From a virus (Duplodnaviria; Caudoviricetes): a stretch of DNA of 51,495 nucleotides. Below the pieces are notes generated by a model. That model was not told the DNA's origin. It saw only the letters and a list, made by a program, of their open reading frames with translations, and searched no databases. Below are positions 1 to 51,495 of this stretch, one piece after another. The stretch lies in the IMG/VR virus record IMGVR_UViG_3300037423_000673, positions 1 through 51,495 of that record. The stretch is one strand, 5' to 3'. Position 1 is the stretch's first letter. Every line of letters starts with the position of its first letter. The position numbers and the translations under genes are program-made.

Positions 1-51
1 AACTTCACTCTGATTTAATGGCTACAACTTAATGCATGGAGGTGAGATGAG

Positions 52-1416
52 ATGTGGAAGAAAGCAAATGCTAATGGAGTCCAAACGTACACATTGCCTA
101 CTGCTTCTGCTAATACTCTAGGAGGAGTAAAAGTAGGTACAGGTTTATCTATTGCCAATGGAGTTCTGAGTACATCATCTACAACAGTACCTTTAGCAGA
201 TCAATTAACGGGCATTTATCTTTACCCTGAAACTCTGAATATATCTATTGATAGTAGCAATGCAATCACGATTAAACCTGTTAGTGGTCAAGTGATATAT
301 CTATATTATTTAACTAAAGTGGTGAGTTTTGATTTTACTCCTATAGGGAGTATTACGTGTGGTAACAATCATGGACTAAGAATGAATGTAAGCACCGGAG
401 GATTTAGAGAGGGATGGGATACGCAGTCTAATGAAATAGTTTTATTACAGAACACAATAAGTACAGATGGATTTTCAAAAGGTGTATCAATAGGAGCATT
501 AGCACCATTTATAAAGTTAAATAGGAATTTTGATTTACCTGTTATCACTCCGCGATCATATAATGCACTGCAACTGACGAATGCACAAGCATCTATGCAA
601 AGTTATGCATTTATAAATGATTCAGAAATGTGGGTATTTGACAAAGACATTGATACCTCCTCCATTTACAGACGTGATCCTAATACTTTTGCATTAATAG
701 GTTCATCCATACACCATAGTTTGGGATACTTTAATAGTTGTGATTACAATAGTGCAATAGATGCTATTGTTACAGGTAATGGTACTGGTACTGCTAATTA
801 TACTGACAATAAAGCAACCGTTTATTATAATGTCAGTTCTTGGGCAAGTATGTCAAGTGTGGATAGGACAAACACCTCTTGGGTGGACATTGACTTAAAT
901 GGATTGAACGCTACAGGGAACAACGATTGCAAAGTTCAGGCAATGTGGGGAGATTCTAATTTAGGAAAGAATAATATTATCTACATTATAACAAATGATG
1001 GTAGAAACATTCGAAAACTTCTACTTGGTCAGGGGTCTAATAATTTAGGAAGTGGAACTTTTGATTCCACAGCGACAGGGACTAAATTTAACGGGACATA
1101 CAAAATTATTGACTCTTGGAGTCAAGTAGATGGAGCAGGTCATTCACAGGATTGTTATTTGTACAACGGTGCTATCTATGCAAACTCAAAGGAAAGTATC
1201 GATCAACACGGACTTTTAGTATATAAGCATCAGTTGTGTGAAAATGGGGTTATCAAGAAGACTAAGATATACATTCCTCTTTATGATGACACTGGAAACT
1301 CACTCGCTGTAGGTAGTGGCGAAGGATTGACGATTCATAATGGGAAGTTGTATGTTGGACTGCTTGCAGGAGCCAGTGCTCCAAACTATCTTTTTACGTT
1401 CGATGTTCCTTTTTAA
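52..1416 (+). CDS. Putative tail/head fibre or receptor-binding protein with probable C-terminal beta-propeller
   Basis: RBS GGAGGTGA; fibre-type motif LPTASANTLGGVKVGTGLSI; G/S/T/N-rich beta-rich body; lies upstream of lysis genes. Confidence 0.6.
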   Translation: MWKKANANGVQTYTLPTASANTLGGVKVGTGLSIANGVLSTSSTTVPLADQLTGIYLYPETLNISIDSSNAITIKPVSGQVIYLYYLTKVVSFDFTPIGSITCGNNHGLRMNVSTGGFREGWDTQSNEIVLLQNTISTDGFSKGVSIGALAPFIKLNRNFDLPVITPRSYNALQLTNAQASMQSYAFINDSEMWVFDKDIDTSSIYRRDPNTFALIGSSIHHSLGYFNSCDYNSAIDAIVTGNGTGTANYTDNKATVYYNVSSWASMSSVDRTNTSWVDIDLNGLNATGNNDCKVQAMWGDSNLGKNNIIYIITNDGRNIRKLLLGQGSNNLGSGTFDSTATGTKFNGTYKIIDSWSQVDGAGHSQDCYLYNGAIYANSKESIDQHGLLVYKHQLCENGVIKKTKIYIPLYDDTGNSLAVGSGEGLTIHNGKLYVGLLAGASAPNYLFTFDVPF

Positions 1417-1447
1417 AGTCCTTTAACGGCATTAATGTGGTGATATT

Positions 1448-1561
1448 TTGTGGAAGAAATCATCTTTAAACTCTCCGTCTGATGGGGGTTCTTACATTCT
1501 TGATTTAAACCAATGGAACGTCAAAAATGATGGAACAGATGCAGTTAATACTTCCAGATAA
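1448..1561 (+). pseudogene. Truncated 37-aa start of a second fibre/depolymerase-like gene (MWKKSSLNSPSDGGSYILDLNQWNVKNDGTDAVNTSR)
   Basis: RBS GTGGTGA, TTG start, same MWKK N-terminus as upstream gene; YILDLNQWNVKNDGTDA resembles the start of pectate-lyase-like beta-helix domains; stop is the first TAA of a TAAA-N8-TTTA site. Confidence 0.6.
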
Positions 1562-1574
1562 AATGAGGGTTTTA
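1559..1574. repeat. TAAA-N8-TTTA junction palindrome (TAAAATGAGGGTTTTA, followed by TTGGAA)
   Basis: Read directly; same right flank TTGGAA as the 27753 copy. Confidence 0.65.
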
Positions 1575-1626
1575 TTGGAATTTTCGATTCTGTGAGCCTA
1601 GATAAATCAAGGGTTTGTGAGAATCT

Positions 1627-1674
1627 ATAAATGTAAAATAATCATTTACAAATTAATATGATTAGTGTTAAACT
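1627..1674 (+). promoter_or_regulatory. SigA-type promoter (TTTACA-18-TAAACT, extended TG) overlapped by conserved phage operator AAAATAATCATTTACA
   Basis: 1627-1651 is identical to the reverse complement of 39692-39716; arms TGTAAA/TTTACA are inverted. Confidence 0.7.
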
Positions 1675-1739
1675 TAGCATAGGGAGATTGGAGAAATCTG
1701 GTCTTCCTTGATTTTAAAACAAATTAGGAGTGATGTGAA

Positions 1740-1931
1740 ATGAGGGCAAACTTATTCTATTGTTATAACTATCAACAGAGTAATTTCATATTGCAACATG
1801 GCATAGCACCTGTTGAGATCGGTAGAGGAAATAAGGGTGACATTTATGTTGTGTTCCCTCGTAATGAAAAGTTTGAAGAAGTGTTCACTAAATGGATAGA
1901 AAGAGGCAAAGAAATCAAAACAGCAATATAA
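1740..1931 (+). CDS. Small hypothetical protein (DUF5659-like)
   Basis: RBS AGGAGTGA; follows the promoter, precedes the primase-polymerase. Confidence 0.65.
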   Translation: MRANLFYCYNYQQSNFILQHGIAPVEIGRGNKGDIYVVFPRNEKFEEVFTKWIERGKEIKTAI

Positions 1932-2002
1932 AAATAAAGTAATTTGATGGCAACTTAGAATTAGCAGATGTGAGTAAAACTGATGTGAAGGAGACTGCTA
2001 AT

Positions 2003-3487
2003 ATGAAGAAATCTTTTGGACTCAACAACGAAAGTGAAATAATCAAAAGTATAAATAAATTATACATAACAAAAAGAAGTAAATATCTACTGATGAATGA
2101 AGATGGAGAATATGTCACAGTAAAATCATCTCTAACAGACAATATACTAAAGCAACATCTAATTGGTAAGAAGACTATCGGAATTTTCTCTGGGGAGCAT
2201 CTTACGAAATGTCTAATATTTGATGTAGATATCACAGACAAACAAGAATCAAAATGGATTTGCTATAAGATACGGAATCAATTAATTGAGTTTGGATTTC
2301 CTCAAGATCAAATATACATAAGTTTTTCAGGTAATAAAGGTTATCACATTTCCATACACAGTTCAGAACCTTTCTCCTTTACTGTTGCAAAAGAAATCTA
2401 CGAAGCAACATTGAGGGAGATTTCTTTATTACATAAAAGAGATAAGATTGAATTAAGGCCACAGCCAAATTTAGGTGTTAAGTTGCCATTGGGAATAAAT
2501 AAGAAAAACAAAGACAGCAAGAATAATATCTGTTACTTTTGCGATTTCACCAATGGGCTTAAAATAATTAAAGATAAAACTTACATATTGAAAATGGAGC
2601 CTATCAGTAGTGATGATTTTAACAACATTATTGAACGGATGAAAGACAATGATTATATTTTTAAAGGGAAGATTTCTGAAGAAGATGTAATTCAAGAGAA
2701 GGAAAGTTTAGAAGAATCTTATAAGCAGCCTGATTCATTCAGTCAGAATGTTGATGAGAATGAGACAATAGAGGCTATTCAAGATTTATTATTGAATGGA
2801 CTTCAATTTGCAGGATCTAGGAATAATTCTGTTCTTAAAATTGCTAAGTTATTTAATTATTATGGGTTGCCATTAGAAGAGTGTATTGAGCAACTTAAAG
2901 ATTGGATGAAGTGGCAAGATAAGTCTCTTTATACAACTCCAATTGACAAGTGTATGAGTGAAATTGAGCGTATTGGTAAATATGTGTACAAAAATAACAT
3001 TACACTTACTGTAGAGAAGAAAGATGTTTCAATTCCTAAAGGTGAGATAACAGAAATTATGAAACTTCAACTCAATACACATAAGTTAGTTTTATATTCT
3101 TTATTAGTTCAAAGCAAAAGGTATTCTACAAAAAATGGTTCTTTTTATATGGCATATAGTCAAATGTCTAAATCAACCGGAATTCAACGTTCACAATTGA
3201 TCAATATCATAACCAAATTAGAAAAAGATGGGTTTATTGATATAATATCAAGAAATGAACGTACTAAAGGTTCTGCAAAGAGTAAAGCAAATAAGTATAA
3301 AATTAAATTTAATATTGAATTAAACAATGAGCATGACTTTATTATTGAAAAGGATTTTAATGATAACTTGAACAATAAATTCATGTCTAATGTTTGTCTA
3401 CTATTCACCAATAAAGAACTAAGAACTATATGCAATAAACGACAATATCAACAGTTTAAGTCATACAGGAAATCTATCGCTGCTTAA
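2003..3487 (+). CDS. Archaeo-eukaryotic primase-polymerase (TOTE-like AEP + PriCT + C-terminal winged HTH)
   Basis: AEP motifs FDVD and SFSGNKGYH, KLPLG, PriCT-like GSRNNSV, C-terminal HTH; RBS AAGGAG favours ATG 2003 (ORF opens at 1970). Confidence 0.75.
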   Translation: MKKSFGLNNESEIIKSINKLYITKRSKYLLMNEDGEYVTVKSSLTDNILKQHLIGKKTIGIFSGEHLTKCLIFDVDITDKQESKWICYKIRNQLIEFGFPQDQIYISFSGNKGYHISIHSSEPFSFTVAKEIYEATLREISLLHKRDKIELRPQPNLGVKLPLGINKKNKDSKNNICYFCDFTNGLKIIKDKTYILKMEPISSDDFNNIIERMKDNDYIFKGKISEEDVIQEKESLEESYKQPDSFSQNVDENETIEAIQDLLLNGLQFAGSRNNSVLKIAKLFNYYGLPLEECIEQLKDWMKWQDKSLYTTPIDKCMSEIERIGKYVYKNNITLTVEKKDVSIPKGEITEIMKLQLNTHKLVLYSLLVQSKRYSTKNGSFYMAYSQMSKSTGIQRSQLINIITKLEKDGFIDIISRNERTKGSAKSKANKYKIKFNIELNNEHDFIIEKDFNDNLNNKFMSNVCLLFTNKELRTICNKRQYQQFKSYRKSIAA

Positions 3488-3611
3488 CTTCTCCACTCGC
3501 ACAGAAAGATATTAATAATGATTTTGTGTATGATTTCGTTCCATTTTTAATTTAAATTTATAATCTATACATATCTTACAACAAATATTAAATAATTACA
3601 AGGATGATCAT

Positions 3612-3869
3612 ATGAATACATCTGTAACATCTCTCGAAGAAATTAATCAACTTCAAATCAAAACTATGCGTAGACATCCAGATTGGGATTTAGATCCTGA
3701 TGCAGAATATTTATTCCAATGTGACGCATGTGAGCAATACAAACGTGAAGAGAATATGTACTCGCATGATTGGTGTAAAAATTGTTACAAGTATTTTCTA
3801 AAGTGTCATTTTCAGGGGATGAGATTTGTCCCTTGGAAGTGGCGTTATGATTTACATGATAAATATTAA
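3612..3869 (+). CDS. Hypothetical Cys-rich (zinc-finger-like) protein
   Basis: CDAC...CKNC pairs; RBS AAGGATG. Confidence 0.6.
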   Translation: MNTSVTSLEEINQLQIKTMRRHPDWDLDPDAEYLFQCDACEQYKREENMYSHDWCKNCYKYFLKCHFQGMRFVPWKWRYDLHDKY

Positions 3870-3887
3870 ATTATACGGAGGTATACC

Positions 3888-4196
3888 ATGTTAGACATTA
3901 AATGTTCTTGTAGAAATCCCCACTGTAAATGTAACTGTCACCTAATCAAAGTCCTCGCCAATCTTCTGGAGGCGGCAAGAGAGATTGATACAAAAAGACT
4001 AATCCTTGAAGAGTTGTTAGATGCAGAATCCGAAGCATTCTTCCCCGTACAGGATAAATTATCAGTTGTTGGGGCAGAGATTCTTGGCATTGAATTAGAT
4101 AGTGTAGAGGGCGACTTTTATACTACTGCATTTTTCGACTACGTATTCGGTAAATTGGATTTGAATGAGTCAATCGAAAAGTTGTTAGCAATTTAA
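3888..4196 (+). CDS. Hypothetical protein
   Basis: RBS GGAGG; followed by a terminator. Confidence 0.65.
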   Translation: MLDIKCSCRNPHCKCNCHLIKVLANLLEAAREIDTKRLILEELLDAESEAFFPVQDKLSVVGAEILGIELDSVEGDFYTTAFFDYVFGKLDLNESIEKLLAI

Positions 4197-4228
4197 AGAG
4201 TCAGTCTTAATGGATTGACTCTCTTTTT
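4197..4228 (+). terminator. Rho-independent terminator
   Basis: AGAGTCAGTC-TTAATG-GATTGACTCT stem followed by CTTTTT. Confidence 0.75.
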
Positions 4229-4307
4229 ATTTACCTGAAAGGGAGTGCTTTGCTATCCGGTTAGATGGATTGTAGCGAAAATAACAATGTGGGAGGCTGT
4301 GTCGGCT

Positions 4308-4571
4308 ATGGGTGACAATTTTACAAACAGAGAGATTATGGAAGCAATTCTTGAGATTAAAGAAAAAATTGCAAGAATGGAAGAACGTTTGACGAGATGG
4401 GATAAGGTTGAGGACAAAGCAGACGAAGCGAGTGAAACAGCTAATAAAGCATTATCTCTTGCGGAAGAAAATCAAAGAAATCTTGATTCTATGAAGAAGA
4501 GCAATCAATGGTCATGGGGATTACTGATTACATTAGCAATAACTTTACTTGTAGAGTTTATAAAAAAGTAA
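4308..4571 (+). CDS. XhlA-family holin/haemolysin-like lysis protein
   Basis: Coiled coil plus one C-terminal TM helix (WSWGLLITLAITLLVEFI); RBS GGGAGG before ATG 4308. Confidence 0.7.
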   Translation: MGDNFTNREIMEAILEIKEKIARMEERLTRWDKVEDKADEASETANKALSLAEENQRNLDSMKKSNQWSWGLLITLAITLLVEFIKK

Positions 4572-4671
4572 TAGGACACAAAGAAAGTTTAAGTGAAGGA
4601 ACCACCGTAACAGTCTCATGTCCATAACTTGATTATATCAAGAATTAAATTACTGTAAAGGGGTCAAAAGT

Positions 4672-5817
4672 ATGAATGAAATTAGTTTTAAGCTACCACC
4701 TCATACTGTCGTATCTGTTCAAGATACTGCAAATGAAATACCTTGGGGAGTACAGATGGTCAATGCCCCTCTCGTTTGGAATGAAACTAAAGGCGATGGA
4801 ATTGTCGTATGTGTTCTGGATACAGGTTGCGATATCAACCATCCTGATTTAAAGGATAGAATTATCACAGGTATCAAAGGTGGACAAAATTTCACGATGG
4901 ACGATCAAGGTGAGCCATACATGATTACTGACTATCATGGACATGGCACACATACAGCAGGTACTATTGCTGCTAGTCTAAATGGCTTGGGTGTTGCAGG
5001 AGTGGCCCCAAATGTAAAATTATTAATTGGAAAAGTATTAAATGGTGATGGTGTAGGAAGTAACGCTGGCATTACAAAGGGAATTCGTTGGGCTTCTGAC
5101 TGGAGAGGTGAAAATGGTGAGAGTGTAAGAGTTATCAGTATGTCTTTAGGTGGATCTACTGACGATTCAACATTACATGATGCTGTAAAATATGCAGTAT
5201 CTAAAGGAATTGCTGTAGTTGTGGCTGCTGGAAATAGTGGTGATGGAAACACCGGAACGAATGAGTATGCATACCCCGGAGCATATCCTGAGACAATTGA
5301 AGTTGGTGCGATTGATAGCAATAAGAATCTTGCAAGTTTTAGCAACACAAATGAGCAGATAGATGTAGTTGCTCCCGGTGTAAATGTTCTAAGTACATAT
5401 AAAGATAGTGGATATGCAACCCTCTCTGGTACGTCAATGGCAACTCCCCACGTATCAGGCGTGGTCGCACTTTTAATTTCTATGTATGAAAAGAGATTAA
5501 ACAAAACTCTCACAGTTGATGAGATTAGACAATTATTAAAGGATCATAGCAAAGATATTGGGATTGATGTGAAAGGTGAAGGATTTGGACTTGCTGATTT
5601 ATCTATTGGATATGTAGCACCTAAACCAAAAACAGTAATTGAAATGTGGATTGATAATCCCACTGCAAAGGTAAATGGAATTGACGTTACGTTATTGCAA
5701 CCTCCTACCATAGTGAACAATTCGACTGTTACTCCAGCCCGTTTTGTAGCGGAGACTCTGGGAGCACAGGTAGATTGGGACAATGACCAGAGAAAGGTTA
5801 CAATTACTCAATATTAA
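4672..5817 (+). CDS. Subtilisin S8 protease (ISP-like, no signal peptide) with C-terminal Cu-amine-oxidase-N/stalk domain
   Basis: Triad motifs VLDTG, HGHGTHTAG, GTSMATPHV; oxyanion AAGN; C-terminal PTIVNNSTVTPARFVAETLGAQVDWD. Confidence 0.9.
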   Translation: MNEISFKLPPHTVVSVQDTANEIPWGVQMVNAPLVWNETKGDGIVVCVLDTGCDINHPDLKDRIITGIKGGQNFTMDDQGEPYMITDYHGHGTHTAGTIAASLNGLGVAGVAPNVKLLIGKVLNGDGVGSNAGITKGIRWASDWRGENGESVRVISMSLGGSTDDSTLHDAVKYAVSKGIAVVVAAGNSGDGNTGTNEYAYPGAYPETIEVGAIDSNKNLASFSNTNEQIDVVAPGVNVLSTYKDSGYATLSGTSMATPHVSGVVALLISMYEKRLNKTLTVDEIRQLLKDHSKDIGIDVKGEGFGLADLSIGYVAPKPKTVIEMWIDNPTAKVNGIDVTLLQPPTIVNNSTVTPARFVAETLGAQVDWDNDQRKVTITQY

Positions 5818-5842
5818 AAACTGAATAAGTGGGTTGATATCA

Positions 5843-6160
5843 ATGGGATTTTGGAAACATTTGTTGAGTGTCGATGAATCAAAACAATCCATATGTATCT
5901 ATGTGTTTGTATTTTCTACTATATATGCCTTGATTGAAGTTTATACAAAAGGCGACATTCCACCGAATTTATTAACGTTCTTGGGTTATCTTTTGGCGGC
6001 TATATTTGGAATTAATATTGCTAATGGGATTGGAACGAATTATTTAAACAGAAATCCATATACAAATACAACAACATATCCATACAATCAATATCCAATA
6101 CAGAACAGCACCCCCATCAGTCCTGTTCAAAATCAAACAAATAATAAACCTGTAATTTAA
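5843..6160 (+). CDS. Putative two-TM holin
   Basis: Two hydrophobic helices with a polar tail, directly before the endolysin. Confidence 0.6.
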   Translation: MGFWKHLLSVDESKQSICIYVFVFSTIYALIEVYTKGDIPPNLLTFLGYLLAAIFGINIANGIGTNYLNRNPYTNTTTYPYNQYPIQNSTPISPVQNQTNNKPVI

Positions 6161-6174
6161 GGGAAGTGAAAATT

Positions 6175-7044
6175 ATGATAAAAGGTATTGACCTTAATCA
6201 TTGGAGGAACGTACATAACTGGTCTGCTATCAAAAGCGATGGAGTAGAATTTTGCTATTTAAAAGCTACACAAGGTACGACATATATTGACCCAACCGTA
6301 GGTGTTTATTTTAATGGTTCAAAGTCTGTTAATATTCCAGTTGGATTATATCATTATGCGGATTTAGGTGATCCAGTACAAGAAGCATTGCATTTCAAAA
6401 GTGTATTGGAACAATATCCTACATACGATTTATTACCCGTACTAGACCTTGAGGAAAGACGAGCAGGATTTGATTATAATACATGGGCAAGAGCATTTAT
6501 TAATGCCCTTGGCTGTGAAGCAATGCTATATACAGGTGACGGTTTTATTGATGAATTTGATTTAAGTTCTTTAAGTGGACTTAAATTATGGGTTGCAAAA
6601 TATTCAAGTAATTCACCATGCAAATATAAAAAAGTATGGTCAAATTATACTATTTGGCAATACACTGAGTCAGGACAATGCGCAGGTGTGAACGAACCTG
6701 TAGATATGAATATTTGTGACTCCATTGATGCATTTAGAGTAAATAAAGTGATTCTAGAAAGTGGTGAAGAAAAAATGCCAAAATTACCTTATGATGATAA
6801 TCAATTTAGATACTTGTTATCTCTTGCAAAAGGTCAAGATGCAGGTGCAGCAAATTGGGCTATGAATGAATTAAGTCAAATTTGTGCGAATGTCACAGGT
6901 GCAACTACAATACAAGGAAATGGCAAAGCAATAGATGCTGTATTAGTAGATAATCATACTTTTATTAGATTATCAGATGTCTTAGATTTGCTAGGTATTA
7001 AATATCGTTGGGATGAAGTTCAGCATTGTGTGGTCTTAGAATAA
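6175..7044 (+). CDS. Endolysin, GH25 muramidase with C-terminal stalk-type wall-binding domain
   Basis: GIDLNHW, YLKATQG, GLYHY, LDLE, WQYT motifs. Confidence 0.9.
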   Translation: MIKGIDLNHWRNVHNWSAIKSDGVEFCYLKATQGTTYIDPTVGVYFNGSKSVNIPVGLYHYADLGDPVQEALHFKSVLEQYPTYDLLPVLDLEERRAGFDYNTWARAFINALGCEAMLYTGDGFIDEFDLSSLSGLKLWVAKYSSNSPCKYKKVWSNYTIWQYTESGQCAGVNEPVDMNICDSIDAFRVNKVILESGEEKMPKLPYDDNQFRYLLSLAKGQDAGAANWAMNELSQICANVTGATTIQGNGKAIDAVLVDNHTFIRLSDVLDLLGIKYRWDEVQHCVVLE

Positions 7045-7065
7045 AATTAAATTATAATATAGGAG

Positions 7066-7587
7066 ATGTTTAATATGCAAGAATACCTACAGCCTGCCCT
7101 TGAGGGATTGCTTTACACTTTTGGTGCGTTTATTGCTGGTTATTTGATTACCCTATTACACAAATACGTTGGAACGGCTAATATGAAGAAAATTCAACAA
7201 GAGATTGAAACACATCAAGATTTAGCTAAATTGGTAATTATGGGAGTACAACAGATATATAGTTCACTTCAAGGTAGCGAGAAGCTTGCTTTAGCAACAA
7301 AACAACTGAGTGACTTATTAGTAAGCAAAGGCATTAAAATGTCTGCTGACCAAATCAACCTTTTAATAGAAAGTACATTGAAGGGATTGAAACAAGAATT
7401 TATGCAGACTTGGCACGACGAGATAAAACAAGATCTACAACCAGTAGATCCAACTCCAACTCCAGTACAACCTGTCGTTCCTGTAACACCTATTACACCT
7501 GACTCTGTACCTATTCCACAGACCCAAGAGCAAACTACAAATGGTACTATTCAAGGCAATGTTACCATACAAGCAACTGTACAATAA
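7066..7587 (+). CDS. LL-H family holin with P/T/Q-rich tail
   Basis: N-terminal TM; GSEKLALA...LIES pattern. Confidence 0.75.
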   Translation: MFNMQEYLQPALEGLLYTFGAFIAGYLITLLHKYVGTANMKKIQQEIETHQDLAKLVIMGVQQIYSSLQGSEKLALATKQLSDLLVSKGIKMSADQINLLIESTLKGLKQEFMQTWHDEIKQDLQPVDPTPTPVQPVVPVTPITPDSVPIPQTQEQTTNGTIQGNVTIQATVQ

Positions 7588-7603
7588 TAGAAATGATGAA
7601 TTT

Positions 7604-7640
7604 TAGGACTAGATGCTGTATTGTCTAGTCCTATTTTTTT
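7604..7640 (+). terminator. Terminator of the lysis operon
   Basis: TAGGACTAGA...TCTAGTCCTA stem followed by T7. Confidence 0.8.
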
Positions 7641-7723
7641 ATTTTACTCCCCCTATCCCCATTTTTTGATTTATAAATATACAATAATTTTCATCATGCA
7701 TTTCCTCGTATTTTGACCTCGTT

Positions 7724-7822
7724 TGTCACCCAAAAACACTACTTTTTTAGCCCCTCCGTAATCCAGCATGTCACCCAAAAACGCATGTTTCCGCATATAA
7801 TTACAACTCATTGTCACCCAAA
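7724..7822 (+). repeat. Three direct repeats TGTCACCCAAA at 7724, 7769, 7812
   Basis: Read directly; spacing 45 and 43 nt; first two extend to TGTCACCCAAAAAC. Confidence 0.85.
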
Positions 7823-7870
7823 GCATAAAAAGTAGGTGATACTATTATATTTATACAATAATATGCATAT

Positions 7871-8185
7871 TTATAGATACCTGAAAAAGTTGTTTCCCTT
7901 TTGCCCCATACTGCCATCTTTATAATATATAGAAAATTCATTATTAGATAATACTTCTATTCTTTCAATGCTATTAATTGCTTCCTCGTCTGAAATTTTC
8001 TGAAAGGGGAAATGCTTCTTTACGAACTCCGACAATAACTCTTCTTCAATTACATTCCTCACACAATATTCACTTCCATTGAGATCATAGTTCTGACAGA
8101 TGTATTTTTGCTTGCCTCGTTCTTTTTTAGGTTTATAACGACTACCACAACGTTGACAAAATATTAGCCCTGAAAATAATGACAA
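7871..8185 (-). CDS. Stand-alone recombinase zinc-ribbon domain protein
   Basis: LFSGLIFCQRCG...YIC...C matches the zinc-ribbon domain of large serine recombinases. Confidence 0.75.
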   Translation of the reverse strand: MSLFSGLIFCQRCGSRYKPKKERGKQKYICQNYDLNGSEYCVRNVIEEELLSEFVKKHFPFQKISDEEAINSIERIEVLSNNEFSIYYKDGSMGQKGNNFFRYL

Positions 8186-8219
8186 CTTTTATCACCTCAA
8201 TAAAATACTACCACATTTT

Positions 8220-10181
8220 CTATACTGTAGATTGCTTAAATCCTATTAACTGAAACAATACGTCTGGGTTAACATTTACATCTAATTCTTTTACAAAATC
8301 ATTTAATGTTAGTCCAAATCCATCGGCAATCATTTTTGCAGTTTCCATTCTAGGCAACTTATCATTGTTTAAATAGTTATCATAATGATATGAAGGAATT
8401 CCTGTAGCCTTAGATAATCTAGTGGGAGTCACGAACTTACTTTTAAATTTATCTTGTAATAAAGCTTGTCCAAATTTGATAATGACTTTAGGTAGGTTTT
8501 GTTTAGTTTTATTGTAAATGTCATTTACCCATTCATCAATTGAATAATGGTATTCTAATGTTATATTCTTTGGTGACTGTGAGAACTCGGACTCACCATT
8601 GTTAATAACAAAATTTAAGAAATCAGGTGTTTTAAAGACGTAATCCATAACGCCATCTTTATTGATTTCCATCTTACTGATAATTGAATCTAAAATTGCC
8701 TTCTTAGCATGATATGGCATACTATCAACTTGGTTAGAAAAGTCTTTAAGTGCTTCTAATAATTGGGTGTTCATGTTTGAGTTATTGTTATTTTCTGCTA
8801 TTACTTTTTCTAAGTTAAGTTTTAATGTTTTTGCTTGCTCTAGTGATTGTCTAATTTCAGCCTGACGTTGCTTTAGTTCTCCAATTTCATCGTCTGTGGC
8901 ATCTTCTTGCAATTCTAAATTTCTTTTTCTTCTTCGTTCTAAATCAGCAATTTTAATTTCTAGGTTTTTGACTTCCTCTTTTATGAACTCATTTTGCTGG
9001 TCTTTTTTATTCAATAATTCTTGTTCAATTAATTCTTTGTCTGCTTCAATTTGTTGATTGATTTCTTTAACAAAGTTAAACACAACTGTTTCCAATAACT
9101 CTTTAGGATAAGATTTGGTATTACATTTTTTTAGGGGATATTTATGACTTGAACACCAATAGTAGCCATATTGCTTACCTTTTCTAGATGTATTTAAACT
9201 TACCCATTTTGAACCGCATTCTTTACAAAATAATAATCCAGTTAAAAGATATTCTGTTGTATAAAATCTAGGTGACTTCTTTTTACTTGTTCGGTCTTCT
9301 CTGATGGTTAGAAGTTGTTGATGTCTTTCCATTGTTCTACATGGTTCATGTTCACCTATGCCAATAATCCATTCATCATGATCTTTCTTATGACCCTTGC
9401 CATCATGTTTGTTGTAAGCAATCTCACCAGTATAAAATGGATTTGTTAGTATATTTCTAACGGTATCCTTAGACATTGGAACCAGTTCATTTGGCTTGTT
9501 TACAACGGTTCTAAACACCTTTCCTGCAACACGTTTACCCATACCTTTAATCTCTTCGCCATTTAACCATTTAGTAATTGCATACTCACCTAATCCGCTA
9601 ATATATAATTCCTCTACTTCTTTAACCACTTCAATTTCTTCTGGAATTTGTATATTCATTCCATCCACACGTTTATATCCATAAGGAGGTCTTCCACCAA
9701 TCCATTCTCCATTACGTGCTTTGTTTTGTAATACAGCAGTTGTACGTTGTGAAGTTATTGCAGCTTCTAATTCTGCAATTAAAGCAAATTGTCCCTCAAT
9801 AAAATTCCCTGTTGGGTCATTTGCTTGTGCAGATACTTCTCCTTTGGCAGAAAAGATGATTTCAACTTTATATTTTTGAAGGTTTTTGCGAAGGTAAATG
9901 GCATGACCTACATTTCTAGCCAAACGGTCACGTTTAAACACAATTAACTTATCAAACAATCCGTCCTTTGCATCGTTTAACATCTCCATTAATGCTGGAC
10001 GGTCTTCTAGGTCAGTTTTGGATGCAGAAATTCCGGGGTCAGTATATATTTTAAAGAGTTCACCTTTATTCTCTTGAATAATTGCTCTTGCTAAACTTTC
10101 TTGCATTGCAATAGAATCGCCTTCTTGAACCTGTTGTTCACTAGATACACGAATATAAACTGCATAGCGTGAATTCTCCAT
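8220..10181 (-). CDS. Large serine recombinase (integrase) with extra C-terminal XRE-like HTH
   Basis: YIRVSS catalytic motif, DRLAR, PPYGY recombinase domain, LLTGLLFCKECG zinc ribbon, coiled coil. Confidence 0.92.
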   Translation of the reverse strand: MENSRYAVYIRVSSEQQVQEGDSIAMQESLARAIIQENKGELFKIYTDPGISASKTDLEDRPALMEMLNDAKDGLFDKLIVFKRDRLARNVGHAIYLRKNLQKYKVEIIFSAKGEVSAQANDPTGNFIEGQFALIAELEAAITSQRTTAVLQNKARNGEWIGGRPPYGYKRVDGMNIQIPEEIEVVKEVEELYISGLGEYAITKWLNGEEIKGMGKRVAGKVFRTVVNKPNELVPMSKDTVRNILTNPFYTGEIAYNKHDGKGHKKDHDEWIIGIGEHEPCRTMERHQQLLTIREDRTSKKKSPRFYTTEYLLTGLLFCKECGSKWVSLNTSRKGKQYGYYWCSSHKYPLKKCNTKSYPKELLETVVFNFVKEINQQIEADKELIEQELLNKKDQQNEFIKEEVKNLEIKIADLERRRKRNLELQEDATDDEIGELKQRQAEIRQSLEQAKTLKLNLEKVIAENNNNSNMNTQLLEALKDFSNQVDSMPYHAKKAILDSIISKMEINKDGVMDYVFKTPDFLNFVINNGESEFSQSPKNITLEYHYSIDEWVNDIYNKTKQNLPKVIIKFGQALLQDKFKSKFVTPTRLSKATGIPSYHYDNYLNNDKLPRMETAKMIADGFGLTLNDFVKELDVNVNPDVLFQLIGFKQSTV

Positions 10182-10237
10182 ATTATATACCTCATCTGTT
10201 ATGTTTTTTGGTGTGTTTATTATCCTATATTTTACTT

Positions 10238-10278
10238 CAAAGAAAATAAATCGACAAGTTAATATCCTGTCGATTTAT
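10238..10278 (-). terminator. Terminator ending the long minus-strand operon before the integrase
   Basis: ATAAATCGACA...TGTCGATTTAT inverted repeat followed by TTTCTTT on minus. Confidence 0.65.
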
Positions 10279-10417
10279 CATTAATGATACTATTTTGATG
10301 ATTTCGGATTATTTGGTTTATTAGTTCACGTATAATTAACTGTTTTGCATTTGTTAGGGCTTTTTCATCATTAAGAAATGTAATCTTCCCAATACTAACT
10401 TGATTCTTTCTCCCCAT
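10259..10417 (-). CDS. 52-aa protein (MGRKNQVSIGK...), candidate recombination directionality factor
   Basis: Translated by hand; RBS GGAGAGTGGTG; last gene of the lytic operon next to the integrase. RDF role is positional inference. Confidence 0.5.
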   Translation of the reverse strand: MGRKNQVSIGKITFLNDEKALTNAKQLIIRELINQIIRNHQNSIINDKSTGY

Positions 10418-10464
10418 ATCACCACTCTCCCATTACAGAATCTCTATGTATTTGTAGGATTGTC

Positions 10465-11001
10465 CTATTCACTTTTCATCAACTTACCGAGCAACTTCTT
10501 AACGTCATAGAAGTAATGAACTTTCTTCTTGGCGTTTAATATTTCTACTCCAACCTCTTTGCAAGTATCTAAACTAATACTACTTTTGTTTATTTTACTT
10601 TTATATGTATGTTGAGTTGTGATTCCTTCTGCTACATTCTTTACATTGATGAAATCATTAATGTGTACAAAACAAGTATAATTATCTGCTTCTCTGAAGT
10701 TGAATATAAAACCTGCAATTACAAAATTATATTGTGTTGCTTCTTGTAAATTTGTTATCTGATGGGGTTTGATTATTTTAGGATCAAAACTAATTGACTT
10801 CTGACCAGTTGATTTAAACTCTATAGGGAACAAATATCCGTTGTGAAAGATAAGCGAGTCGTATTTGTTCTGACCAATTCTGATTCGTGTTCTTAAATCA
10901 GGTGGAATACTCACATCTTTAATGCGATGATAAAATATCTTTTGTGATTTACAACTGCTCTCAATATCAGTCTCAAATTGCTTGCCTTCTGATTTAGCCA
11001 A
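10465..11001 (-). CDS. recU: Holliday junction resolvase, RecU family
   Basis: GKQFE, YD..., IEFKST, IKPHQI motifs. Confidence 0.75.
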   Translation of the reverse strand: MAKSEGKQFETDIESSCKSQKIFYHRIKDVSIPPDLRTRIRIGQNKYDSLIFHNGYLFPIEFKSTGQKSISFDPKIIKPHQITNLQEATQYNFVIAGFIFNFREADNYTCFVHINDFINVKNVAEGITTQHTYKSKINKSSISLDTCKEVGVEILNAKKKVHYFYDVKKLLGKLMKSE

Positions 11002-11043
11002 ATAATCCTCTCCTATTCATATGTATTTATTATAATTTTATAT

Positions 11044-11304
11044 TTATTTACTACCTCTCTTAGTTGTTCTATTTCCGCTATGGAATGCGCTATTATAAGC
11101 AACCAATGAACTACCATAAAGATTAAGCATATGTCTATTCCCGGTATATGTATCGCTCACATTAAGAATGCTATCTACTTTATACGTAGTGTTAATAATA
11201 TTCTTTGCTTCGAGTCTAGATTGTGCTTTTACAACAATGATAGCACGTTCTCCGCCACTTTCAATTTGGCAATAAAAGCGTCCTTTTATACTTTTACTCT
11301 TCAT
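11044..11304 (-). CDS. Hypothetical protein
   Basis: RBS GAGGAGG; operon context. Confidence 0.6.
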   Translation of the reverse strand: MKSKSIKGRFYCQIESGGERAIIVVKAQSRLEAKNIINTTYKVDSILNVSDTYTGNRHMLNLYGSSLVAYNSAFHSGNRTTKRGSK

Positions 11305-11632
11305 CATTATCCTCCTCTTCATCTTCTTCCTTCCCTTTCTTTTCCTTCACTCTATCCTCATTCAACTTATACGCTTTTACAGACTTTAGAATAGCCTTTT
11401 CGCTTGATTTAATTTGTTCTAATACTCTTTCTAGGGTGGTCTCCTGTAAGTCTCTAATATCTTCTTGTAGAACCTTAAACAAGGCCACTTCAATTTTCGG
11501 GTAAAAACCAATGAAGTTCCAGTCCATGCGCTCAGTTTTCTTTATTTTATTAATGATTTTTTCATATTTGTATAACATAAAATTTAGATCGTCACTATCA
11601 ATCCGATACTTATCATTGATATTTAATTTCAT
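11294..11632 (-). CDS. Hypothetical phage protein (DUF5405-like)
   Basis: YRIDSDDLNFML...W..IGFYP pattern; ATGA overlap. Confidence 0.6.
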   Translation of the reverse strand: MKLNINDKYRIDSDDLNFMLYKYEKIINKIKKTERMDWNFIGFYPKIEVALFKVLQEDIRDLQETTLERVLEQIKSSEKAILKSVKAYKLNEDRVKEKKGKEEDEEEDNDEE

Positions 11633-11982
11633 TTCTTAGCCTCCAACTCATATTGCTTTAATTCCTCAATTAATTCATCTGCTTTTTGCTTATATTCTTC
11701 TAGCCCCATTAATTCGTACAAACTCATGTATTCTATGTAACAATCCAACATATCATCAATATCACGTTTGCTTAATTTTTGTTTGATTTCGGGGCGAATA
11801 GCTTCCTCACTAATCCAACATTCAGGAATATTAGCATTTAGACAGGTGAGTGCATATTTGAATTGTTGAATCATTCTTCCTTTGTAGAAATATAAATCTT
11901 GATGATATCCAATTACTTCAAAAACTTTATCACCACATCCAATTACACGTACCTTTTGGCCTACTTTAAATCTTCTATCCAT
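11629..11982 (-). CDS. Hypothetical protein (YodN-like, SH3/KOW N-terminus)
   Basis: FKVGQKVRV N-terminus; IDDMLD.Y..YM.LY C-terminus. Confidence 0.55.
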   Translation of the reverse strand: MDRRFKVGQKVRVIGCGDKVFEVIGYHQDLYFYKGRMIQQFKYALTCLNANIPECWISEEAIRPEIKQKLSKRDIDDMLDCYIEYMSLYELMGLEEYKQKADELIEELKQYELEAKK

Positions 11983-11984
11983 AT

Positions 11985-12173
11985 TTACAACCCCTTTAGA
12001 TTTTGATTAGTCCATAACCTTTGGAGTTTGACTCTGCGTTGATCTATTAACGTTCTTTCTTGTCTGACTACATCTAAATAATGTTCCAGTAATTCTTCTT
12101 GTCGTTGCAATGAATGGTCTCTGGAGTTTAATAACAACATTTGTGATTCATAATCTGTGAATGTTAAGTCCAT
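11985..12173 (-). CDS. Hypothetical coiled-coil protein
   Basis: ORF in operon. Confidence 0.55.
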   Translation of the reverse strand: MDLTFTDYESQMLLLNSRDHSLQRQEELLEHYLDVVRQERTLIDQRRVKLQRLWTNQNLKGL

Positions 12174-12367
12174 TTTCTATAAGCCTCGCACTTTTCGCAA
12201 TAAATTAGGCTACCTTTTGAATCATCACTGTGGTCAATTTCAAGCATGTTAGGGTTCACACTTGTATGATTGCAATCGCAACAAGTAAATTCTCCAATTG
12301 TTTTCATTACTTCAACTCCATTCGTTTTATTTTTGATTATTTTATTTTTATTGAATAAGTTAAACAT
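12164..12367 (-). CDS. Hypothetical zinc-finger protein
   Basis: CCDC...CEKC; RBS AAGGGAG. Confidence 0.6.
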   Translation of the reverse strand: MFNLFNKNKIIKNKTNGVEVMKTIGEFTCCDCNHTSVNPNMLEIDHSDDSKGSLIYCEKCEAYRKWT

Positions 12368-12433
12368 GTTACTCCCTTAATTTTATGTATTCTGACCCCT
12401 ATAGTTCTTTCTTACTATTTCTCAATTAATTTG

Positions 12434-12556
12434 TTGACTAAGTGAACACTTATTAATATAATCTTTGTTGAGGGACAGACGAGATTCGCGGTCTCGCCTA
12501 TCCAATAATACATAAGGTTATTTGTGGTTCACTGTGCGAAGGTGGACTCTTTTTTG
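12434..12556 (+). ncRNA. Candidate ~90-nt antisense sRNA with its own promoter and terminator
   Basis: TTGACT(12434)-17-TATAAT(12457); no ORF downstream; stem GGTTCACT/GGTGGACT with T6 folds via G-U only on plus; overlaps the 3' end of the 12529 gene. Confidence 0.5.
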
Positions 12557-12825
12557 TGTTCTAGTGATAAGTCTTGTACATTGACATATGTATAGACTTC
12601 GTTTTCTTCGTCCTCAATGTAAATGTAGTTTCCTTCTTGGATGCGGATAACCCCATTGAAGACTTCACCATTTCCTGCTGCCCAGTAAGTTACATCTGAT
12701 AATGTTGCTATGGAGTAACTAGGATCTTGTTGGGCTTCTTCTAGATTTGGTGTTAGCATGAAGTAGGTTTCATTATCTTCGTTGTAATGATAAGCGTAAA
12801 TGGTTGACTCAGGATCAATTGTCAT
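12529..12825 (-). CDS. Highly acidic, Tyr-rich small protein
   Basis: RBS GAGGAAGGTG; 19 D/E versus 3 K/R in 98 aa (hand count). Confidence 0.7.
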   Translation of the reverse strand: MTIDPESTIYAYHYNEDNETYFMLTPNLEEAQQDPSYSIATLSDVTYWAAGNGEVFNGVIRIQEGNYIYIEDEENEVYTYVNVQDLSLEHKKESTFAQ

Positions 12826-12839
12826 GAAACACCTTCCTC

Positions 12840-13376
12840 TCATTTTTTCAGTAAATTATCTACAGTTCTTTTTATTTGTCTTAGCCCTACTAGCATATCA
12901 AATTCCTCATCAGACATATAGGGAAACTTATATGCACCTTCAGCAAGCATAAATATCTCCTCTACGTCAAGTATTTCTACTTTACTTAGGGCTTTTTCCA
13001 CTTCCTGTAATGCTGCTACCAATTGATCAGTCAAAGAAAGCGTCTCTTCATCTTCATTTGAATCTTCGATTGGCTTTTCTAAATCAGGTATTGAAATATT
13101 GCTTACCTCGTCAAACAACTTTTGCGTTGGCCTCAAAATTACATTCTTTCTTCCAAGAGATTCTTTGGTTACATATTGAGGATACCTTTTGGATATGTCC
13201 CATAAAGCACTTCTGTATGAACCATTATTGTAATCATCTGGTGGAATGTGTTCAGATAATGATTGTTCAACCTCCCCTTTCAAATCAACGAATCTGATAC
13301 CTTCAGGAAAACGAGTTAGATGAATTAGCGCGAAACGTCTAATGATTTCTGAGTTGGATAATTTTTCTTGACTCAT
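12840..13376 (-). CDS. Putative winged-helix DNA-binding protein with acidic C-terminus
   Basis: RBS GGAGG; helix-helix-helix-beta-wing pattern in the first ~90 aa. Confidence 0.55.
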   Translation of the reverse strand: MSQEKLSNSEIIRRFALIHLTRFPEGIRFVDLKGEVEQSLSEHIPPDDYNNGSYRSALWDISKRYPQYVTKESLGRKNVILRPTQKLFDEVSNISIPDLEKPIEDSNEDEETLSLTDQLVAALQEVEKALSKVEILDVEEIFMLAEGAYKFPYMSDEEFDMLVGLRQIKRTVDNLLKK

Positions 13377-13396
13377 TTGACTTCCTCCATTTCATC

Positions 13397-13522
13397 TAAT
13401 CTATTAGTCTAGTCTTTAATCTAAGACTATTCTATTTAGATTATAAAATGATAGGAAATAGTTGTCAAACATTTTTTCTTAGACTAAGTTAGATTATTTT
13501 CTTTAGACTATGTTTTGTCTAA
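13397..13522 (-). promoter_or_regulatory. Consensus promoter TTGACA-17-TATAAT within an array of TTAGAYTA-like boxes
   Basis: -35 at 13468-13463, -10 at 13445-13440; boxes at 13436, 13479, 13489, 13503, inverted at 13417, near-copies at 13397, 13405, 13422, 13515. Confidence 0.75.
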
Positions 13523-13565
13523 TCCACCATTTACCATTTTCTCCCATTACTATATTTACACTCCT

Positions 13566-14486
13566 TTATACAAAACTAATGAGTGAATTTGTGTACTCTC
13601 TAAGTTGATTTGCAACAAGTCTGCGATCACTCTCCACTTGATTTTTGTGCATTTGTAAAGCGTTGATTCTGCCTTGATAAACATATTTCTTTGATTCTGA
13701 CTTTGCTCTGTGTAATAATAATTTTAATTCTGCAATCTCTTTATTTACTTCTAACTCCGTTAGTTCTAATTTCTTATGTAGTCTTGAATCAACCTTACGT
13801 AACCTATTGATTTTCTTCTGTAAGAACTCCTTAATTTCATATTTTGGATGCTCATGGACAACAGTTTCTTGTTTGTATGTAGTCATAACAACATCGAAAT
13901 CAATGGAAACAAATATTGCTTTGTTATCTTTGGCGAATAAATGTGCTTTCTTCATGGAAACTCTATCATATGTAATACCCAAATACTCGCCATTAATCAT
14001 TATGTCTTGGAAGAACTCTACTGCCTTATTTTTATCTGTGACTTCAAAACGCTTCTTTGCACGTTCTAGATAATGTTCAGATGGTGTAATTTGAGTAACA
14101 TCTACTTTAAGGCCATTGATTTCAATGATTTTAGATTGATGTTTTTCAATGGCACTCTCCTTCTGTATCGTTTTCGTTTCTTTAGGTTTGATTAGCGGTT
14201 CCTTTTGATCTACAAATGCTGCTAGGAATGTGTTATTTGTAATGTCTACAACCACATTCTCCTCGTTTTTCTTAAACCAAAAACCAGTCACACCATTCTG
14301 AGCCATTTCCCCTTTAAATTCACCCATGAGTACAATATGACGCAAATGAGGCAAAGTTTTTAGTTTAGATTCTTTCTTCATTGACTGTGACATTTCTTTA
14401 AATGTAGAATCTTTTAGTCCTAGTGATCCCACATTAATTTTTTTACTTTCGACTTCTACTACCTGTTTATATTTAGCCATAACCAC
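13566..14486 (-). CDS. Hypothetical protein with possible BECR/RelE-like RNase domain and C-terminal coiled coil
   Basis: SEHYLERAKKRF...VVMTTY pattern; fold call is tentative. Confidence 0.5.
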   Translation of the reverse strand: MVMAKYKQVVEVESKKINVGSLGLKDSTFKEMSQSMKKESKLKTLPHLRHIVLMGEFKGEMAQNGVTGFWFKKNEENVVVDITNNTFLAAFVDQKEPLIKPKETKTIQKESAIEKHQSKIIEINGLKVDVTQITPSEHYLERAKKRFEVTDKNKAVEFFQDIMINGEYLGITYDRVSMKKAHLFAKDNKAIFVSIDFDVVMTTYKQETVVHEHPKYEIKEFLQKKINRLRKVDSRLHKKLELTELEVNKEIAELKLLLHRAKSESKKYVYQGRINALQMHKNQVESDRRLVANQLREYTNSLISFV

Positions 14487-14540
14487 ATCCCCTTTATAAA
14501 ATTTTAGGATAGACTTGGAATCACTTCCTTATCTATCCCT

Positions 14541-14580
14541 ATTGTATCTGATAATTTTATACTTGTCTATATCTATTTTA
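14541..14580 (-). promoter_or_regulatory. Promoter TAGACA-17-TACAAT with operator variant TATAAAATTATCAG in the spacer
   Basis: 14548-14561 is identical to 48828-48841. Confidence 0.65.
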
Positions 14581-14697
14581 TTTATTTTTATTTTTGTAAT
14601 TTGCTAGGATTTCTGTAACCTCATATACTAAATTAGAAGCTGTTACAGGTGTAGACTTTAATACTGTCGACTCATATGTACCATGATTCGTTTTCAT
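14578..14697 (-). CDS. 39-aa hypothetical protein
   Basis: RBS GGAGGA; translated by hand (MKTNHGTYES...). Confidence 0.45.
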   Translation of the reverse strand: MKTNHGTYESTVLKSTPVTASNLVYEVTEILANYKNKNK

Positions 14698-14725
14698 TTT
14701 ATATTCCTCCAATTGGTTTTATAGT

Positions 14726-15727
14726 TTAGATTTCAACACCAGATTCAATAAACGCTTTCTTAATGGCCTGTGTATCTTGCATAATCTCCTTTTGAGCATG
14801 TGTAGAGTCTCTAAGTTCAAAGAAATGTTTCCATTGACGTAATGGGCGACATTGAATGATACGAGTTAAAGTAGCGTTAGGTAATAACATACGTGCAATC
14901 TCTTTTGCTCTACCTTGACGCATACCATTTTTAATTAATTCTTCTTTGTACCACATGTAATCTTGAACTTCTCTATTTACATCCACTTCATATTCGTCTT
15001 TTAGCCATTCTTCTGCCTCAAATTCAGGAATACGTAAACCTGCACTACCTCTATCCACATAACGTTGGGACAGTTCACAGCCACCTGTCATATCAGCATG
15101 TCTCCATGCTTGCAATCCTGTGGCTCTGTCAGTGACCCAATCTACAGTTACAGTTGCATGAATATCCAATTCATATGGAGTTAACTTATCTTTGAGGGCT
15201 GTGTAGTCTTCAGATAAAATAACAGGATTAAGCAATGATGGATTTGGTATGTATGGATTTACGATATTGGGGACTTCTGTATTCCCATCGATAAACCAAT
15301 ATACTTCTGGAACAGATTTAAGTGTTCTCAATAAATCATCCATCAATAAATTTTCTACATCATCAAACTCATATTCTTTGTAATTTTTATAGATATCTAA
15401 CAAAGTAAGAGCATTCATTGATACAACAAAATCATATTTGGAGTCAGCGTTTTTCTTGTTTGGAGTAGACCATCTAATATAATTATTAATCTCTTTATAA
15501 GTAATCAAGTCAATTAGAATATCGTTTATTTCTAATCCATGATCTCCATTGATTCCAAAAACAATATTACCTGAACTAGCTACAGACAAGTGACCTTTAC
15601 CCATAATGCCTTTAATCATCTTATGAGACTCAGGTGTGCATTTTTCATATGATTGATAACATACACGACTGATTGCCTCGACAAGTTTGTGGTAATTAGG
15701 TGTGTAATGTAATAATTCAATTTGCAA
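14726..15727 (-). CDS. thyX: Flavin-dependent thymidylate synthase
   Basis: SRVCY, GHLSV, WRHA...ELSQRY, AKEIARMLLPNA, W.HFFELR...HAQKEI motifs. Confidence 0.85.
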   Translation of the reverse strand: MQIELLHYTPNYHKLVEAISRVCYQSYEKCTPESHKMIKGIMGKGHLSVASSGNIVFGINGDHGLEINDILIDLITYKEINNYIRWSTPNKKNADSKYDFVVSMNALTLLDIYKNYKEYEFDDVENLLMDDLLRTLKSVPEVYWFIDGNTEVPNIVNPYIPNPSLLNPVILSEDYTALKDKLTPYELDIHATVTVDWVTDRATGLQAWRHADMTGGCELSQRYVDRGSAGLRIPEFEAEEWLKDEYEVDVNREVQDYMWYKEELIKNGMRQGRAKEIARMLLPNATLTRIIQCRPLRQWKHFFELRDSTHAQKEIMQDTQAIKKAFIESGVEI

Positions 15728-15740
15728 ATTATACCTCTCC

Positions 15741-15995
15741 CTATAGAGTGATTTGTTTTAGCAAGGCGTCAATAATAAAATCAGTTAAATGTTCGACATT
15801 CTTAATGATGTATTCTTTAGCGCAGTCTTTATTGCAGAAATATGTTTCACCAGAGTCGAATAAAACTGAATCACCTTCATACAGTAAAGCACTGCAATTG
15901 GAACAATGCTCTACTTGAAGTGGATTTTGCTGAGTGTCGTAAGGTGATTGTAGTTTCCATTTGTCATAGTTTGGTAGTTGGTAAAATGGAGGCAT
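15741..15995 (-). CDS. Hypothetical zinc-finger phage protein
   Basis: YDKWKL.SP, CSNC...FCNKDC. Confidence 0.6.
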   Translation of the reverse strand: MPPFYQLPNYDKWKLQSPYDTQQNPLQVEHCSNCSALLYEGDSVLFDSGETYFCNKDCAKEYIIKNVEHLTDFIIDALLKQITL

Positions 15996-16303
15996 TACAA
16001 CCCCAACCACTCTACGAAGAAATCTTTTGGCCTAGCACCAGTAAACATATCTACCACTTCACCATCGACAAGTTTAAATACTGTTGGAACCGACACAACG
16101 TTAAAATCATTAGCAAGATCCTCTACCTCTAGTGCATCAACTTTCAACACTTTAATTTTGTCGCCATATTCCTCTTCTAGCATATCTAATTGCATAGCAA
16201 GTAGTTTACACGGATTGCATGTTTTACTGAAGAAATCCACTACAACCGTACTAGTTTGTGTTTCTTCTAAAAATTCTTTTGCGGATGTGATATTTTTAAT
16301 CAT
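15995..16303 (-). CDS. Thioredoxin
   Basis: VVDFFSKTCNPCK, VVSVPT cis-Pro motif. Confidence 0.9.
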   Translation of the reverse strand: MIKNITSAKEFLEETQTSTVVVDFFSKTCNPCKLLAMQLDMLEEEYGDKIKVLKVDALEVEDLANDFNVVSVPTVFKLVDGEVVDMFTGARPKDFFVEWLGL

Positions 16304-16328
16304 GTGAATATCTCCTTTAAATTATATT

Positions 16329-16823
16329 TTATTTATTGCTTGACCCTAGCTGTCCCAAACCTCGCTCTGATTTGATTTGTTGAATCTCCTCATAAGATAC
16401 TTCTTCAATATTAACTTGAGGCACAGGCAACAACAAGGCTTGAGCAATTGCTTTTGAATATGGATAAACTGTTTCATTATTGTCTGCAATTCTATTTTCA
16501 TCTTTTGTAATTACAATTTTTTTGGTGGAAGTGTTATTGATTGGAACAAACCATTCGTTTCTAAAACCTGAGTCGATAATTCCGCAACGCAAAGCCATAC
16601 CCTTTGTTCCAGTTGAGCCTCGTTCTTTTAATACCATCACATGACTAGTACTAAATGAACTAGCAATACCCGTAGGAATCAATTTAATTTCACCAGGATT
16701 AACTGTCATTTCTAATTCATCAAAACAAGCGTAAATATCAAATCCAGCATCCTCTAAGCGTTTGGACGGAATAATTGCTGTTGGGTTTACTTTTGCAAAT
16801 AAAACAGTATTTTCTTGTGACAT
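16329..16823 (-). CDS. dut: Trimeric dUTPase
   Basis: AGFDIY, ERGSTG, GIIDSGFR, IAQ, RGLGQLGSS motifs. Confidence 0.92.
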   Translation of the reverse strand: MSQENTVLFAKVNPTAIIPSKRLEDAGFDIYACFDELEMTVNPGEIKLIPTGIASSFSTSHVMVLKERGSTGTKGMALRCGIIDSGFRNEWFVPINNTSTKKIVITKDENRIADNNETVYPYSKAIAQALLLPVPQVNIEEVSYEEIQQIKSERGLGQLGSSNK

Positions 16824-16825
16824 GT

Positions 16826-17518
16826 TCAAACCTCCTTCACATCGTTTAATCTTCTATTCAATTTATTTTTAATTATGTAGTCATTATATGCCAACGCTGC
16901 TTCCTCTTCTGTCTCAAAATAACCAATGTGAACAGTCAAACACGACTTCCATTTCTTTTTATCCTTTGTCCAAAACACACCACTATAACTTGAACTAGAA
17001 TTTTCATCTTTTAATGTAATTCTATATTTCTCCCATTCTTCTTTGTCCATATATGGTACGTTATTTAATCTTGCAAATTCACCAAAATACTCATTAGCAT
17101 AATAATTATAAGCATTTGCGCCTGACTCTTCGGTTTTAAACGTACCAATATAAATTCTTTCTCCTTGGTACGTTATTCGCACTTCATAACTACCAGTAGA
17201 TTTAACTTTGATGCCTTTGAATTTTGACCGAGAATTTTTTCTTTTGGCTCTATTCATTTGATTTTGTTGATGAGTTGCCAAACGTAAATTTTCTTTTCTG
17301 TTATCTAGTTTGTCGCCATTAATATGGTCAATAAATTTATCTTTCGGGTCGTTCATTATCATTCTATGCATTGAAATTGTCTTGTTCTTGTTTTCATCTT
17401 TAATTGTTGTAATTGCATATCCGTTTGACAAACTCCAATTATATTGAATTAAGCATTGGTAATCTTCTTCATTAACTAGCGCAAAATAGCCTTTAGATAT
17501 TGGTATTCTTTTATTCAA
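16826..17518 (-). CDS. HNH-AP2 homing endonuclease
   Basis: MHRMIM, DHINGDKLDNRKENLR, two AP2-like repeats. Confidence 0.85.
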   Translation of the reverse strand: MNKRIPISKGYFALVNEEDYQCLIQYNWSLSNGYAITTIKDENKNKTISMHRMIMNDPKDKFIDHINGDKLDNRKENLRLATHQQNQMNRAKRKNSRSKFKGIKVKSTGSYEVRITYQGERIYIGTFKTEESGANAYNYYANEYFGEFARLNNVPYMDKEEWEKYRITLKDENSSSSYSGVFWTKDKKKWKSCLTVHIGYFETEEEAALAYNDYIIKNKLNRRLNDVKEV

Positions 17519-17574
17519 AATAGTCTCCTTTTATTATTTCAAGAAGGGGAAGAATTTAACTTCCCCCTGTTTAT

Positions 17575-19998
17575 TTATCTAATCGGGCAAACTCCGCCTT
17601 CACAACTATCCATGTTCTCTAAATCCGCAACTGTTTCACCTTTTTCAATTTCATGCAACAGAGCAACGTCAAAAGGTCTCATTTTTGCTTTTAATTCTTC
17701 ATATTGCTCTTTTGTGATAGACTCATAAGGTGCTAATTGATAGGTTCCCCCGTCATGAGATAAATAAGATATCCCAACAAAGTTATCCCAGTTATCATAA
17801 ACAGTTTGCTCTACTTCTTCCCATTCATCTGGTTTAACCGTAATGGTATTAGATGAATTATGTTCGGTATATAAATTTTGGAAACTAAAATATGTATCTA
17901 ACTGTTCTTTTGCTGAAATATCATCTTTCGTTAATTTTGCTCCACTTTCAATTGGAAAATCAATGACCCATGTTCTAGCGTTTTGCATTCTTTCTTCGAA
18001 TGTCTCTCCTTCGGTTCCAACTTCAGGATTTACATTCCATCCTAATTTCAATGCCACTTGTGCCAATGGATCGTTGGAGTTAATTCTAATACGTCTAATG
18101 TAGTAAGGAGAATGTGACCAATGTAATCCACTAGAAACTCCTCCTGCAACTTGACTAATAGTTCCTTCAGGTTTGACAGCAGTAACAAGTAATGGAGAGG
18201 ACACCCTTAACTCTTTGGCATATTTATCTGCCTCATCTCTTGCAACTTCATGTAATTGATCCATCAACTCTTTTTCTTGCTCGAAAGTATATCCTAGCAT
18301 TGCCATTGCGTCTTTCCACCCAGTCAACGACATACCAAGAAGCCTATCTCTCTTTTGTGTTTTGTCCCAGTGTGGTAGCTCAAGTTTTGCCAATGTCATC
18401 CTCAAGCCAATTCTCGCAGATAGTCGCTGTGCTTCAAGCAAGTCTTTAAGGTTTAACTGGAATAGTCCATTTACCTCTTCAACGAATGCTTTTAGATTCA
18501 ATGTTGTAAGGTTACACACATTGTATAAGAACAAGATAATTTCCACGCATGGATTAAGTCCGATCAACATCATTACATGCTCCAATGTCTTTCGGTCTGG
18601 TTTTTCGTCTCCTAAAGCTTTTAAAACTCTTCTTGCTGCTTCTTCAAGATTTACAAACCCCGGTTCTCCTTCGCCCTTCATCATGGTGTAAACAAAACTT
18701 AAAAACTCTCTGACAGGCTTTGAAGTAAATGCAATGGAATTGTTGCTCATTCTTCTGTGGTGATATGGTCTACCATTGTTATAAGGGAATGGGAAGTAGT
18801 CCTGAATACCTTTTTCTTTAGCAAAATCAATTGCTAAATTTACATCTGTAAATATTTCTTTTTTGTCTTCACCATTTTCAGAATAGGTTACGTCATAATG
18901 TTTGATTGATAATTCTTCAAACCATGACGGAATCTCAATCCCTAATTTTCTCATCCTTTCTTGGATGTCTGTATGACGAGTGAATGCATCATCTCCCCAC
19001 AGACCGTTCAGTCCATACTTAGCAAACATTGATTCATAATCGTCTGCATCGAACAAGAAGATTTCTGCCGTCCTACGCACTCCCCCGACAACTACATTTG
19101 CACCAATTAGATTACCCATGTCAAGGATATGGATTGGTCTAACTGTTCCATATCCTTTTTCATCAACCTCAATCGGTTTGAGAGAAGGATCTAGTTGATT
19201 TTTTAGAACTTGGTCAAACCCTTCAAACATTTCTTTCAAAGGCTGATGACCACTGGCTGTTCCACCAAAAGTAATTAGACGCTCTCCTTTTGGTCTAATT
19301 GAGTTATAACTAATTTTGATTGTATGTACATTTTCAAACTCTGGACTAGTGAGCAGATTTAAAAATTCTCTTAAAGATTGAACCCATCCCTCTTTTGAAT
19401 CACCAACATAAATTTTGGCATATCCATTATCAAACATTGTGACTTTGGTATGCTCCAATCGTTGATTCTTTGGAACTGGTTTGTATTCTGAGTGTTGAAC
19501 AGTTACATTCGTTCTGATTTTTGGTAAATTAGCAGCAAATTGTTTTGTGCATTTGAATCCAACTCCGGTTCCCACCAGAAGGAGATAGAATAAATCACCA
19601 AGATCGTCCCACTTTTGAATATTTAAAAATGAGCAGTTAAAGTTACCAAGAACGAAATTTTTATTTACTGTTTCATTTGCTCCACCAATCCAAAGCGTTC
19701 TTCCAGAGCAAAATTGTTTAGTACCATAGACATTTTTAAATGTTTTTTCAGCTTCTTTTCTCATTCTTCTTACATTTGGCTTTAATCCAATATCAAGTAA
19801 ATGTTGATACGCTAAATTCATGTTGTAATTAATGGCTCGCTGCACTGTTTCTTGCCAATACTCTCTTCTATTCTTTTCTGGCAACCATCTTGAGTAAGTT
19901 CGATAATATACAAACTCTCCAATTTCATTTAATGTGTTAGGATTCAAACTCACCTCCTGTTGAACAAAATCATCTGTAATGAATTCAATCTTACTCAT
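17575..19998 (-). CDS. nrdJ: Class II adenosylcobalamin-dependent ribonucleoside-triphosphate reductase
   Basis: FVYYRTYSR, FNC, VVVGGVRRTA, NPCVEI, VKPEGT, C-terminal CEGGVCPIR. Confidence 0.93.
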   Translation of the reverse strand: MSKIEFITDDFVQQEVSLNPNTLNEIGEFVYYRTYSRWLPEKNRREYWQETVQRAINYNMNLAYQHLLDIGLKPNVRRMRKEAEKTFKNVYGTKQFCSGRTLWIGGANETVNKNFVLGNFNCSFLNIQKWDDLGDLFYLLLVGTGVGFKCTKQFAANLPKIRTNVTVQHSEYKPVPKNQRLEHTKVTMFDNGYAKIYVGDSKEGWVQSLREFLNLLTSPEFENVHTIKISYNSIRPKGERLITFGGTASGHQPLKEMFEGFDQVLKNQLDPSLKPIEVDEKGYGTVRPIHILDMGNLIGANVVVGGVRRTAEIFLFDADDYESMFAKYGLNGLWGDDAFTRHTDIQERMRKLGIEIPSWFEELSIKHYDVTYSENGEDKKEIFTDVNLAIDFAKEKGIQDYFPFPYNNGRPYHHRRMSNNSIAFTSKPVREFLSFVYTMMKGEGEPGFVNLEEAARRVLKALGDEKPDRKTLEHVMMLIGLNPCVEIILFLYNVCNLTTLNLKAFVEEVNGLFQLNLKDLLEAQRLSARIGLRMTLAKLELPHWDKTQKRDRLLGMSLTGWKDAMAMLGYTFEQEKELMDQLHEVARDEADKYAKELRVSSPLLVTAVKPEGTISQVAGGVSSGLHWSHSPYYIRRIRINSNDPLAQVALKLGWNVNPEVGTEGETFEERMQNARTWVIDFPIESGAKLTKDDISAKEQLDTYFSFQNLYTEHNSSNTITVKPDEWEEVEQTVYDNWDNFVGISYLSHDGGTYQLAPYESITKEQYEELKAKMRPFDVALLHEIEKGETVADLENMDSCEGGVCPIR

Positions 19999-20075
19999 AA
20001 ATCCTCCTATGTATTTTATTTAATTTTATTTATATAATCAGAGCCACTTTTACACTCTGCTATACACCATATGTC

Positions 20076-20312
20076 TTACCAATTTTCTTCTGTATTCAAT
20101 TCTTCCATCTCACACAGGGCTTGCTCATATGAAGAAGCGAATGACTCTTGCTGTGCTTGCAATTCTTCTTCGGAAACTACTATTTGTCTACCATCGATAG
20201 TAATCACATATTCCCCATCTTTTTCTGTGTAAATTTGAGAGCAAGTATCGAGTGTAAACTGGCCTTCCATCTTGATGCAATCAACAGCACGTCCATCAAA
20301 CATTACCTTCAT
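20076..20312 (-). CDS. Hypothetical acidic protein
   Basis: RBS GAGGAG. Confidence 0.65.
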   Translation of the reverse strand: MKVMFDGRAVDCIKMEGQFTLDTCSQIYTEKDGEYVITIDGRQIVVSEEELQAQQESFASSYEQALCEMEELNTEENW

Positions 20313-20370
20313 TTAAACATCTCCTCTATGTGATTTATTTATATGAAGGAGTAGAGGTTAATCTACTCCA

Positions 20371-20631
20371 TTATTTATAGGCTCTTACAGTGCCATCAAA
20401 CTCTCCACCGTGAAGTCCAGCTTCTTGAGCGAAATAAATCTTAGCAAAGATAGGACTACTTGAAGTGTAATCAAGGATACGTCCATTCGTTAGAATCGTG
20501 TAGTATTGCTTATTTTTCTTAGAATGCTCTTTTTGGCCTAATTCAGCGTGGGCTTTGTACAATTTACTATTACGTTGATTCTGTGTACTCTGTTGCTTAT
20601 TTTGTTGTTTATTGTTGTAAGATTTCTTCAT
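20371..20631 (-). CDS. Hypothetical basic protein
   Basis: RBS GAGGAG. Confidence 0.65.
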   Translation of the reverse strand: MKKSYNNKQQNKQQSTQNQRNSKLYKAHAELGQKEHSKKNKQYYTILTNGRILDYTSSSPIFAKIYFAQEAGLHGGEFDGTVRAYK

Positions 20632-20693
20632 GTGTGATTCTATTCTCCTCTTATTATGTAATTTATTAATGATATATTTATTTTTATAAACTG

Positions 20694-21305
20694 CTACAGA
20701 ATTTCATGTACAATTCCTAATGCTTTTGCTTCATCTGCCCCGATATACCAATCAATCATTTTCTTTTTAATCAGACCTAATTTCTTAGATGTTAGATTTG
20801 TTTTCGCTAGTACAAAGTCATCGTACATTTTCTGTAGCCTCTTGTATTCTTGCGTTGCTCTATTGATTTCTTCTGCTTTACCTTCAGCAGCGCTCATAAT
20901 CTCATGATACATAAATGTGCTAAATGAATAACATTTTCTGTGATGTCCAGCTACAAAAATTCCTAATCCCATTGACATTGCATAACCTAAACAAATGGTA
21001 TGCACTGGTGTAATACTTGATTCAATTGCACTCATTAGACTGAATCCGTCATAACATGAGCCACCATACGAGGATATGTATAATTCGATTGGTTTTCTTT
21101 GATCCTTTGGAATGTCCTTATCTTCCTCGTTGAATTTAATGATTGGCATTACTACACGTTCCACAATAGCGTCGCTAATTTCTTCGTTGAGAATGATTTT
21201 ACGCTCTTTCAATGACTCCCAATATACGTGCTCGGTAAATGAAGGGATTGAAGTAATTACTCTTGGTGAATTTTGTTCTTCGTTTTTTGTGCGTCTTACT
21301 TTCAT
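20694..21305 (-). CDS. clpP: ClpP-like protease subunit
   Basis: ERKIIL, LYISSYGG, AMSMG (Ser), FMYHE (His), DWYIGADEA. Confidence 0.85.
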   Translation of the reverse strand: MKVRRTKNEEQNSPRVITSIPSFTEHVYWESLKERKIILNEEISDAIVERVVMPIIKFNEEDKDIPKDQRKPIELYISSYGGSCYDGFSLMSAIESSITPVHTICLGYAMSMGLGIFVAGHHRKCYSFSTFMYHEIMSAAEGKAEEINRATQEYKRLQKMYDDFVLAKTNLTSKKLGLIKKKMIDWYIGADEAKALGIVHEIL

Positions 21306-21357
21306 AGTTACCTCCTAGTTTTAGTACCAGAGGAAGATTGTCCCTCTTGGTATTTTT

Positions 21358-21407
21358 ATAATACTACGGTTACACTATCTTGTCTACTATTATTTTTGAT
21401 TATTTTA
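21358..21407 (-). promoter_or_regulatory. Promoter TAGACA-17-TATTAT with upstream operator TAAAATAATCA
   Basis: -35 at 21386-21381, -10 at 21363-21358, operator 21397-21407. Confidence 0.6.
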
Positions 21408-21424
21408 TTTATGTAAAATCTATA

Positions 21425-21769
21425 TCAAAATCCTAATGCGCTCTTTAGTTTACCTACTATTAAAGGTAAAAATGGTACAGTCTGTGTTACCGAATATGTA
21501 TTAAATGATGGAACTTGATCCTCTACTTTTGGTTGTATTTTCTGTAGTTGTTGAATTGGTCTATGTTGATTCGCAGCAATTTCTTCTAGCAATTTATTTT
21601 GGTTATCAAATTGCTCATGAATATTAGCATATTGACTATGTATCCCTGCAAGCTTCTGATTAATATTATCATCAAGAGCATTAAGTTTATTGTTTAGCGT
21701 GAATAGGAGTGCGATTATTAGAATGAGTAATGCTATGATGAGAGTTGTAATGAATGTACGTAATTTCAT
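21425..21769 (-). CDS. Membrane-anchored coiled-coil protein
   Basis: N-terminal hydrophobic helix. Confidence 0.65.
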   Translation of the reverse strand: MKLRTFITTLIIALLILIIALLFTLNNKLNALDDNINQKLAGIHSQYANIHEQFDNQNKLLEEIAANQHRPIQQLQKIQPKVEDQVPSFNTYSVTQTVPFLPLIVGKLKSALGF

Positions 21770-21782
21770 ATCACACTCTCCT

Positions 21783-21998
21783 TTAGTTTTGTTTCTTTTC
21801 TATGAAAAATTGAATACTATTTTGTGTAATCTTACTCATGACATAAAAACCAACAGACATGACAATTAAAGATCCAAGGAAATTAACCGTAGATGATTCA
21901 TTGTAAAGTTTACTTATGATTTGGTTGATGATTTGTGCAAAGATTAGGACTGCTCCACCATTCATAATGTGACATAATATATTTTTCATATGTATCAC
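21783..21998 (-). CDS. Small two-TM membrane protein
   Basis: Two hydrophobic segments; RBS GGAGGTG. Confidence 0.6.
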   Translation of the reverse strand: MIHMKNILCHIMNGGAVLIFAQIINQIISKLYNESSTVNFLGSLIVMSVGFYVMSKITQNSIQFFIEKKQN

Positions 21999-22004
21999 CT
22001 CCCT

Positions 22005-22121
22005 TCAAATTTTAAAATACCTAGTCCATCCACACTTTTTGCATGTAATCCAAAATCGATGCTCTTGCTCCCAATCATGGTCACAGAATAGTGATCTAAT
22101 CCACCGGAATAATTTTTTCAT
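22005..22121 (-). CDS. 38-aa zinc-finger phage protein
   Basis: Translated by hand: LFCDHDW...CKKCG. Confidence 0.55.
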   Translation of the reverse strand: MKKLFRWIRSLFCDHDWEQEHRFWITCKKCGWTRYFKI

Positions 22122-22172
22122 ATATCATCAACTTTCTATATAAATCTAAACTTTTCTTGGGAATTTAACTGG

Positions 22173-22571
22173 CTAAAGTGTTTTATTTAATTTTACTGGT
22201 ATTGGATCTTCGTAAATGTTCCCGATTACTTCTATATCATCAAATAGTTCACAATCCTCAAAAGAATACAAAGGACAATCATTGTTATCACCGCAAGTGA
22301 CCCAAAAACAACTGTTATTAAAAATTACTGTTTCTGTTTTAACTTGATCTTCGTCCCCGAAATAACCGACTTGAGTGTATTTGACTATATCCCCCTCGTA
22401 AATCTCCTTTCCGTTCTTGTCCTTTAATCCGGTGTATTGCATAAGGATATGCCCATCTTTACCGTAATTCCTTTCAAGACTGTCAAAGAACTCACTAATA
22501 CTTACCCATGATCTGCTGAAATCCATATCATTGTTCCGCTTTCTATACGCCCGAAACTTAAACTCTCTCAT
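22173..22571 (-). CDS. YopX-family protein
   Basis: MREFKFRAY, MQYTGLKDKNGKEIYEGDIV, EVIGNIYE. Confidence 0.9.
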   Translation of the reverse strand: MREFKFRAYRKRNNDMDFSRSWVSISEFFDSLERNYGKDGHILMQYTGLKDKNGKEIYEGDIVKYTQVGYFGDEDQVKTETVIFNNSCFWVTCGDNNDCPLYSFEDCELFDDIEVIGNIYEDPIPVKLNKTL

Positions 22572-22827
22572 TCTTGTCCCTCCTTATCTGCCTTCACGGG
22601 TTCTTTCGAATAACACTCTCCTTTTGGTTCCTCGGTGTTGGTGTCCCATTTATTACAAAACCAAGGAGCATGAACAAACATATAGCAATCTGAACAATAT
22701 CCCATCATTCCACCACCTTCGGGAAAATCTTAAATTTATCGATAAAAACACCATGTACAAAAACTTAAAAAACAGAACACGATTAACATTCCTAAAATCA
22801 TTGCGGTATTTGTGTCAATTGTTATAG

Positions 22828-23178
22828 TCATCCCTCTACCTCCACCCCACAGGCTTTTAAAGCAGCTAGACATATTGCTAATGGTGCGGTTTCTGCTATT
22901 GCCATGTGGTCAGCAAATTCGATAAAACAATTCCACTTATCATCGACCTTGCTCATACAAATATCAATCTGCGGAAACTTCTCCACCACAAGCCAAGCGT
23001 CTGCTATGTTGGTGCTGTAGTGAGGTGGTTGGGAATAAGTTTTTAGTCTAGGATCTATTAGAACATCTTGCTCCTCAACCATATTAACTAACTTAATCGT
23101 CTTTCGTTTCCACCCCATCACCTTCTCCGCAATCAGCGCATCCAGTTCACGTCCGGCTTTCATTACCTTCTCGCCCAC
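22828..23178 (-). CDS. Phage ABA-sandwich (BC1872-like) protein
   Basis: GRELDALIAEKVMGW, YSTNIADAWLVVEK, TAPLAICLAALKA. Confidence 0.8.
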   Translation of the reverse strand: MGEKVMKAGRELDALIAEKVMGWKRKTIKLVNMVEEQDVLIDPRLKTYSQPPHYSTNIADAWLVVEKFPQIDICMSKVDDKWNCFIEFADHMAIAETAPLAICLAALKACGVEVEG

Positions 23179-23293
23179 CCTTCATTACGAAGCTTTTTCA
23201 TACTAATCACCGTATCTTCATATCCGCTCAATTTAGCTGACCATATCGTAAGAGTTATTCCGATCCAGAAGAGAATGTCAGCGAGTTTGCTTA

Positions 23294-23668
23294 TCATCCC
23301 TTTTCCTCCCCTGCTAGGGCTTGACGTGCTACCTTCGCAACATCAAATATTGCTGTAGCTTTAACGGTATGTTGCTTATCGTAATCAGCTATTTCCTCCA
23401 ATGCCTTACGCAAGCGTTTCCCGTATTTGTAATAGGCTTTTTTATGTTCACACAACAAATCAAGCAATTGTCTCAGACTCTCCACTTCCCGATCCCGTTC
23501 ATCCAGTGCGTTTAATAGGAATTTAATATCCTTTTCATCTTGCTTAAAAGGTGACCATTGTTCTTTCTGGTGAATACGTTCGATTCCATTACACAAATTC
23601 AATCCATTCTGCAATTCCAAACGAAACTTAATCTGCTCTATATACGCTTGTTTCTCTTGCTCGGTCAT
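23294..23668 (-). CDS. Hypothetical coiled-coil phage protein
   Basis: RBS AAGGAGG; RLRKALEEIA...VARQAL pattern. Confidence 0.65.
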   Translation of the reverse strand: MTEQEKQAYIEQIKFRLELQNGLNLCNGIERIHQKEQWSPFKQDEKDIKFLLNALDERDREVESLRQLLDLLCEHKKAYYKYGKRLRKALEEIADYDKQHTVKATAIFDVAKVARQALAGEEKG

Positions 23669-23744
23669 TGGCCGTCCTCCTTATCATTTAGTTGATTTCA
23701 CCGATATGATAAAACCCGAAATAATCTGGAATCTATCGTGATTA

Positions 23745-24059
23745 TCAGCTATAGTAAAATTCAATTCCGTTTTGATGTAGAATCACGTTCATACCTTCGA
23801 CATTAATCTCATGTCCGTTAATGCACACGATAGACCAATTGCCTTTTTCATGTTTAACGGCTGTTCCCCAAGGAAACTCATACACTCCCCAAGGTTTTAA
23901 TTGTGTTGTATCATTTTCTAACACAGACAGCTTGCGTTCTAATTCTTCAATTTCACCAGCAATAATTGTTCTTCCAGTATCCGTTTTAACATTTTTAAAA
24001 TCGGATTCTAAATGTTGAATAGCTTCCTTGATAAGTGAAATTTCATGTTCCTTCGCCAT
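23745..24059 (-). CDS. Hypothetical protein
   Basis: RBS GGAGG. Confidence 0.6.
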   Translation of the reverse strand: MAKEHEISLIKEAIQHLESDFKNVKTDTGRTIIAGEIEELERKLSVLENDTTQLKPWGVYEFPWGTAVKHEKGNWSIVCINGHEINVEGMNVILHQNGIEFYYS

Positions 24060-24206
24060 TTACACTTCCTCCAATTCTTTTTCATAAGTTACATTGAACA
24101 AACAAGCATGGTAACAGTAAGGACAAAAATCTGTATCGTTACGCTTTTCTCTTGGCGTGAAGAAAACACCATCACACTCTTTGCATTTCCATTTATTTAA
24201 GTCCAT
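24060..24206 (-). CDS. Small zinc-ribbon protein
   Basis: CKEC...CPYC; RBS GGAGG before ATG 24206. Confidence 0.6.
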   Translation of the reverse strand: MDLNKWKCKECDGVFFTPREKRNDTDFCPYCYHACLFNVTYEKELEEV

Positions 24207-24241
24207 TTTTACCCCTCCTATAATTCGAACAAATGTTGAAT

Positions 24242-24460
24242 TTATACATTGACAAATCCTATTGGTATCAGAATATTGACCACGTTCGTCCAACCAAATA
24301 CTATTCCACTTATGAAAGTAGCTGTGTAACAGCAAATCTTTACCCCAAGATCGCTTTCTATATCAAAAGGAATTAGAACAAAGCACGTTAGTATCCAAGC
24401 TAAAGCCCATACGATAATGCCAATCAATACATTAACCGTTAAATATCCAATATAAATCAT
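24242..24460 (-). CDS. Small membrane protein
   Basis: Two hydrophobic segments; RBS AAAGGAG. Confidence 0.6.
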   Translation of the reverse strand: MIYIGYLTVNVLIGIIVWALAWILTCFVLIPFDIESDLGVKICCYTATFISGIVFGWTNVVNILIPIGFVNV

Positions 24461-24484
24461 TTGGTCAACTCCTTTCTAAAACAG

Positions 24485-24562
24485 AATAAAATGGCGATTT
24501 TAATTGAAAATTACCTTTGAAAAACGGAGCATTAAAGAGCATGAGCGAGAATGAGGGAGTTT
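24485..24562. repeat. Long junction element copy 1: TAAA-N8-TTTA core + CTTTGAAAAACG + four 10-bp periodic units
   Basis: Alignable to 27751-27828; units aaaacggagc/attaaagagc/atgagcgaga/atgagggagt. Confidence 0.8.
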
Positions 24563-24611
24563 AAAAATCCTCATCCTCGACATCCATCCGTATATGTATC
24601 ACTCCTGCAAA

Positions 24612-25367
24612 TTAAAATATTACTTGTGTAAATTCCTTTAGTGCGTCATAAACATCATCTTTTTCTCTAATTGTAAAATGCATAAAGTTATAATCTGAAA
24701 TATGTTTAAACGCAGTCATCAACGTGCTGTGGCGGTTATATTGATTCAACTCTACGTAGCCAACCATGCATGACTTCATTAAAATCTTTTGCAATGTTTT
24801 TACACATCTTTCATTATCAGAAGTTAAGTTATCGCCATCAGAGAAATGGAACATATACACATCATTTTCAATGTAATCAAAGTTCTCAATTAGTTCATTT
24901 GCTAATCTAAAAGCCGAAGTTGTAATTGTTCCTCCAGTTTCACCTTTGTTGAATAGTTCATGCTTTGTAACCTCTTTAGCTTCAGTATGATGCGAAATAT
25001 ATTTAATGGTTATGTCTGAGTATTGAAGTTTAAATAGACGTTCTAAACGTTCAATTACGCAGCGAGAAATATATTTTTCATACAATCCCATTGAGCCGGA
25101 AGTATCCATTGTAAAGATTAATAATGCTTTACGTTTACTTTTACCAATAGAAAGATCAAATTCATCAATAATCAACTGGTCAACTTGCTTTAAAAACTCT
25201 ACATTATGGTTATTAATTACAAACTCTTCATCTGTGATTAACTCTCTAAGATCCAAGTTGGATACTGTATATTGTTGGCTAAGTTGTTCTTTTAACGCTT
25301 CATTCTCATCCAATAATGCATACACCTTTGCAACTAGATTATTGATTTCTGCTCTTAAATTTGACAT
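24612..25367 (-). CDS. YhbH/YeaH (DUF444) C-terminal VWA-like domain fused to a phage N-terminus
   Basis: MDTSGSMG, SHHTEAKEV, GETGGT, HFSDGDNLTSDN motifs of sporulation protein YhbH. Confidence 0.85.
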   Translation of the reverse strand: MSNLRAEINNLVAKVYALLDENEALKEQLSQQYTVSNLDLRELITDEEFVINNHNVEFLKQVDQLIIDEFDLSIGKSKRKALLIFTMDTSGSMGLYEKYISRCVIERLERLFKLQYSDITIKYISHHTEAKEVTKHELFNKGETGGTITTSAFRLANELIENFDYIENDVYMFHFSDGDNLTSDNERCVKTLQKILMKSCMVGYVELNQYNRHSTLMTAFKHISDYNFMHFTIREKDDVYDALKEFTQVIF

Positions 25368-25390
25368 TTTTACATTTCTCCTTTTGTTTG

Positions 25391-25714
25391 TTAGTTTAAT
25401 TCAAAATATCTTCCAATGGATTGTGTCAATCCAGACCGGATATTTGCTAAATCTGCAATGTAACTATCTATGTAATGAATTGAATTTTGCACTTCATCTT
25501 GAGTTGAAGCAAACCAATAACCTTCATGACCACTGCAAATGGGATATCCATTCACTCGTAAATCATGAATCATCATTCTCATTTTGCGATTGTCTCCCCA
25601 ATTTTTCTTTAGATCCTTGCCAAGAATTGCATTTTCTTTGCCACGATGATTATTCATCATATAGCAAATGAATGAATCTTCACGCTCTGACAGTTTGTAT
25701 TCTTGTTGAATCAT
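25391..25714 (-). CDS. Winged-HTH phage protein
   Basis: GKENAI...RMMIHDLRVNGYPICS...GYW. Confidence 0.65.
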   Translation of the reverse strand: MIQQEYKLSEREDSFICYMMNNHRGKENAILGKDLKKNWGDNRKMRMMIHDLRVNGYPICSGHEGYWFASTQDEVQNSIHYIDSYIADLANIRSGLTQSIGRYFELN

Positions 25715-25734
25715 GTATCCACCTCATTTATATT

Positions 25735-26199
25735 TTACTTTTGTGCAAACTCTAAAAGGTAAAGGACATAAACATAATAACTGGTTGTTAAAATATGATG
25801 GAAAATCCCTTTTAAAGTCCAGCGTTTACGTGTATATAATTCGATTCTATACTTGTGTCTTGATTCTTCTGTTGTAAGGTCGTGTTTTGGTTTCCTAGTT
25901 TCAAAACTTTTGACCACATTTATGATAGTGAGTGCAATGATAATTAGTGTTGGATATTTGAGTGGGTCAATATCAATTGCATTAAAAAGATAAACCATAT
26001 ATGTAATCATAAATACAATGGTATAAATAATCGGAAACGCTACTAACTTTAACAATTCAACACTTTTAGACTCGTCATTTGTTTCGGCAATTTTTAATGT
26101 TAGTTCTCCAATTTTAATTAACCTATCGTAAAACATGCTACCTCTTACAAAATACAATAAGCACAATGTCAGAAATACTGTTGTCCAAAATAACATCAA
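25735..26199 (-). CDS. Multi-TM membrane protein
   Basis: Three to four hydrophobic helices. Confidence 0.65.
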   Translation of the reverse strand: MMLFWTTVFLTLCLLYFVRGSMFYDRLIKIGELTLKIAETNDESKSVELLKLVAFPIIYTIVFMITYMVYLFNAIDIDPLKYPTLIIIALTIINVVKSFETRKPKHDLTTEESRHKYRIELYTRKRWTLKGIFHHILTTSYYVYVLYLLEFAQK

Positions 26200-26435
26200 T
26201 TTTTATCCTCCAATAGCTCAATGATTTGTTGTATCTTAAGTCCATACTGTGTGCGTGAATCTTTTAAGTCTGATATAACCTTATCTATGTCTAGATTAGG
26301 TTTATTCTTAATGGCCTCGACAATATAGTTGGTATTATTATGTAAAACAAACTCAATGATTTCTTTTGTCTTATCCTGCATGATTAATAAACCAAATAAT
26401 TGCCACCCATAAGATGCTACTAAACAATATTCCAT
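26196..26435 (-). CDS. Hypothetical protein
   Basis: ORF in operon; true start may be internal. Confidence 0.45.
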   Translation of the reverse strand: MEYCLVASYGWQLFGLLIMQDKTKEIIEFVLHNNTNYIVEAIKNKPNLDIDKVISDLKDSRTQYGLKIQQIIELLEDKN

Positions 26436-26734
26436 TGATTAATCCGTGAAAAAATTTCATATGTATCACCAACTACGTTCAGAATGATAAAGGTATTTGC
26501 GAAAGTGTTTCTTATATTCGTTTGTTCTAGCATCCATTAAACTATTGCACATATTTTTGTGGTAATTAGCCATTAGACGGTGAAAGTGTTTGAAGAATCT
26601 CATCTGTAACTCCTCCTAGTGAATCAATGCGGTGATATATATATTTTCAATTGCATCTTCTTCAAGTTCAATTGCTTTCTCACGTCTCTGAACTTCTTCA
26701 AGTAATTCAATGATAATTTTAGTGTTGATATCCA

Positions 26735-27010
26735 TTATGCTTCGCCCCTTTCTTTTCTAAATTCCATTACAGTCATAATTGCATAATTGCACAAATCCAT
26801 AAGCGTATCTTCAATGCTTTCGTCTTTTACTTGCGCTTGTTGTTTAGATAGAGATTTAAGTCTGCGCATTTTATCATCAAGTCTAATAACAGCAGATACT
26901 ATTCCGTGTTCTTGATATTGCTCACCAAATGAATTTCCATAGTCTGCATTTTTAGTTACGTAAATCGTGTTCAACTCTTTACAAATTTGTTCGTGTAGTT
27001 GTTTACTCAT
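26735..27010 (-). CDS. Nucleotide-modification-associated domain protein (DUF1599)
   Basis: KNADYGNSF, IRLDDK..R, ESIEDTLMDLCNYAIM. Confidence 0.85.
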   Translation of the reverse strand: MSKQLHEQICKELNTIYVTKNADYGNSFGEQYQEHGIVSAVIRLDDKMRRLKSLSKQQAQVKDESIEDTLMDLCNYAIMTVMEFRKERGEA

Positions 27011-27479
27011 TTATTTTACCGTCTCCCATCTTAAGTATTTTAACTTTAAGTGTGCGTCTTCCCCAGTCTTTTGCTTGTCTAGATGTATTGACTAGTAAAT
27101 CAATTCTTTGGCCTTTAATTGCACCACCTCTATCCATACAAATTAAAGGCTGCTTGATTCCATCCACTTGGATAACCGTCCCAAAGGGATATCTCCTAGT
27201 ATCCATAGCAACAGTTTTAAAAGGTATACCACGTTGCATCGAAGCTGTAATTCCATATTCAGGATCACTAGGAGATTTGCCACCTTCTCGGAGTGTATAT
27301 GCCGTGATTACAAATTCTTCTTCCTTTATGTATTCTTGTTGCTGTTTCCATTGACCACTTTGCACCGATAATTCAACGCACTTACTAAAGGTTTGTGTTG
27401 GATAATTTTCTTGTCCCCTAACATCATTAGTACATATCAGCAGCGATGTTATTAGTAGGAACGGTATCTTTGACTTCAT
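27003..27479 (-). CDS. Secreted 3D-domain (lytic transglycosylase-like) protein
   Basis: Signal-like N-terminus; TAY, GITAS, VAMD, DRGGAIKGQRID. Confidence 0.85.
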   Translation of the reverse strand: MKSKIPFLLITSLLICTNDVRGQENYPTQTFSKCVELSVQSGQWKQQQEYIKEEEFVITAYTLREGGKSPSDPEYGITASMQRGIPFKTVAMDTRRYPFGTVIQVDGIKQPLICMDRGGAIKGQRIDLLVNTSRQAKDWGRRTLKVKILKMGDGKINE

Positions 27480-27530
27480 CGCTTCTCCTCTCTCTGTCAC
27501 ATATAAATTTTATTTATGTTAATTTTATGT

Positions 27531-27728
27531 TTATTGATTCTTTACTATCTGCGCAAAGCTATGTAATGCTTCAATTTCTTCAATTGAAAACCATGCATAG
27601 CTATTTTTTAGCTCAACACAAATCACATCACGTCCATCTCTTTTATCTGCCTTTACTTTTAAGTCAAAGAACCCTTCGATTGTTTCTGATTTTAAGTTGA
27701 TAAATCTTTGATTATTATATATTCCCAT
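27531..27728 (-). CDS. Hypothetical protein
   Basis: RBS AAAGGAGG just after the long junction element. Confidence 0.65.
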   Translation of the reverse strand: MGIYNNQRFINLKSETIEGFFDLKVKADKRDGRDVICVELKNSYAWFSIEEIEALHSFAQIVKNQ

Positions 27729-27750
27729 TTAGATATTCCTCCTTTAAGGT

Positions 27751-27828
27751 AATAAAATTGTCGCTTTATTGGAAATATGTCTTTGAAAAACGAAGCATGA
27801 GTGAGTATGAACGAGATTGAGCGAGTTT
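27751..27828. repeat. Long junction element copy 2
   Basis: TAAAATTGTCGCTTTA core; units aaaacgaagc/atgagtgagt/atgaacgaga/ttgagcgagt. Confidence 0.8.
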
Positions 27829-27832
27829 CTTT

Positions 27833-28186
27833 TTACAATCCTACACTCTCATCAAATTTTTGCCTCAACTGAGCGTCCAACTCATCAATTTTATATTTCT
27901 TATTCAATTCAGCATATTTCTCTTCATCTTTGACAAACCATTCGACACTAGCACCTTTGAAGTTACGGATGGATACAATTCTGTTTTTCTTCGAATCAAC
28001 TACAATGTCAAGATTACCATAACTGTACAAGTCAAACTTTCCTAAGAATAATTCAGGTGATTTAACGGCCAATTTTACGTTTCTTGTTAGTTTGCGCATG
28101 GTCAATGACTGGTCAACATGCTTGTTGTCATTCACTCTAGATTGATAGTAGTTCAAGACTTTAGGTGTGATTTTTAACAACTTCAT
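27833..28186 (-). CDS. Hypothetical protein (possible BECR/RelE-like fold)
   Basis: RBS AAGGAGG; own promoter; fold call is tentative. Confidence 0.6.
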   Translation of the reverse strand: MKLLKITPKVLNYYQSRVNDNKHVDQSLTMRKLTRNVKLAVKSPELFLGKFDLYSYGNLDIVVDSKKNRIVSIRNFKGASVEWFVKDEEKYAELNKKYKIDELDAQLRQKFDESVGL

Positions 28187-28250
28187 ATGTATTCCTCCTT
28201 ATAGTTGGAAGTGATCGGCTTGTTTGCTAATCACTTCCTTATTTAAGACA

Positions 28251-28290
28251 AGTATACTACGTGTTTTATATTTTGTAAATGATTATTTTA
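28251..28290 (-). promoter_or_regulatory. Promoter TTTACA-17-TATACT with conserved operator AAAATAATCATTTACA
   Basis: Motif at 28274-28289. Confidence 0.75.
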
Positions 28291-30025
28291 TTTTTGTATC
28301 TTCTTTTGCTTTTTTCTTTGACTTTCTCTTATTTGGTATCCCCAAGAAGTCATTTAATCTTTTTTGAGCAATTTCAATATAATAGCCTTTATCTAATACT
28401 TCTGGTATTACTGCTGTTTTGACATCCTCATTATTAATGAAACACTTCTCCGGTGTATTTGCAATTTTTTCAATACGTTCTTCTGTTTTCAATTTAAATA
28501 CTCCTTGTGCGTTTTCATCATTGGAAGCAAACACTCTTAGTACCTTTTCACTCAAACGGACATCTCCATGTAGCGCATATTGATATTTATTAGACACTTT
28601 AACAATCTTTTGGAATTCTCGTAATTCGTTACAGTTATTAATTGTATCCTCAATTGAAATTCCTTTTGTAAAGTAATTTATCAAAGCCTTATTGACTATT
28701 GGTAAATCATAATCCAAGTTATTTAGTTTCTTTACATATGCACCCTTAGATTTGTACTTACCATCCTTATCAATGATAATGTAGTTGTTTACATCTTTTT
28801 GATATATCTTTTCAAATACATCCCATTCTAACTCTAATCTAGTTCGTTGTTCCCATTCTTTAGCCACTTCTTTAATCAAATCAATATCTGATTCATTTTC
28901 CACTTTCATGAAAATACCATCTGTGTTAGATTGAATTAATTTGCAATATGGTTCTACTTTTTCAATTAAGTCCAACAATAACAACTGACCAGCAACACAG
29001 ATATTATTAGCATTTAACGGGTCAAACAATGGATTGAATTTATCTTTTTGCGCTCCGAACGTACTATTAAGAACAATTTTATAAGGTGCTTGTCTTGGGT
29101 CTTTTTTCCGTTTTAACTCCAGCCTTGTATCTCTAATTTGTCTATATTTGGATGGATCTTTTACATTCCTACTCAAAAATCCATATTCCAACATAATACT
29201 AGGATACAGAGAAGCTACGTCACAACAAAGAATAATACCTTCATCCTTGTATTTAGGAATAGCAGCATGGAGTCCTCCCCAAGCAAAGATATGTTCTACC
29301 CCTGCAACATCAATTTTTAGACTTTTATCATAGTCCATATTCTCAGGGTCTTTATACCAATCAATAATATGTTTGTATTTTTCAATTCGTAGTGTATCTG
29401 GGAAAATCAAGTCAAATTCATCACCCCTATCTGGATGTTTTTCAGCACCCAATATATGAGCAGACAATTGTGCCTTTGTCTTGTTAAATAGAGGCATCCC
29501 TAAGTTAAATGCCTCAATCAATCCCAATTGACTATCGAATTCTTCTCGTCTATTTTCAAATACTTCTATAGTTTGCATTACGTCATGTTTACAATAATCA
29601 ATTACTTCTTTTATTTCTTGCTCAGTTAATTTCCTGTCAATGTTAAATGAAACAGAACTCTCTTTGATTCTGCTGCCCATAAAACCTTCAAGCTGTTTCA
29701 AACTATGGAATCCAGTTGTAATATCAAAATTATTAAAAGCAATTTTATAAGCATCTCTTATAATATTATGACCTTTTACTCCATCTACAATCAACTTATT
29801 ACTTACGAAATAAGGATTATGTCCTAACAAAATTCCTTTTAATATGTATTGATCATAATTTCTGCTGTTATATCCTACCCATATGTCATCTTTAAATGCT
29901 TCATAATATTTTCTAAGCATTTCTACATCATTTACAATTACTTTACCTTTTTTAGTATCGTAGTCCACGAGTACAAGCAACCAATCATGCACGAAGCATT
30001 CAAAGTCATAGAATATCTTTCTCAT
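28283..30025 (-). CDS. Family B DNA polymerase with 3'-5' exonuclease
   Basis: Exo motifs YDFE, YNSRNYD, YCKHDV; Pol motifs DVASLYPS, KIVLNSTFG, SNTDG. Confidence 0.88.
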   Translation of the reverse strand: MRKIFYDFECFVHDWLLVLVDYDTKKGKVIVNDVEMLRKYYEAFKDDIWVGYNSRNYDQYILKGILLGHNPYFVSNKLIVDGVKGHNIIRDAYKIAFNNFDITTGFHSLKQLEGFMGSRIKESSVSFNIDRKLTEQEIKEVIDYCKHDVMQTIEVFENRREEFDSQLGLIEAFNLGMPLFNKTKAQLSAHILGAEKHPDRGDEFDLIFPDTLRIEKYKHIIDWYKDPENMDYDKSLKIDVAGVEHIFAWGGLHAAIPKYKDEGIILCCDVASLYPSIMLEYGFLSRNVKDPSKYRQIRDTRLELKRKKDPRQAPYKIVLNSTFGAQKDKFNPLFDPLNANNICVAGQLLLLDLIEKVEPYCKLIQSNTDGIFMKVENESDIDLIKEVAKEWEQRTRLELEWDVFEKIYQKDVNNYIIIDKDGKYKSKGAYVKKLNNLDYDLPIVNKALINYFTKGISIEDTINNCNELREFQKIVKVSNKYQYALHGDVRLSEKVLRVFASNDENAQGVFKLKTEERIEKIANTPEKCFINNEDVKTAVIPEVLDKGYYIEIAQKRLNDFLGIPNKRKSKKKAKEDTKIK

Positions 30026-30677
30026 TCTCCATATACCTCTTATTGATAAATTTTTCATTGATTGGGGAAGTCAATGCATATATTACATCCCAACCTCTTT
30101 CCATTCTACAATGTACTGTTTGAGGATTAATAGAATAAATATCACTCCATTCAGTAATTGTTTTTATTTCTCCATCAATTTCAACGTAATGATTATTTCT
30201 TTTATTAAAACCTTGCTCCTTCATTGTTACCCATCTGCAATTTGAAGGCTGATAATTTCCATTAACATCAATTCTATCTAGTGTTAAATCATCTCTGTAT
30301 CCATTTGCCAAAGACCAGTTATAGAAATTCATAAAATCATCAAGCCAATCTTTACAGATGAATATTCCTCTTCCGCCATAGTTCTCATAATGAGTTGCAT
30401 TTTGGTTATAGCATCTTGAAATCATACCATAATAAATTCCATAAATTCTACTATTTTTTAATCCATGTGTTTTATTTTCATTTGTTAATTTCTCACTTTT
30501 GTAACAACCACATGAATGTACTTTTCCACTTCTTAAATCCCCACCAGTGATTTCTTTCTCATTTCCACATTCGCATTTACAAAGGAATAAGACTGCTCCT
30601 CTTTTCCGTCCGATCTCTTTTAATACAGTCAATCTTCCATAAACATTTCCTATTTCATTTTTAGAACTTCTACCCAT
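30006..30677 (-). CDS. Free-standing HNH homing endonuclease-like protein
   Basis: YGRLTV, CKCECG, SCGC, YGGRGI, TLDRIDVNGNY.P.NCRW. Confidence 0.8.
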   Translation of the reverse strand: MGRSSKNEIGNVYGRLTVLKEIGRKRGAVLFLCKCECGNEKEITGGDLRSGKVHSCGCYKSEKLTNENKTHGLKNSRIYGIYYGMISRCYNQNATHYENYGGRGIFICKDWLDDFMNFYNWSLANGYRDDLTLDRIDVNGNYQPSNCRWVTMKEQGFNKRNNHYVEIDGEIKTITEWSDIYSINPQTVHCRMERGWDVIYALTSPINEKFINKRYMENEKDIL

Positions 30678-30685
30678 AATACCTC

Positions 30686-31756
30686 CTAATTAAAAATATC
30701 GAACATATCCGCCTTATCTTTCTTTTCAAATCCATCTGCATTTTGTTCCAAGAATTTTTTATAGTATTTACAAGTCTTTCTATGAGAACATAATACTGAA
30801 CAATAAAAAGAATTTTTCTTATCAATCTCTACAGGTTCCCATTCCGATTCATCATTGATATTTTTATTTTCAATATCGTTTACTGTATTGATAACATAAT
30901 TCTTCAATTCTTCAATTCGTTCATCAGTGATTTCATACTCAACCAAACAATCCTCCAACCAATATTTATCTTGAATTTCTTGAGGCATAGAATTCAGGTT
31001 ATTATCTTTAATTGATTTATCTAGAAGTATTTCTCTTTCAAATTCATTAATATTTAATTTTAATAACTCTGTTTCGAGTTGTGGCTTTATTTCTTTAACC
31101 CATTTTCCACGGTTACACATTTTCTTTTTAATCACTGTCTTCCCATTCCAACAAACGTATATGTATTTAATCATAAACCAAGAAACTTTATCCACTTTAA
31201 AATCCGTACTACTCTCTAAACCAACTTTGTACATTAATAGTTGTCTTCCTGCATCTTGAAGTTTCTTTCCTGTGAATTTACTTGATGTTTTCCAGTCGTA
31301 GATATTGACATATGGTTTACCTTTTTCACTTGGCAAAATAGCATCAATATAACCTTGCATCCAAATTCCATCAGCAATTTCAAATCCAATAAGCTTCTCC
31401 AATAACATTTTACTTTCTATTTTTTTAAATGTATTGATGAAATGGTTAACATCGGCCACCCAACTTTTGCGTATAGTATCATTTGGAAATGTAATACCCA
31501 GTAGGTCTAATTCGGTTAACTTGTTGTAATAGTTATTCTTAAATGTTTCTTCATCCCCCTCTCCAGAATATATCGATTCGATTCCTTTGTGTAACTCAGA
31601 TCCTAAAATGGTGTAACAATTTTCAATCCCTCTGTTTTTTAATATATAAGTATTGTAGTATTCGTATTGACATGAGTGAAATGTTCCTAATTTAGAGAAG
31701 GAGTAAACTTTTACTCCACTCTCTTTTAGTTGGTCTAATTTCTCTTTAATATCCAA
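30686..31756 (-). CDS. PD-(D/E)XK RecB/Cas4-like exonuclease
   Basis: SFSKL...C, GYID, DWKT, QL.MY, C-terminal Cys cluster. Confidence 0.85.
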   Translation of the reverse strand: MDIKEKLDQLKESGVKVYSFSKLGTFHSCQYEYYNTYILKNRGIENCYTILGSELHKGIESIYSGEGDEETFKNNYYNKLTELDLLGITFPNDTIRKSWVADVNHFINTFKKIESKMLLEKLIGFEIADGIWMQGYIDAILPSEKGKPYVNIYDWKTSSKFTGKKLQDAGRQLLMYKVGLESSTDFKVDKVSWFMIKYIYVCWNGKTVIKKKMCNRGKWVKEIKPQLETELLKLNINEFEREILLDKSIKDNNLNSMPQEIQDKYWLEDCLVEYEITDERIEELKNYVINTVNDIENKNINDESEWEPVEIDKKNSFYCSVLCSHRKTCKYYKKFLEQNADGFEKKDKADMFDIFN

Positions 31757-31777
31757 AATATCCTCTCCTTAATTATT

Positions 31778-32563
31778 TTAATCTATTATTTCTACTACAT
31801 AATTAAGTAGTGCGTTATATAATATTTCTGGTATCTTTGACTTGTATTCTTCTGCAACTTGTTTGATATATTTTTCTTTGAATATTTTATAAACCTGAAA
31901 TGCTTCTTCTGGAGTATTATACCGTCCTAGATTTTTTGCTTTTCCATTTCCAATTTTACAATTTGCCCTGTATTTATTCGTTTGTTTTTCGAAATAAACA
32001 CCTATTGGTAGTTCACCTCTAATTGAATCATTTTTTACAAATAATATATTTATTCTTTGAGGTACAAATACGCATGTTTTAGGAGAATAAATCTTATTTC
32101 CTTTAAATAATATATCTTTGTCAAGATTCATTCTTTCTCCTTCAATTTCATAGTAGTTTTCACTATACCATTTAGCGAAGTTTTGAAAATTATGCCATTT
32201 AGTAACAACTTTTGTATTTTTATATGTAGGAAACTTTTCTTTAAACTCCTCATCATAGCATCTGCTCAACATGCTTATCCATATTTGATATTCATTAGTT
32301 TTTATCTTATCTACATTTGGTTTGTAAATCCCTTCTCCAATATAACCTACTCCAAAAACACTTTTATCAAAAACATTCTTAACCTCTCCTCTAACAAAAC
32401 AATCCCAAGTAGTGTGAGTAGTTTCTCCATTTTCAAACTTTACCCAAATATCATTTGCGTTGATATATTCAAATAACTCCATTTCCGTTCCAAATTTATT
32501 TTTACTTGTTATGCCTATTCTTTCTTTCGCCAAATTAACATGTTTTGCACCCATTATCATCAC
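31778..32563 (-). CDS. HNH-like homing endonuclease with AP2 domain
   Basis: W.SMLSRCY, W.NFQNFAKW, LDKDIL, YSPKTC.FVP..IN, LP.GV. Confidence 0.8.
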   Translation of the reverse strand: MMIMGAKHVNLAKERIGITSKNKFGTEMELFEYINANDIWVKFENGETTHTTWDCFVRGEVKNVFDKSVFGVGYIGEGIYKPNVDKIKTNEYQIWISMLSRCYDEEFKEKFPTYKNTKVVTKWHNFQNFAKWYSENYYEIEGERMNLDKDILFKGNKIYSPKTCVFVPQRINILFVKNDSIRGELPIGVYFEKQTNKYRANCKIGNGKAKNLGRYNTPEEAFQVYKIFKEKYIKQVAEEYKSKIPEILYNALLNYVVEIID

Positions 32564-32569
32564 CTCTTT

Positions 32570-33586
32570 TTAAATCCAAATAACGCAGTTTTTAACTATA
32601 TTATTTAATGTTTTTTTATCTAAATCACTCGGAGCAAGTTTAGACCCTCTTGGTAAATATTGATTGTTCTTATCGAATACATAGCCGACATTGTTTTTGT
32701 AATACTTATCGGATTTCAATTGGTTGGCAATATTGTAACTATGTTCTTGGGAAATTCCTTCATCTAACATGATTAATATTGTTTCAGGAAACATTGATTT
32801 AATATGGTTTGCTTGAATTTCACTTAAGAAACATCCACCTAATGACAACCCAACATCAATACCTTTGCTTTTAAGTTGCATTGTGAATTTCTCAGATTCA
32901 CCCAACATTACTATTTTCTTTTCAAGTATTGAATAATAATTTTGCACATATCCATATATAACTTTTGATTTAGGAAATTCGTATATAGGCATCCATTTTA
33001 CATCATTATCCTCTAATTCTTTTTTGTTCAACCTACCCATTATTCCACAAATTTCACCACTAAAACTTCTCCAGGGAACTGTGATTCTTCCCGAAACTGA
33101 ATCATAACCGACATTAAATTCTTGCTGTATTGACGGTAATATACCATCATCAAAGAAAAGTAAATTAGGTGCAATTTCATACTGTAATAAAATTTCATCA
33201 GAATATGTATTTAACTCTACTCCATTATCACTTCTCAACCTGGCAATTTTCTTATAGTAACCTCCAAACGGTGGTATTACTTTTTCTACTTGTTCTGTAT
33301 CTTTGTATTCAATTATGTCAGCGATTAGTTTTAGTGTTTTGGGAAATGTGATATTTAACTTTGCTTGTACAAGTGTAATTAAGTCTCCTTTTCGGTTTGT
33401 TGAATAAGATGTTGCTGCCAGGGTATTCTTATTTACTTTAACTGAAGTAGGATTTCTTCCTTCTTCTCTAGCGCACCGATATTCTTCATTCCTGTACGTG
33501 ATGTTATAGAACCCTGCTTTTTCTAAAATTACTTCTATGTATTCATGATTATTTATGATGTAATTCTTTAGACCATAGACATCCAT
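32570..33586 (-). CDS. DnaG-like primase (SPbeta YorJ-like)
   Basis: RITVPW, GIMGR, TOPRIM ESEK, LDEG; downstream of the helicase. Confidence 0.8.
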   Translation of the reverse strand: MDVYGLKNYIINNHEYIEVILEKAGFYNITYRNEEYRCAREEGRNPTSVKVNKNTLAATSYSTNRKGDLITLVQAKLNITFPKTLKLIADIIEYKDTEQVEKVIPPFGGYYKKIARLRSDNGVELNTYSDEILLQYEIAPNLLFFDDGILPSIQQEFNVGYDSVSGRITVPWRSFSGEICGIMGRLNKKELEDNDVKWMPIYEFPKSKVIYGYVQNYYSILEKKIVMLGESEKFTMQLKSKGIDVGLSLGGCFLSEIQANHIKSMFPETILIMLDEGISQEHSYNIANQLKSDKYYKNNVGYVFDKNNQYLPRGSKLAPSDLDKKTLNNIVKNCVIWI

Positions 33587-33593
33587 ATCGATC

Positions 33594-35060
33594 CTACCTT
33601 TGATGTTTAGGTGTACAATATCCTAACTCTATCCATTTATTCCATGCCCCATCAAACTGATACAATAAAACAATATCTCCTTCGTCATTTCTCGTTTTGT
33701 CTAAGAATATAAGTCTGTATTTCTTATCAGGAGATGTTGTAATTTCTTCTTTTATTTTTGTAAACTTACCATTACTATCTTTTTTATATTTAAATGGCTT
33801 TACGTCATACTTTTCACCTGAAAATTCATCATCCCATAATGGTCTTGTAAGTACTAACTCTGATACTACTTCTTTTACCCCTTTAGCATTGGATAGTGTA
33901 GCTGCTGTCAAATATCTTGTTGTTTCCATGTAAATTGCCAACTGCATGGTGATAATGATTCCAACATTTTCTTTTTCAGCAACTTGTAATAATTGTTTTG
34001 ATGCTTCTATTAATTCACCAGTCACAGTTGCAGAAGCGGCATCTTCTGCTTTAAAAGTATCGTATAAGAAATAGCCAAAACCTTGTTTAGACATTTTTCT
34101 GATGATCTTCTTTACATCGTCAATACTATAATCATAAATCTTAGCGAATTTGATTCTACCTTTATAATGCTTATTGAAATATTCTTTGGCCTCTTTCATT
34201 TTTTGTAACTGTTCTTCGGTGAAATTCCCCATCTTTTGTTTCTTTCTGGGTAGTCCGAAATAATTTAATTTATGACTCAAAATAGTAGCCATAAAAATAT
34301 GTTGCCATGCTTTTTTATTCATTTCGTTTGCAATGATTGTCATACTTTCACCTTGATCTAACACTGGAAGTACATAAGAATTTACACAGAAACTCGTTTT
34401 ACCAGTACCAGAAAAGCCTCCAAAAATTTGCACATTTGCTTTATGTAATCCCAATGTGTGAAAGTTTAATAACGGACAAGCACTTGCATAATTCAAACCC
34501 ATTTCTTCTCCTGCATTACAGGAATCGATGAAATCATCATCAATATCCAAGTCTTCAATCTTAACTCCAGCACCTCTGTTTAAAAATACATTATCAAGTT
34601 GATACTCGAAGTAATTATACAACTGAACACTTGTCATCTTTTTAAATTTATCCAGTTCATTGACAACATTGAAACCTTTATCATTCAACTTCAACAACAT
34701 GTTACTTTTAACTAATTCATCATAATATCTTTCTACGTTGTCTTCGTTAAGTATTCGTTTTATTTCATCTACAGTCCTATAACCACCTCGTCTTTCAAAT
34801 CCATTCTTAAGGACTTCTTTCCCTTCTACATAACTGTAGATACTAGCATCGTCAAAACTTTTATATCCTAACTTATGCATTTCATAACCTAGCGAATAAT
34901 AAAATTTACCATCTTCTGTTAATAAATCTCTATCGGCTCTTATTTCTTTTTCATAATCACCATATAAGTCTGGATTTTTCCATAAACAAAATATGAGATT
35001 AGCCTCTATCATCTCCCTATTCTCAGTTAGTTTTTTATCATAGTTGTCTAAGGATTGCAT
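33594..35060 (-). CDS. DnaB-like replicative helicase (YorI-like)
   Basis: Walker A GFSGTGKT, ANEM, YDTFK, TMQL, DKTR. Confidence 0.88.
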   Translation of the reverse strand: MQSLDNYDKKLTENREMIEANLIFCLWKNPDLYGDYEKEIRADRDLLTEDGKFYYSLGYEMHKLGYKSFDDASIYSYVEGKEVLKNGFERRGGYRTVDEIKRILNEDNVERYYDELVKSNMLLKLNDKGFNVVNELDKFKKMTSVQLYNYFEYQLDNVFLNRGAGVKIEDLDIDDDFIDSCNAGEEMGLNYASACPLLNFHTLGLHKANVQIFGGFSGTGKTSFCVNSYVLPVLDQGESMTIIANEMNKKAWQHIFMATILSHKLNYFGLPRKKQKMGNFTEEQLQKMKEAKEYFNKHYKGRIKFAKIYDYSIDDVKKIIRKMSKQGFGYFLYDTFKAEDAASATVTGELIEASKQLLQVAEKENVGIIITMQLAIYMETTRYLTAATLSNAKGVKEVVSELVLTRPLWDDEFSGEKYDVKPFKYKKDSNGKFTKIKEEITTSPDKKYRLIFLDKTRNDEGDIVLLYQFDGAWNKWIELGYCTPKHQR

Positions 35061-35593
35061 TAAATATCCTCCTCATCCAAAAAGTCCAATATGCTATTGC
35101 CTGTATTTATTTTAACTTTATTTGAATCTATGTCGTTTATTAATAGATCCACGTCACTATTTATTTGTTTCTTTTGTTGTTCTTGTTGAAATTTAACTCT
35201 TTTATATATGTCATTTATGTTACTTTCAATAATTTTCATTATGTAACTTGCCATTCCAAACTCATTGTCAAATGATTTTGCAGTCATCCAATACTGTATA
35301 TCTTGTTTACAAACATTAAAGCATTCTCGGATCACTTCATAATCATAAAATTTATTAAGTTCACTTATTTTTTTAACCATAACTGGCGGTACTATTTGAC
35401 CATCTTCATAATTCAACACGTCTTCCGCAACAAATGTGAGTAATTCTTTTCGTTTTAGCTTATTCTCTACGGATTGATTGTACTCATTTTCACTGCAATA
35501 ATACTTATTTATTCCTTTTTCATTCACTACTTTAAAGAAAACATCAGTGGTTCCTTGTTTTTTACAAATAGCACATATGCATTTTCTCCCCAT
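35060..35593 (-). CDS. Zinc-binding replication protein (YorH-like, possible helicase loader)
   Basis: CAIC...YYC; position before the helicase. Confidence 0.6.
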   Translation of the reverse strand: MGRKCICAICKKQGTTDVFFKVVNEKGINKYYCSENEYNQSVENKLKRKELLTFVAEDVLNYEDGQIVPPVMVKKISELNKFYDYEVIRECFNVCKQDIQYWMTAKSFDNEFGMASYIMKIIESNINDIYKRVKFQQEQQKKQINSDVDLLINDIDSNKVKINTGNSILDFLDEEDI

Positions 35594-35651
35594 ACTTTCA
35601 CCTGCCGATTATAAGGTAATAAGGGGAATGTTTCCACTCCCCTTATTTTAT

Positions 35652-36767
35652 TTACTTCAATAACTCTGCAATTTTCACCAATGCTTCTGTAGGTGTCTCA
35701 TCTGTATCTTTCAATGATTTAATACCATATTCAGACATAATAGCCTTTACTTGTTCTTTTGTATCAGCAGAAGCATTAGGGAAATTTGCTTTAATTGCTT
35801 CTGCTAATTCTTGATTCTTATCTGAATTTACTTTAGTCCGTTTAGTTTCAGTTACAGCCTCGTTAATTGCTTGTTCTTTGGCTGCTTCTTGCTCTTTCTT
35901 TGCTTCTTCAATACTTGCCTTATCTCCACTACGTTCGTGTGCTTTTTTGATTGCATCTTCAATAGCTTCAATGAATTGGTCTACATGCAAATCAATTTGT
36001 GGAGTAATTTCTTGGAAACGAGATTTAGAATCAATATTGAAGTTATCATCACGGAATGTAATGATTCTACTTTCGCTTGTTACCTTTCCAATAATCTTAT
36101 CAGCCCCAACTTTTTGTTTAATGCGCTGTTTTTCAATGGAACGATCTATAGATGCTACGCCAAGAATATGTAATTTAGTTTTAATTGCATTAAAATACCT
36201 ATTAGTTAGGTTTGCAGTTAATGTTTCATATTCTTCTCCAGTAGCCACATCTGTTTGATTTTTACGCTTGGTATGACCAATGATCATCATCGAAATTCCA
36301 ACCTTTTTCAATTCCCAAATCTTTTCTAATACCAATTCAATTGCTTTATCCTCTCCGGCCATAAATCCACCAAACGCTGCTTTGATTGAATTAGTTTTCT
36401 TATCTGGATACGTCTTATTGTGCAGTCTAATTACTTCCGGTTCTGCAATACGGAACAACTCATCAATAGTGTCATAAACCACTACTTTTAAATCCTTATA
36501 ATCTGTAGTTCTATTTTCAACAACATCATCGACAAATTCTTCAAAAGTAGCCCAATCTGGTATATTTTCATACGATGCATTTGGAATCGCATCTACACCG
36601 TCTTCTTTACCAATATTAAGAAGTAAATATCCATCTTCACCTGCTAATTTGTCACAATACTCAACTGCCAACGTTGTTTTACCAATACCAGATTCACCAA
36701 TTAATCCTACGTTATAAGCTAGTGGATCAATCTTAATTACATTCTTTTTGCCAAATTTTCTTGCCAT
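35652..36767 (-). CDS. AAA_24 ATPase (YorG/Sak4-like annealing protein)
   Basis: GESGIGKT, YDTIDEL, IIGH, KSRF. Confidence 0.8.
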   Translation of the reverse strand: MARKFGKKNVIKIDPLAYNVGLIGESGIGKTTLAVEYCDKLAGEDGYLLLNIGKEDGVDAIPNASYENIPDWATFEEFVDDVVENRTTDYKDLKVVVYDTIDELFRIAEPEVIRLHNKTYPDKKTNSIKAAFGGFMAGEDKAIELVLEKIWELKKVGISMMIIGHTKRKNQTDVATGEEYETLTANLTNRYFNAIKTKLHILGVASIDRSIEKQRIKQKVGADKIIGKVTSESRIITFRDDNFNIDSKSRFQEITPQIDLHVDQFIEAIEDAIKKAHERSGDKASIEEAKKEQEAAKEQAINEAVTETKRTKVNSDKNQELAEAIKANFPNASADTKEQVKAIMSEYGIKSLKDTDETPTEALVKIAELLK

Positions 36768-36830
36768 ATATTTATATCATCCTTTTCATTATAATTTTAA
36801 TTTTGTAGAGAGGATTATTCCTCTCTACTT

Positions 36831-38090
36831 TTATGAAAATAGGTCATCTAGTTCAATATTAGATGGTTTTGAATCGGATTTCTTTTCATCAGTTTCCCAC
36901 GGTAAATCCGTTACATCTGCTTCTTTTTTATCATTTGTAACTGGAACATAAACTAAATCATCTTCTTTATAAGAAGTTTCTACTGCGCCTTCTCTAAAGT
37001 CATTATCATCGTTAACTTTCAAAAGAACAGGTTTGAGTAATCTTGATTCTTCGGTTGTTTCACCTAACATTCCACCTCTAGGTGCAAAGTCTTCAAGTTT
37101 GTTCCACCCAAATTCAATTGCTTCTTTTTGTTGTGGAGTTAAATCATTATATGTAAACTCAACTTGGTCAGCACCCCTAAAGACACTAACTTCCCATTGT
37201 AGATGATAAACTCCTTTACCTTTCACATTGAATTGGTTTTTATAAAAGTTTAACATTTTTACGTGCATTTCGTTTTCCAAATCTAATTTAGATGCATTGA
37301 TGATAAATTGTTGTGGGAAGAATTGATCTTTTTTGCTTTTACTATCATAAGCAATTACATAACCATCAACATAGATTTTCTTCTCTTCTTTAAAATCCTT
37401 TTCATCCAATGCATCTTTTGTAAAAAATACATCGTAGGTTGCTCTTAATTTTGCAGCAGTTTCATTTGGTACAATTTCAATGTATTCTGGCTTGAATTTA
37501 CGCATATACTTACCTTTGTATTCTTGATATTCAATTCGACCAGTTACTTTAAATTTACTATCCTTATGTTTTTCTAACTCATCAGATAAGAATACTACCG
37601 CGTCATATTCATGAATGAATTCATGACGATCTTTAGCTTTCTCATGCATTTCCTGTTTCAGAGATTTCAACTTCGACTTTTCTTCGTCAGTTAATTCATC
37701 TTTATATTCTAGCATTCTAATTTCATATCCCAATTTAGCAATGGCTTCTTTTAATTCTTCATCCTTGGTAAAATCAATTACAATTTTCTTGAAATCAGCT
37801 ACCATATCAACTGTATCTTTGCTCAATCTGTCATCCCAAGGAATTTCTAACTTAGATCCATTTTGATTTTCTGTCCCCTTACTGAAAGAGAAAACTTTAT
37901 TTTGTTTACTTCTGGAGAATCCTCCGTACATTTCTAAGAATACACTACTTGTTTTTGATTCCTGTACTGCAAAGTTAAGTCTGTGACCTTCCCAACCACT
38001 ATCACTAGCATTTACGTTATAGAATTTATCTCTATTTTTAGGAATGTAAATGTTACCTACGAATTCAAATGTATTGTATAGTCTTGCCAT
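36831..38090 (-). CDS. Putative single-stranded DNA-binding protein (YorF-like)
   Basis: N.FEFVG start, acidic tail DLPWE...DDLFS, position in the replication operon. Confidence 0.6.
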   Translation of the reverse strand: MARLYNTFEFVGNIYIPKNRDKFYNVNASDSGWEGHRLNFAVQESKTSSVFLEMYGGFSRSKQNKVFSFSKGTENQNGSKLEIPWDDRLSKDTVDMVADFKKIVIDFTKDEELKEAIAKLGYEIRMLEYKDELTDEEKSKLKSLKQEMHEKAKDRHEFIHEYDAVVFLSDELEKHKDSKFKVTGRIEYQEYKGKYMRKFKPEYIEIVPNETAAKLRATYDVFFTKDALDEKDFKEEKKIYVDGYVIAYDSKSKKDQFFPQQFIINASKLDLENEMHVKMLNFYKNQFNVKGKGVYHLQWEVSVFRGADQVEFTYNDLTPQQKEAIEFGWNKLEDFAPRGGMLGETTEESRLLKPVLLKVNDDNDFREGAVETSYKEDDLVYVPVTNDKKEADVTDLPWETDEKKSDSKPSNIELDDLFS

Positions 38091-38232
38091 ATGTATTAAA
38101 TACCTCCAAGTTTATTATGTTTAGTGTTATGTTATATCTTCGCTGCCTCATCTCTGCTCCACTGCCTCAACTATCTCGGCTCCATGATCCCTCTTCACAA
38201 CCACCACCTTTCAAGTATCATCTACATTTCAA

Positions 38233-38272
38233 ATAGTAACATATTATTTTATAACTGTAAATGATTATTTTA
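38233..38272 (-). promoter_or_regulatory. Replication-operon promoter TTTACA-17-TACTAT with conserved operator
   Basis: AAAATAATCATTTACA at 38256-38271; extended TG. Confidence 0.75.
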
Positions 38273-38288
38273 TATGTATAAATCTAAA

Positions 38289-38304
38289 TAAAAGTTGAGT
38301 TTTA
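38289..38304. repeat. TAAA-N8-TTTA junction palindrome overlapping the PspC stop codon
   Basis: TAAAAGTTGAGTTTTA. Confidence 0.55.
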
Positions 38305-38589
38305 ACTTGGACTTGGCATTATGAATACAAGCACTAGATAAACTAAAACACCTGAACCACCTAATAAACTAAATACCACAAATCCTGCTCTTACCAATGT
38401 TGGATCAACGTTAAAGTATTCAGCCAATCCCCCACATACGCCAAAGAAAACTTTATCTGAAGACTTATGTAATATCTTTTGTACGGTTTGAGTTTGTTTT
38501 GGTAAGTTAATTTCATCAGCATATGAAACACTGACACTGAATGTTAGAAAGCAAATGGTTAAAAGGGATATTAATAATTTTTTGTACAT
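38302..38589 (-). CDS. PspC-domain protein with N-terminal signal peptide
   Basis: DKVFFGVCGGLAEYFNVDPTLVR...YLVLVFIMP; RBS GGAGG before ATG 38589. Confidence 0.85.
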   Translation of the reverse strand: MYKKLLISLLTICFLTFSVSVSYADEINLPKQTQTVQKILHKSSDKVFFGVCGGLAEYFNVDPTLVRAGFVVFSLLGGSGVLVYLVLVFIMPSPS

Positions 38590-38605
38590 TGCATCCTCCT
38601 TTGTT

Positions 38606-39439
38606 TTACTTCCCACTCGGAATATTAATCATTGGAGTACTATTCCCCATTTGATAATTTGGGAGTTTCCCGTCCCACTTCTCAACCCACATCTTCTGAA
38701 TAACCAGTTCATTCAATGCTTGTGCTTGTTGTTGAGTAGCCTGTGCCTCAATTTTCTTAACCTCTGCATCGGCTTTAGCTTTAGCAATAGCAGTTTCATT
38801 CTCAATTTGTTGTTTCTGTTGATTTGCAGTTGCTTGTTGTTTTCCTAATTCAGCACTTGCTAATGCTTTTTGTGAATCTGCCATTCCAGCAGGACTTCCT
38901 ACGCTTGTAAAACCAAATGTACCTAATTCGATTCCCGCGTTTCCTAGTTGAGTCTTCAACTGTTCGTTAATTTCAGCAGTGACTTGTGCCTGTTTGGCAC
39001 CTTTAATGTCATTCCAACCATATTTATGTGTGACTTGATTGACTACATTCTTCATCGTTGGTAATACAATGCTATCTCGAACATAATCAATGTCCTTACC
39101 ACCTACAGCCTGATATAATGCGGTGACATTCTTTGTGCCAATCTTCCATGTTAAACTTGTGTCTACGTTTAACTCTTGTTGGTCAGCAGTCCCAATTCCC
39201 CATGCTGCTTTATCATTTAATACTAGAGATTGCATATATGTAGGATATTCTTGTACTCCAACTGTCCAGCCTACCCAGTGCCAACCTTGACTTAACTCAG
39301 ATACTTCACCATCCATATGTTTAACAATACCAACTTGACCAATACTAATTTTTTCAATTCCACCAATTGCATATACGGCTCCTGCAAGCAATCCCAATCC
39401 TACTACTCCTGCTCCAATTAGAAAACTATTTTTGCTCAT
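38606..39439 (-). CDS. SPFH/band-7 membrane protein
   Basis: N-terminal TM, GQVGIV, GWHW, A/Q-rich coil, EKWDGKLP. Confidence 0.85.
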   Translation of the reverse strand: MSKNSFLIGAGVVGLGLLAGAVYAIGGIEKISIGQVGIVKHMDGEVSELSQGWHWVGWTVGVQEYPTYMQSLVLNDKAAWGIGTADQQELNVDTSLTWKIGTKNVTALYQAVGGKDIDYVRDSIVLPTMKNVVNQVTHKYGWNDIKGAKQAQVTAEINEQLKTQLGNAGIELGTFGFTSVGSPAGMADSQKALASAELGKQQATANQQKQQIENETAIAKAKADAEVKKIEAQATQQQAQALNELVIQKMWVEKWDGKLPNYQMGNSTPMINIPSGK

Positions 39440-39593
39440 TAATATGATCCTCCTCATTTGCTTCATCTTTAAGTCTATTTGCTTCATGTTTAATTGCTTT
39501 TCCTATTGGTTTAAACAATCCATTGAGTGCGTAGAAAAGCAATACACATGCTAAGAAAATAACGAATCCTATTACTACAATAATCTTAAACAA
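39426..39593 (-). CDS. 55-aa single-TM protein upstream of SPFH
   Basis: RBS AAGGAGG, TTG start; translated by hand. Confidence 0.6.
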   Translation of the reverse strand: MFKIIVVIGFVIFLACVLLFYALNGLFKPIGKAIKHEANRLKDEANEEDHINEQK

Positions 39594-39669
39594 TTAACAT
39601 CCTCCTTTTCTTTTAAAAAGTTTCTTTGATTGGATTATGTATTATCGTGTTGTCCCTCTTACATTTCTT

Positions 39670-39716
39670 ATAATATCACCTATCAAGAATCTTGTAAATG
39701 ATTATTTTACATTTAT
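39670..39716 (-). promoter_or_regulatory. Promoter TTTACA-17-TATTAT with full-length operator
   Basis: 25-nt identity with 1627-1651. Confidence 0.75.
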
Positions 39717-39904
39717 GCTAATTTATTTCTTAACCATTCTTTCAACTTCATCCAAGCTTCTCCATCCGTCTTTGCGTGAATTTCTCTGATCTTATGAGCC
39801 TTTATTCCACCAACGATAAATTCTTGATTTGACTTGAATCTAAATCGTGTTATCTTATGGCCTTCCAAGAACTCAGTTTTAATCAATTCCCATCCTTCAA
39901 CCAT
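39713..39904 (-). CDS. Hypothetical protein
   Basis: RBS AGGAGTGAG; abuts the hydrolase stop. Confidence 0.6.
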   Translation of the reverse strand: MVEGWELIKTEFLEGHKITRFRFKSNQEFIVGGIKAHKIREIHAKTDGEAWMKLKEWLRNKLA

Positions 39905-40654
39905 CTATCTCACTCCTTTCAAAAATTCAACCACATCTCGGTTAAACCTATCCTTTTCCTCAATACAACTCAAATGGCCTGAACAATAAAATCTAATCCT
40001 TGCTCTCGGTGTTAACCAGTATTGATACAATTGGTTTGGCATTGGTGTAGTTGTGTCCCATATTCCTGCACAAATTAAAACTGGAACCTTTACACTTCTC
40101 AGTACATCACTATAATCATGCCTCAACAATACCGAAGCTGTCTGCACATATGTTTTCCTATTTATAGTAAATGCATTTCTTGCTGTATCCACTATATTTT
40201 TAGTTTTAAACACAATACAATTGTTAACTAGATCCTCTATGTATTCATCATTTGTCATACTGTCTAGTTTTTTCTTACGATCATTCACACTTATCTTCAA
40301 TAAATCGTCTAAAACAAACGATATTGAATTACATAAAATGAGCGTTTTAACTAAGCTTGATTTTTTCTTATAAATTTCTTGTGCAACACATCCACCCAAA
40401 CTAATACCACATATATGAGCAGAATCAATCTTTAGATCCTCTAGCAAATGAATTACACATGTAGCCATGTATTCAATGGTAATATTTCCAACATCAACAT
40501 CTCTTAGGAAATCTACTACAATCAATCTGTAACCTTGGTTTACTAATTCCAATTGTCCATTCCACATATTCACCGAGGCTCCGAGACCACTCAGTAAGAC
40601 TAAGCATTCATCGCCTTTCTCGCCTAGATCCAAATAGTTAATAACGTCAATCAC
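39905..40654 (-). CDS. Alpha/beta hydrolase (enol-lactonase/RsbQ-like fold)
   Basis: LLSGLG oxyanion loop, GISLGG nucleophile, GIWD, SGHL. Confidence 0.88.
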   Translation of the reverse strand: MIDVINYLDLGEKGDECLVLLSGLGASVNMWNGQLELVNQGYRLIVVDFLRDVDVGNITIEYMATCVIHLLEDLKIDSAHICGISLGGCVAQEIYKKKSSLVKTLILCNSISFVLDDLLKISVNDRKKKLDSMTNDEYIEDLVNNCIVFKTKNIVDTARNAFTINRKTYVQTASVLLRHDYSDVLRSVKVPVLICAGIWDTTTPMPNQLYQYWLTPRARIRFYCSGHLSCIEEKDRFNRDVVEFLKGVR

Positions 40655-40781
40655 CCTCTTCTAATAATTCGATAATGTATTCTAAATCATCTACCGCAGT
40701 TGGAGACAACTCTTCATATCTCTCCATAAATCTCTTTAGTAACCTGTATGCTAATTTAATTTTATTTTTATTACTGTCCAT
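40647..40781 (-). CDS. 44-aa hypothetical protein
   Basis: Translated by hand (MDSNKNKIKLAY...); overlaps the hydrolase start. Confidence 0.5.
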   Translation of the reverse strand: MDSNKNKIKLAYRLLKRFMERYEELSPTAVDDLEYIIELLEEGD

Positions 40782-40810
40782 CTTAAAACTACTCCACTCC
40801 AAACGACCCC

Positions 40811-41017
40811 TTACGAGGCGTTTTGATATTTATTATATTTTATTTCTATCATTTTAAGCAGGATAAAAGCGATTTTGTTTCTACCATTTTCATTAATCTT
40901 TTCTTTTAATTCCTTGTATTCTATTTCAGTATGTATCACCTTTTTAATTAATCTAATTACCATCTTACTATTAACATCAAACTCTTCGATGACTTTAATA
41001 CTAAAAAAATCCTCCAA
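40811..41017 (-). CDS. Hypothetical protein, first gene of the hydrolase operon
   Basis: RBS AAGGGGATG; follows a strong promoter. Confidence 0.55.
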   Translation of the reverse strand: MEDFFSIKVIEEFDVNSKMVIRLIKKVIHTEIEYKELKEKINENGRNKIAFILLKMIEIKYNKYQNAS

Positions 41018-41054
41018 TTCTATGCATCCCCTTTGGCTATGGCTTATTTGTAAA

Positions 41055-41200
41055 TTAAGTATAAAATACTTTAAGTATAATTGTCAATCCATTTTTGCCA
41101 TTTAATGTAGAATTTGTTATCGAATTGTTATCGAATTTATTAAGAAACTATTAATTAAAAGAAATTAATTATACTAATTGTATATTTTTATGATACAATT
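41055..41200. promoter_or_regulatory. Divergent control region: minus promoter TTGACA-18-TATACT with TTAAGTATAA repeats; plus -10 TGnTACAAT
   Basis: TTAAGTATAA at 41055 and 41071, palindrome ATACTTTAAGTAT 41066-41078, tandem TTGTTATCGAA repeat near 41114-41135. Confidence 0.65.
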
Positions 41201-41220
41201 CAAGTATGGAGGTGATATTT

Positions 41221-41625
41221 GTGACATTTGGTGAAAGGTTGAGAATGTTAAGACAACAGTATGATATGAAACAGAAAGACCTAGCAATAATACTAGGACT
41301 TTCATCTGATGCAATATCTAAGTTGGAGCGCGGAGAAAGAAATCCTACATCTGAAACGTTGCAAAAATTAAGCAGTAAAGAAGTATTTGATGTTTCTGTT
41401 GATTACCTTCTATGTAAAACCGACATACCAACAAACGAAATAGAACAAACAATAATCAATAATATAAATGATGACATTGAAAATATGGATAAAGTGATTG
41501 ATGTATTCGCTGAAAAACATGGAATATTATTTGATGATGGAAAAAGATATACGAAGGAAGAACTAGAAAAAATTATTAAGCATTATTTAAAAATGGTTAA
41601 TGCATTTAAAGACTTAAACTCCTAA
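41221..41625 (+). CDS. XRE-family repressor (ImmR/CI-like)
   Basis: FGERLRMLR, ISKLERGERNP, VSVDYLL; RBS GGAGGTG before GTG 41221. Confidence 0.9.
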   Translation: MTFGERLRMLRQQYDMKQKDLAIILGLSSDAISKLERGERNPTSETLQKLSSKEVFDVSVDYLLCKTDIPTNEIEQTIINNINDDIENMDKVIDVFAEKHGILFDDGKRYTKEELEKIIKHYLKMVNAFKDLNS

Positions 41626-41629
41626 AAGA

Positions 41630-42319
41630 TTAAGTATGTAAGACTATTATAAACTTAATCTCATCTTTGTAGACAACTGGAAGGGCAACAGCAAATAAGT
41701 CCATGACAGATCCATCATGGTGATACCCATTGTAATATATATGCTGCGCCTTTTTCGACTCCAACACCATCATTTGCGTCTTTGCTACTTCATCAAGACA
41801 ATCGGGAGTTATTAGTGGGAATATACTTTGGTTAATTATTTCTTTCCTTTTGAACCCAGAAACATCAACCCATTTATCAGAAACATATTTTACAGTTCCA
41901 TCTAAGGTGAGAATGTTAATCATTCTTTGTTCAGGTTTCCATTTGTCGATATTGATTAAATATGCATGAACTTCTTTTACGATATCATCTTGAAACTGTG
42001 GGCTAAAATAAATTAATACTTTGTGTTTTCTATAATGATCTGTATTGTCATAGACTACAGTTTCACCATTCCATGCCCTCTCGTAATAAGGCTTGAGTAG
42101 TTCAATTCTATACTCTGGGATAGAATTTATTAATATTTCTCCAACAAAATGATCTAAACTTAATGCATATTCTTTAATCATTTCACCTTTCATTTCTAAG
42201 TGAATAAATGAATTGTCAACTTTTTTAAAACTAAAAAACGCTCCATCTTTCTCTGGTGATATATTTTTGCTGGTTAAGTAGTTGCCAAACTTGCTAATGA
42301 TGGAGTTTAATCGTTCCAT
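41630..42319 (-). CDS. Tandem-PAS sensor protein with no output domain
   Basis: YYERAWNGETV PAS/PAC-like unit and DGTVKYVS..W...SGF...EII.QSIFPLI.PD PAS unit. Confidence 0.8.
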   Translation of the reverse strand: MERLNSIISKFGNYLTSKNISPEKDGAFFSFKKVDNSFIHLEMKGEMIKEYALSLDHFVGEILINSIPEYRIELLKPYYERAWNGETVVYDNTDHYRKHKVLIYFSPQFQDDIVKEVHAYLINIDKWKPEQRMINILTLDGTVKYVSDKWVDVSGFKRKEIINQSIFPLITPDCLDEVAKTQMMVLESKKAQHIYYNGYHHDGSVMDLFAVALPVVYKDEIKFIIVLHT

Positions 42320-42337
42320 TTCGCACTCTCCTGTGTT

Positions 42338-42381
42338 CGAACACCTGTTCTCATTGTATCGTATTCCGTTCTATCTTTCAA
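42338..42381 (-). promoter_or_regulatory. SigA promoter TTGAAA-17-TACAAT with LexA/DinR SOS box immediately downstream
   Basis: AGAACAGGTGTTCG (42351-42338) matches 13/14 of CGAACRNRYGTTCG; -10 at 42358-42353, -35 at 42381-42376. Confidence 0.8.
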
Positions 42382-42585
42382 GATATTTATGTTCTGTATA
42401 GTAAAATTGTACTAAATAATTAACGCTGAAAAAATACATTTTTATGCTGTTGCAATGTTATGTCAAGATTCGACAAAAATAATTAGTGAATGTCGATAAT
42501 ATTTTATGCTAAAATTTACCTATCCTTTTTGTCTTTTTGTTATAATATGTATCGGGAGTTATATTATGATCATGGGGATATATAA

Positions 42586-42789
42586 ATGGACAAAAAGAAA
42601 TATAGGCCAAGAATTAGACTACTACGCGAACATATTGGTTATAGCCAACAAGGATTGGCTAAGAAAATAGGCGTAAGTCAATCGCTATTATCTCGTTGGG
42701 AACGAGGAGAATCTTATCCACCTTTCCCAAAATTAAAACTATTGTCTAGTTTACTTCAGTGTAGCATAGACGATTTGTATGATATATGA
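42586..42789 (+). CDS. Small XRE/Cro-like HTH regulator
   Basis: SQQGLAKKIGVSQSLLSRWERGESYP. Confidence 0.88.
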   Translation: MDKKKYRPRIRLLREHIGYSQQGLAKKIGVSQSLLSRWERGESYPPFPKLKLLSSLLQCSIDDLYDI

Positions 42790-42790
42790 G

Positions 42791-42821
42791 ACGTTCTTAT
42801 CTTTTTGATAAGGGCGTTTTT
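42791..42821 (+). terminator. Rho-independent terminator
   Basis: ACGTTCTTATC...GATAAGGGCGT followed by T-run. Confidence 0.7.
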
Positions 42822-42941
42822 GCTTTTTTATAAGAAATTAAGCCTACTAAACACATTTAAGACACACTTAAAAATAGGCATATAATACCAATAGAACTAT
42901 TATGCAAATATATAGTACAATAAGTTCTAAAGGTGATGTAA

Positions 42942-43133
42942 ATGAACTTGGAACTTATTGATACTAAAGTTCGGGAATATTTAAAAAAATCAAGGACTCC
43001 ATGTGTTTTGCTATACATAGACATTTTAAATGAAACAGACGAATATATAGAATGTATTGCTCACTTGCAATGTAAAAGGACAAGAAAAATTCGTAAGGTG
43101 ATTATGAATAAGTTTAATGGTGAGGTTATTTAA
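42942..43133 (+). CDS. Hypothetical protein
   Basis: RBS AAAGGTGA. Confidence 0.6.
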   Translation: MNLELIDTKVREYLKKSRTPCVLLYIDILNETDEYIECIAHLQCKRTRKIRKVIMNKFNGEVI

Positions 43134-43197
43134 ATAATTAATTTATAATAATTTTATTTGTATGTACGATCCAAGCCCCAGATGGGACTTGAAATAG

Positions 43198-44214
43198 TTA
43201 TAGATAATCCTTGTATAATTTTTCAATATTTTGAATCGAGATCCATTCCTTTAAAGGAGACCAGTTGTAAAACTCATACTTGCCATTCTTTACTTTAGGC
43301 ATCTGATAATGTTCACATATTTCTAAATACTGTTCTTTGTCCAAAACTCCGTCTCGCTTATATAGAAGATATCCCATGTAAATCTGACCACTTCTAAAGA
43401 TGTTTTTGCTGGTCATCATTGGATTTTCCCATAATTCAGCTATAGAGGCTATTCTTCTATAAATCACAGATGGTAGAACTGTACTCATCGGAGATGCGTT
43501 ACGAGTAGTCCCAACACGTATCACATAATCATTATCGATAAGTGGAGTCCTATCTGTTTGGTTAGGTCTCGTGTCAGCTTCGCCATTCTTTTTGAGATAT
43601 TCTGTTTCGTTTGCTGCTTTTCTAGCCAAAGCGATGCAATCTCTATCTACTTTTAACTCTCTTTTTTTGCCTTTTTCATCAGTCAAATGCAAAACATTTT
43701 CATCGTAATCAATATCCCGTTTTTTTAAATTACATAATTCATGGACTGTCATTCCTGAAAACAAGGCAACGAAAATAAAACCATCTTGCGCGTTCTTGCA
43801 TCCAGTATCCTCATTTGTTAGCAAATCTAATTCATCTTTCGAGATATAAATCATTACGTTTTTGTCTACGAAACTTTCTATAAATGCTTTGTCATTTTTA
43901 ACCCCAGTTAAAGGATTTAGGTTGCTATTAGTTGTTCTATCGCCCATTCCCCATTCTATATAGTTATACACTGTGCTAATATTCGACCTTGAAGCAGACT
44001 TAGTTAAAGGATTTAGCGATGCTAAAAGTTCTTTAATTTCTTCTAAGTTAAAATCCACTAAATCTTTTCCCCACATACTCTCCAGCATATAACTTTGTTT
44101 GAATATTCTTTTGTACGTTTTATAAGTTGCCTCTTTATATTGATTCAAAAATCTTTCTTTCCGTTCAGGCTCATACATTATATCATCGTATATTTGATTA
44201 GGAGCATTATGCAC
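43198..44214 (-). CDS. mrpR: MrpR (YopR)-like master repressor, degenerate tyrosine-recombinase fold
   Basis: KERFL...KDL.DFN..EI N-terminus; SGMTVHEL lacks the catalytic Arg; IFRSG in place of HxxR; follows a YopQ-like gene as in SPbeta. Confidence 0.75.
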   Translation of the reverse strand: MHNAPNQIYDDIMYEPERKERFLNQYKEATYKTYKRIFKQSYMLESMWGKDLVDFNLEEIKELLASLNPLTKSASRSNISTVYNYIEWGMGDRTTNSNLNPLTGVKNDKAFIESFVDKNVMIYISKDELDLLTNEDTGCKNAQDGFIFVALFSGMTVHELCNLKKRDIDYDENVLHLTDEKGKKRELKVDRDCIALARKAANETEYLKKNGEADTRPNQTDRTPLIDNDYVIRVGTTRNASPMSTVLPSVIYRRIASIAELWENPMMTSKNIFRSGQIYMGYLLYKRDGVLDKEQYLEICEHYQMPKVKNGKYEFYNWSPLKEWISIQNIEKLYKDYL

Positions 44215-45598
44215 TTGTTCTCACCTCTCCAACATTCAATTCATTAAAGTATTTTCTTATTCTACCTTTAGGATTTCCTTTCACATTACCTTTATCATCA
44301 AGTACACTTATCTCTTTCCACAGATCGTTATCTCGACTAAAATCAATTCCATCTAGAATATCACTAATTTTTTCAATTGGAATATCATTATCTCTAAATT
44401 TTTTAGCTAATAATATAAATCCATAAAACATGTGACTAATATTGATTAAACTTTTATCTCGAACAGTGGGAATATTAGTCAGAAACGCTTCCCCATTTGA
44501 CATGAAAATTTCATCTAAGAATTTAGAAAGGTATTTAGACAATTTTATTGCCTCTGGTTTATCATTCTCATCGACTTTGAATTCCGATTGGATTGCATCC
44601 TTCAAAATACTAAATGGCACAAGTAAATTTGAATGTGGTGGAACGCTATCTGATAATGTAACCTTATCTCTTAATTCGCTTCCTTTTTGCACTCTTTCAG
44701 CAATAAATGAATAAATATTTGAACTAGCATCTTTTTGGTCAAGATTTGACTTGGATATTTTCATACCTTTGTTTATTTGACTAAAGTGCTGGATAGCCTC
44801 TTCAACATCATAATTCAATATACGAACTTCAAAATTCATATCTACACTTTGATAATTAGGATCTGATAATACTGCACTTATAGTTGTAAGTCTGTTAAAG
44901 CCATCTAATATGTCAAGAAACGAACCGTCAGTAACGGTTAAAGTCATGTTGTCTTCGTCATAAATAACTTCTTCGCCTTCTTTAGAAGTTCCCATACGGG
45001 CGTTTAACACAATTGTAGTACTTTCTAATCTTCCAGTTTGCATTAATTTAGCCATTTGTTTTACGTTTGTAGGACTAACTTTTGGAGATTTAACCATAAC
45101 ATCTGGATCTTCTTTTGAAGTACGTTCATTAGCTTCGCGCTGGCAATCGTAGTTATAATAAATTAATCCTGAATCATTTAAATCTTTTAATTCACTAGCT
45201 GCAATAATACCTGTAAAATGTCTATCTTTAACTTTCACCATTTTATTTCTAAACGTATAAGGGAACTCAATTTTGCGGTCTGTTTTAATCTTTTGATAAA
45301 CTTCCGAATTTCTAAGTTCTGCTGCTCCAAAGTAATTTTCAGGATTTATCTTTGAGGAATTAATATCAGTAACAGGAAGCGTTGCTTTATATGCCACCAT
45401 CATCAACAAGCATAATTCCCTAATTTCAAGTTCACTCAAAGGAGTCATTCCTGAAATCCATTGTTGAGATTGACCAATTGGAATCTTATTATTAGTTAAT
45501 TCATTTTTAATCTCTAAAACTACTCGTCTATTATGCTTAATATCATCTAAAAAACCTCTTAGATTTTTCTCGATTATATTACGTTCAACTTTAGGCAT
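44207..45598 (-). CDS. DndB/DGQHR (ParB-like) protein, SPbeta YopQ-like
   Basis: YN..CQR, ILDGFNRL, F.QIN motifs; RBS GGAGG before ATG 45598. Confidence 0.75.
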   Translation of the reverse strand: MPKVERNIIEKNLRGFLDDIKHNRRVVLEIKNELTNNKIPIGQSQQWISGMTPLSELEIRELCLLMMVAYKATLPVTDINSSKINPENYFGAAELRNSEVYQKIKTDRKIEFPYTFRNKMVKVKDRHFTGIIAASELKDLNDSGLIYYNYDCQREANERTSKEDPDVMVKSPKVSPTNVKQMAKLMQTGRLESTTIVLNARMGTSKEGEEVIYDEDNMTLTVTDGSFLDILDGFNRLTTISAVLSDPNYQSVDMNFEVRILNYDVEEAIQHFSQINKGMKISKSNLDQKDASSNIYSFIAERVQKGSELRDKVTLSDSVPPHSNLLVPFSILKDAIQSEFKVDENDKPEAIKLSKYLSKFLDEIFMSNGEAFLTNIPTVRDKSLINISHMFYGFILLAKKFRDNDIPIEKISDILDGIDFSRDNDLWKEISVLDDKGNVKGNPKGRIRKYFNELNVGEVRTSA

Positions 45599-45644
45599 AT
45601 TTTTATCCTCCAATATATACGAATACATATTTATCCTTACTTAT

Positions 45645-45674
45645 ATTATAGACGATTAAGTAAGGTTTATACAA
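45645..45674 (-). promoter_or_regulatory. Promoter for the yopQ-like/mrpR operon (TTGTAT-18-TATAAT)
   Basis: Hexamers read directly. Confidence 0.5.
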
Positions 45675-45753
45675 GATTTTTTTACTTTTATAAGGAAAAA
45701 TTGTCCAACATTTTGTGACAAACATATACAAAAAGACAGACTTTTCAATCTGT

Positions 45754-46308
45754 CTAATCCCATAATCGCCAATCTTTAAAATCTCCGGCACGTAAGTAAT
45801 TTCCGAAATTATCTTGGGATGGAAATCCATCAGGATGTGCTGCGTACACCTTTAAAACGATCCTGCAACTTCTGCATTTAACCTCTGTAGTATCTTTAGG
45901 TAAATAGTGATTGCCTCGATCATTGCATACATGACAATAATAATGACATAGATAAACCGTCTGACCATCTCGTTCTTTAGTACCTGACTTCCAAACTTCT
46001 ATATTCTCATTCTCTGTAGTATACACTTCTTGCATCTCAGTATTGTTTTGTAAAGTTTCGGACATTTCTTCTTTGATGTTTTCAATTGTTTTAGTTGACT
46101 GTGGCTCCTCACTTTGAACTTCCTCAAAGAAACCTTTGTATAGTTCCTCAATCCTAGAATAAGTTTTAGACACTTCTAGAATATCTGTAGATATACCAAA
46201 CAATTGGAATACGTTTTGAATGATCATTAGTTTACTTATATTGTCTGCATCGTTAATTTCTAAGTTTGCGGTTTTGTCGCCATCAACTATTTGTATTTTA
46301 ATTTGCAT
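45754..46308 (-). CDS. Hypothetical protein with C-terminal zinc ribbon
   Basis: YYCHVC...KCRSC. Confidence 0.7.
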   Translation of the reverse strand: MQIKIQIVDGDKTANLEINDADNISKLMIIQNVFQLFGISTDILEVSKTYSRIEELYKGFFEEVQSEEPQSTKTIENIKEEMSETLQNNTEMQEVYTTENENIEVWKSGTKERDGQTVYLCHYYCHVCNDRGNHYLPKDTTEVKCRSCRIVLKVYAAHPDGFPSQDNFGNYLRAGDFKDWRLWD

Positions 46309-46325
46309 AATTAGTCCTTTGTGTT

Positions 46326-47000
46326 TTATTCTAAGTTAAATTCAACTTTGACTGCTTGACCTAAAATACGCGCTTTCCTTTTGGGTACCAGTTTTGGTGC
46401 GTACCCTTGGGTGGCCTGAAGAAAAATCTTATCTTCCATATGAAAAACTCTTCTTAGCAACTTGTCACCTTTAAATGAAACCAATCCTATTTTACCATTC
46501 TCAATTTCGGAAACTACTTTTATTTGAACTTTGTAACCTTTTTTAATTCCTTCGCCTTCCATTGAACTATCGGTAACATCATAATAGAAAAAGTCATCTT
46601 CTTTTTTAACCCTTTTTTGATTTCTTCTACTACCTTCGATCCATATTCCATCTTCAGATACCTCATCCTTTAAAGCATATCGTTCTAGGAATATCCTTTC
46701 GCTCAAACCTTCAAGATTATATCTGTTATTCCTTTCGAAAATTCCTAAATAACTTTTTACTGACTCTTCTTCCACTGGAGAAAATCCTGCTAGTACTAAT
46801 AAATCCTCTTTATTCAAATCTAATGCGTCTGATAGCCTAATTAGTTTATCTTTAGAAGGTAAATACTTTCCTCTCTCTACAGCACTTATATAAGAGTATG
46901 TGATTTCAGTTTTCTCCCCTAATTGCCTAAGTGTATATGCTTTCTTTTCTCTGGCCTCTTTTAAAATTTTACCTAACTCAATTTGTGTTGACTCAGTCAT
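46326..47000 (-). CDS. XRE-HTH + degenerate S24 (LexA/CI-like) regulator
   Basis: N-terminal HTH; C-terminal VTDSSM...ENGKIGLV...LLRR...ILGQAV. Confidence 0.8.
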   Translation of the reverse strand: MTESTQIELGKILKEAREKKAYTLRQLGEKTEITYSYISAVERGKYLPSKDKLIRLSDALDLNKEDLLVLAGFSPVEEESVKSYLGIFERNNRYNLEGLSERIFLERYALKDEVSEDGIWIEGSRRNQKRVKKEDDFFYYDVTDSSMEGEGIKKGYKVQIKVVSEIENGKIGLVSFKGDKLLRRVFHMEDKIFLQATQGYAPKLVPKRKARILGQAVKVEFNLE

Positions 47001-47074
47001 TTAATTCACCACCATTGTTCAAGGTGTTTGTTTTGTTGTTTTGCACATTTGTAAGGCATGTTGTTAAAAATTAT

Positions 47075-47178
47075 TTGACAGAATTACAAGCCTATCGTAT
47101 AGTTTAATTGTAGTCAAACTGCACAGGAATTACAAGATAAACAATACATATTACACAAAACTGAGGAGGAATTATAAG
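47075..47178 (+). promoter_or_regulatory. Promoter TTGACA-17-TATAGT with GAATTAYAAG repeats
   Basis: GAATTACAAG at 47081 and 47127, GAATTATAAG at 47169. Confidence 0.7.
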
Positions 47179-47378
47179 TGGAAGTGTACGGGACAATTAC
47201 TATGCCTATTTCAATTAAGGTTGATGCTACGAATCATGATGAGGCTTTAAGAAAAGTTTATGAGTTGATTAGCGACTTAAATTTAAATATTACTGGGCTT
47301 GATTTGCCAACTGTTTCGGGGAAAATACATAAAGTTAATGTGCATGATCATAACATAACTTGGGATGAAGCATTTTAA
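47178..47378 (+). CDS. Hypothetical protein divergent from the LexA-like gene
   Basis: RBS GAGGAGG, own promoter and terminator. Confidence 0.75.
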   Translation: MEVYGTITMPISIKVDATNHDEALRKVYELISDLNLNITGLDLPTVSGKIHKVNVHDHNITWDEAF

Positions 47379-47407
47379 AAACCTCCAATCGTGGAGGTTT
47401 TATTTTT
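47376..47407. terminator. Bidirectional terminator
   Basis: AAAAACCTCCA-AT-CGTGGAGGTTTTT hairpin between convergent genes. Confidence 0.8.
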
Positions 47408-47434
47408 ATGTCTATAAATTAAATCTTTATTTGT

Positions 47435-47851
47435 TTAAAACAATAATTCATTTAAAGCTTTATTGTATTTTTTAACTCGCTCAATGTCCTTTTCGGTTGG
47501 ATTTTTGATTCTAGAAAGATCCTTATTATCATCAATGTCTGCCATTTTTACCAACCTTGCTAAGTCATTCTTTTTAATTCTTCTAATGAACTCCACATAT
47601 GTTTCGTCGTCACGTCTTGTTAAATGTTTAATGGCTTCAATAATTTCATCTGAGAAACCTTCATCTTTTAAATTATCAAAAGAAATATTAGAGTCTTCAA
47701 CAACATCGTGCAACATAGCAACAATCCTAGATTCTTCGCTAGACATAGACAGCATTAATCTTAATGGATGTAAAATGTAAGGATTTCCACCCTTATCTAA
47801 TTGACCACTATGAGCATTTGTTGCAATTATTATCGCTTTATCTAAATTCAT
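47435..47851 (-). CDS. Small HD-domain hydrolase (Mesh1/(p)ppGpp hydrolase-like)
   Basis: AHSGQLDKGGNPYILHP, LHDVVED, VKMADIDDN. Confidence 0.85.
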   Translation of the reverse strand: MNLDKAIIIATNAHSGQLDKGGNPYILHPLRLMLSMSSEESRIVAMLHDVVEDSNISFDNLKDEGFSDEIIEAIKHLTRRDDETYVEFIRRIKKNDLARLVKMADIDDNKDLSRIKNPTEKDIERVKKYNKALNELLF

Positions 47852-47877
47852 TATTTACCTCCTATAAACTGAACCTT

Positions 47878-48078
47878 TTAATGTGTATTAAACTTTACCC
47901 ACATTTCTTCTCCGTTATTTTCATTAATACCCAGAAGTTTTTCCAGCGAACTCCATATTACATATCGACCGTTGATAGAAGCAGTGAATATTTCCTCTTG
48001 TATCTCAACATTTTCACTTTCTCCAACAATCCATTTTAAACCACTTTGGTCAATATATTGTCCTCTAAATTTCATCAT
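47878..48078 (-). CDS. Hypothetical protein (YopX-like N-terminus)
   Basis: MKFRG...W.VG; RBS AAGGAGG. Confidence 0.6.
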   Translation of the reverse strand: MMKFRGQYIDQSGLKWIVGESENVEIQEEIFTASINGRYVIWSSLEKLLGINENNGEEMWVKFNTH

Positions 48079-48117
48079 CTTTCCTCCTTATCCTCTATCA
48101 TAAAACAACTCTTTTAT

Positions 48118-48249
48118 TTAAATTTCAGCCTCAATTTCGTCAAACATTTCAATAAACAATTCATAACTTAAAACATAACATGGGTAAGATTCTGACTGTT
48201 CATCATATATCTTTTTAGTGTGGAATGACACTAATCTTTCACCTGTCAT
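48118..48249 (-). pseudogene. 43-codon ORF without RBS, bounded by two junction palindromes
   Basis: ATG overlaps the end of the 48249 site; no Shine-Dalgarno sequence upstream. Confidence 0.4.
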
Positions 48250-48274
48250 AAAATTAAGCTTTTAAACGAAAATA

Positions 48275-48532
48275 TCACTCATAATATCCATCATAAAAAG
48301 AAATCCTAAACAGTTCTGTAGTAATATAATCCTCTTCTTTTTCAGACCAAACGCTAATCCTTTTTATGACCATATCTGAATCCGAAAAATCAGATACTTT
48401 TAATAATTCATCTAATGAATCCAACTCAATTAACCAATCGTCATTTTCAAGAAAACTAAATTTCCCATTATTCTCATACGCACTTGGATGTGGTTTACCT
48501 TCTGTATACCTTGATTCGATTGCAAATATCAT
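48275..48532 (-). CDS. Hypothetical acidic protein
   Basis: RBS GGGGAG; W.IELDSLDELL...YDGYYE pattern. Confidence 0.7.
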   Translation of the reverse strand: MIFAIESRYTEGKPHPSAYENNGKFSFLENDDWLIELDSLDELLKVSDFSDSDMVIKRISVWSEKEEDYITTELFRISFYDGYYE

Positions 48533-48562
48533 TACTTTTCAACTCCCCATAAATTAGTCATT

Positions 48563-48730
48563 TTACTTCATCAAAATAATCTCTTTAATACTTCTTCTCT
48601 CCAACGGACTACCATTAAAATATATATACATTCTCTGGTTATCCATATCTTCTAATGCATGTATCAATTCTTGTTGTTCAACATCTTTTTCTAATTCAGA
48701 ATTATCCTTAAGAACCACCCTAATTTTCAT
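48563..48730 (-). CDS. 55-aa hypothetical protein
   Basis: RBS AAGGGGATGG; translated by hand; stop starts the 48550 palindrome on minus. Confidence 0.6.
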   Translation of the reverse strand: MKIRVVLKDNSELEKDVEQQELIHALEDMDNQRMYIYFNGSPLERRSIKEIILMK

Positions 48731-48798
48731 TTAACCATCCCCTTGGGTATATTTTACAATATTCAGTGATGTAAGACCATCCGGCTGTTTATATTTAC

Positions 48799-48841
48799 AT
48801 TATATTCTATATCATTTATTTTTACAACTGATAATTTTATA
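48799..48841 (-). promoter_or_regulatory. Promoter TTGTAA-17-TATAAT with upstream operator variant TATAAAATTATCAG
   Basis: Hexamers and operator read directly; preceded by terminator hairpin 48856-48876. Confidence 0.65.
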
Positions 48842-48891
48842 TTTATAAAAGAAAAGAATCTGCTATGCAGACTCTCGATCAAATTTTCCTT

Positions 48892-49392
48892 TTATGCCTT
48901 TTTACTTGCTAACTCTTCTACCAATGTTGTGAATGCGTTCTGATACTTATGCAATGAATTTCTTACTTCGTCCAATTCAATACGGCATTGTGTAAGTTCT
49001 TTCGATTTCTCTACAAAGTTTGATTTCCATTCTTGCACTTCTTCTTTCAACTTTTGAATCTCGCTCTCCATCGCAAAGTATTTATTATCTTGATCCATAT
49101 CCTCACTCTCCTTATAATCCCAATGTTTATAAACAACCTCTAAGTTATCCCTCTGACAGTTAAATTTATTTCCATCCTTATGTATTACTTCCCATTCTTT
49201 ACTCTTTGGTGGGTCTGCAATGAGCCTATGTAGCGTACCAGAACGCAAACCTAATTTCTTGCAATCTCTATCTTTAGGTATACATGATATGTGGCCTGCT
49301 TTATTTACTTTAAGACTATAATATGTATCAAACCAATAATGGTCTTTTTCGTCTAATTGGATTTGTGTATTGTTTTCTAATGTATAAATCAT
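48892..49392 (-). CDS. HNH-domain protein with C-terminal coiled coil
   Basis: LHRLI, HKDGNKFNCQRDNL. Confidence 0.7.
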   Translation of the reverse strand: MIYTLENNTQIQLDEKDHYWFDTYYSLKVNKAGHISCIPKDRDCKKLGLRSGTLHRLIADPPKSKEWEVIHKDGNKFNCQRDNLEVVYKHWDYKESEDMDQDNKYFAMESEIQKLKEEVQEWKSNFVEKSKELTQCRIELDEVRNSLHKYQNAFTTLVEELASKKA

Positions 49393-49709
49393 CTTTTCAA
49401 TCCCATTCGTATATCTATAATTTTATCATCCATTGTCACAGCATTAAATTCTTTAAATTCAACACCTTGGTCAATAAGTTTCATTATCTCGTAATTGATA
49501 TTATGACTTAGATAAAAATGTTCAACTGAGTTAGCCCATACAACAATTTCTCCGCCTTTTATATTTTTTTGTATGTATCGATTAGTAATTGCAGTGGTGA
49601 CGCCATCAGAAAATAAAACTTCTACTTCTCTATGTTCATATGGAATCTTGAAATCGAATAGAAATTTAGGTTTGGCAATAATCTTATCTCCAGATTTAAG
49701 CATGTTCAA
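49389..49709 (-). CDS. Hypothetical protein
   Basis: RBS AAGGAG. Confidence 0.6.
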   Translation of the reverse strand: MNMLKSGDKIIAKPKFLFDFKIPYEHREVEVLFSDGVTTAITNRYIQKNIKGGEIVVWANSVEHFYLSHNINYEIMKLIDQGVEFKEFNAVTMDDKIIDIRMGLKR

Positions 49710-49723
49710 TCTCCTTGTTTTAA

Positions 49724-49909
49724 TTAATTTTTAATATGTGCATAATATCCAACCGCGAACATTGTCAATCCAATCAATACAACCAACTGGCAAAAGAAAT
49801 CCGCAAATGCTTCAGGAATACTTGCTGCTTTCATATTCCATCCAAAAAACCATGTTTCTAATACGTTTAAAATAAATCCTATTGCAATTACAATTAAACC
49901 TTGAAACAT
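49724..49909 (-). CDS. Small two-TM membrane protein
   Basis: Hydrophobic; ETWFFGWN..A.S..E pattern. Confidence 0.65.
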   Translation of the reverse strand: MFQGLIVIAIGFILNVLETWFFGWNMKAASIPEAFADFFCQLVVLIGLTMFAVGYYAHIKN

Positions 49910-49919
49910 TTTTCTGCCC

Positions 49920-50129
49920 CTATCTAAAATTTTGTTTATTTTTAAGTTTAATTTCTAATACTCTAATTGCAGCCTTTAACTCATTTAATAACTCATATCC
50001 ATCTCCATCCCATTCTAACGACTGATGTTGTTTGTGATAAACTGGGAGACCATTGGATAATCTAATGGATACAATTGCTTGATTATCTTTGATACCGTGA
50101 TATTTAATTTTGTGTCGTTTTACTTGCAT
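49920..50129 (-). CDS. Hypothetical protein
   Basis: RBS AAGGAGG directly after a palindrome. Confidence 0.65.
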   Translation of the reverse strand: MQVKRHKIKYHGIKDNQAIVSIRLSNGLPVYHKQHQSLEWDGDGYELLNELKAAIRVLEIKLKNKQNFR

Positions 50130-50154
50130 TGGAACCTCCTTTAAAACTAAGGTT

Positions 50155-50391
50155 TTATTTTATGAAATGAATTTTATTTCCTTCAAATGGTGTATCAGAA
50201 CCAATACTTAAATGTTGACCAAAAATCCCCATCAACTCCCATAATGGAAACTTATAAAAACCATCCCATTCTTTCTTATGTGGGGCATCATGATGTGGCA
50301 TTCTAAATTGTTCATTGTACTCTTCTATAATTTTTTCTCCAAGTGGAGTTAGTTCAACGTAAACTTGCACGTTTATATTTGCTGAAAGCAT
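50155..50391 (-). CDS. Hypothetical phage protein
   Basis: NIN..V.VELT..G...LWELMGIFG pattern; flanked on both sides by palindromes. Confidence 0.75.
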   Translation of the reverse strand: MLSANINVQVYVELTPLGEKIIEEYNEQFRMPHHDAPHKKEWDGFYKFPLWELMGIFGQHLSIGSDTPFEGNKIHFIK

Positions 50392-50438
50392 TTATGTATC
50401 CTCCTTTAAAATCGGGCTTTTATATTTTAAAAAACTTT

Positions 50439-50663
50439 TCAAATACCTAGTTTCTTAATTTCTTCATGATAATTTTTCAACCGTTCAATCGTTTCATCGT
50501 CCCAATCGTATTCGTTCTTAAATTCTTCAAAACACTCATCATTCCATCCGCAGATGATTCCATAAATCCATGCAAGTCTAGGATGACCGCCCCAATCGTG
50601 AGGACTAAATACAATTGCATCATAGATTGATTCGATAATTTCTTTCAATAATTGTTTCTCCAT
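50439..50663 (-). CDS. Hypothetical protein
   Basis: RBS AAGGAG. Confidence 0.65.
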   Translation of the reverse strand: MEKQLLKEIIESIYDAIVFSPHDWGGHPRLAWIYGIICGWNDECFEEFKNEYDWDDETIERLKNYHEEIKKLGI

Positions 50664-50670
50664 ATTTTAG

Positions 50671-50811
50671 TTACTCCTTCCGATAGTCAATCGTATTATC
50701 TTCATTTACTTCCCAATAACAATTACTACAAAAACTTTCATGATCAACAGCCTCAAACAAACCAATCATTTTACCGCATCTTGGGCATTTTTCGGTTTTG
50801 TTTTCTTCCAA
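50671..50811 (-). CDS. 46-aa zinc-ribbon protein
   Basis: TTG start, RBS GGGGTG; CPRC...CSNC; translated by hand. Confidence 0.55.
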   Translation of the reverse strand: MEENKTEKCPRCGKMIGLFEAVDHESFCSNCYWEVNEDNTIDYRKE

Positions 50812-50837
50812 ATTAATCACCCCATAAAAACAATCAT

Positions 50838-51035
50838 TTAATCGTTGCCAATTTCTCTTTCTCTTCTAGTCATCATTTCCTCATATGTCATTCTAAGTTT
50901 GTCTTTCAGATTGTTAGGTATGTATTGCATTAATTCATCATATAGACTATCCATAATAACTTTATCTTCATTTAAGAGCCATTTAATCTTTTCATCTATA
51001 TTCTTATTTAACTTCTTATTTTTCCGCTTGCTCAT
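50838..51035 (-). CDS. Hypothetical protein
   Basis: ORF in array; stop starts the 50825 palindrome on minus. Confidence 0.6.
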   Translation of the reverse strand: MSKRKNKKLNKNIDEKIKWLLNEDKVIMDSLYDELMQYIPNNLKDKLRMTYEEMMTRREREIGND

Positions 51036-51312
51036 TTCCTGTCAACCTCAACCTGATAATATTGTACTTGATATGAGTATCTGGATACCTATCGTAAAAC
51101 TCTTGAATGTTATCATATAAAATATTTACATTATCGCCAATCCCAACAACCATTTGGCTGTCGGGAAACTCTCTGACTACAGCATATTTATATTTACCGT
51201 TACCATTTAATTGCTCTTTGAGTTGTTCATTTTCTTGTTCAAGTTGTTTTATACGTGCTGTCAGTTCTTTGGACATTGTTTTGTTGATACAGGAATTACA
51301 ATTACCGGACAT
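51016..51312 (-). CDS. Hypothetical coiled-coil protein
   Basis: RBS AGGAGG. Confidence 0.6.
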   Translation of the reverse strand: MSGNCNSCINKTMSKELTARIKQLEQENEQLKEQLNGNGKYKYAVVREFPDSQMVVGIGDNVNILYDNIQEFYDRYPDTHIKYNIIRLRLTGNEQAEK

Positions 51313-51328
51313 TTAGATGCCTCCTAAA

Positions 51329-51495
51329 TTACAAAAATTCATCATCTCTTCTAAACTCTCCGAAATATTCTTCTTCGGCTTTTAGTCTCACTTCTACTGC
51401 CTCTTCTTTTGTGTTAAACCTTCCTAAGTAAATACTTTTATTATTTACACCTATTGAAGCCATCCATTTGTTTGACTTTTTATCGAAGTATACTC
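51329..51495 (-). CDS. C-terminal AP2 domain of a probable HNH endonuclease (partial, runs off window)
   Basis: VYFDKKSNKWMASIGVNNKSIYLGRFNTKEEAV...EEEYFGEF. Confidence 0.75.
   Translation of the reverse strand, partial: VYFDKKSNKWMASIGVNNKSIYLGRFNTKEEAVEVRLKAEEEYFGEFRRDDEFL

Follow-up and report, generated by a model that had tools for sequence, protein, structure and literature searches.

We find that a spaced palindrome, TAAA-N8-TTTA, punctuates an array of small genes in a 51,495-nucleotide stretch of viral DNA (IMG/VR record IMGVR_UViG_3300037423_000673; hereafter, the window). The motif is enriched and positioned at gene junctions, and in SPβ relatives the six-base centers of the sites keep their order while both flanks reassort, with flank types linked to particular centers. 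The explanation that we favor, at a probability of roughly 0.6, is that the sites are tyrosine-recombinase core sites whose centers serve as addresses, and that genes located between two addresses are swapped between phages.

The clean swapping of unrelated phage genes at gene boundaries has long lacked a settled account and is usually ascribed to chance joining plus selection or to relaxed homologous recombination. The sites provide an alternative that is concrete and can be tested in the model phage SPβ. This phage has 34 exact copies, mostly at stop-RBS junctions, and two intact tyrosine recombinases, YopP and YomM, for which we know of no established job. The accessory regions concerned carry counter-defence and lysis-lysogeny genes. 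If the explanation is correct, genome engineering could also gain a recombinase whose natural site variants are numerous and mutually exclusive.

A spaced palindrome at gene junctions

The array, its sites, and the other copies considered are as follows.

47435..51312, minus strand: array of 14 small co-oriented ORFs, mostly without a known family; exceptions are an HD-domain gene (47435-47851) and an HNH-like gene (48892-49392)
47865..47880, minus strand: site TAAAA-GGTTCA-GTTTA, starting with the stop codon of 47878-48078; next comes the HD-domain gene's RBS
48101..48116, minus strand: site TAAAA-GAGTTG-TTTTA, one base past the stop of 48118-48249
48249..48264, minus strand: site TAAAA-GCTTAA-TTTTA, separating 48275-48532 from a 43-aa ORF
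48550..48565, minus strand: site TAAAA-TGACTA-ATTTA, starting with the stop of 48563-48730
48879..48894, minus strand: site TAAAA-GGAAAA-TTTGA, a tolerated arm variant, starting with the stop of 48892-49392
50142..50157, minus strand: site TAAAA-CCTTAG-TTTTA, starting with the stop of 50155-50391
50407..50422, minus strand: site TAAAA-GCCCGA-TTTTA
50825..50840, minus strand: site TAAAT-GATTGT-TTTTA, starting with the stop of 50838-51035
50838..51035, minus strand: 65-aa gene, the anchor of the GCCCGA address
38289..38304, minus strand: junctional site TAAAA-CTCAAC-TTTTA, starting with the stop of 38302-38616
24485..24562, minus strand: 78-base repeat, copy 1, ending in back-to-back sites TCAAA-GGTAAT-TTTCA, then TAAAA-TCGCCA-TTTTA (24487-24502)
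27751..27828, minus strand: 78-base repeat, copy 2, ending in back-to-back sites TCAAA-GACATA-TTTCC, then TAAAG-CGACAA-TTTTA (27753-27768)
1559..1574, plus strand: intergenic site TAAAA-TGAGGG-TTTTA

The sequence-only reading that drew attention to the motif had listed seven exact 16-mers (47865, 48101, 48249, 48550, 50142, 50407, 50825) and a near match at 48879, and all were found where it placed them; an eighth exact array match, at 50360, lies inside gene 50155-50391. Its expectation of an excess at N8 over shuffled controls was also borne out. Between 47400 and 51495 the motif occurs 8 times versus 0.7 expected, and the excess is confined to N8, with at most three matches for each other spacer from 0 to 16. 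The whole window has 19 matches versus 7.2 expected, a count reached by none of 100 shuffles, and TAAAA-N6-TTTTA occurs 9 times versus 0.9 expected.

Eleven of the 19 window matches are junctional, and the 8 within genes are about the number expected by chance. As had been claimed, placement favors gene junctions: a site (at most one mismatch) is present at 8 of 14 array junctions versus 6 of 71 non-array junctions in the window. It had also been proposed that sites often open with the upstream stop codon and are followed by the next RBS; the first part holds for 5 of the 8 array sites, and AAGGAGG directly follows the site at 50142. Of 60 window genes with a TAA stop, 5 run on into TAAA-N8-TTTA and at most 2 into any other spacing, so the motif cannot be put down to stops and AT content. 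Two subsidiary claims failed. Truncation of a gene by the site at 1559 is unconfirmed; the site separates 52-1416 from 1740-1931, and none of the frames overlapping it has a family match. Nor are the matches at 24487 and 27753 the cores of two long elements; they are at one end of the 78-base repeats, for which no match was found in the loci examined.

The site geometry is that of tyrosine-recombinase core sites, as had been suggested: inverted arms, with a spike only at N6 inside five-base arms, around an unpaired, asymmetric, directional center. Symmetry of the outer arms is weak and confounded by the stop and RBS. None of 220 centers is palindromic, and the eight array sites have eight different centers. 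Arm variants are tolerated symmetrically (TCAAA 45 versus 20 expected, TGAAA 65 versus 30), and the window's clade uses TNAAA/TTTNA arms; a classification of this clade as site-poor was dropped, given these arms. Promoter and terminator are both absent beside 7 of the 8 array sites, the exception being a terminator-like hairpin behind 48879, which is followed by a promoter-like site. Units between sites often contain several genes (48892-50129 has four ORFs). No tRNA was found in the window, and a literature search returned no description of the motif.

The position between stop and RBS, together with arms able to pair, might indicate a small RNA hairpin for processing or translational coupling at junctions. 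The probability of this is next to negligible: predicted folding energies are only 0 to -2.5 kcal/mol, three of eight sites have no fold, centers are unpaired, and the tolerated arm changes break pairs. An Rfam search gave no match, and conservation of the centers would not be predicted.

Centers and flanks in SPβ relatives

Judged by sequence, the window belongs to an SPβ-like phage. Its yopQ and mrpR/yopR genes adjoin, with matches to PF22822 and PF22823 and 30% identity to SPβ YopR.

44207..45628, minus strand: YopQ/SroE-like protein (DndB family), the anchor for finding relatives
43198..44214, minus strand: MrpR/SroF-like repressor with a tyrosine-recombinase fold and lost catalytic residues; context, not the cutter

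Genomes of these phages have 20-45 sites in fixed order, and the sites occur in prophage and not in flanking host DNA. SPβ and phi3Ts share 21 centers in the same order. Across 719 sites in 26 records, 110 of 116 flank types on the left and 116 of 117 on the right are tied to one center or to a variant within 2 bases; this count, like that in the B. subtilis group below, leaves out overlapping registers and any site closer than 60-70 bases to the end of a locus. Common centers vary on both sides in 35 of 58 cases, and all four flank combinations were found at 5 centers. Among 21 B. subtilis-group loci, GATGCA occurs with 6 left and 9 right flank types and AGACTG with 8 and 6; a match inside yopR in the same loci has 1 left and 1 right flank type. 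The pattern appears to fit exchange between two genomes at matched centers, and not free integron-like shuffling.

Shuffling of that kind, in which any site recombines with any other and cassettes of one gene each leave as circles and return in a changed order, was the essence of the original cassette proposal. We consider it very improbable, and as the main mode it is largely refuted. Free shuffling would untie one flank, yet both are tied to the center; order is kept; and duplicated centers around genes show no clear excess, with 40 half-site twins within 1.5 kb versus 30 expected among 941 sites. There is also no folded single-strand structure. Some features do point in its direction, specifically promoterless genes with an RBS behind the site, SPβ yoqG between a decayed and an intact TTGAAG, and about five joints that link a left flank to another center. 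Of the cassette proposal, what stands is that sites mark changes of gene content; single-gene units do not, given the multi-gene units.

Of 33 centers compared, 27 are the same in phage groups that have just 34-41% identity at four-fold sites of yopQ. A mere spacer should drift where four-fold sites are near saturation, so this conservation disfavors a spacer-only role, as does the survival of centers whose flanks have both been replaced. These observations weigh against a purely regulatory site (repressor, roadblock or organizer, bound by YopP/SroD, YopQ/SroE or MrpR) with centers shared by descent and changes that merely happen at junctions. Symmetric arms would suit a dimeric binder, and SroE is described as a second repressor with an unexplained action (10.1101/2025.11.27.690993). 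However, MrpR occupies ten promoter peaks, and its motif there is another one, of 15 bases (PMC10516654), compared with 34 sites in SPβ, and most sites lie between stop and RBS with no room for a promoter. A regulatory role alone is thus improbable.

Close relatives of the window proved hard to find. A YopQ 98% identical to that of the window (P0001) is not placed on DNA, single-protein scans found no close relatives of this phage, and blastn of 45700-51495 against phages returned nothing. The GCCCGA center recurs behind homologues of 50838-51035 (46-48% identical) in both of the viral phage contigs from a protein search (L287 and L252), which are kin of each other and count as one lineage. 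The next gene differs, and the site at 50825 and the two genes behind it are absent from both. Somewhat closer kin of the window share 4, 3 and 4 centers versus 0.2-0.3 expected; TGGGGA occurs in four elements of these kin with unrelated flanks, and the HD gene is preceded by GGTTCA in the window and by TGGGGA in G005. CCTTAG, GGTTCA and GAGTTG have no syntenic relative among 358 loci, and none of 478 loci shares two window centers. Hits in distant records (4 for 13 centers) were treated as chance. L306 was rejected as a relative, as was L536, in which the HD homologue is on the other strand; G024 is a remnant only.

Breakpoints and a candidate recombinase

Homology ends accumulate on the site edges: measured from the center, 43 lie at +8 and 46 between -8 and -10, and these ends are not independent of one another. 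When SPβ serves as the reference, 32 of 178 ends are at sites versus 2.5% expected. The other 146 are off sites. Junctions with sites break in 12 of 16 cases versus 20 of 46 for site-free junctions (p = 0.04), although that 43% of site-free junctions also break is as a regulatory site would allow.

Gain or loss between unlike sites probably also occurs, as a minority class represented by about five one-sided joints, in which the left flank of one site is joined to another center. This is all that can be retained of the suggestion that units are inserted and deleted between unlike sites, which is not the main mode. In four of these joints the two centers are neighbors in other genomes, at distances of 150-1075 bases; look-alike terminators may underlie one of these cases. 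All the one-sided joints retain the downstream center, pointing to a defined cut.

Four lab SPβ-phi3T hybrids include nine crossovers, with switches supported by <20 informative k-mers read as noise. Eight are in shared blocks of at least 1.4 kb, and the ninth lies in a site-free stretch of 39 shared bases. No crossover is at an isolated site, and the nine are not diagnostic. Four sequencing runs compared with 37500-51495 yielded short contigs, mostly of the same strain. None of the nine listed joints ends at a site, and no circles or excision joints are among them, a weak test with such contigs. A 35-base match ending at 48102, loose on both sides, was excluded from the joint count. Among the 24 of 180 loose ends that were listed, the one that recurs within the array, at 49098, is the start of a gene and has no site.

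The main rival explanation concerns an enzyme encoded in the window.

35652..36767, minus strand: Sak4-like single-strand annealing protein

The site could be bound by a protein that does not cut, and its 16 identical bases could act as passive micro-homology for the annealing protein, with matched centers lengthening the match. This would explain the linkage of flanks to centers equally well, and it accommodates both the lab crossover in site-free shared bases and the majority of homology ends off sites. Phage annealing proteins build mosaics on short, diverged homology (PMC3945230). We nevertheless regard this explanation as unlikely. Strict spacing and symmetric arms require a second function, the one-sided joints suggest a defined cut, and YopP retains its catalytic residues even where identity is about 28%. 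Sixteen bases are, moreover, very short for micro-homology.

Under the favored explanation of core sites with addresses, the arms would bind the recombinase and the six-base center would be the strand-exchange overlap. Crossovers between co-resident phage genomes would be limited to sites whose centers match and would swap the intervening genes, while unlike centers within one genome would guard against self-deletion. The first crossover would generate a cointegrate, and a second, at another shared address, would resolve it. More speculatively, rare reactions between unlike neighbors, with a cut at the upstream edge of the center, may insert or remove a unit and give rise to new addresses.

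The sequence-only reading held that the MrpR-like protein is catalytically dead and that the window has no active recombinase. We concur: the protein matches the dead MrpR family, and neither an intact tyrosine recombinase nor a YopP match was found in the 51-kb fragment. YopP, the best candidate enzyme by residues and co-occurrence, would be expected beyond the fragment's end; in kin, yopP is ~20 and ~43 kb upstream of yopQ, and in G025 it is at the head of the array. YopP is also described as the auxiliary repressor SroD. Its catalytic residues (R-K-H-R/K-H-Y) are kept in 18 of 18 ORFs spanning the six columns, and its profile is closest to XerA/XerD, with a weaker match to IntI4. Site excess was found in 13 of 13 counted YopP-bearing records, uncorrected for kinship. 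Four of eight YopP-negative virus records are site-rich (G001, G002, G005, G017), all of them 41-64% complete. The site-poor G006 and G007 have a distant intact recombinase beside the MrpR-like gene (the recombinase tree is a quick tree). YomM, intact and conserved, is a candidate ranked below YopP; the site-bearing G025, G015 and G018 lack it, whereas the site-poor G019 has it. A built-in, numbered exchange, in which YopP acts on the 20-45 ordered sites to swap non-homologous modules between co-infecting phages and prophages and rare one-strand reactions at the center's upstream edge add modules and addresses, is more tentative, at somewhat less than even odds; it would amount to a natural, genome-wide form of recombinase-mediated cassette exchange.

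Comparison with known systems

The closest parallel may be the pdif/xrs modules of Acinetobacter plasmids, which use host XerC/XerD and for which PMC11705084 reports a test of the cointegration-resolution model of Balalovski and Grainge; site anatomy is covered in PMC6449649. As in pdif, inverted arms surround a variable six-base center, accessory genes are flanked, and neighboring centers are unlike. Exchange between pdif replicons occurs only at matching centers, according to these sources, and the genomic pattern here fits, to the extent that sequence can tell. The dif/pdif site has 28 bases (11-6-11) with two distinct arms; the six-base center matches, whereas here one consensus serves both arms and outer arms are weakly symmetric. 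Inner bases are AAAA/TTTT rather than the ATAA/TTAT given in PMC11705084, and TATAA shows no excess (26 versus 25). Further differences are the many sites in fixed order per phage genome, their restriction to prophage, and a candidate enzyme that is phage encoded.

Integrons share the short, promoterless, one-direction genes with a site at many junctions, and the position of yopP in G025 is reminiscent of them. Unlike integrons, the 16-base sites lack an attC-like hairpin, order is unshuffled, both flanks are tied to the center, units are often multi-gene, and no adjacent IntI-type integrase is present in the window.

The PeSL cassettes of the T4-type phages RB49 and phi1 are promoter-terminator units of about 100 bases, for which homologous recombination and mini-circle formation have been proposed (PMC2839356). 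They too are repeated intergenic elements in hypervariable phage regions, tied to gene gain, loss and replacement, but the sites here are 16 to about 26 bases, promoterless, and have individual centers. Finally, SPBRE, the 15-base operator bound by MrpR/SroF at ten SPβ promoters (PMC10516654), is likewise a repeated intergenic element of the same phage family and is bound by a protein with a recombinase fold. Its description sets it apart from the spaced palindrome, of which SPβ has 34 copies, most of them lying between a stop and an RBS.

The spaced palindrome and its surroundings

The window, a single 51,495-base virus record, encodes lysis genes, a serine integrase and replication genes, and carries the yopQ-mrpR pair typical of SPβ-like phages. 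Its features are as follows.

47435-51312, minus strand: array of 14 small co-oriented ORFs
43198-44214: MrpR-like protein
44207-45628: YopQ-like protein
24485-24562 and 27751-27828: 78-base repeats, 76% alike, with paired terminal sites two bases apart
1627-1651, 28270-28298, 38256-38283 and 39689-39717: four close copies of the intergenic motif TGTAAATGATTATTTTA(C/T)AT, with a looser copy near 48815-48858
1970-3487: 505-aa primase-like protein (AEP-TOTE plus C-terminal winged helix), its gene and two small genes forming an insert between tail and lysis genes
7871-8185: 104-aa ORF behind the serine integrase (8220-10181) that duplicates its zinc-ribbon domain and may be what is left of a former integrase
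16826-17518, 30006-30677, 31778-32563 and 51329-51495: several stand-alone homing endonuclease genes (HNH or AP2-type) amid replication genes
38103-38221: intergenic stretch with high-depth matches to other organisms' contigs in four runs and no tRNA or Rfam hit, a possible conserved RNA or repeat
48892-49392: 166-aa ORF that looks like an in-frame fusion of an HNH-like part and a 68-aa coiled-coil gene, the latter with its own RBS at 49098, the exact point where contigs of three sequencing runs diverge from the window

The spaced palindrome (TAAA-N8-TTTA, or TAAAA-N6-TTTTA) is a real feature. Seven exact 16-mers (47865, 48101, 48249, 48550, 50142, 50407 and 50825) and a near match (48879) lie where the sequence-only reading had placed them, and an eighth exact match in the array, at 50360, is intragenic. 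We counted 19 TAAA-N8-TTTA matches in the whole window versus 7.2 expected, and 8 versus 0.7 between 47400 and 51495, where any other spacer gives at most three. Sites with at most one mismatch to TAAAA-N6-TTTTA occur at 8 of 14 array junctions versus 6 of 71 elsewhere. The motif continues directly from the stop in 5 of 60 TAA-ending genes (other spacings, two at most). Truncation of a gene by the site at 1559, as claimed earlier, could not be confirmed, and sites described as the cores of two long elements lie instead at the end of the 78-base repeats, forming a back-to-back pair in each. These repeats had no match among the loci compared; similar double sites are present in a few other phages.

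Across 68 yopQ-region loci, many of them near kin, plus the window, N6 matches number 355 versus 10-36 at spacers 2-11. SPβ has 34 sites, and host DNA adjoining prophages shows no site excess. None of 220 centres (the six-base middles) is palindromic; centres are 40% G+C, symmetry beyond the arms is weak, and the tolerated arm change is at position 2, on either side. A lone yopQ-mrpR pair in a small low-GC island of a complete Brevibacillus chromosome (L166; G024 C1 ~2821757-2824094) retains a GTGTCA site common to G025, a relative of the window. Centre TACGGA was found in four very distant phages (L043, L089, L096 and L101).

Centres as proposed addresses

We consider it probable (roughly 0.6) that these are recombinase core sites. 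Unlike centres within one genome would block self-deletion, and shared centres would allow two genomes to form a cointegrate at one address and to resolve it at another. Prophages of the B. subtilis group agree in their centres and in the order of these, though not in the distances between them, and SPβ and phi3Ts have 21 in common with order kept. Left and right flanks reassort at one centre: GATGCA joins 6 left and 9 right flank types and AGACTG 8 and 6, versus 1 and 1 for a comparison match inside yopR. A survey of 719 sites in 26 records ties 110 of 116 flank types on the left and 116 of 117 on the right to a single centre, counting variants that differ by at most two bases. Of 58 common centres, 35 have variable flanks on both sides, 7 on one side only and 16 on neither. 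Within each of the ten long records centres are unique, with one exception that is a 33-base tandem duplication. When sites differ in an arm, they share the flank on the far side roughly twice as frequently as the flank next to that arm (161 vs 72; 38 vs 20); this locates the exchange between the arms. Centres outlive neutral sites: 27 of 33 are unchanged between groups that agree at 34-41% of four-fold positions in yopQ; constraint or ongoing exchange would each produce this.

Closer kin of the window (G025, G029, G002 and G005) show the same pattern with their own centre set, sharing 4, 3 and 4 centres versus 0.2-0.3 expected, with order kept except for GAGACA. The HD gene is preceded by GGTTCA in the window and by TGGGGA in G005. 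Four window centres were scanned in viral contigs (at least 478 loci). Among the matches listed, two GCCCGA contigs have a homologue of 50838-51035 just upstream (46-48% identical) and, on the downstream side, a gene for an unrelated membrane protein; the window differs in having a GATTGT site and two extra genes interposed. A protein-only search with the product of 50838-51035 returned only the same two contigs, which are kin and count as one lineage. The matches listed gave no result for the other three centres and no locus sharing two centres with the window.

Breakpoints, gain and loss

Sites are hot spots for breaks in homology and not an exclusive route. Across 18 loci, whose ends are not independent, homology ends cluster at site edges (43 at +8 and 46 at -8 to -10), and breaks occur at 135 of 157 junctions that carry an exact site versus 206 of 478 that do not. 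When SPβ alone serves as reference, 32 of the 178 ends fall at sites (2.5% expected), and 12 of 16 annotated junctions with a site break versus 20 of 46 without (p = 0.04). Among nine joints listed for short contigs from four sequencing runs, a weak test, none lay at a site. In four lab hybrids of SPβ and phi3T, eight of the nine crossovers fall within shared blocks of at least 1.4 kb and the ninth within 39 shared bases without a site, a pattern that speaks neither for nor against use of the sites. The source paper assigns 15 of its 16 junctions to homology (10.1101/2020.05.06.055103), and PMC11984713 reports ten hybrids. The main rival, a binding site exploited passively by an annealing protein (PMC3945230), seems rather unlikely.

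About five joints connect the left flank of one site to another centre, and the opposite arrangement was not seen. For four of them, the two centres lie next to each other in other genomes at a distance of 150-1075 bases; one of these may rest on look-alike terminators. Such joints fit gain or loss of a unit that starts at a centre and extends to the left arm of the following site. In SPβ, yoqG is flanked by a decayed and an intact TTGAAG; half-site twins overall number 40 versus 30 expected. Of the integron-like system first proposed, in which promoterless single-gene units are inserted, deleted and shuffled, insertion and deletion are present as a minor class (those same joints), but free shuffling is not, and integron identity was rejected.

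Candidate enzyme and known systems

SPβ encodes three recombinase-fold proteins. The leading candidate enzyme is YopP, also known as the auxiliary repressor SroD. It is most similar to XerA/XerD, and its six catalytic residues are all intact in 18 of 18 ORFs that cover those positions. Site excess was found in 13 of 13 counted YopP-bearing records; of eight YopP-negative virus records, four lack it and four others, all incomplete, are site-rich. YomM fits less well because it is present in site-poor G019. In G025, where YomM was not found, yopP (L215 18390-19382) lies at the accessory-array head, directly after the yonO RNA polymerase gene and, provided that two contigs join, ~43 kb upstream of yopQ; the window phage's yopP may therefore lie beyond 51495. 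In G003 yopP is ~20 kb from yopQ (L092 13969-14988). Frameshifted copies (L023 8781-9846 and L046 8958-9832) occur in prophages with 38 and 7 exact sites. The gene belongs to the core set and is expressed in lysogens (10.1101/2021.11.22.469490, PMC8612738).

The MrpR-like protein had been called catalytically dead, and a rough alignment agrees that it is without catalytic residues. SPβ MrpR is a repressor with no recombinase activity that binds SPBRE at ten promoters (PMC10516654); the TGTAAATGATTATTTTA(C/T)AT repeats may serve the MrpR-like repressor as an operator analogous to SPBRE.

We found no published description of the motif in a literature search that included PMC8270828 and was thin on subscription journals. 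PeSL identity was rejected (PMC2839356). Between Acinetobacter plasmids, only pdif sites with matching centres recombine (PMC11705084, PMC6449649). The phage sites fall outside pdif because their inner bases are AAAA/TTTT and not ATAA/TTAT, yet they would work as pdif do, by exchange at matching centres.
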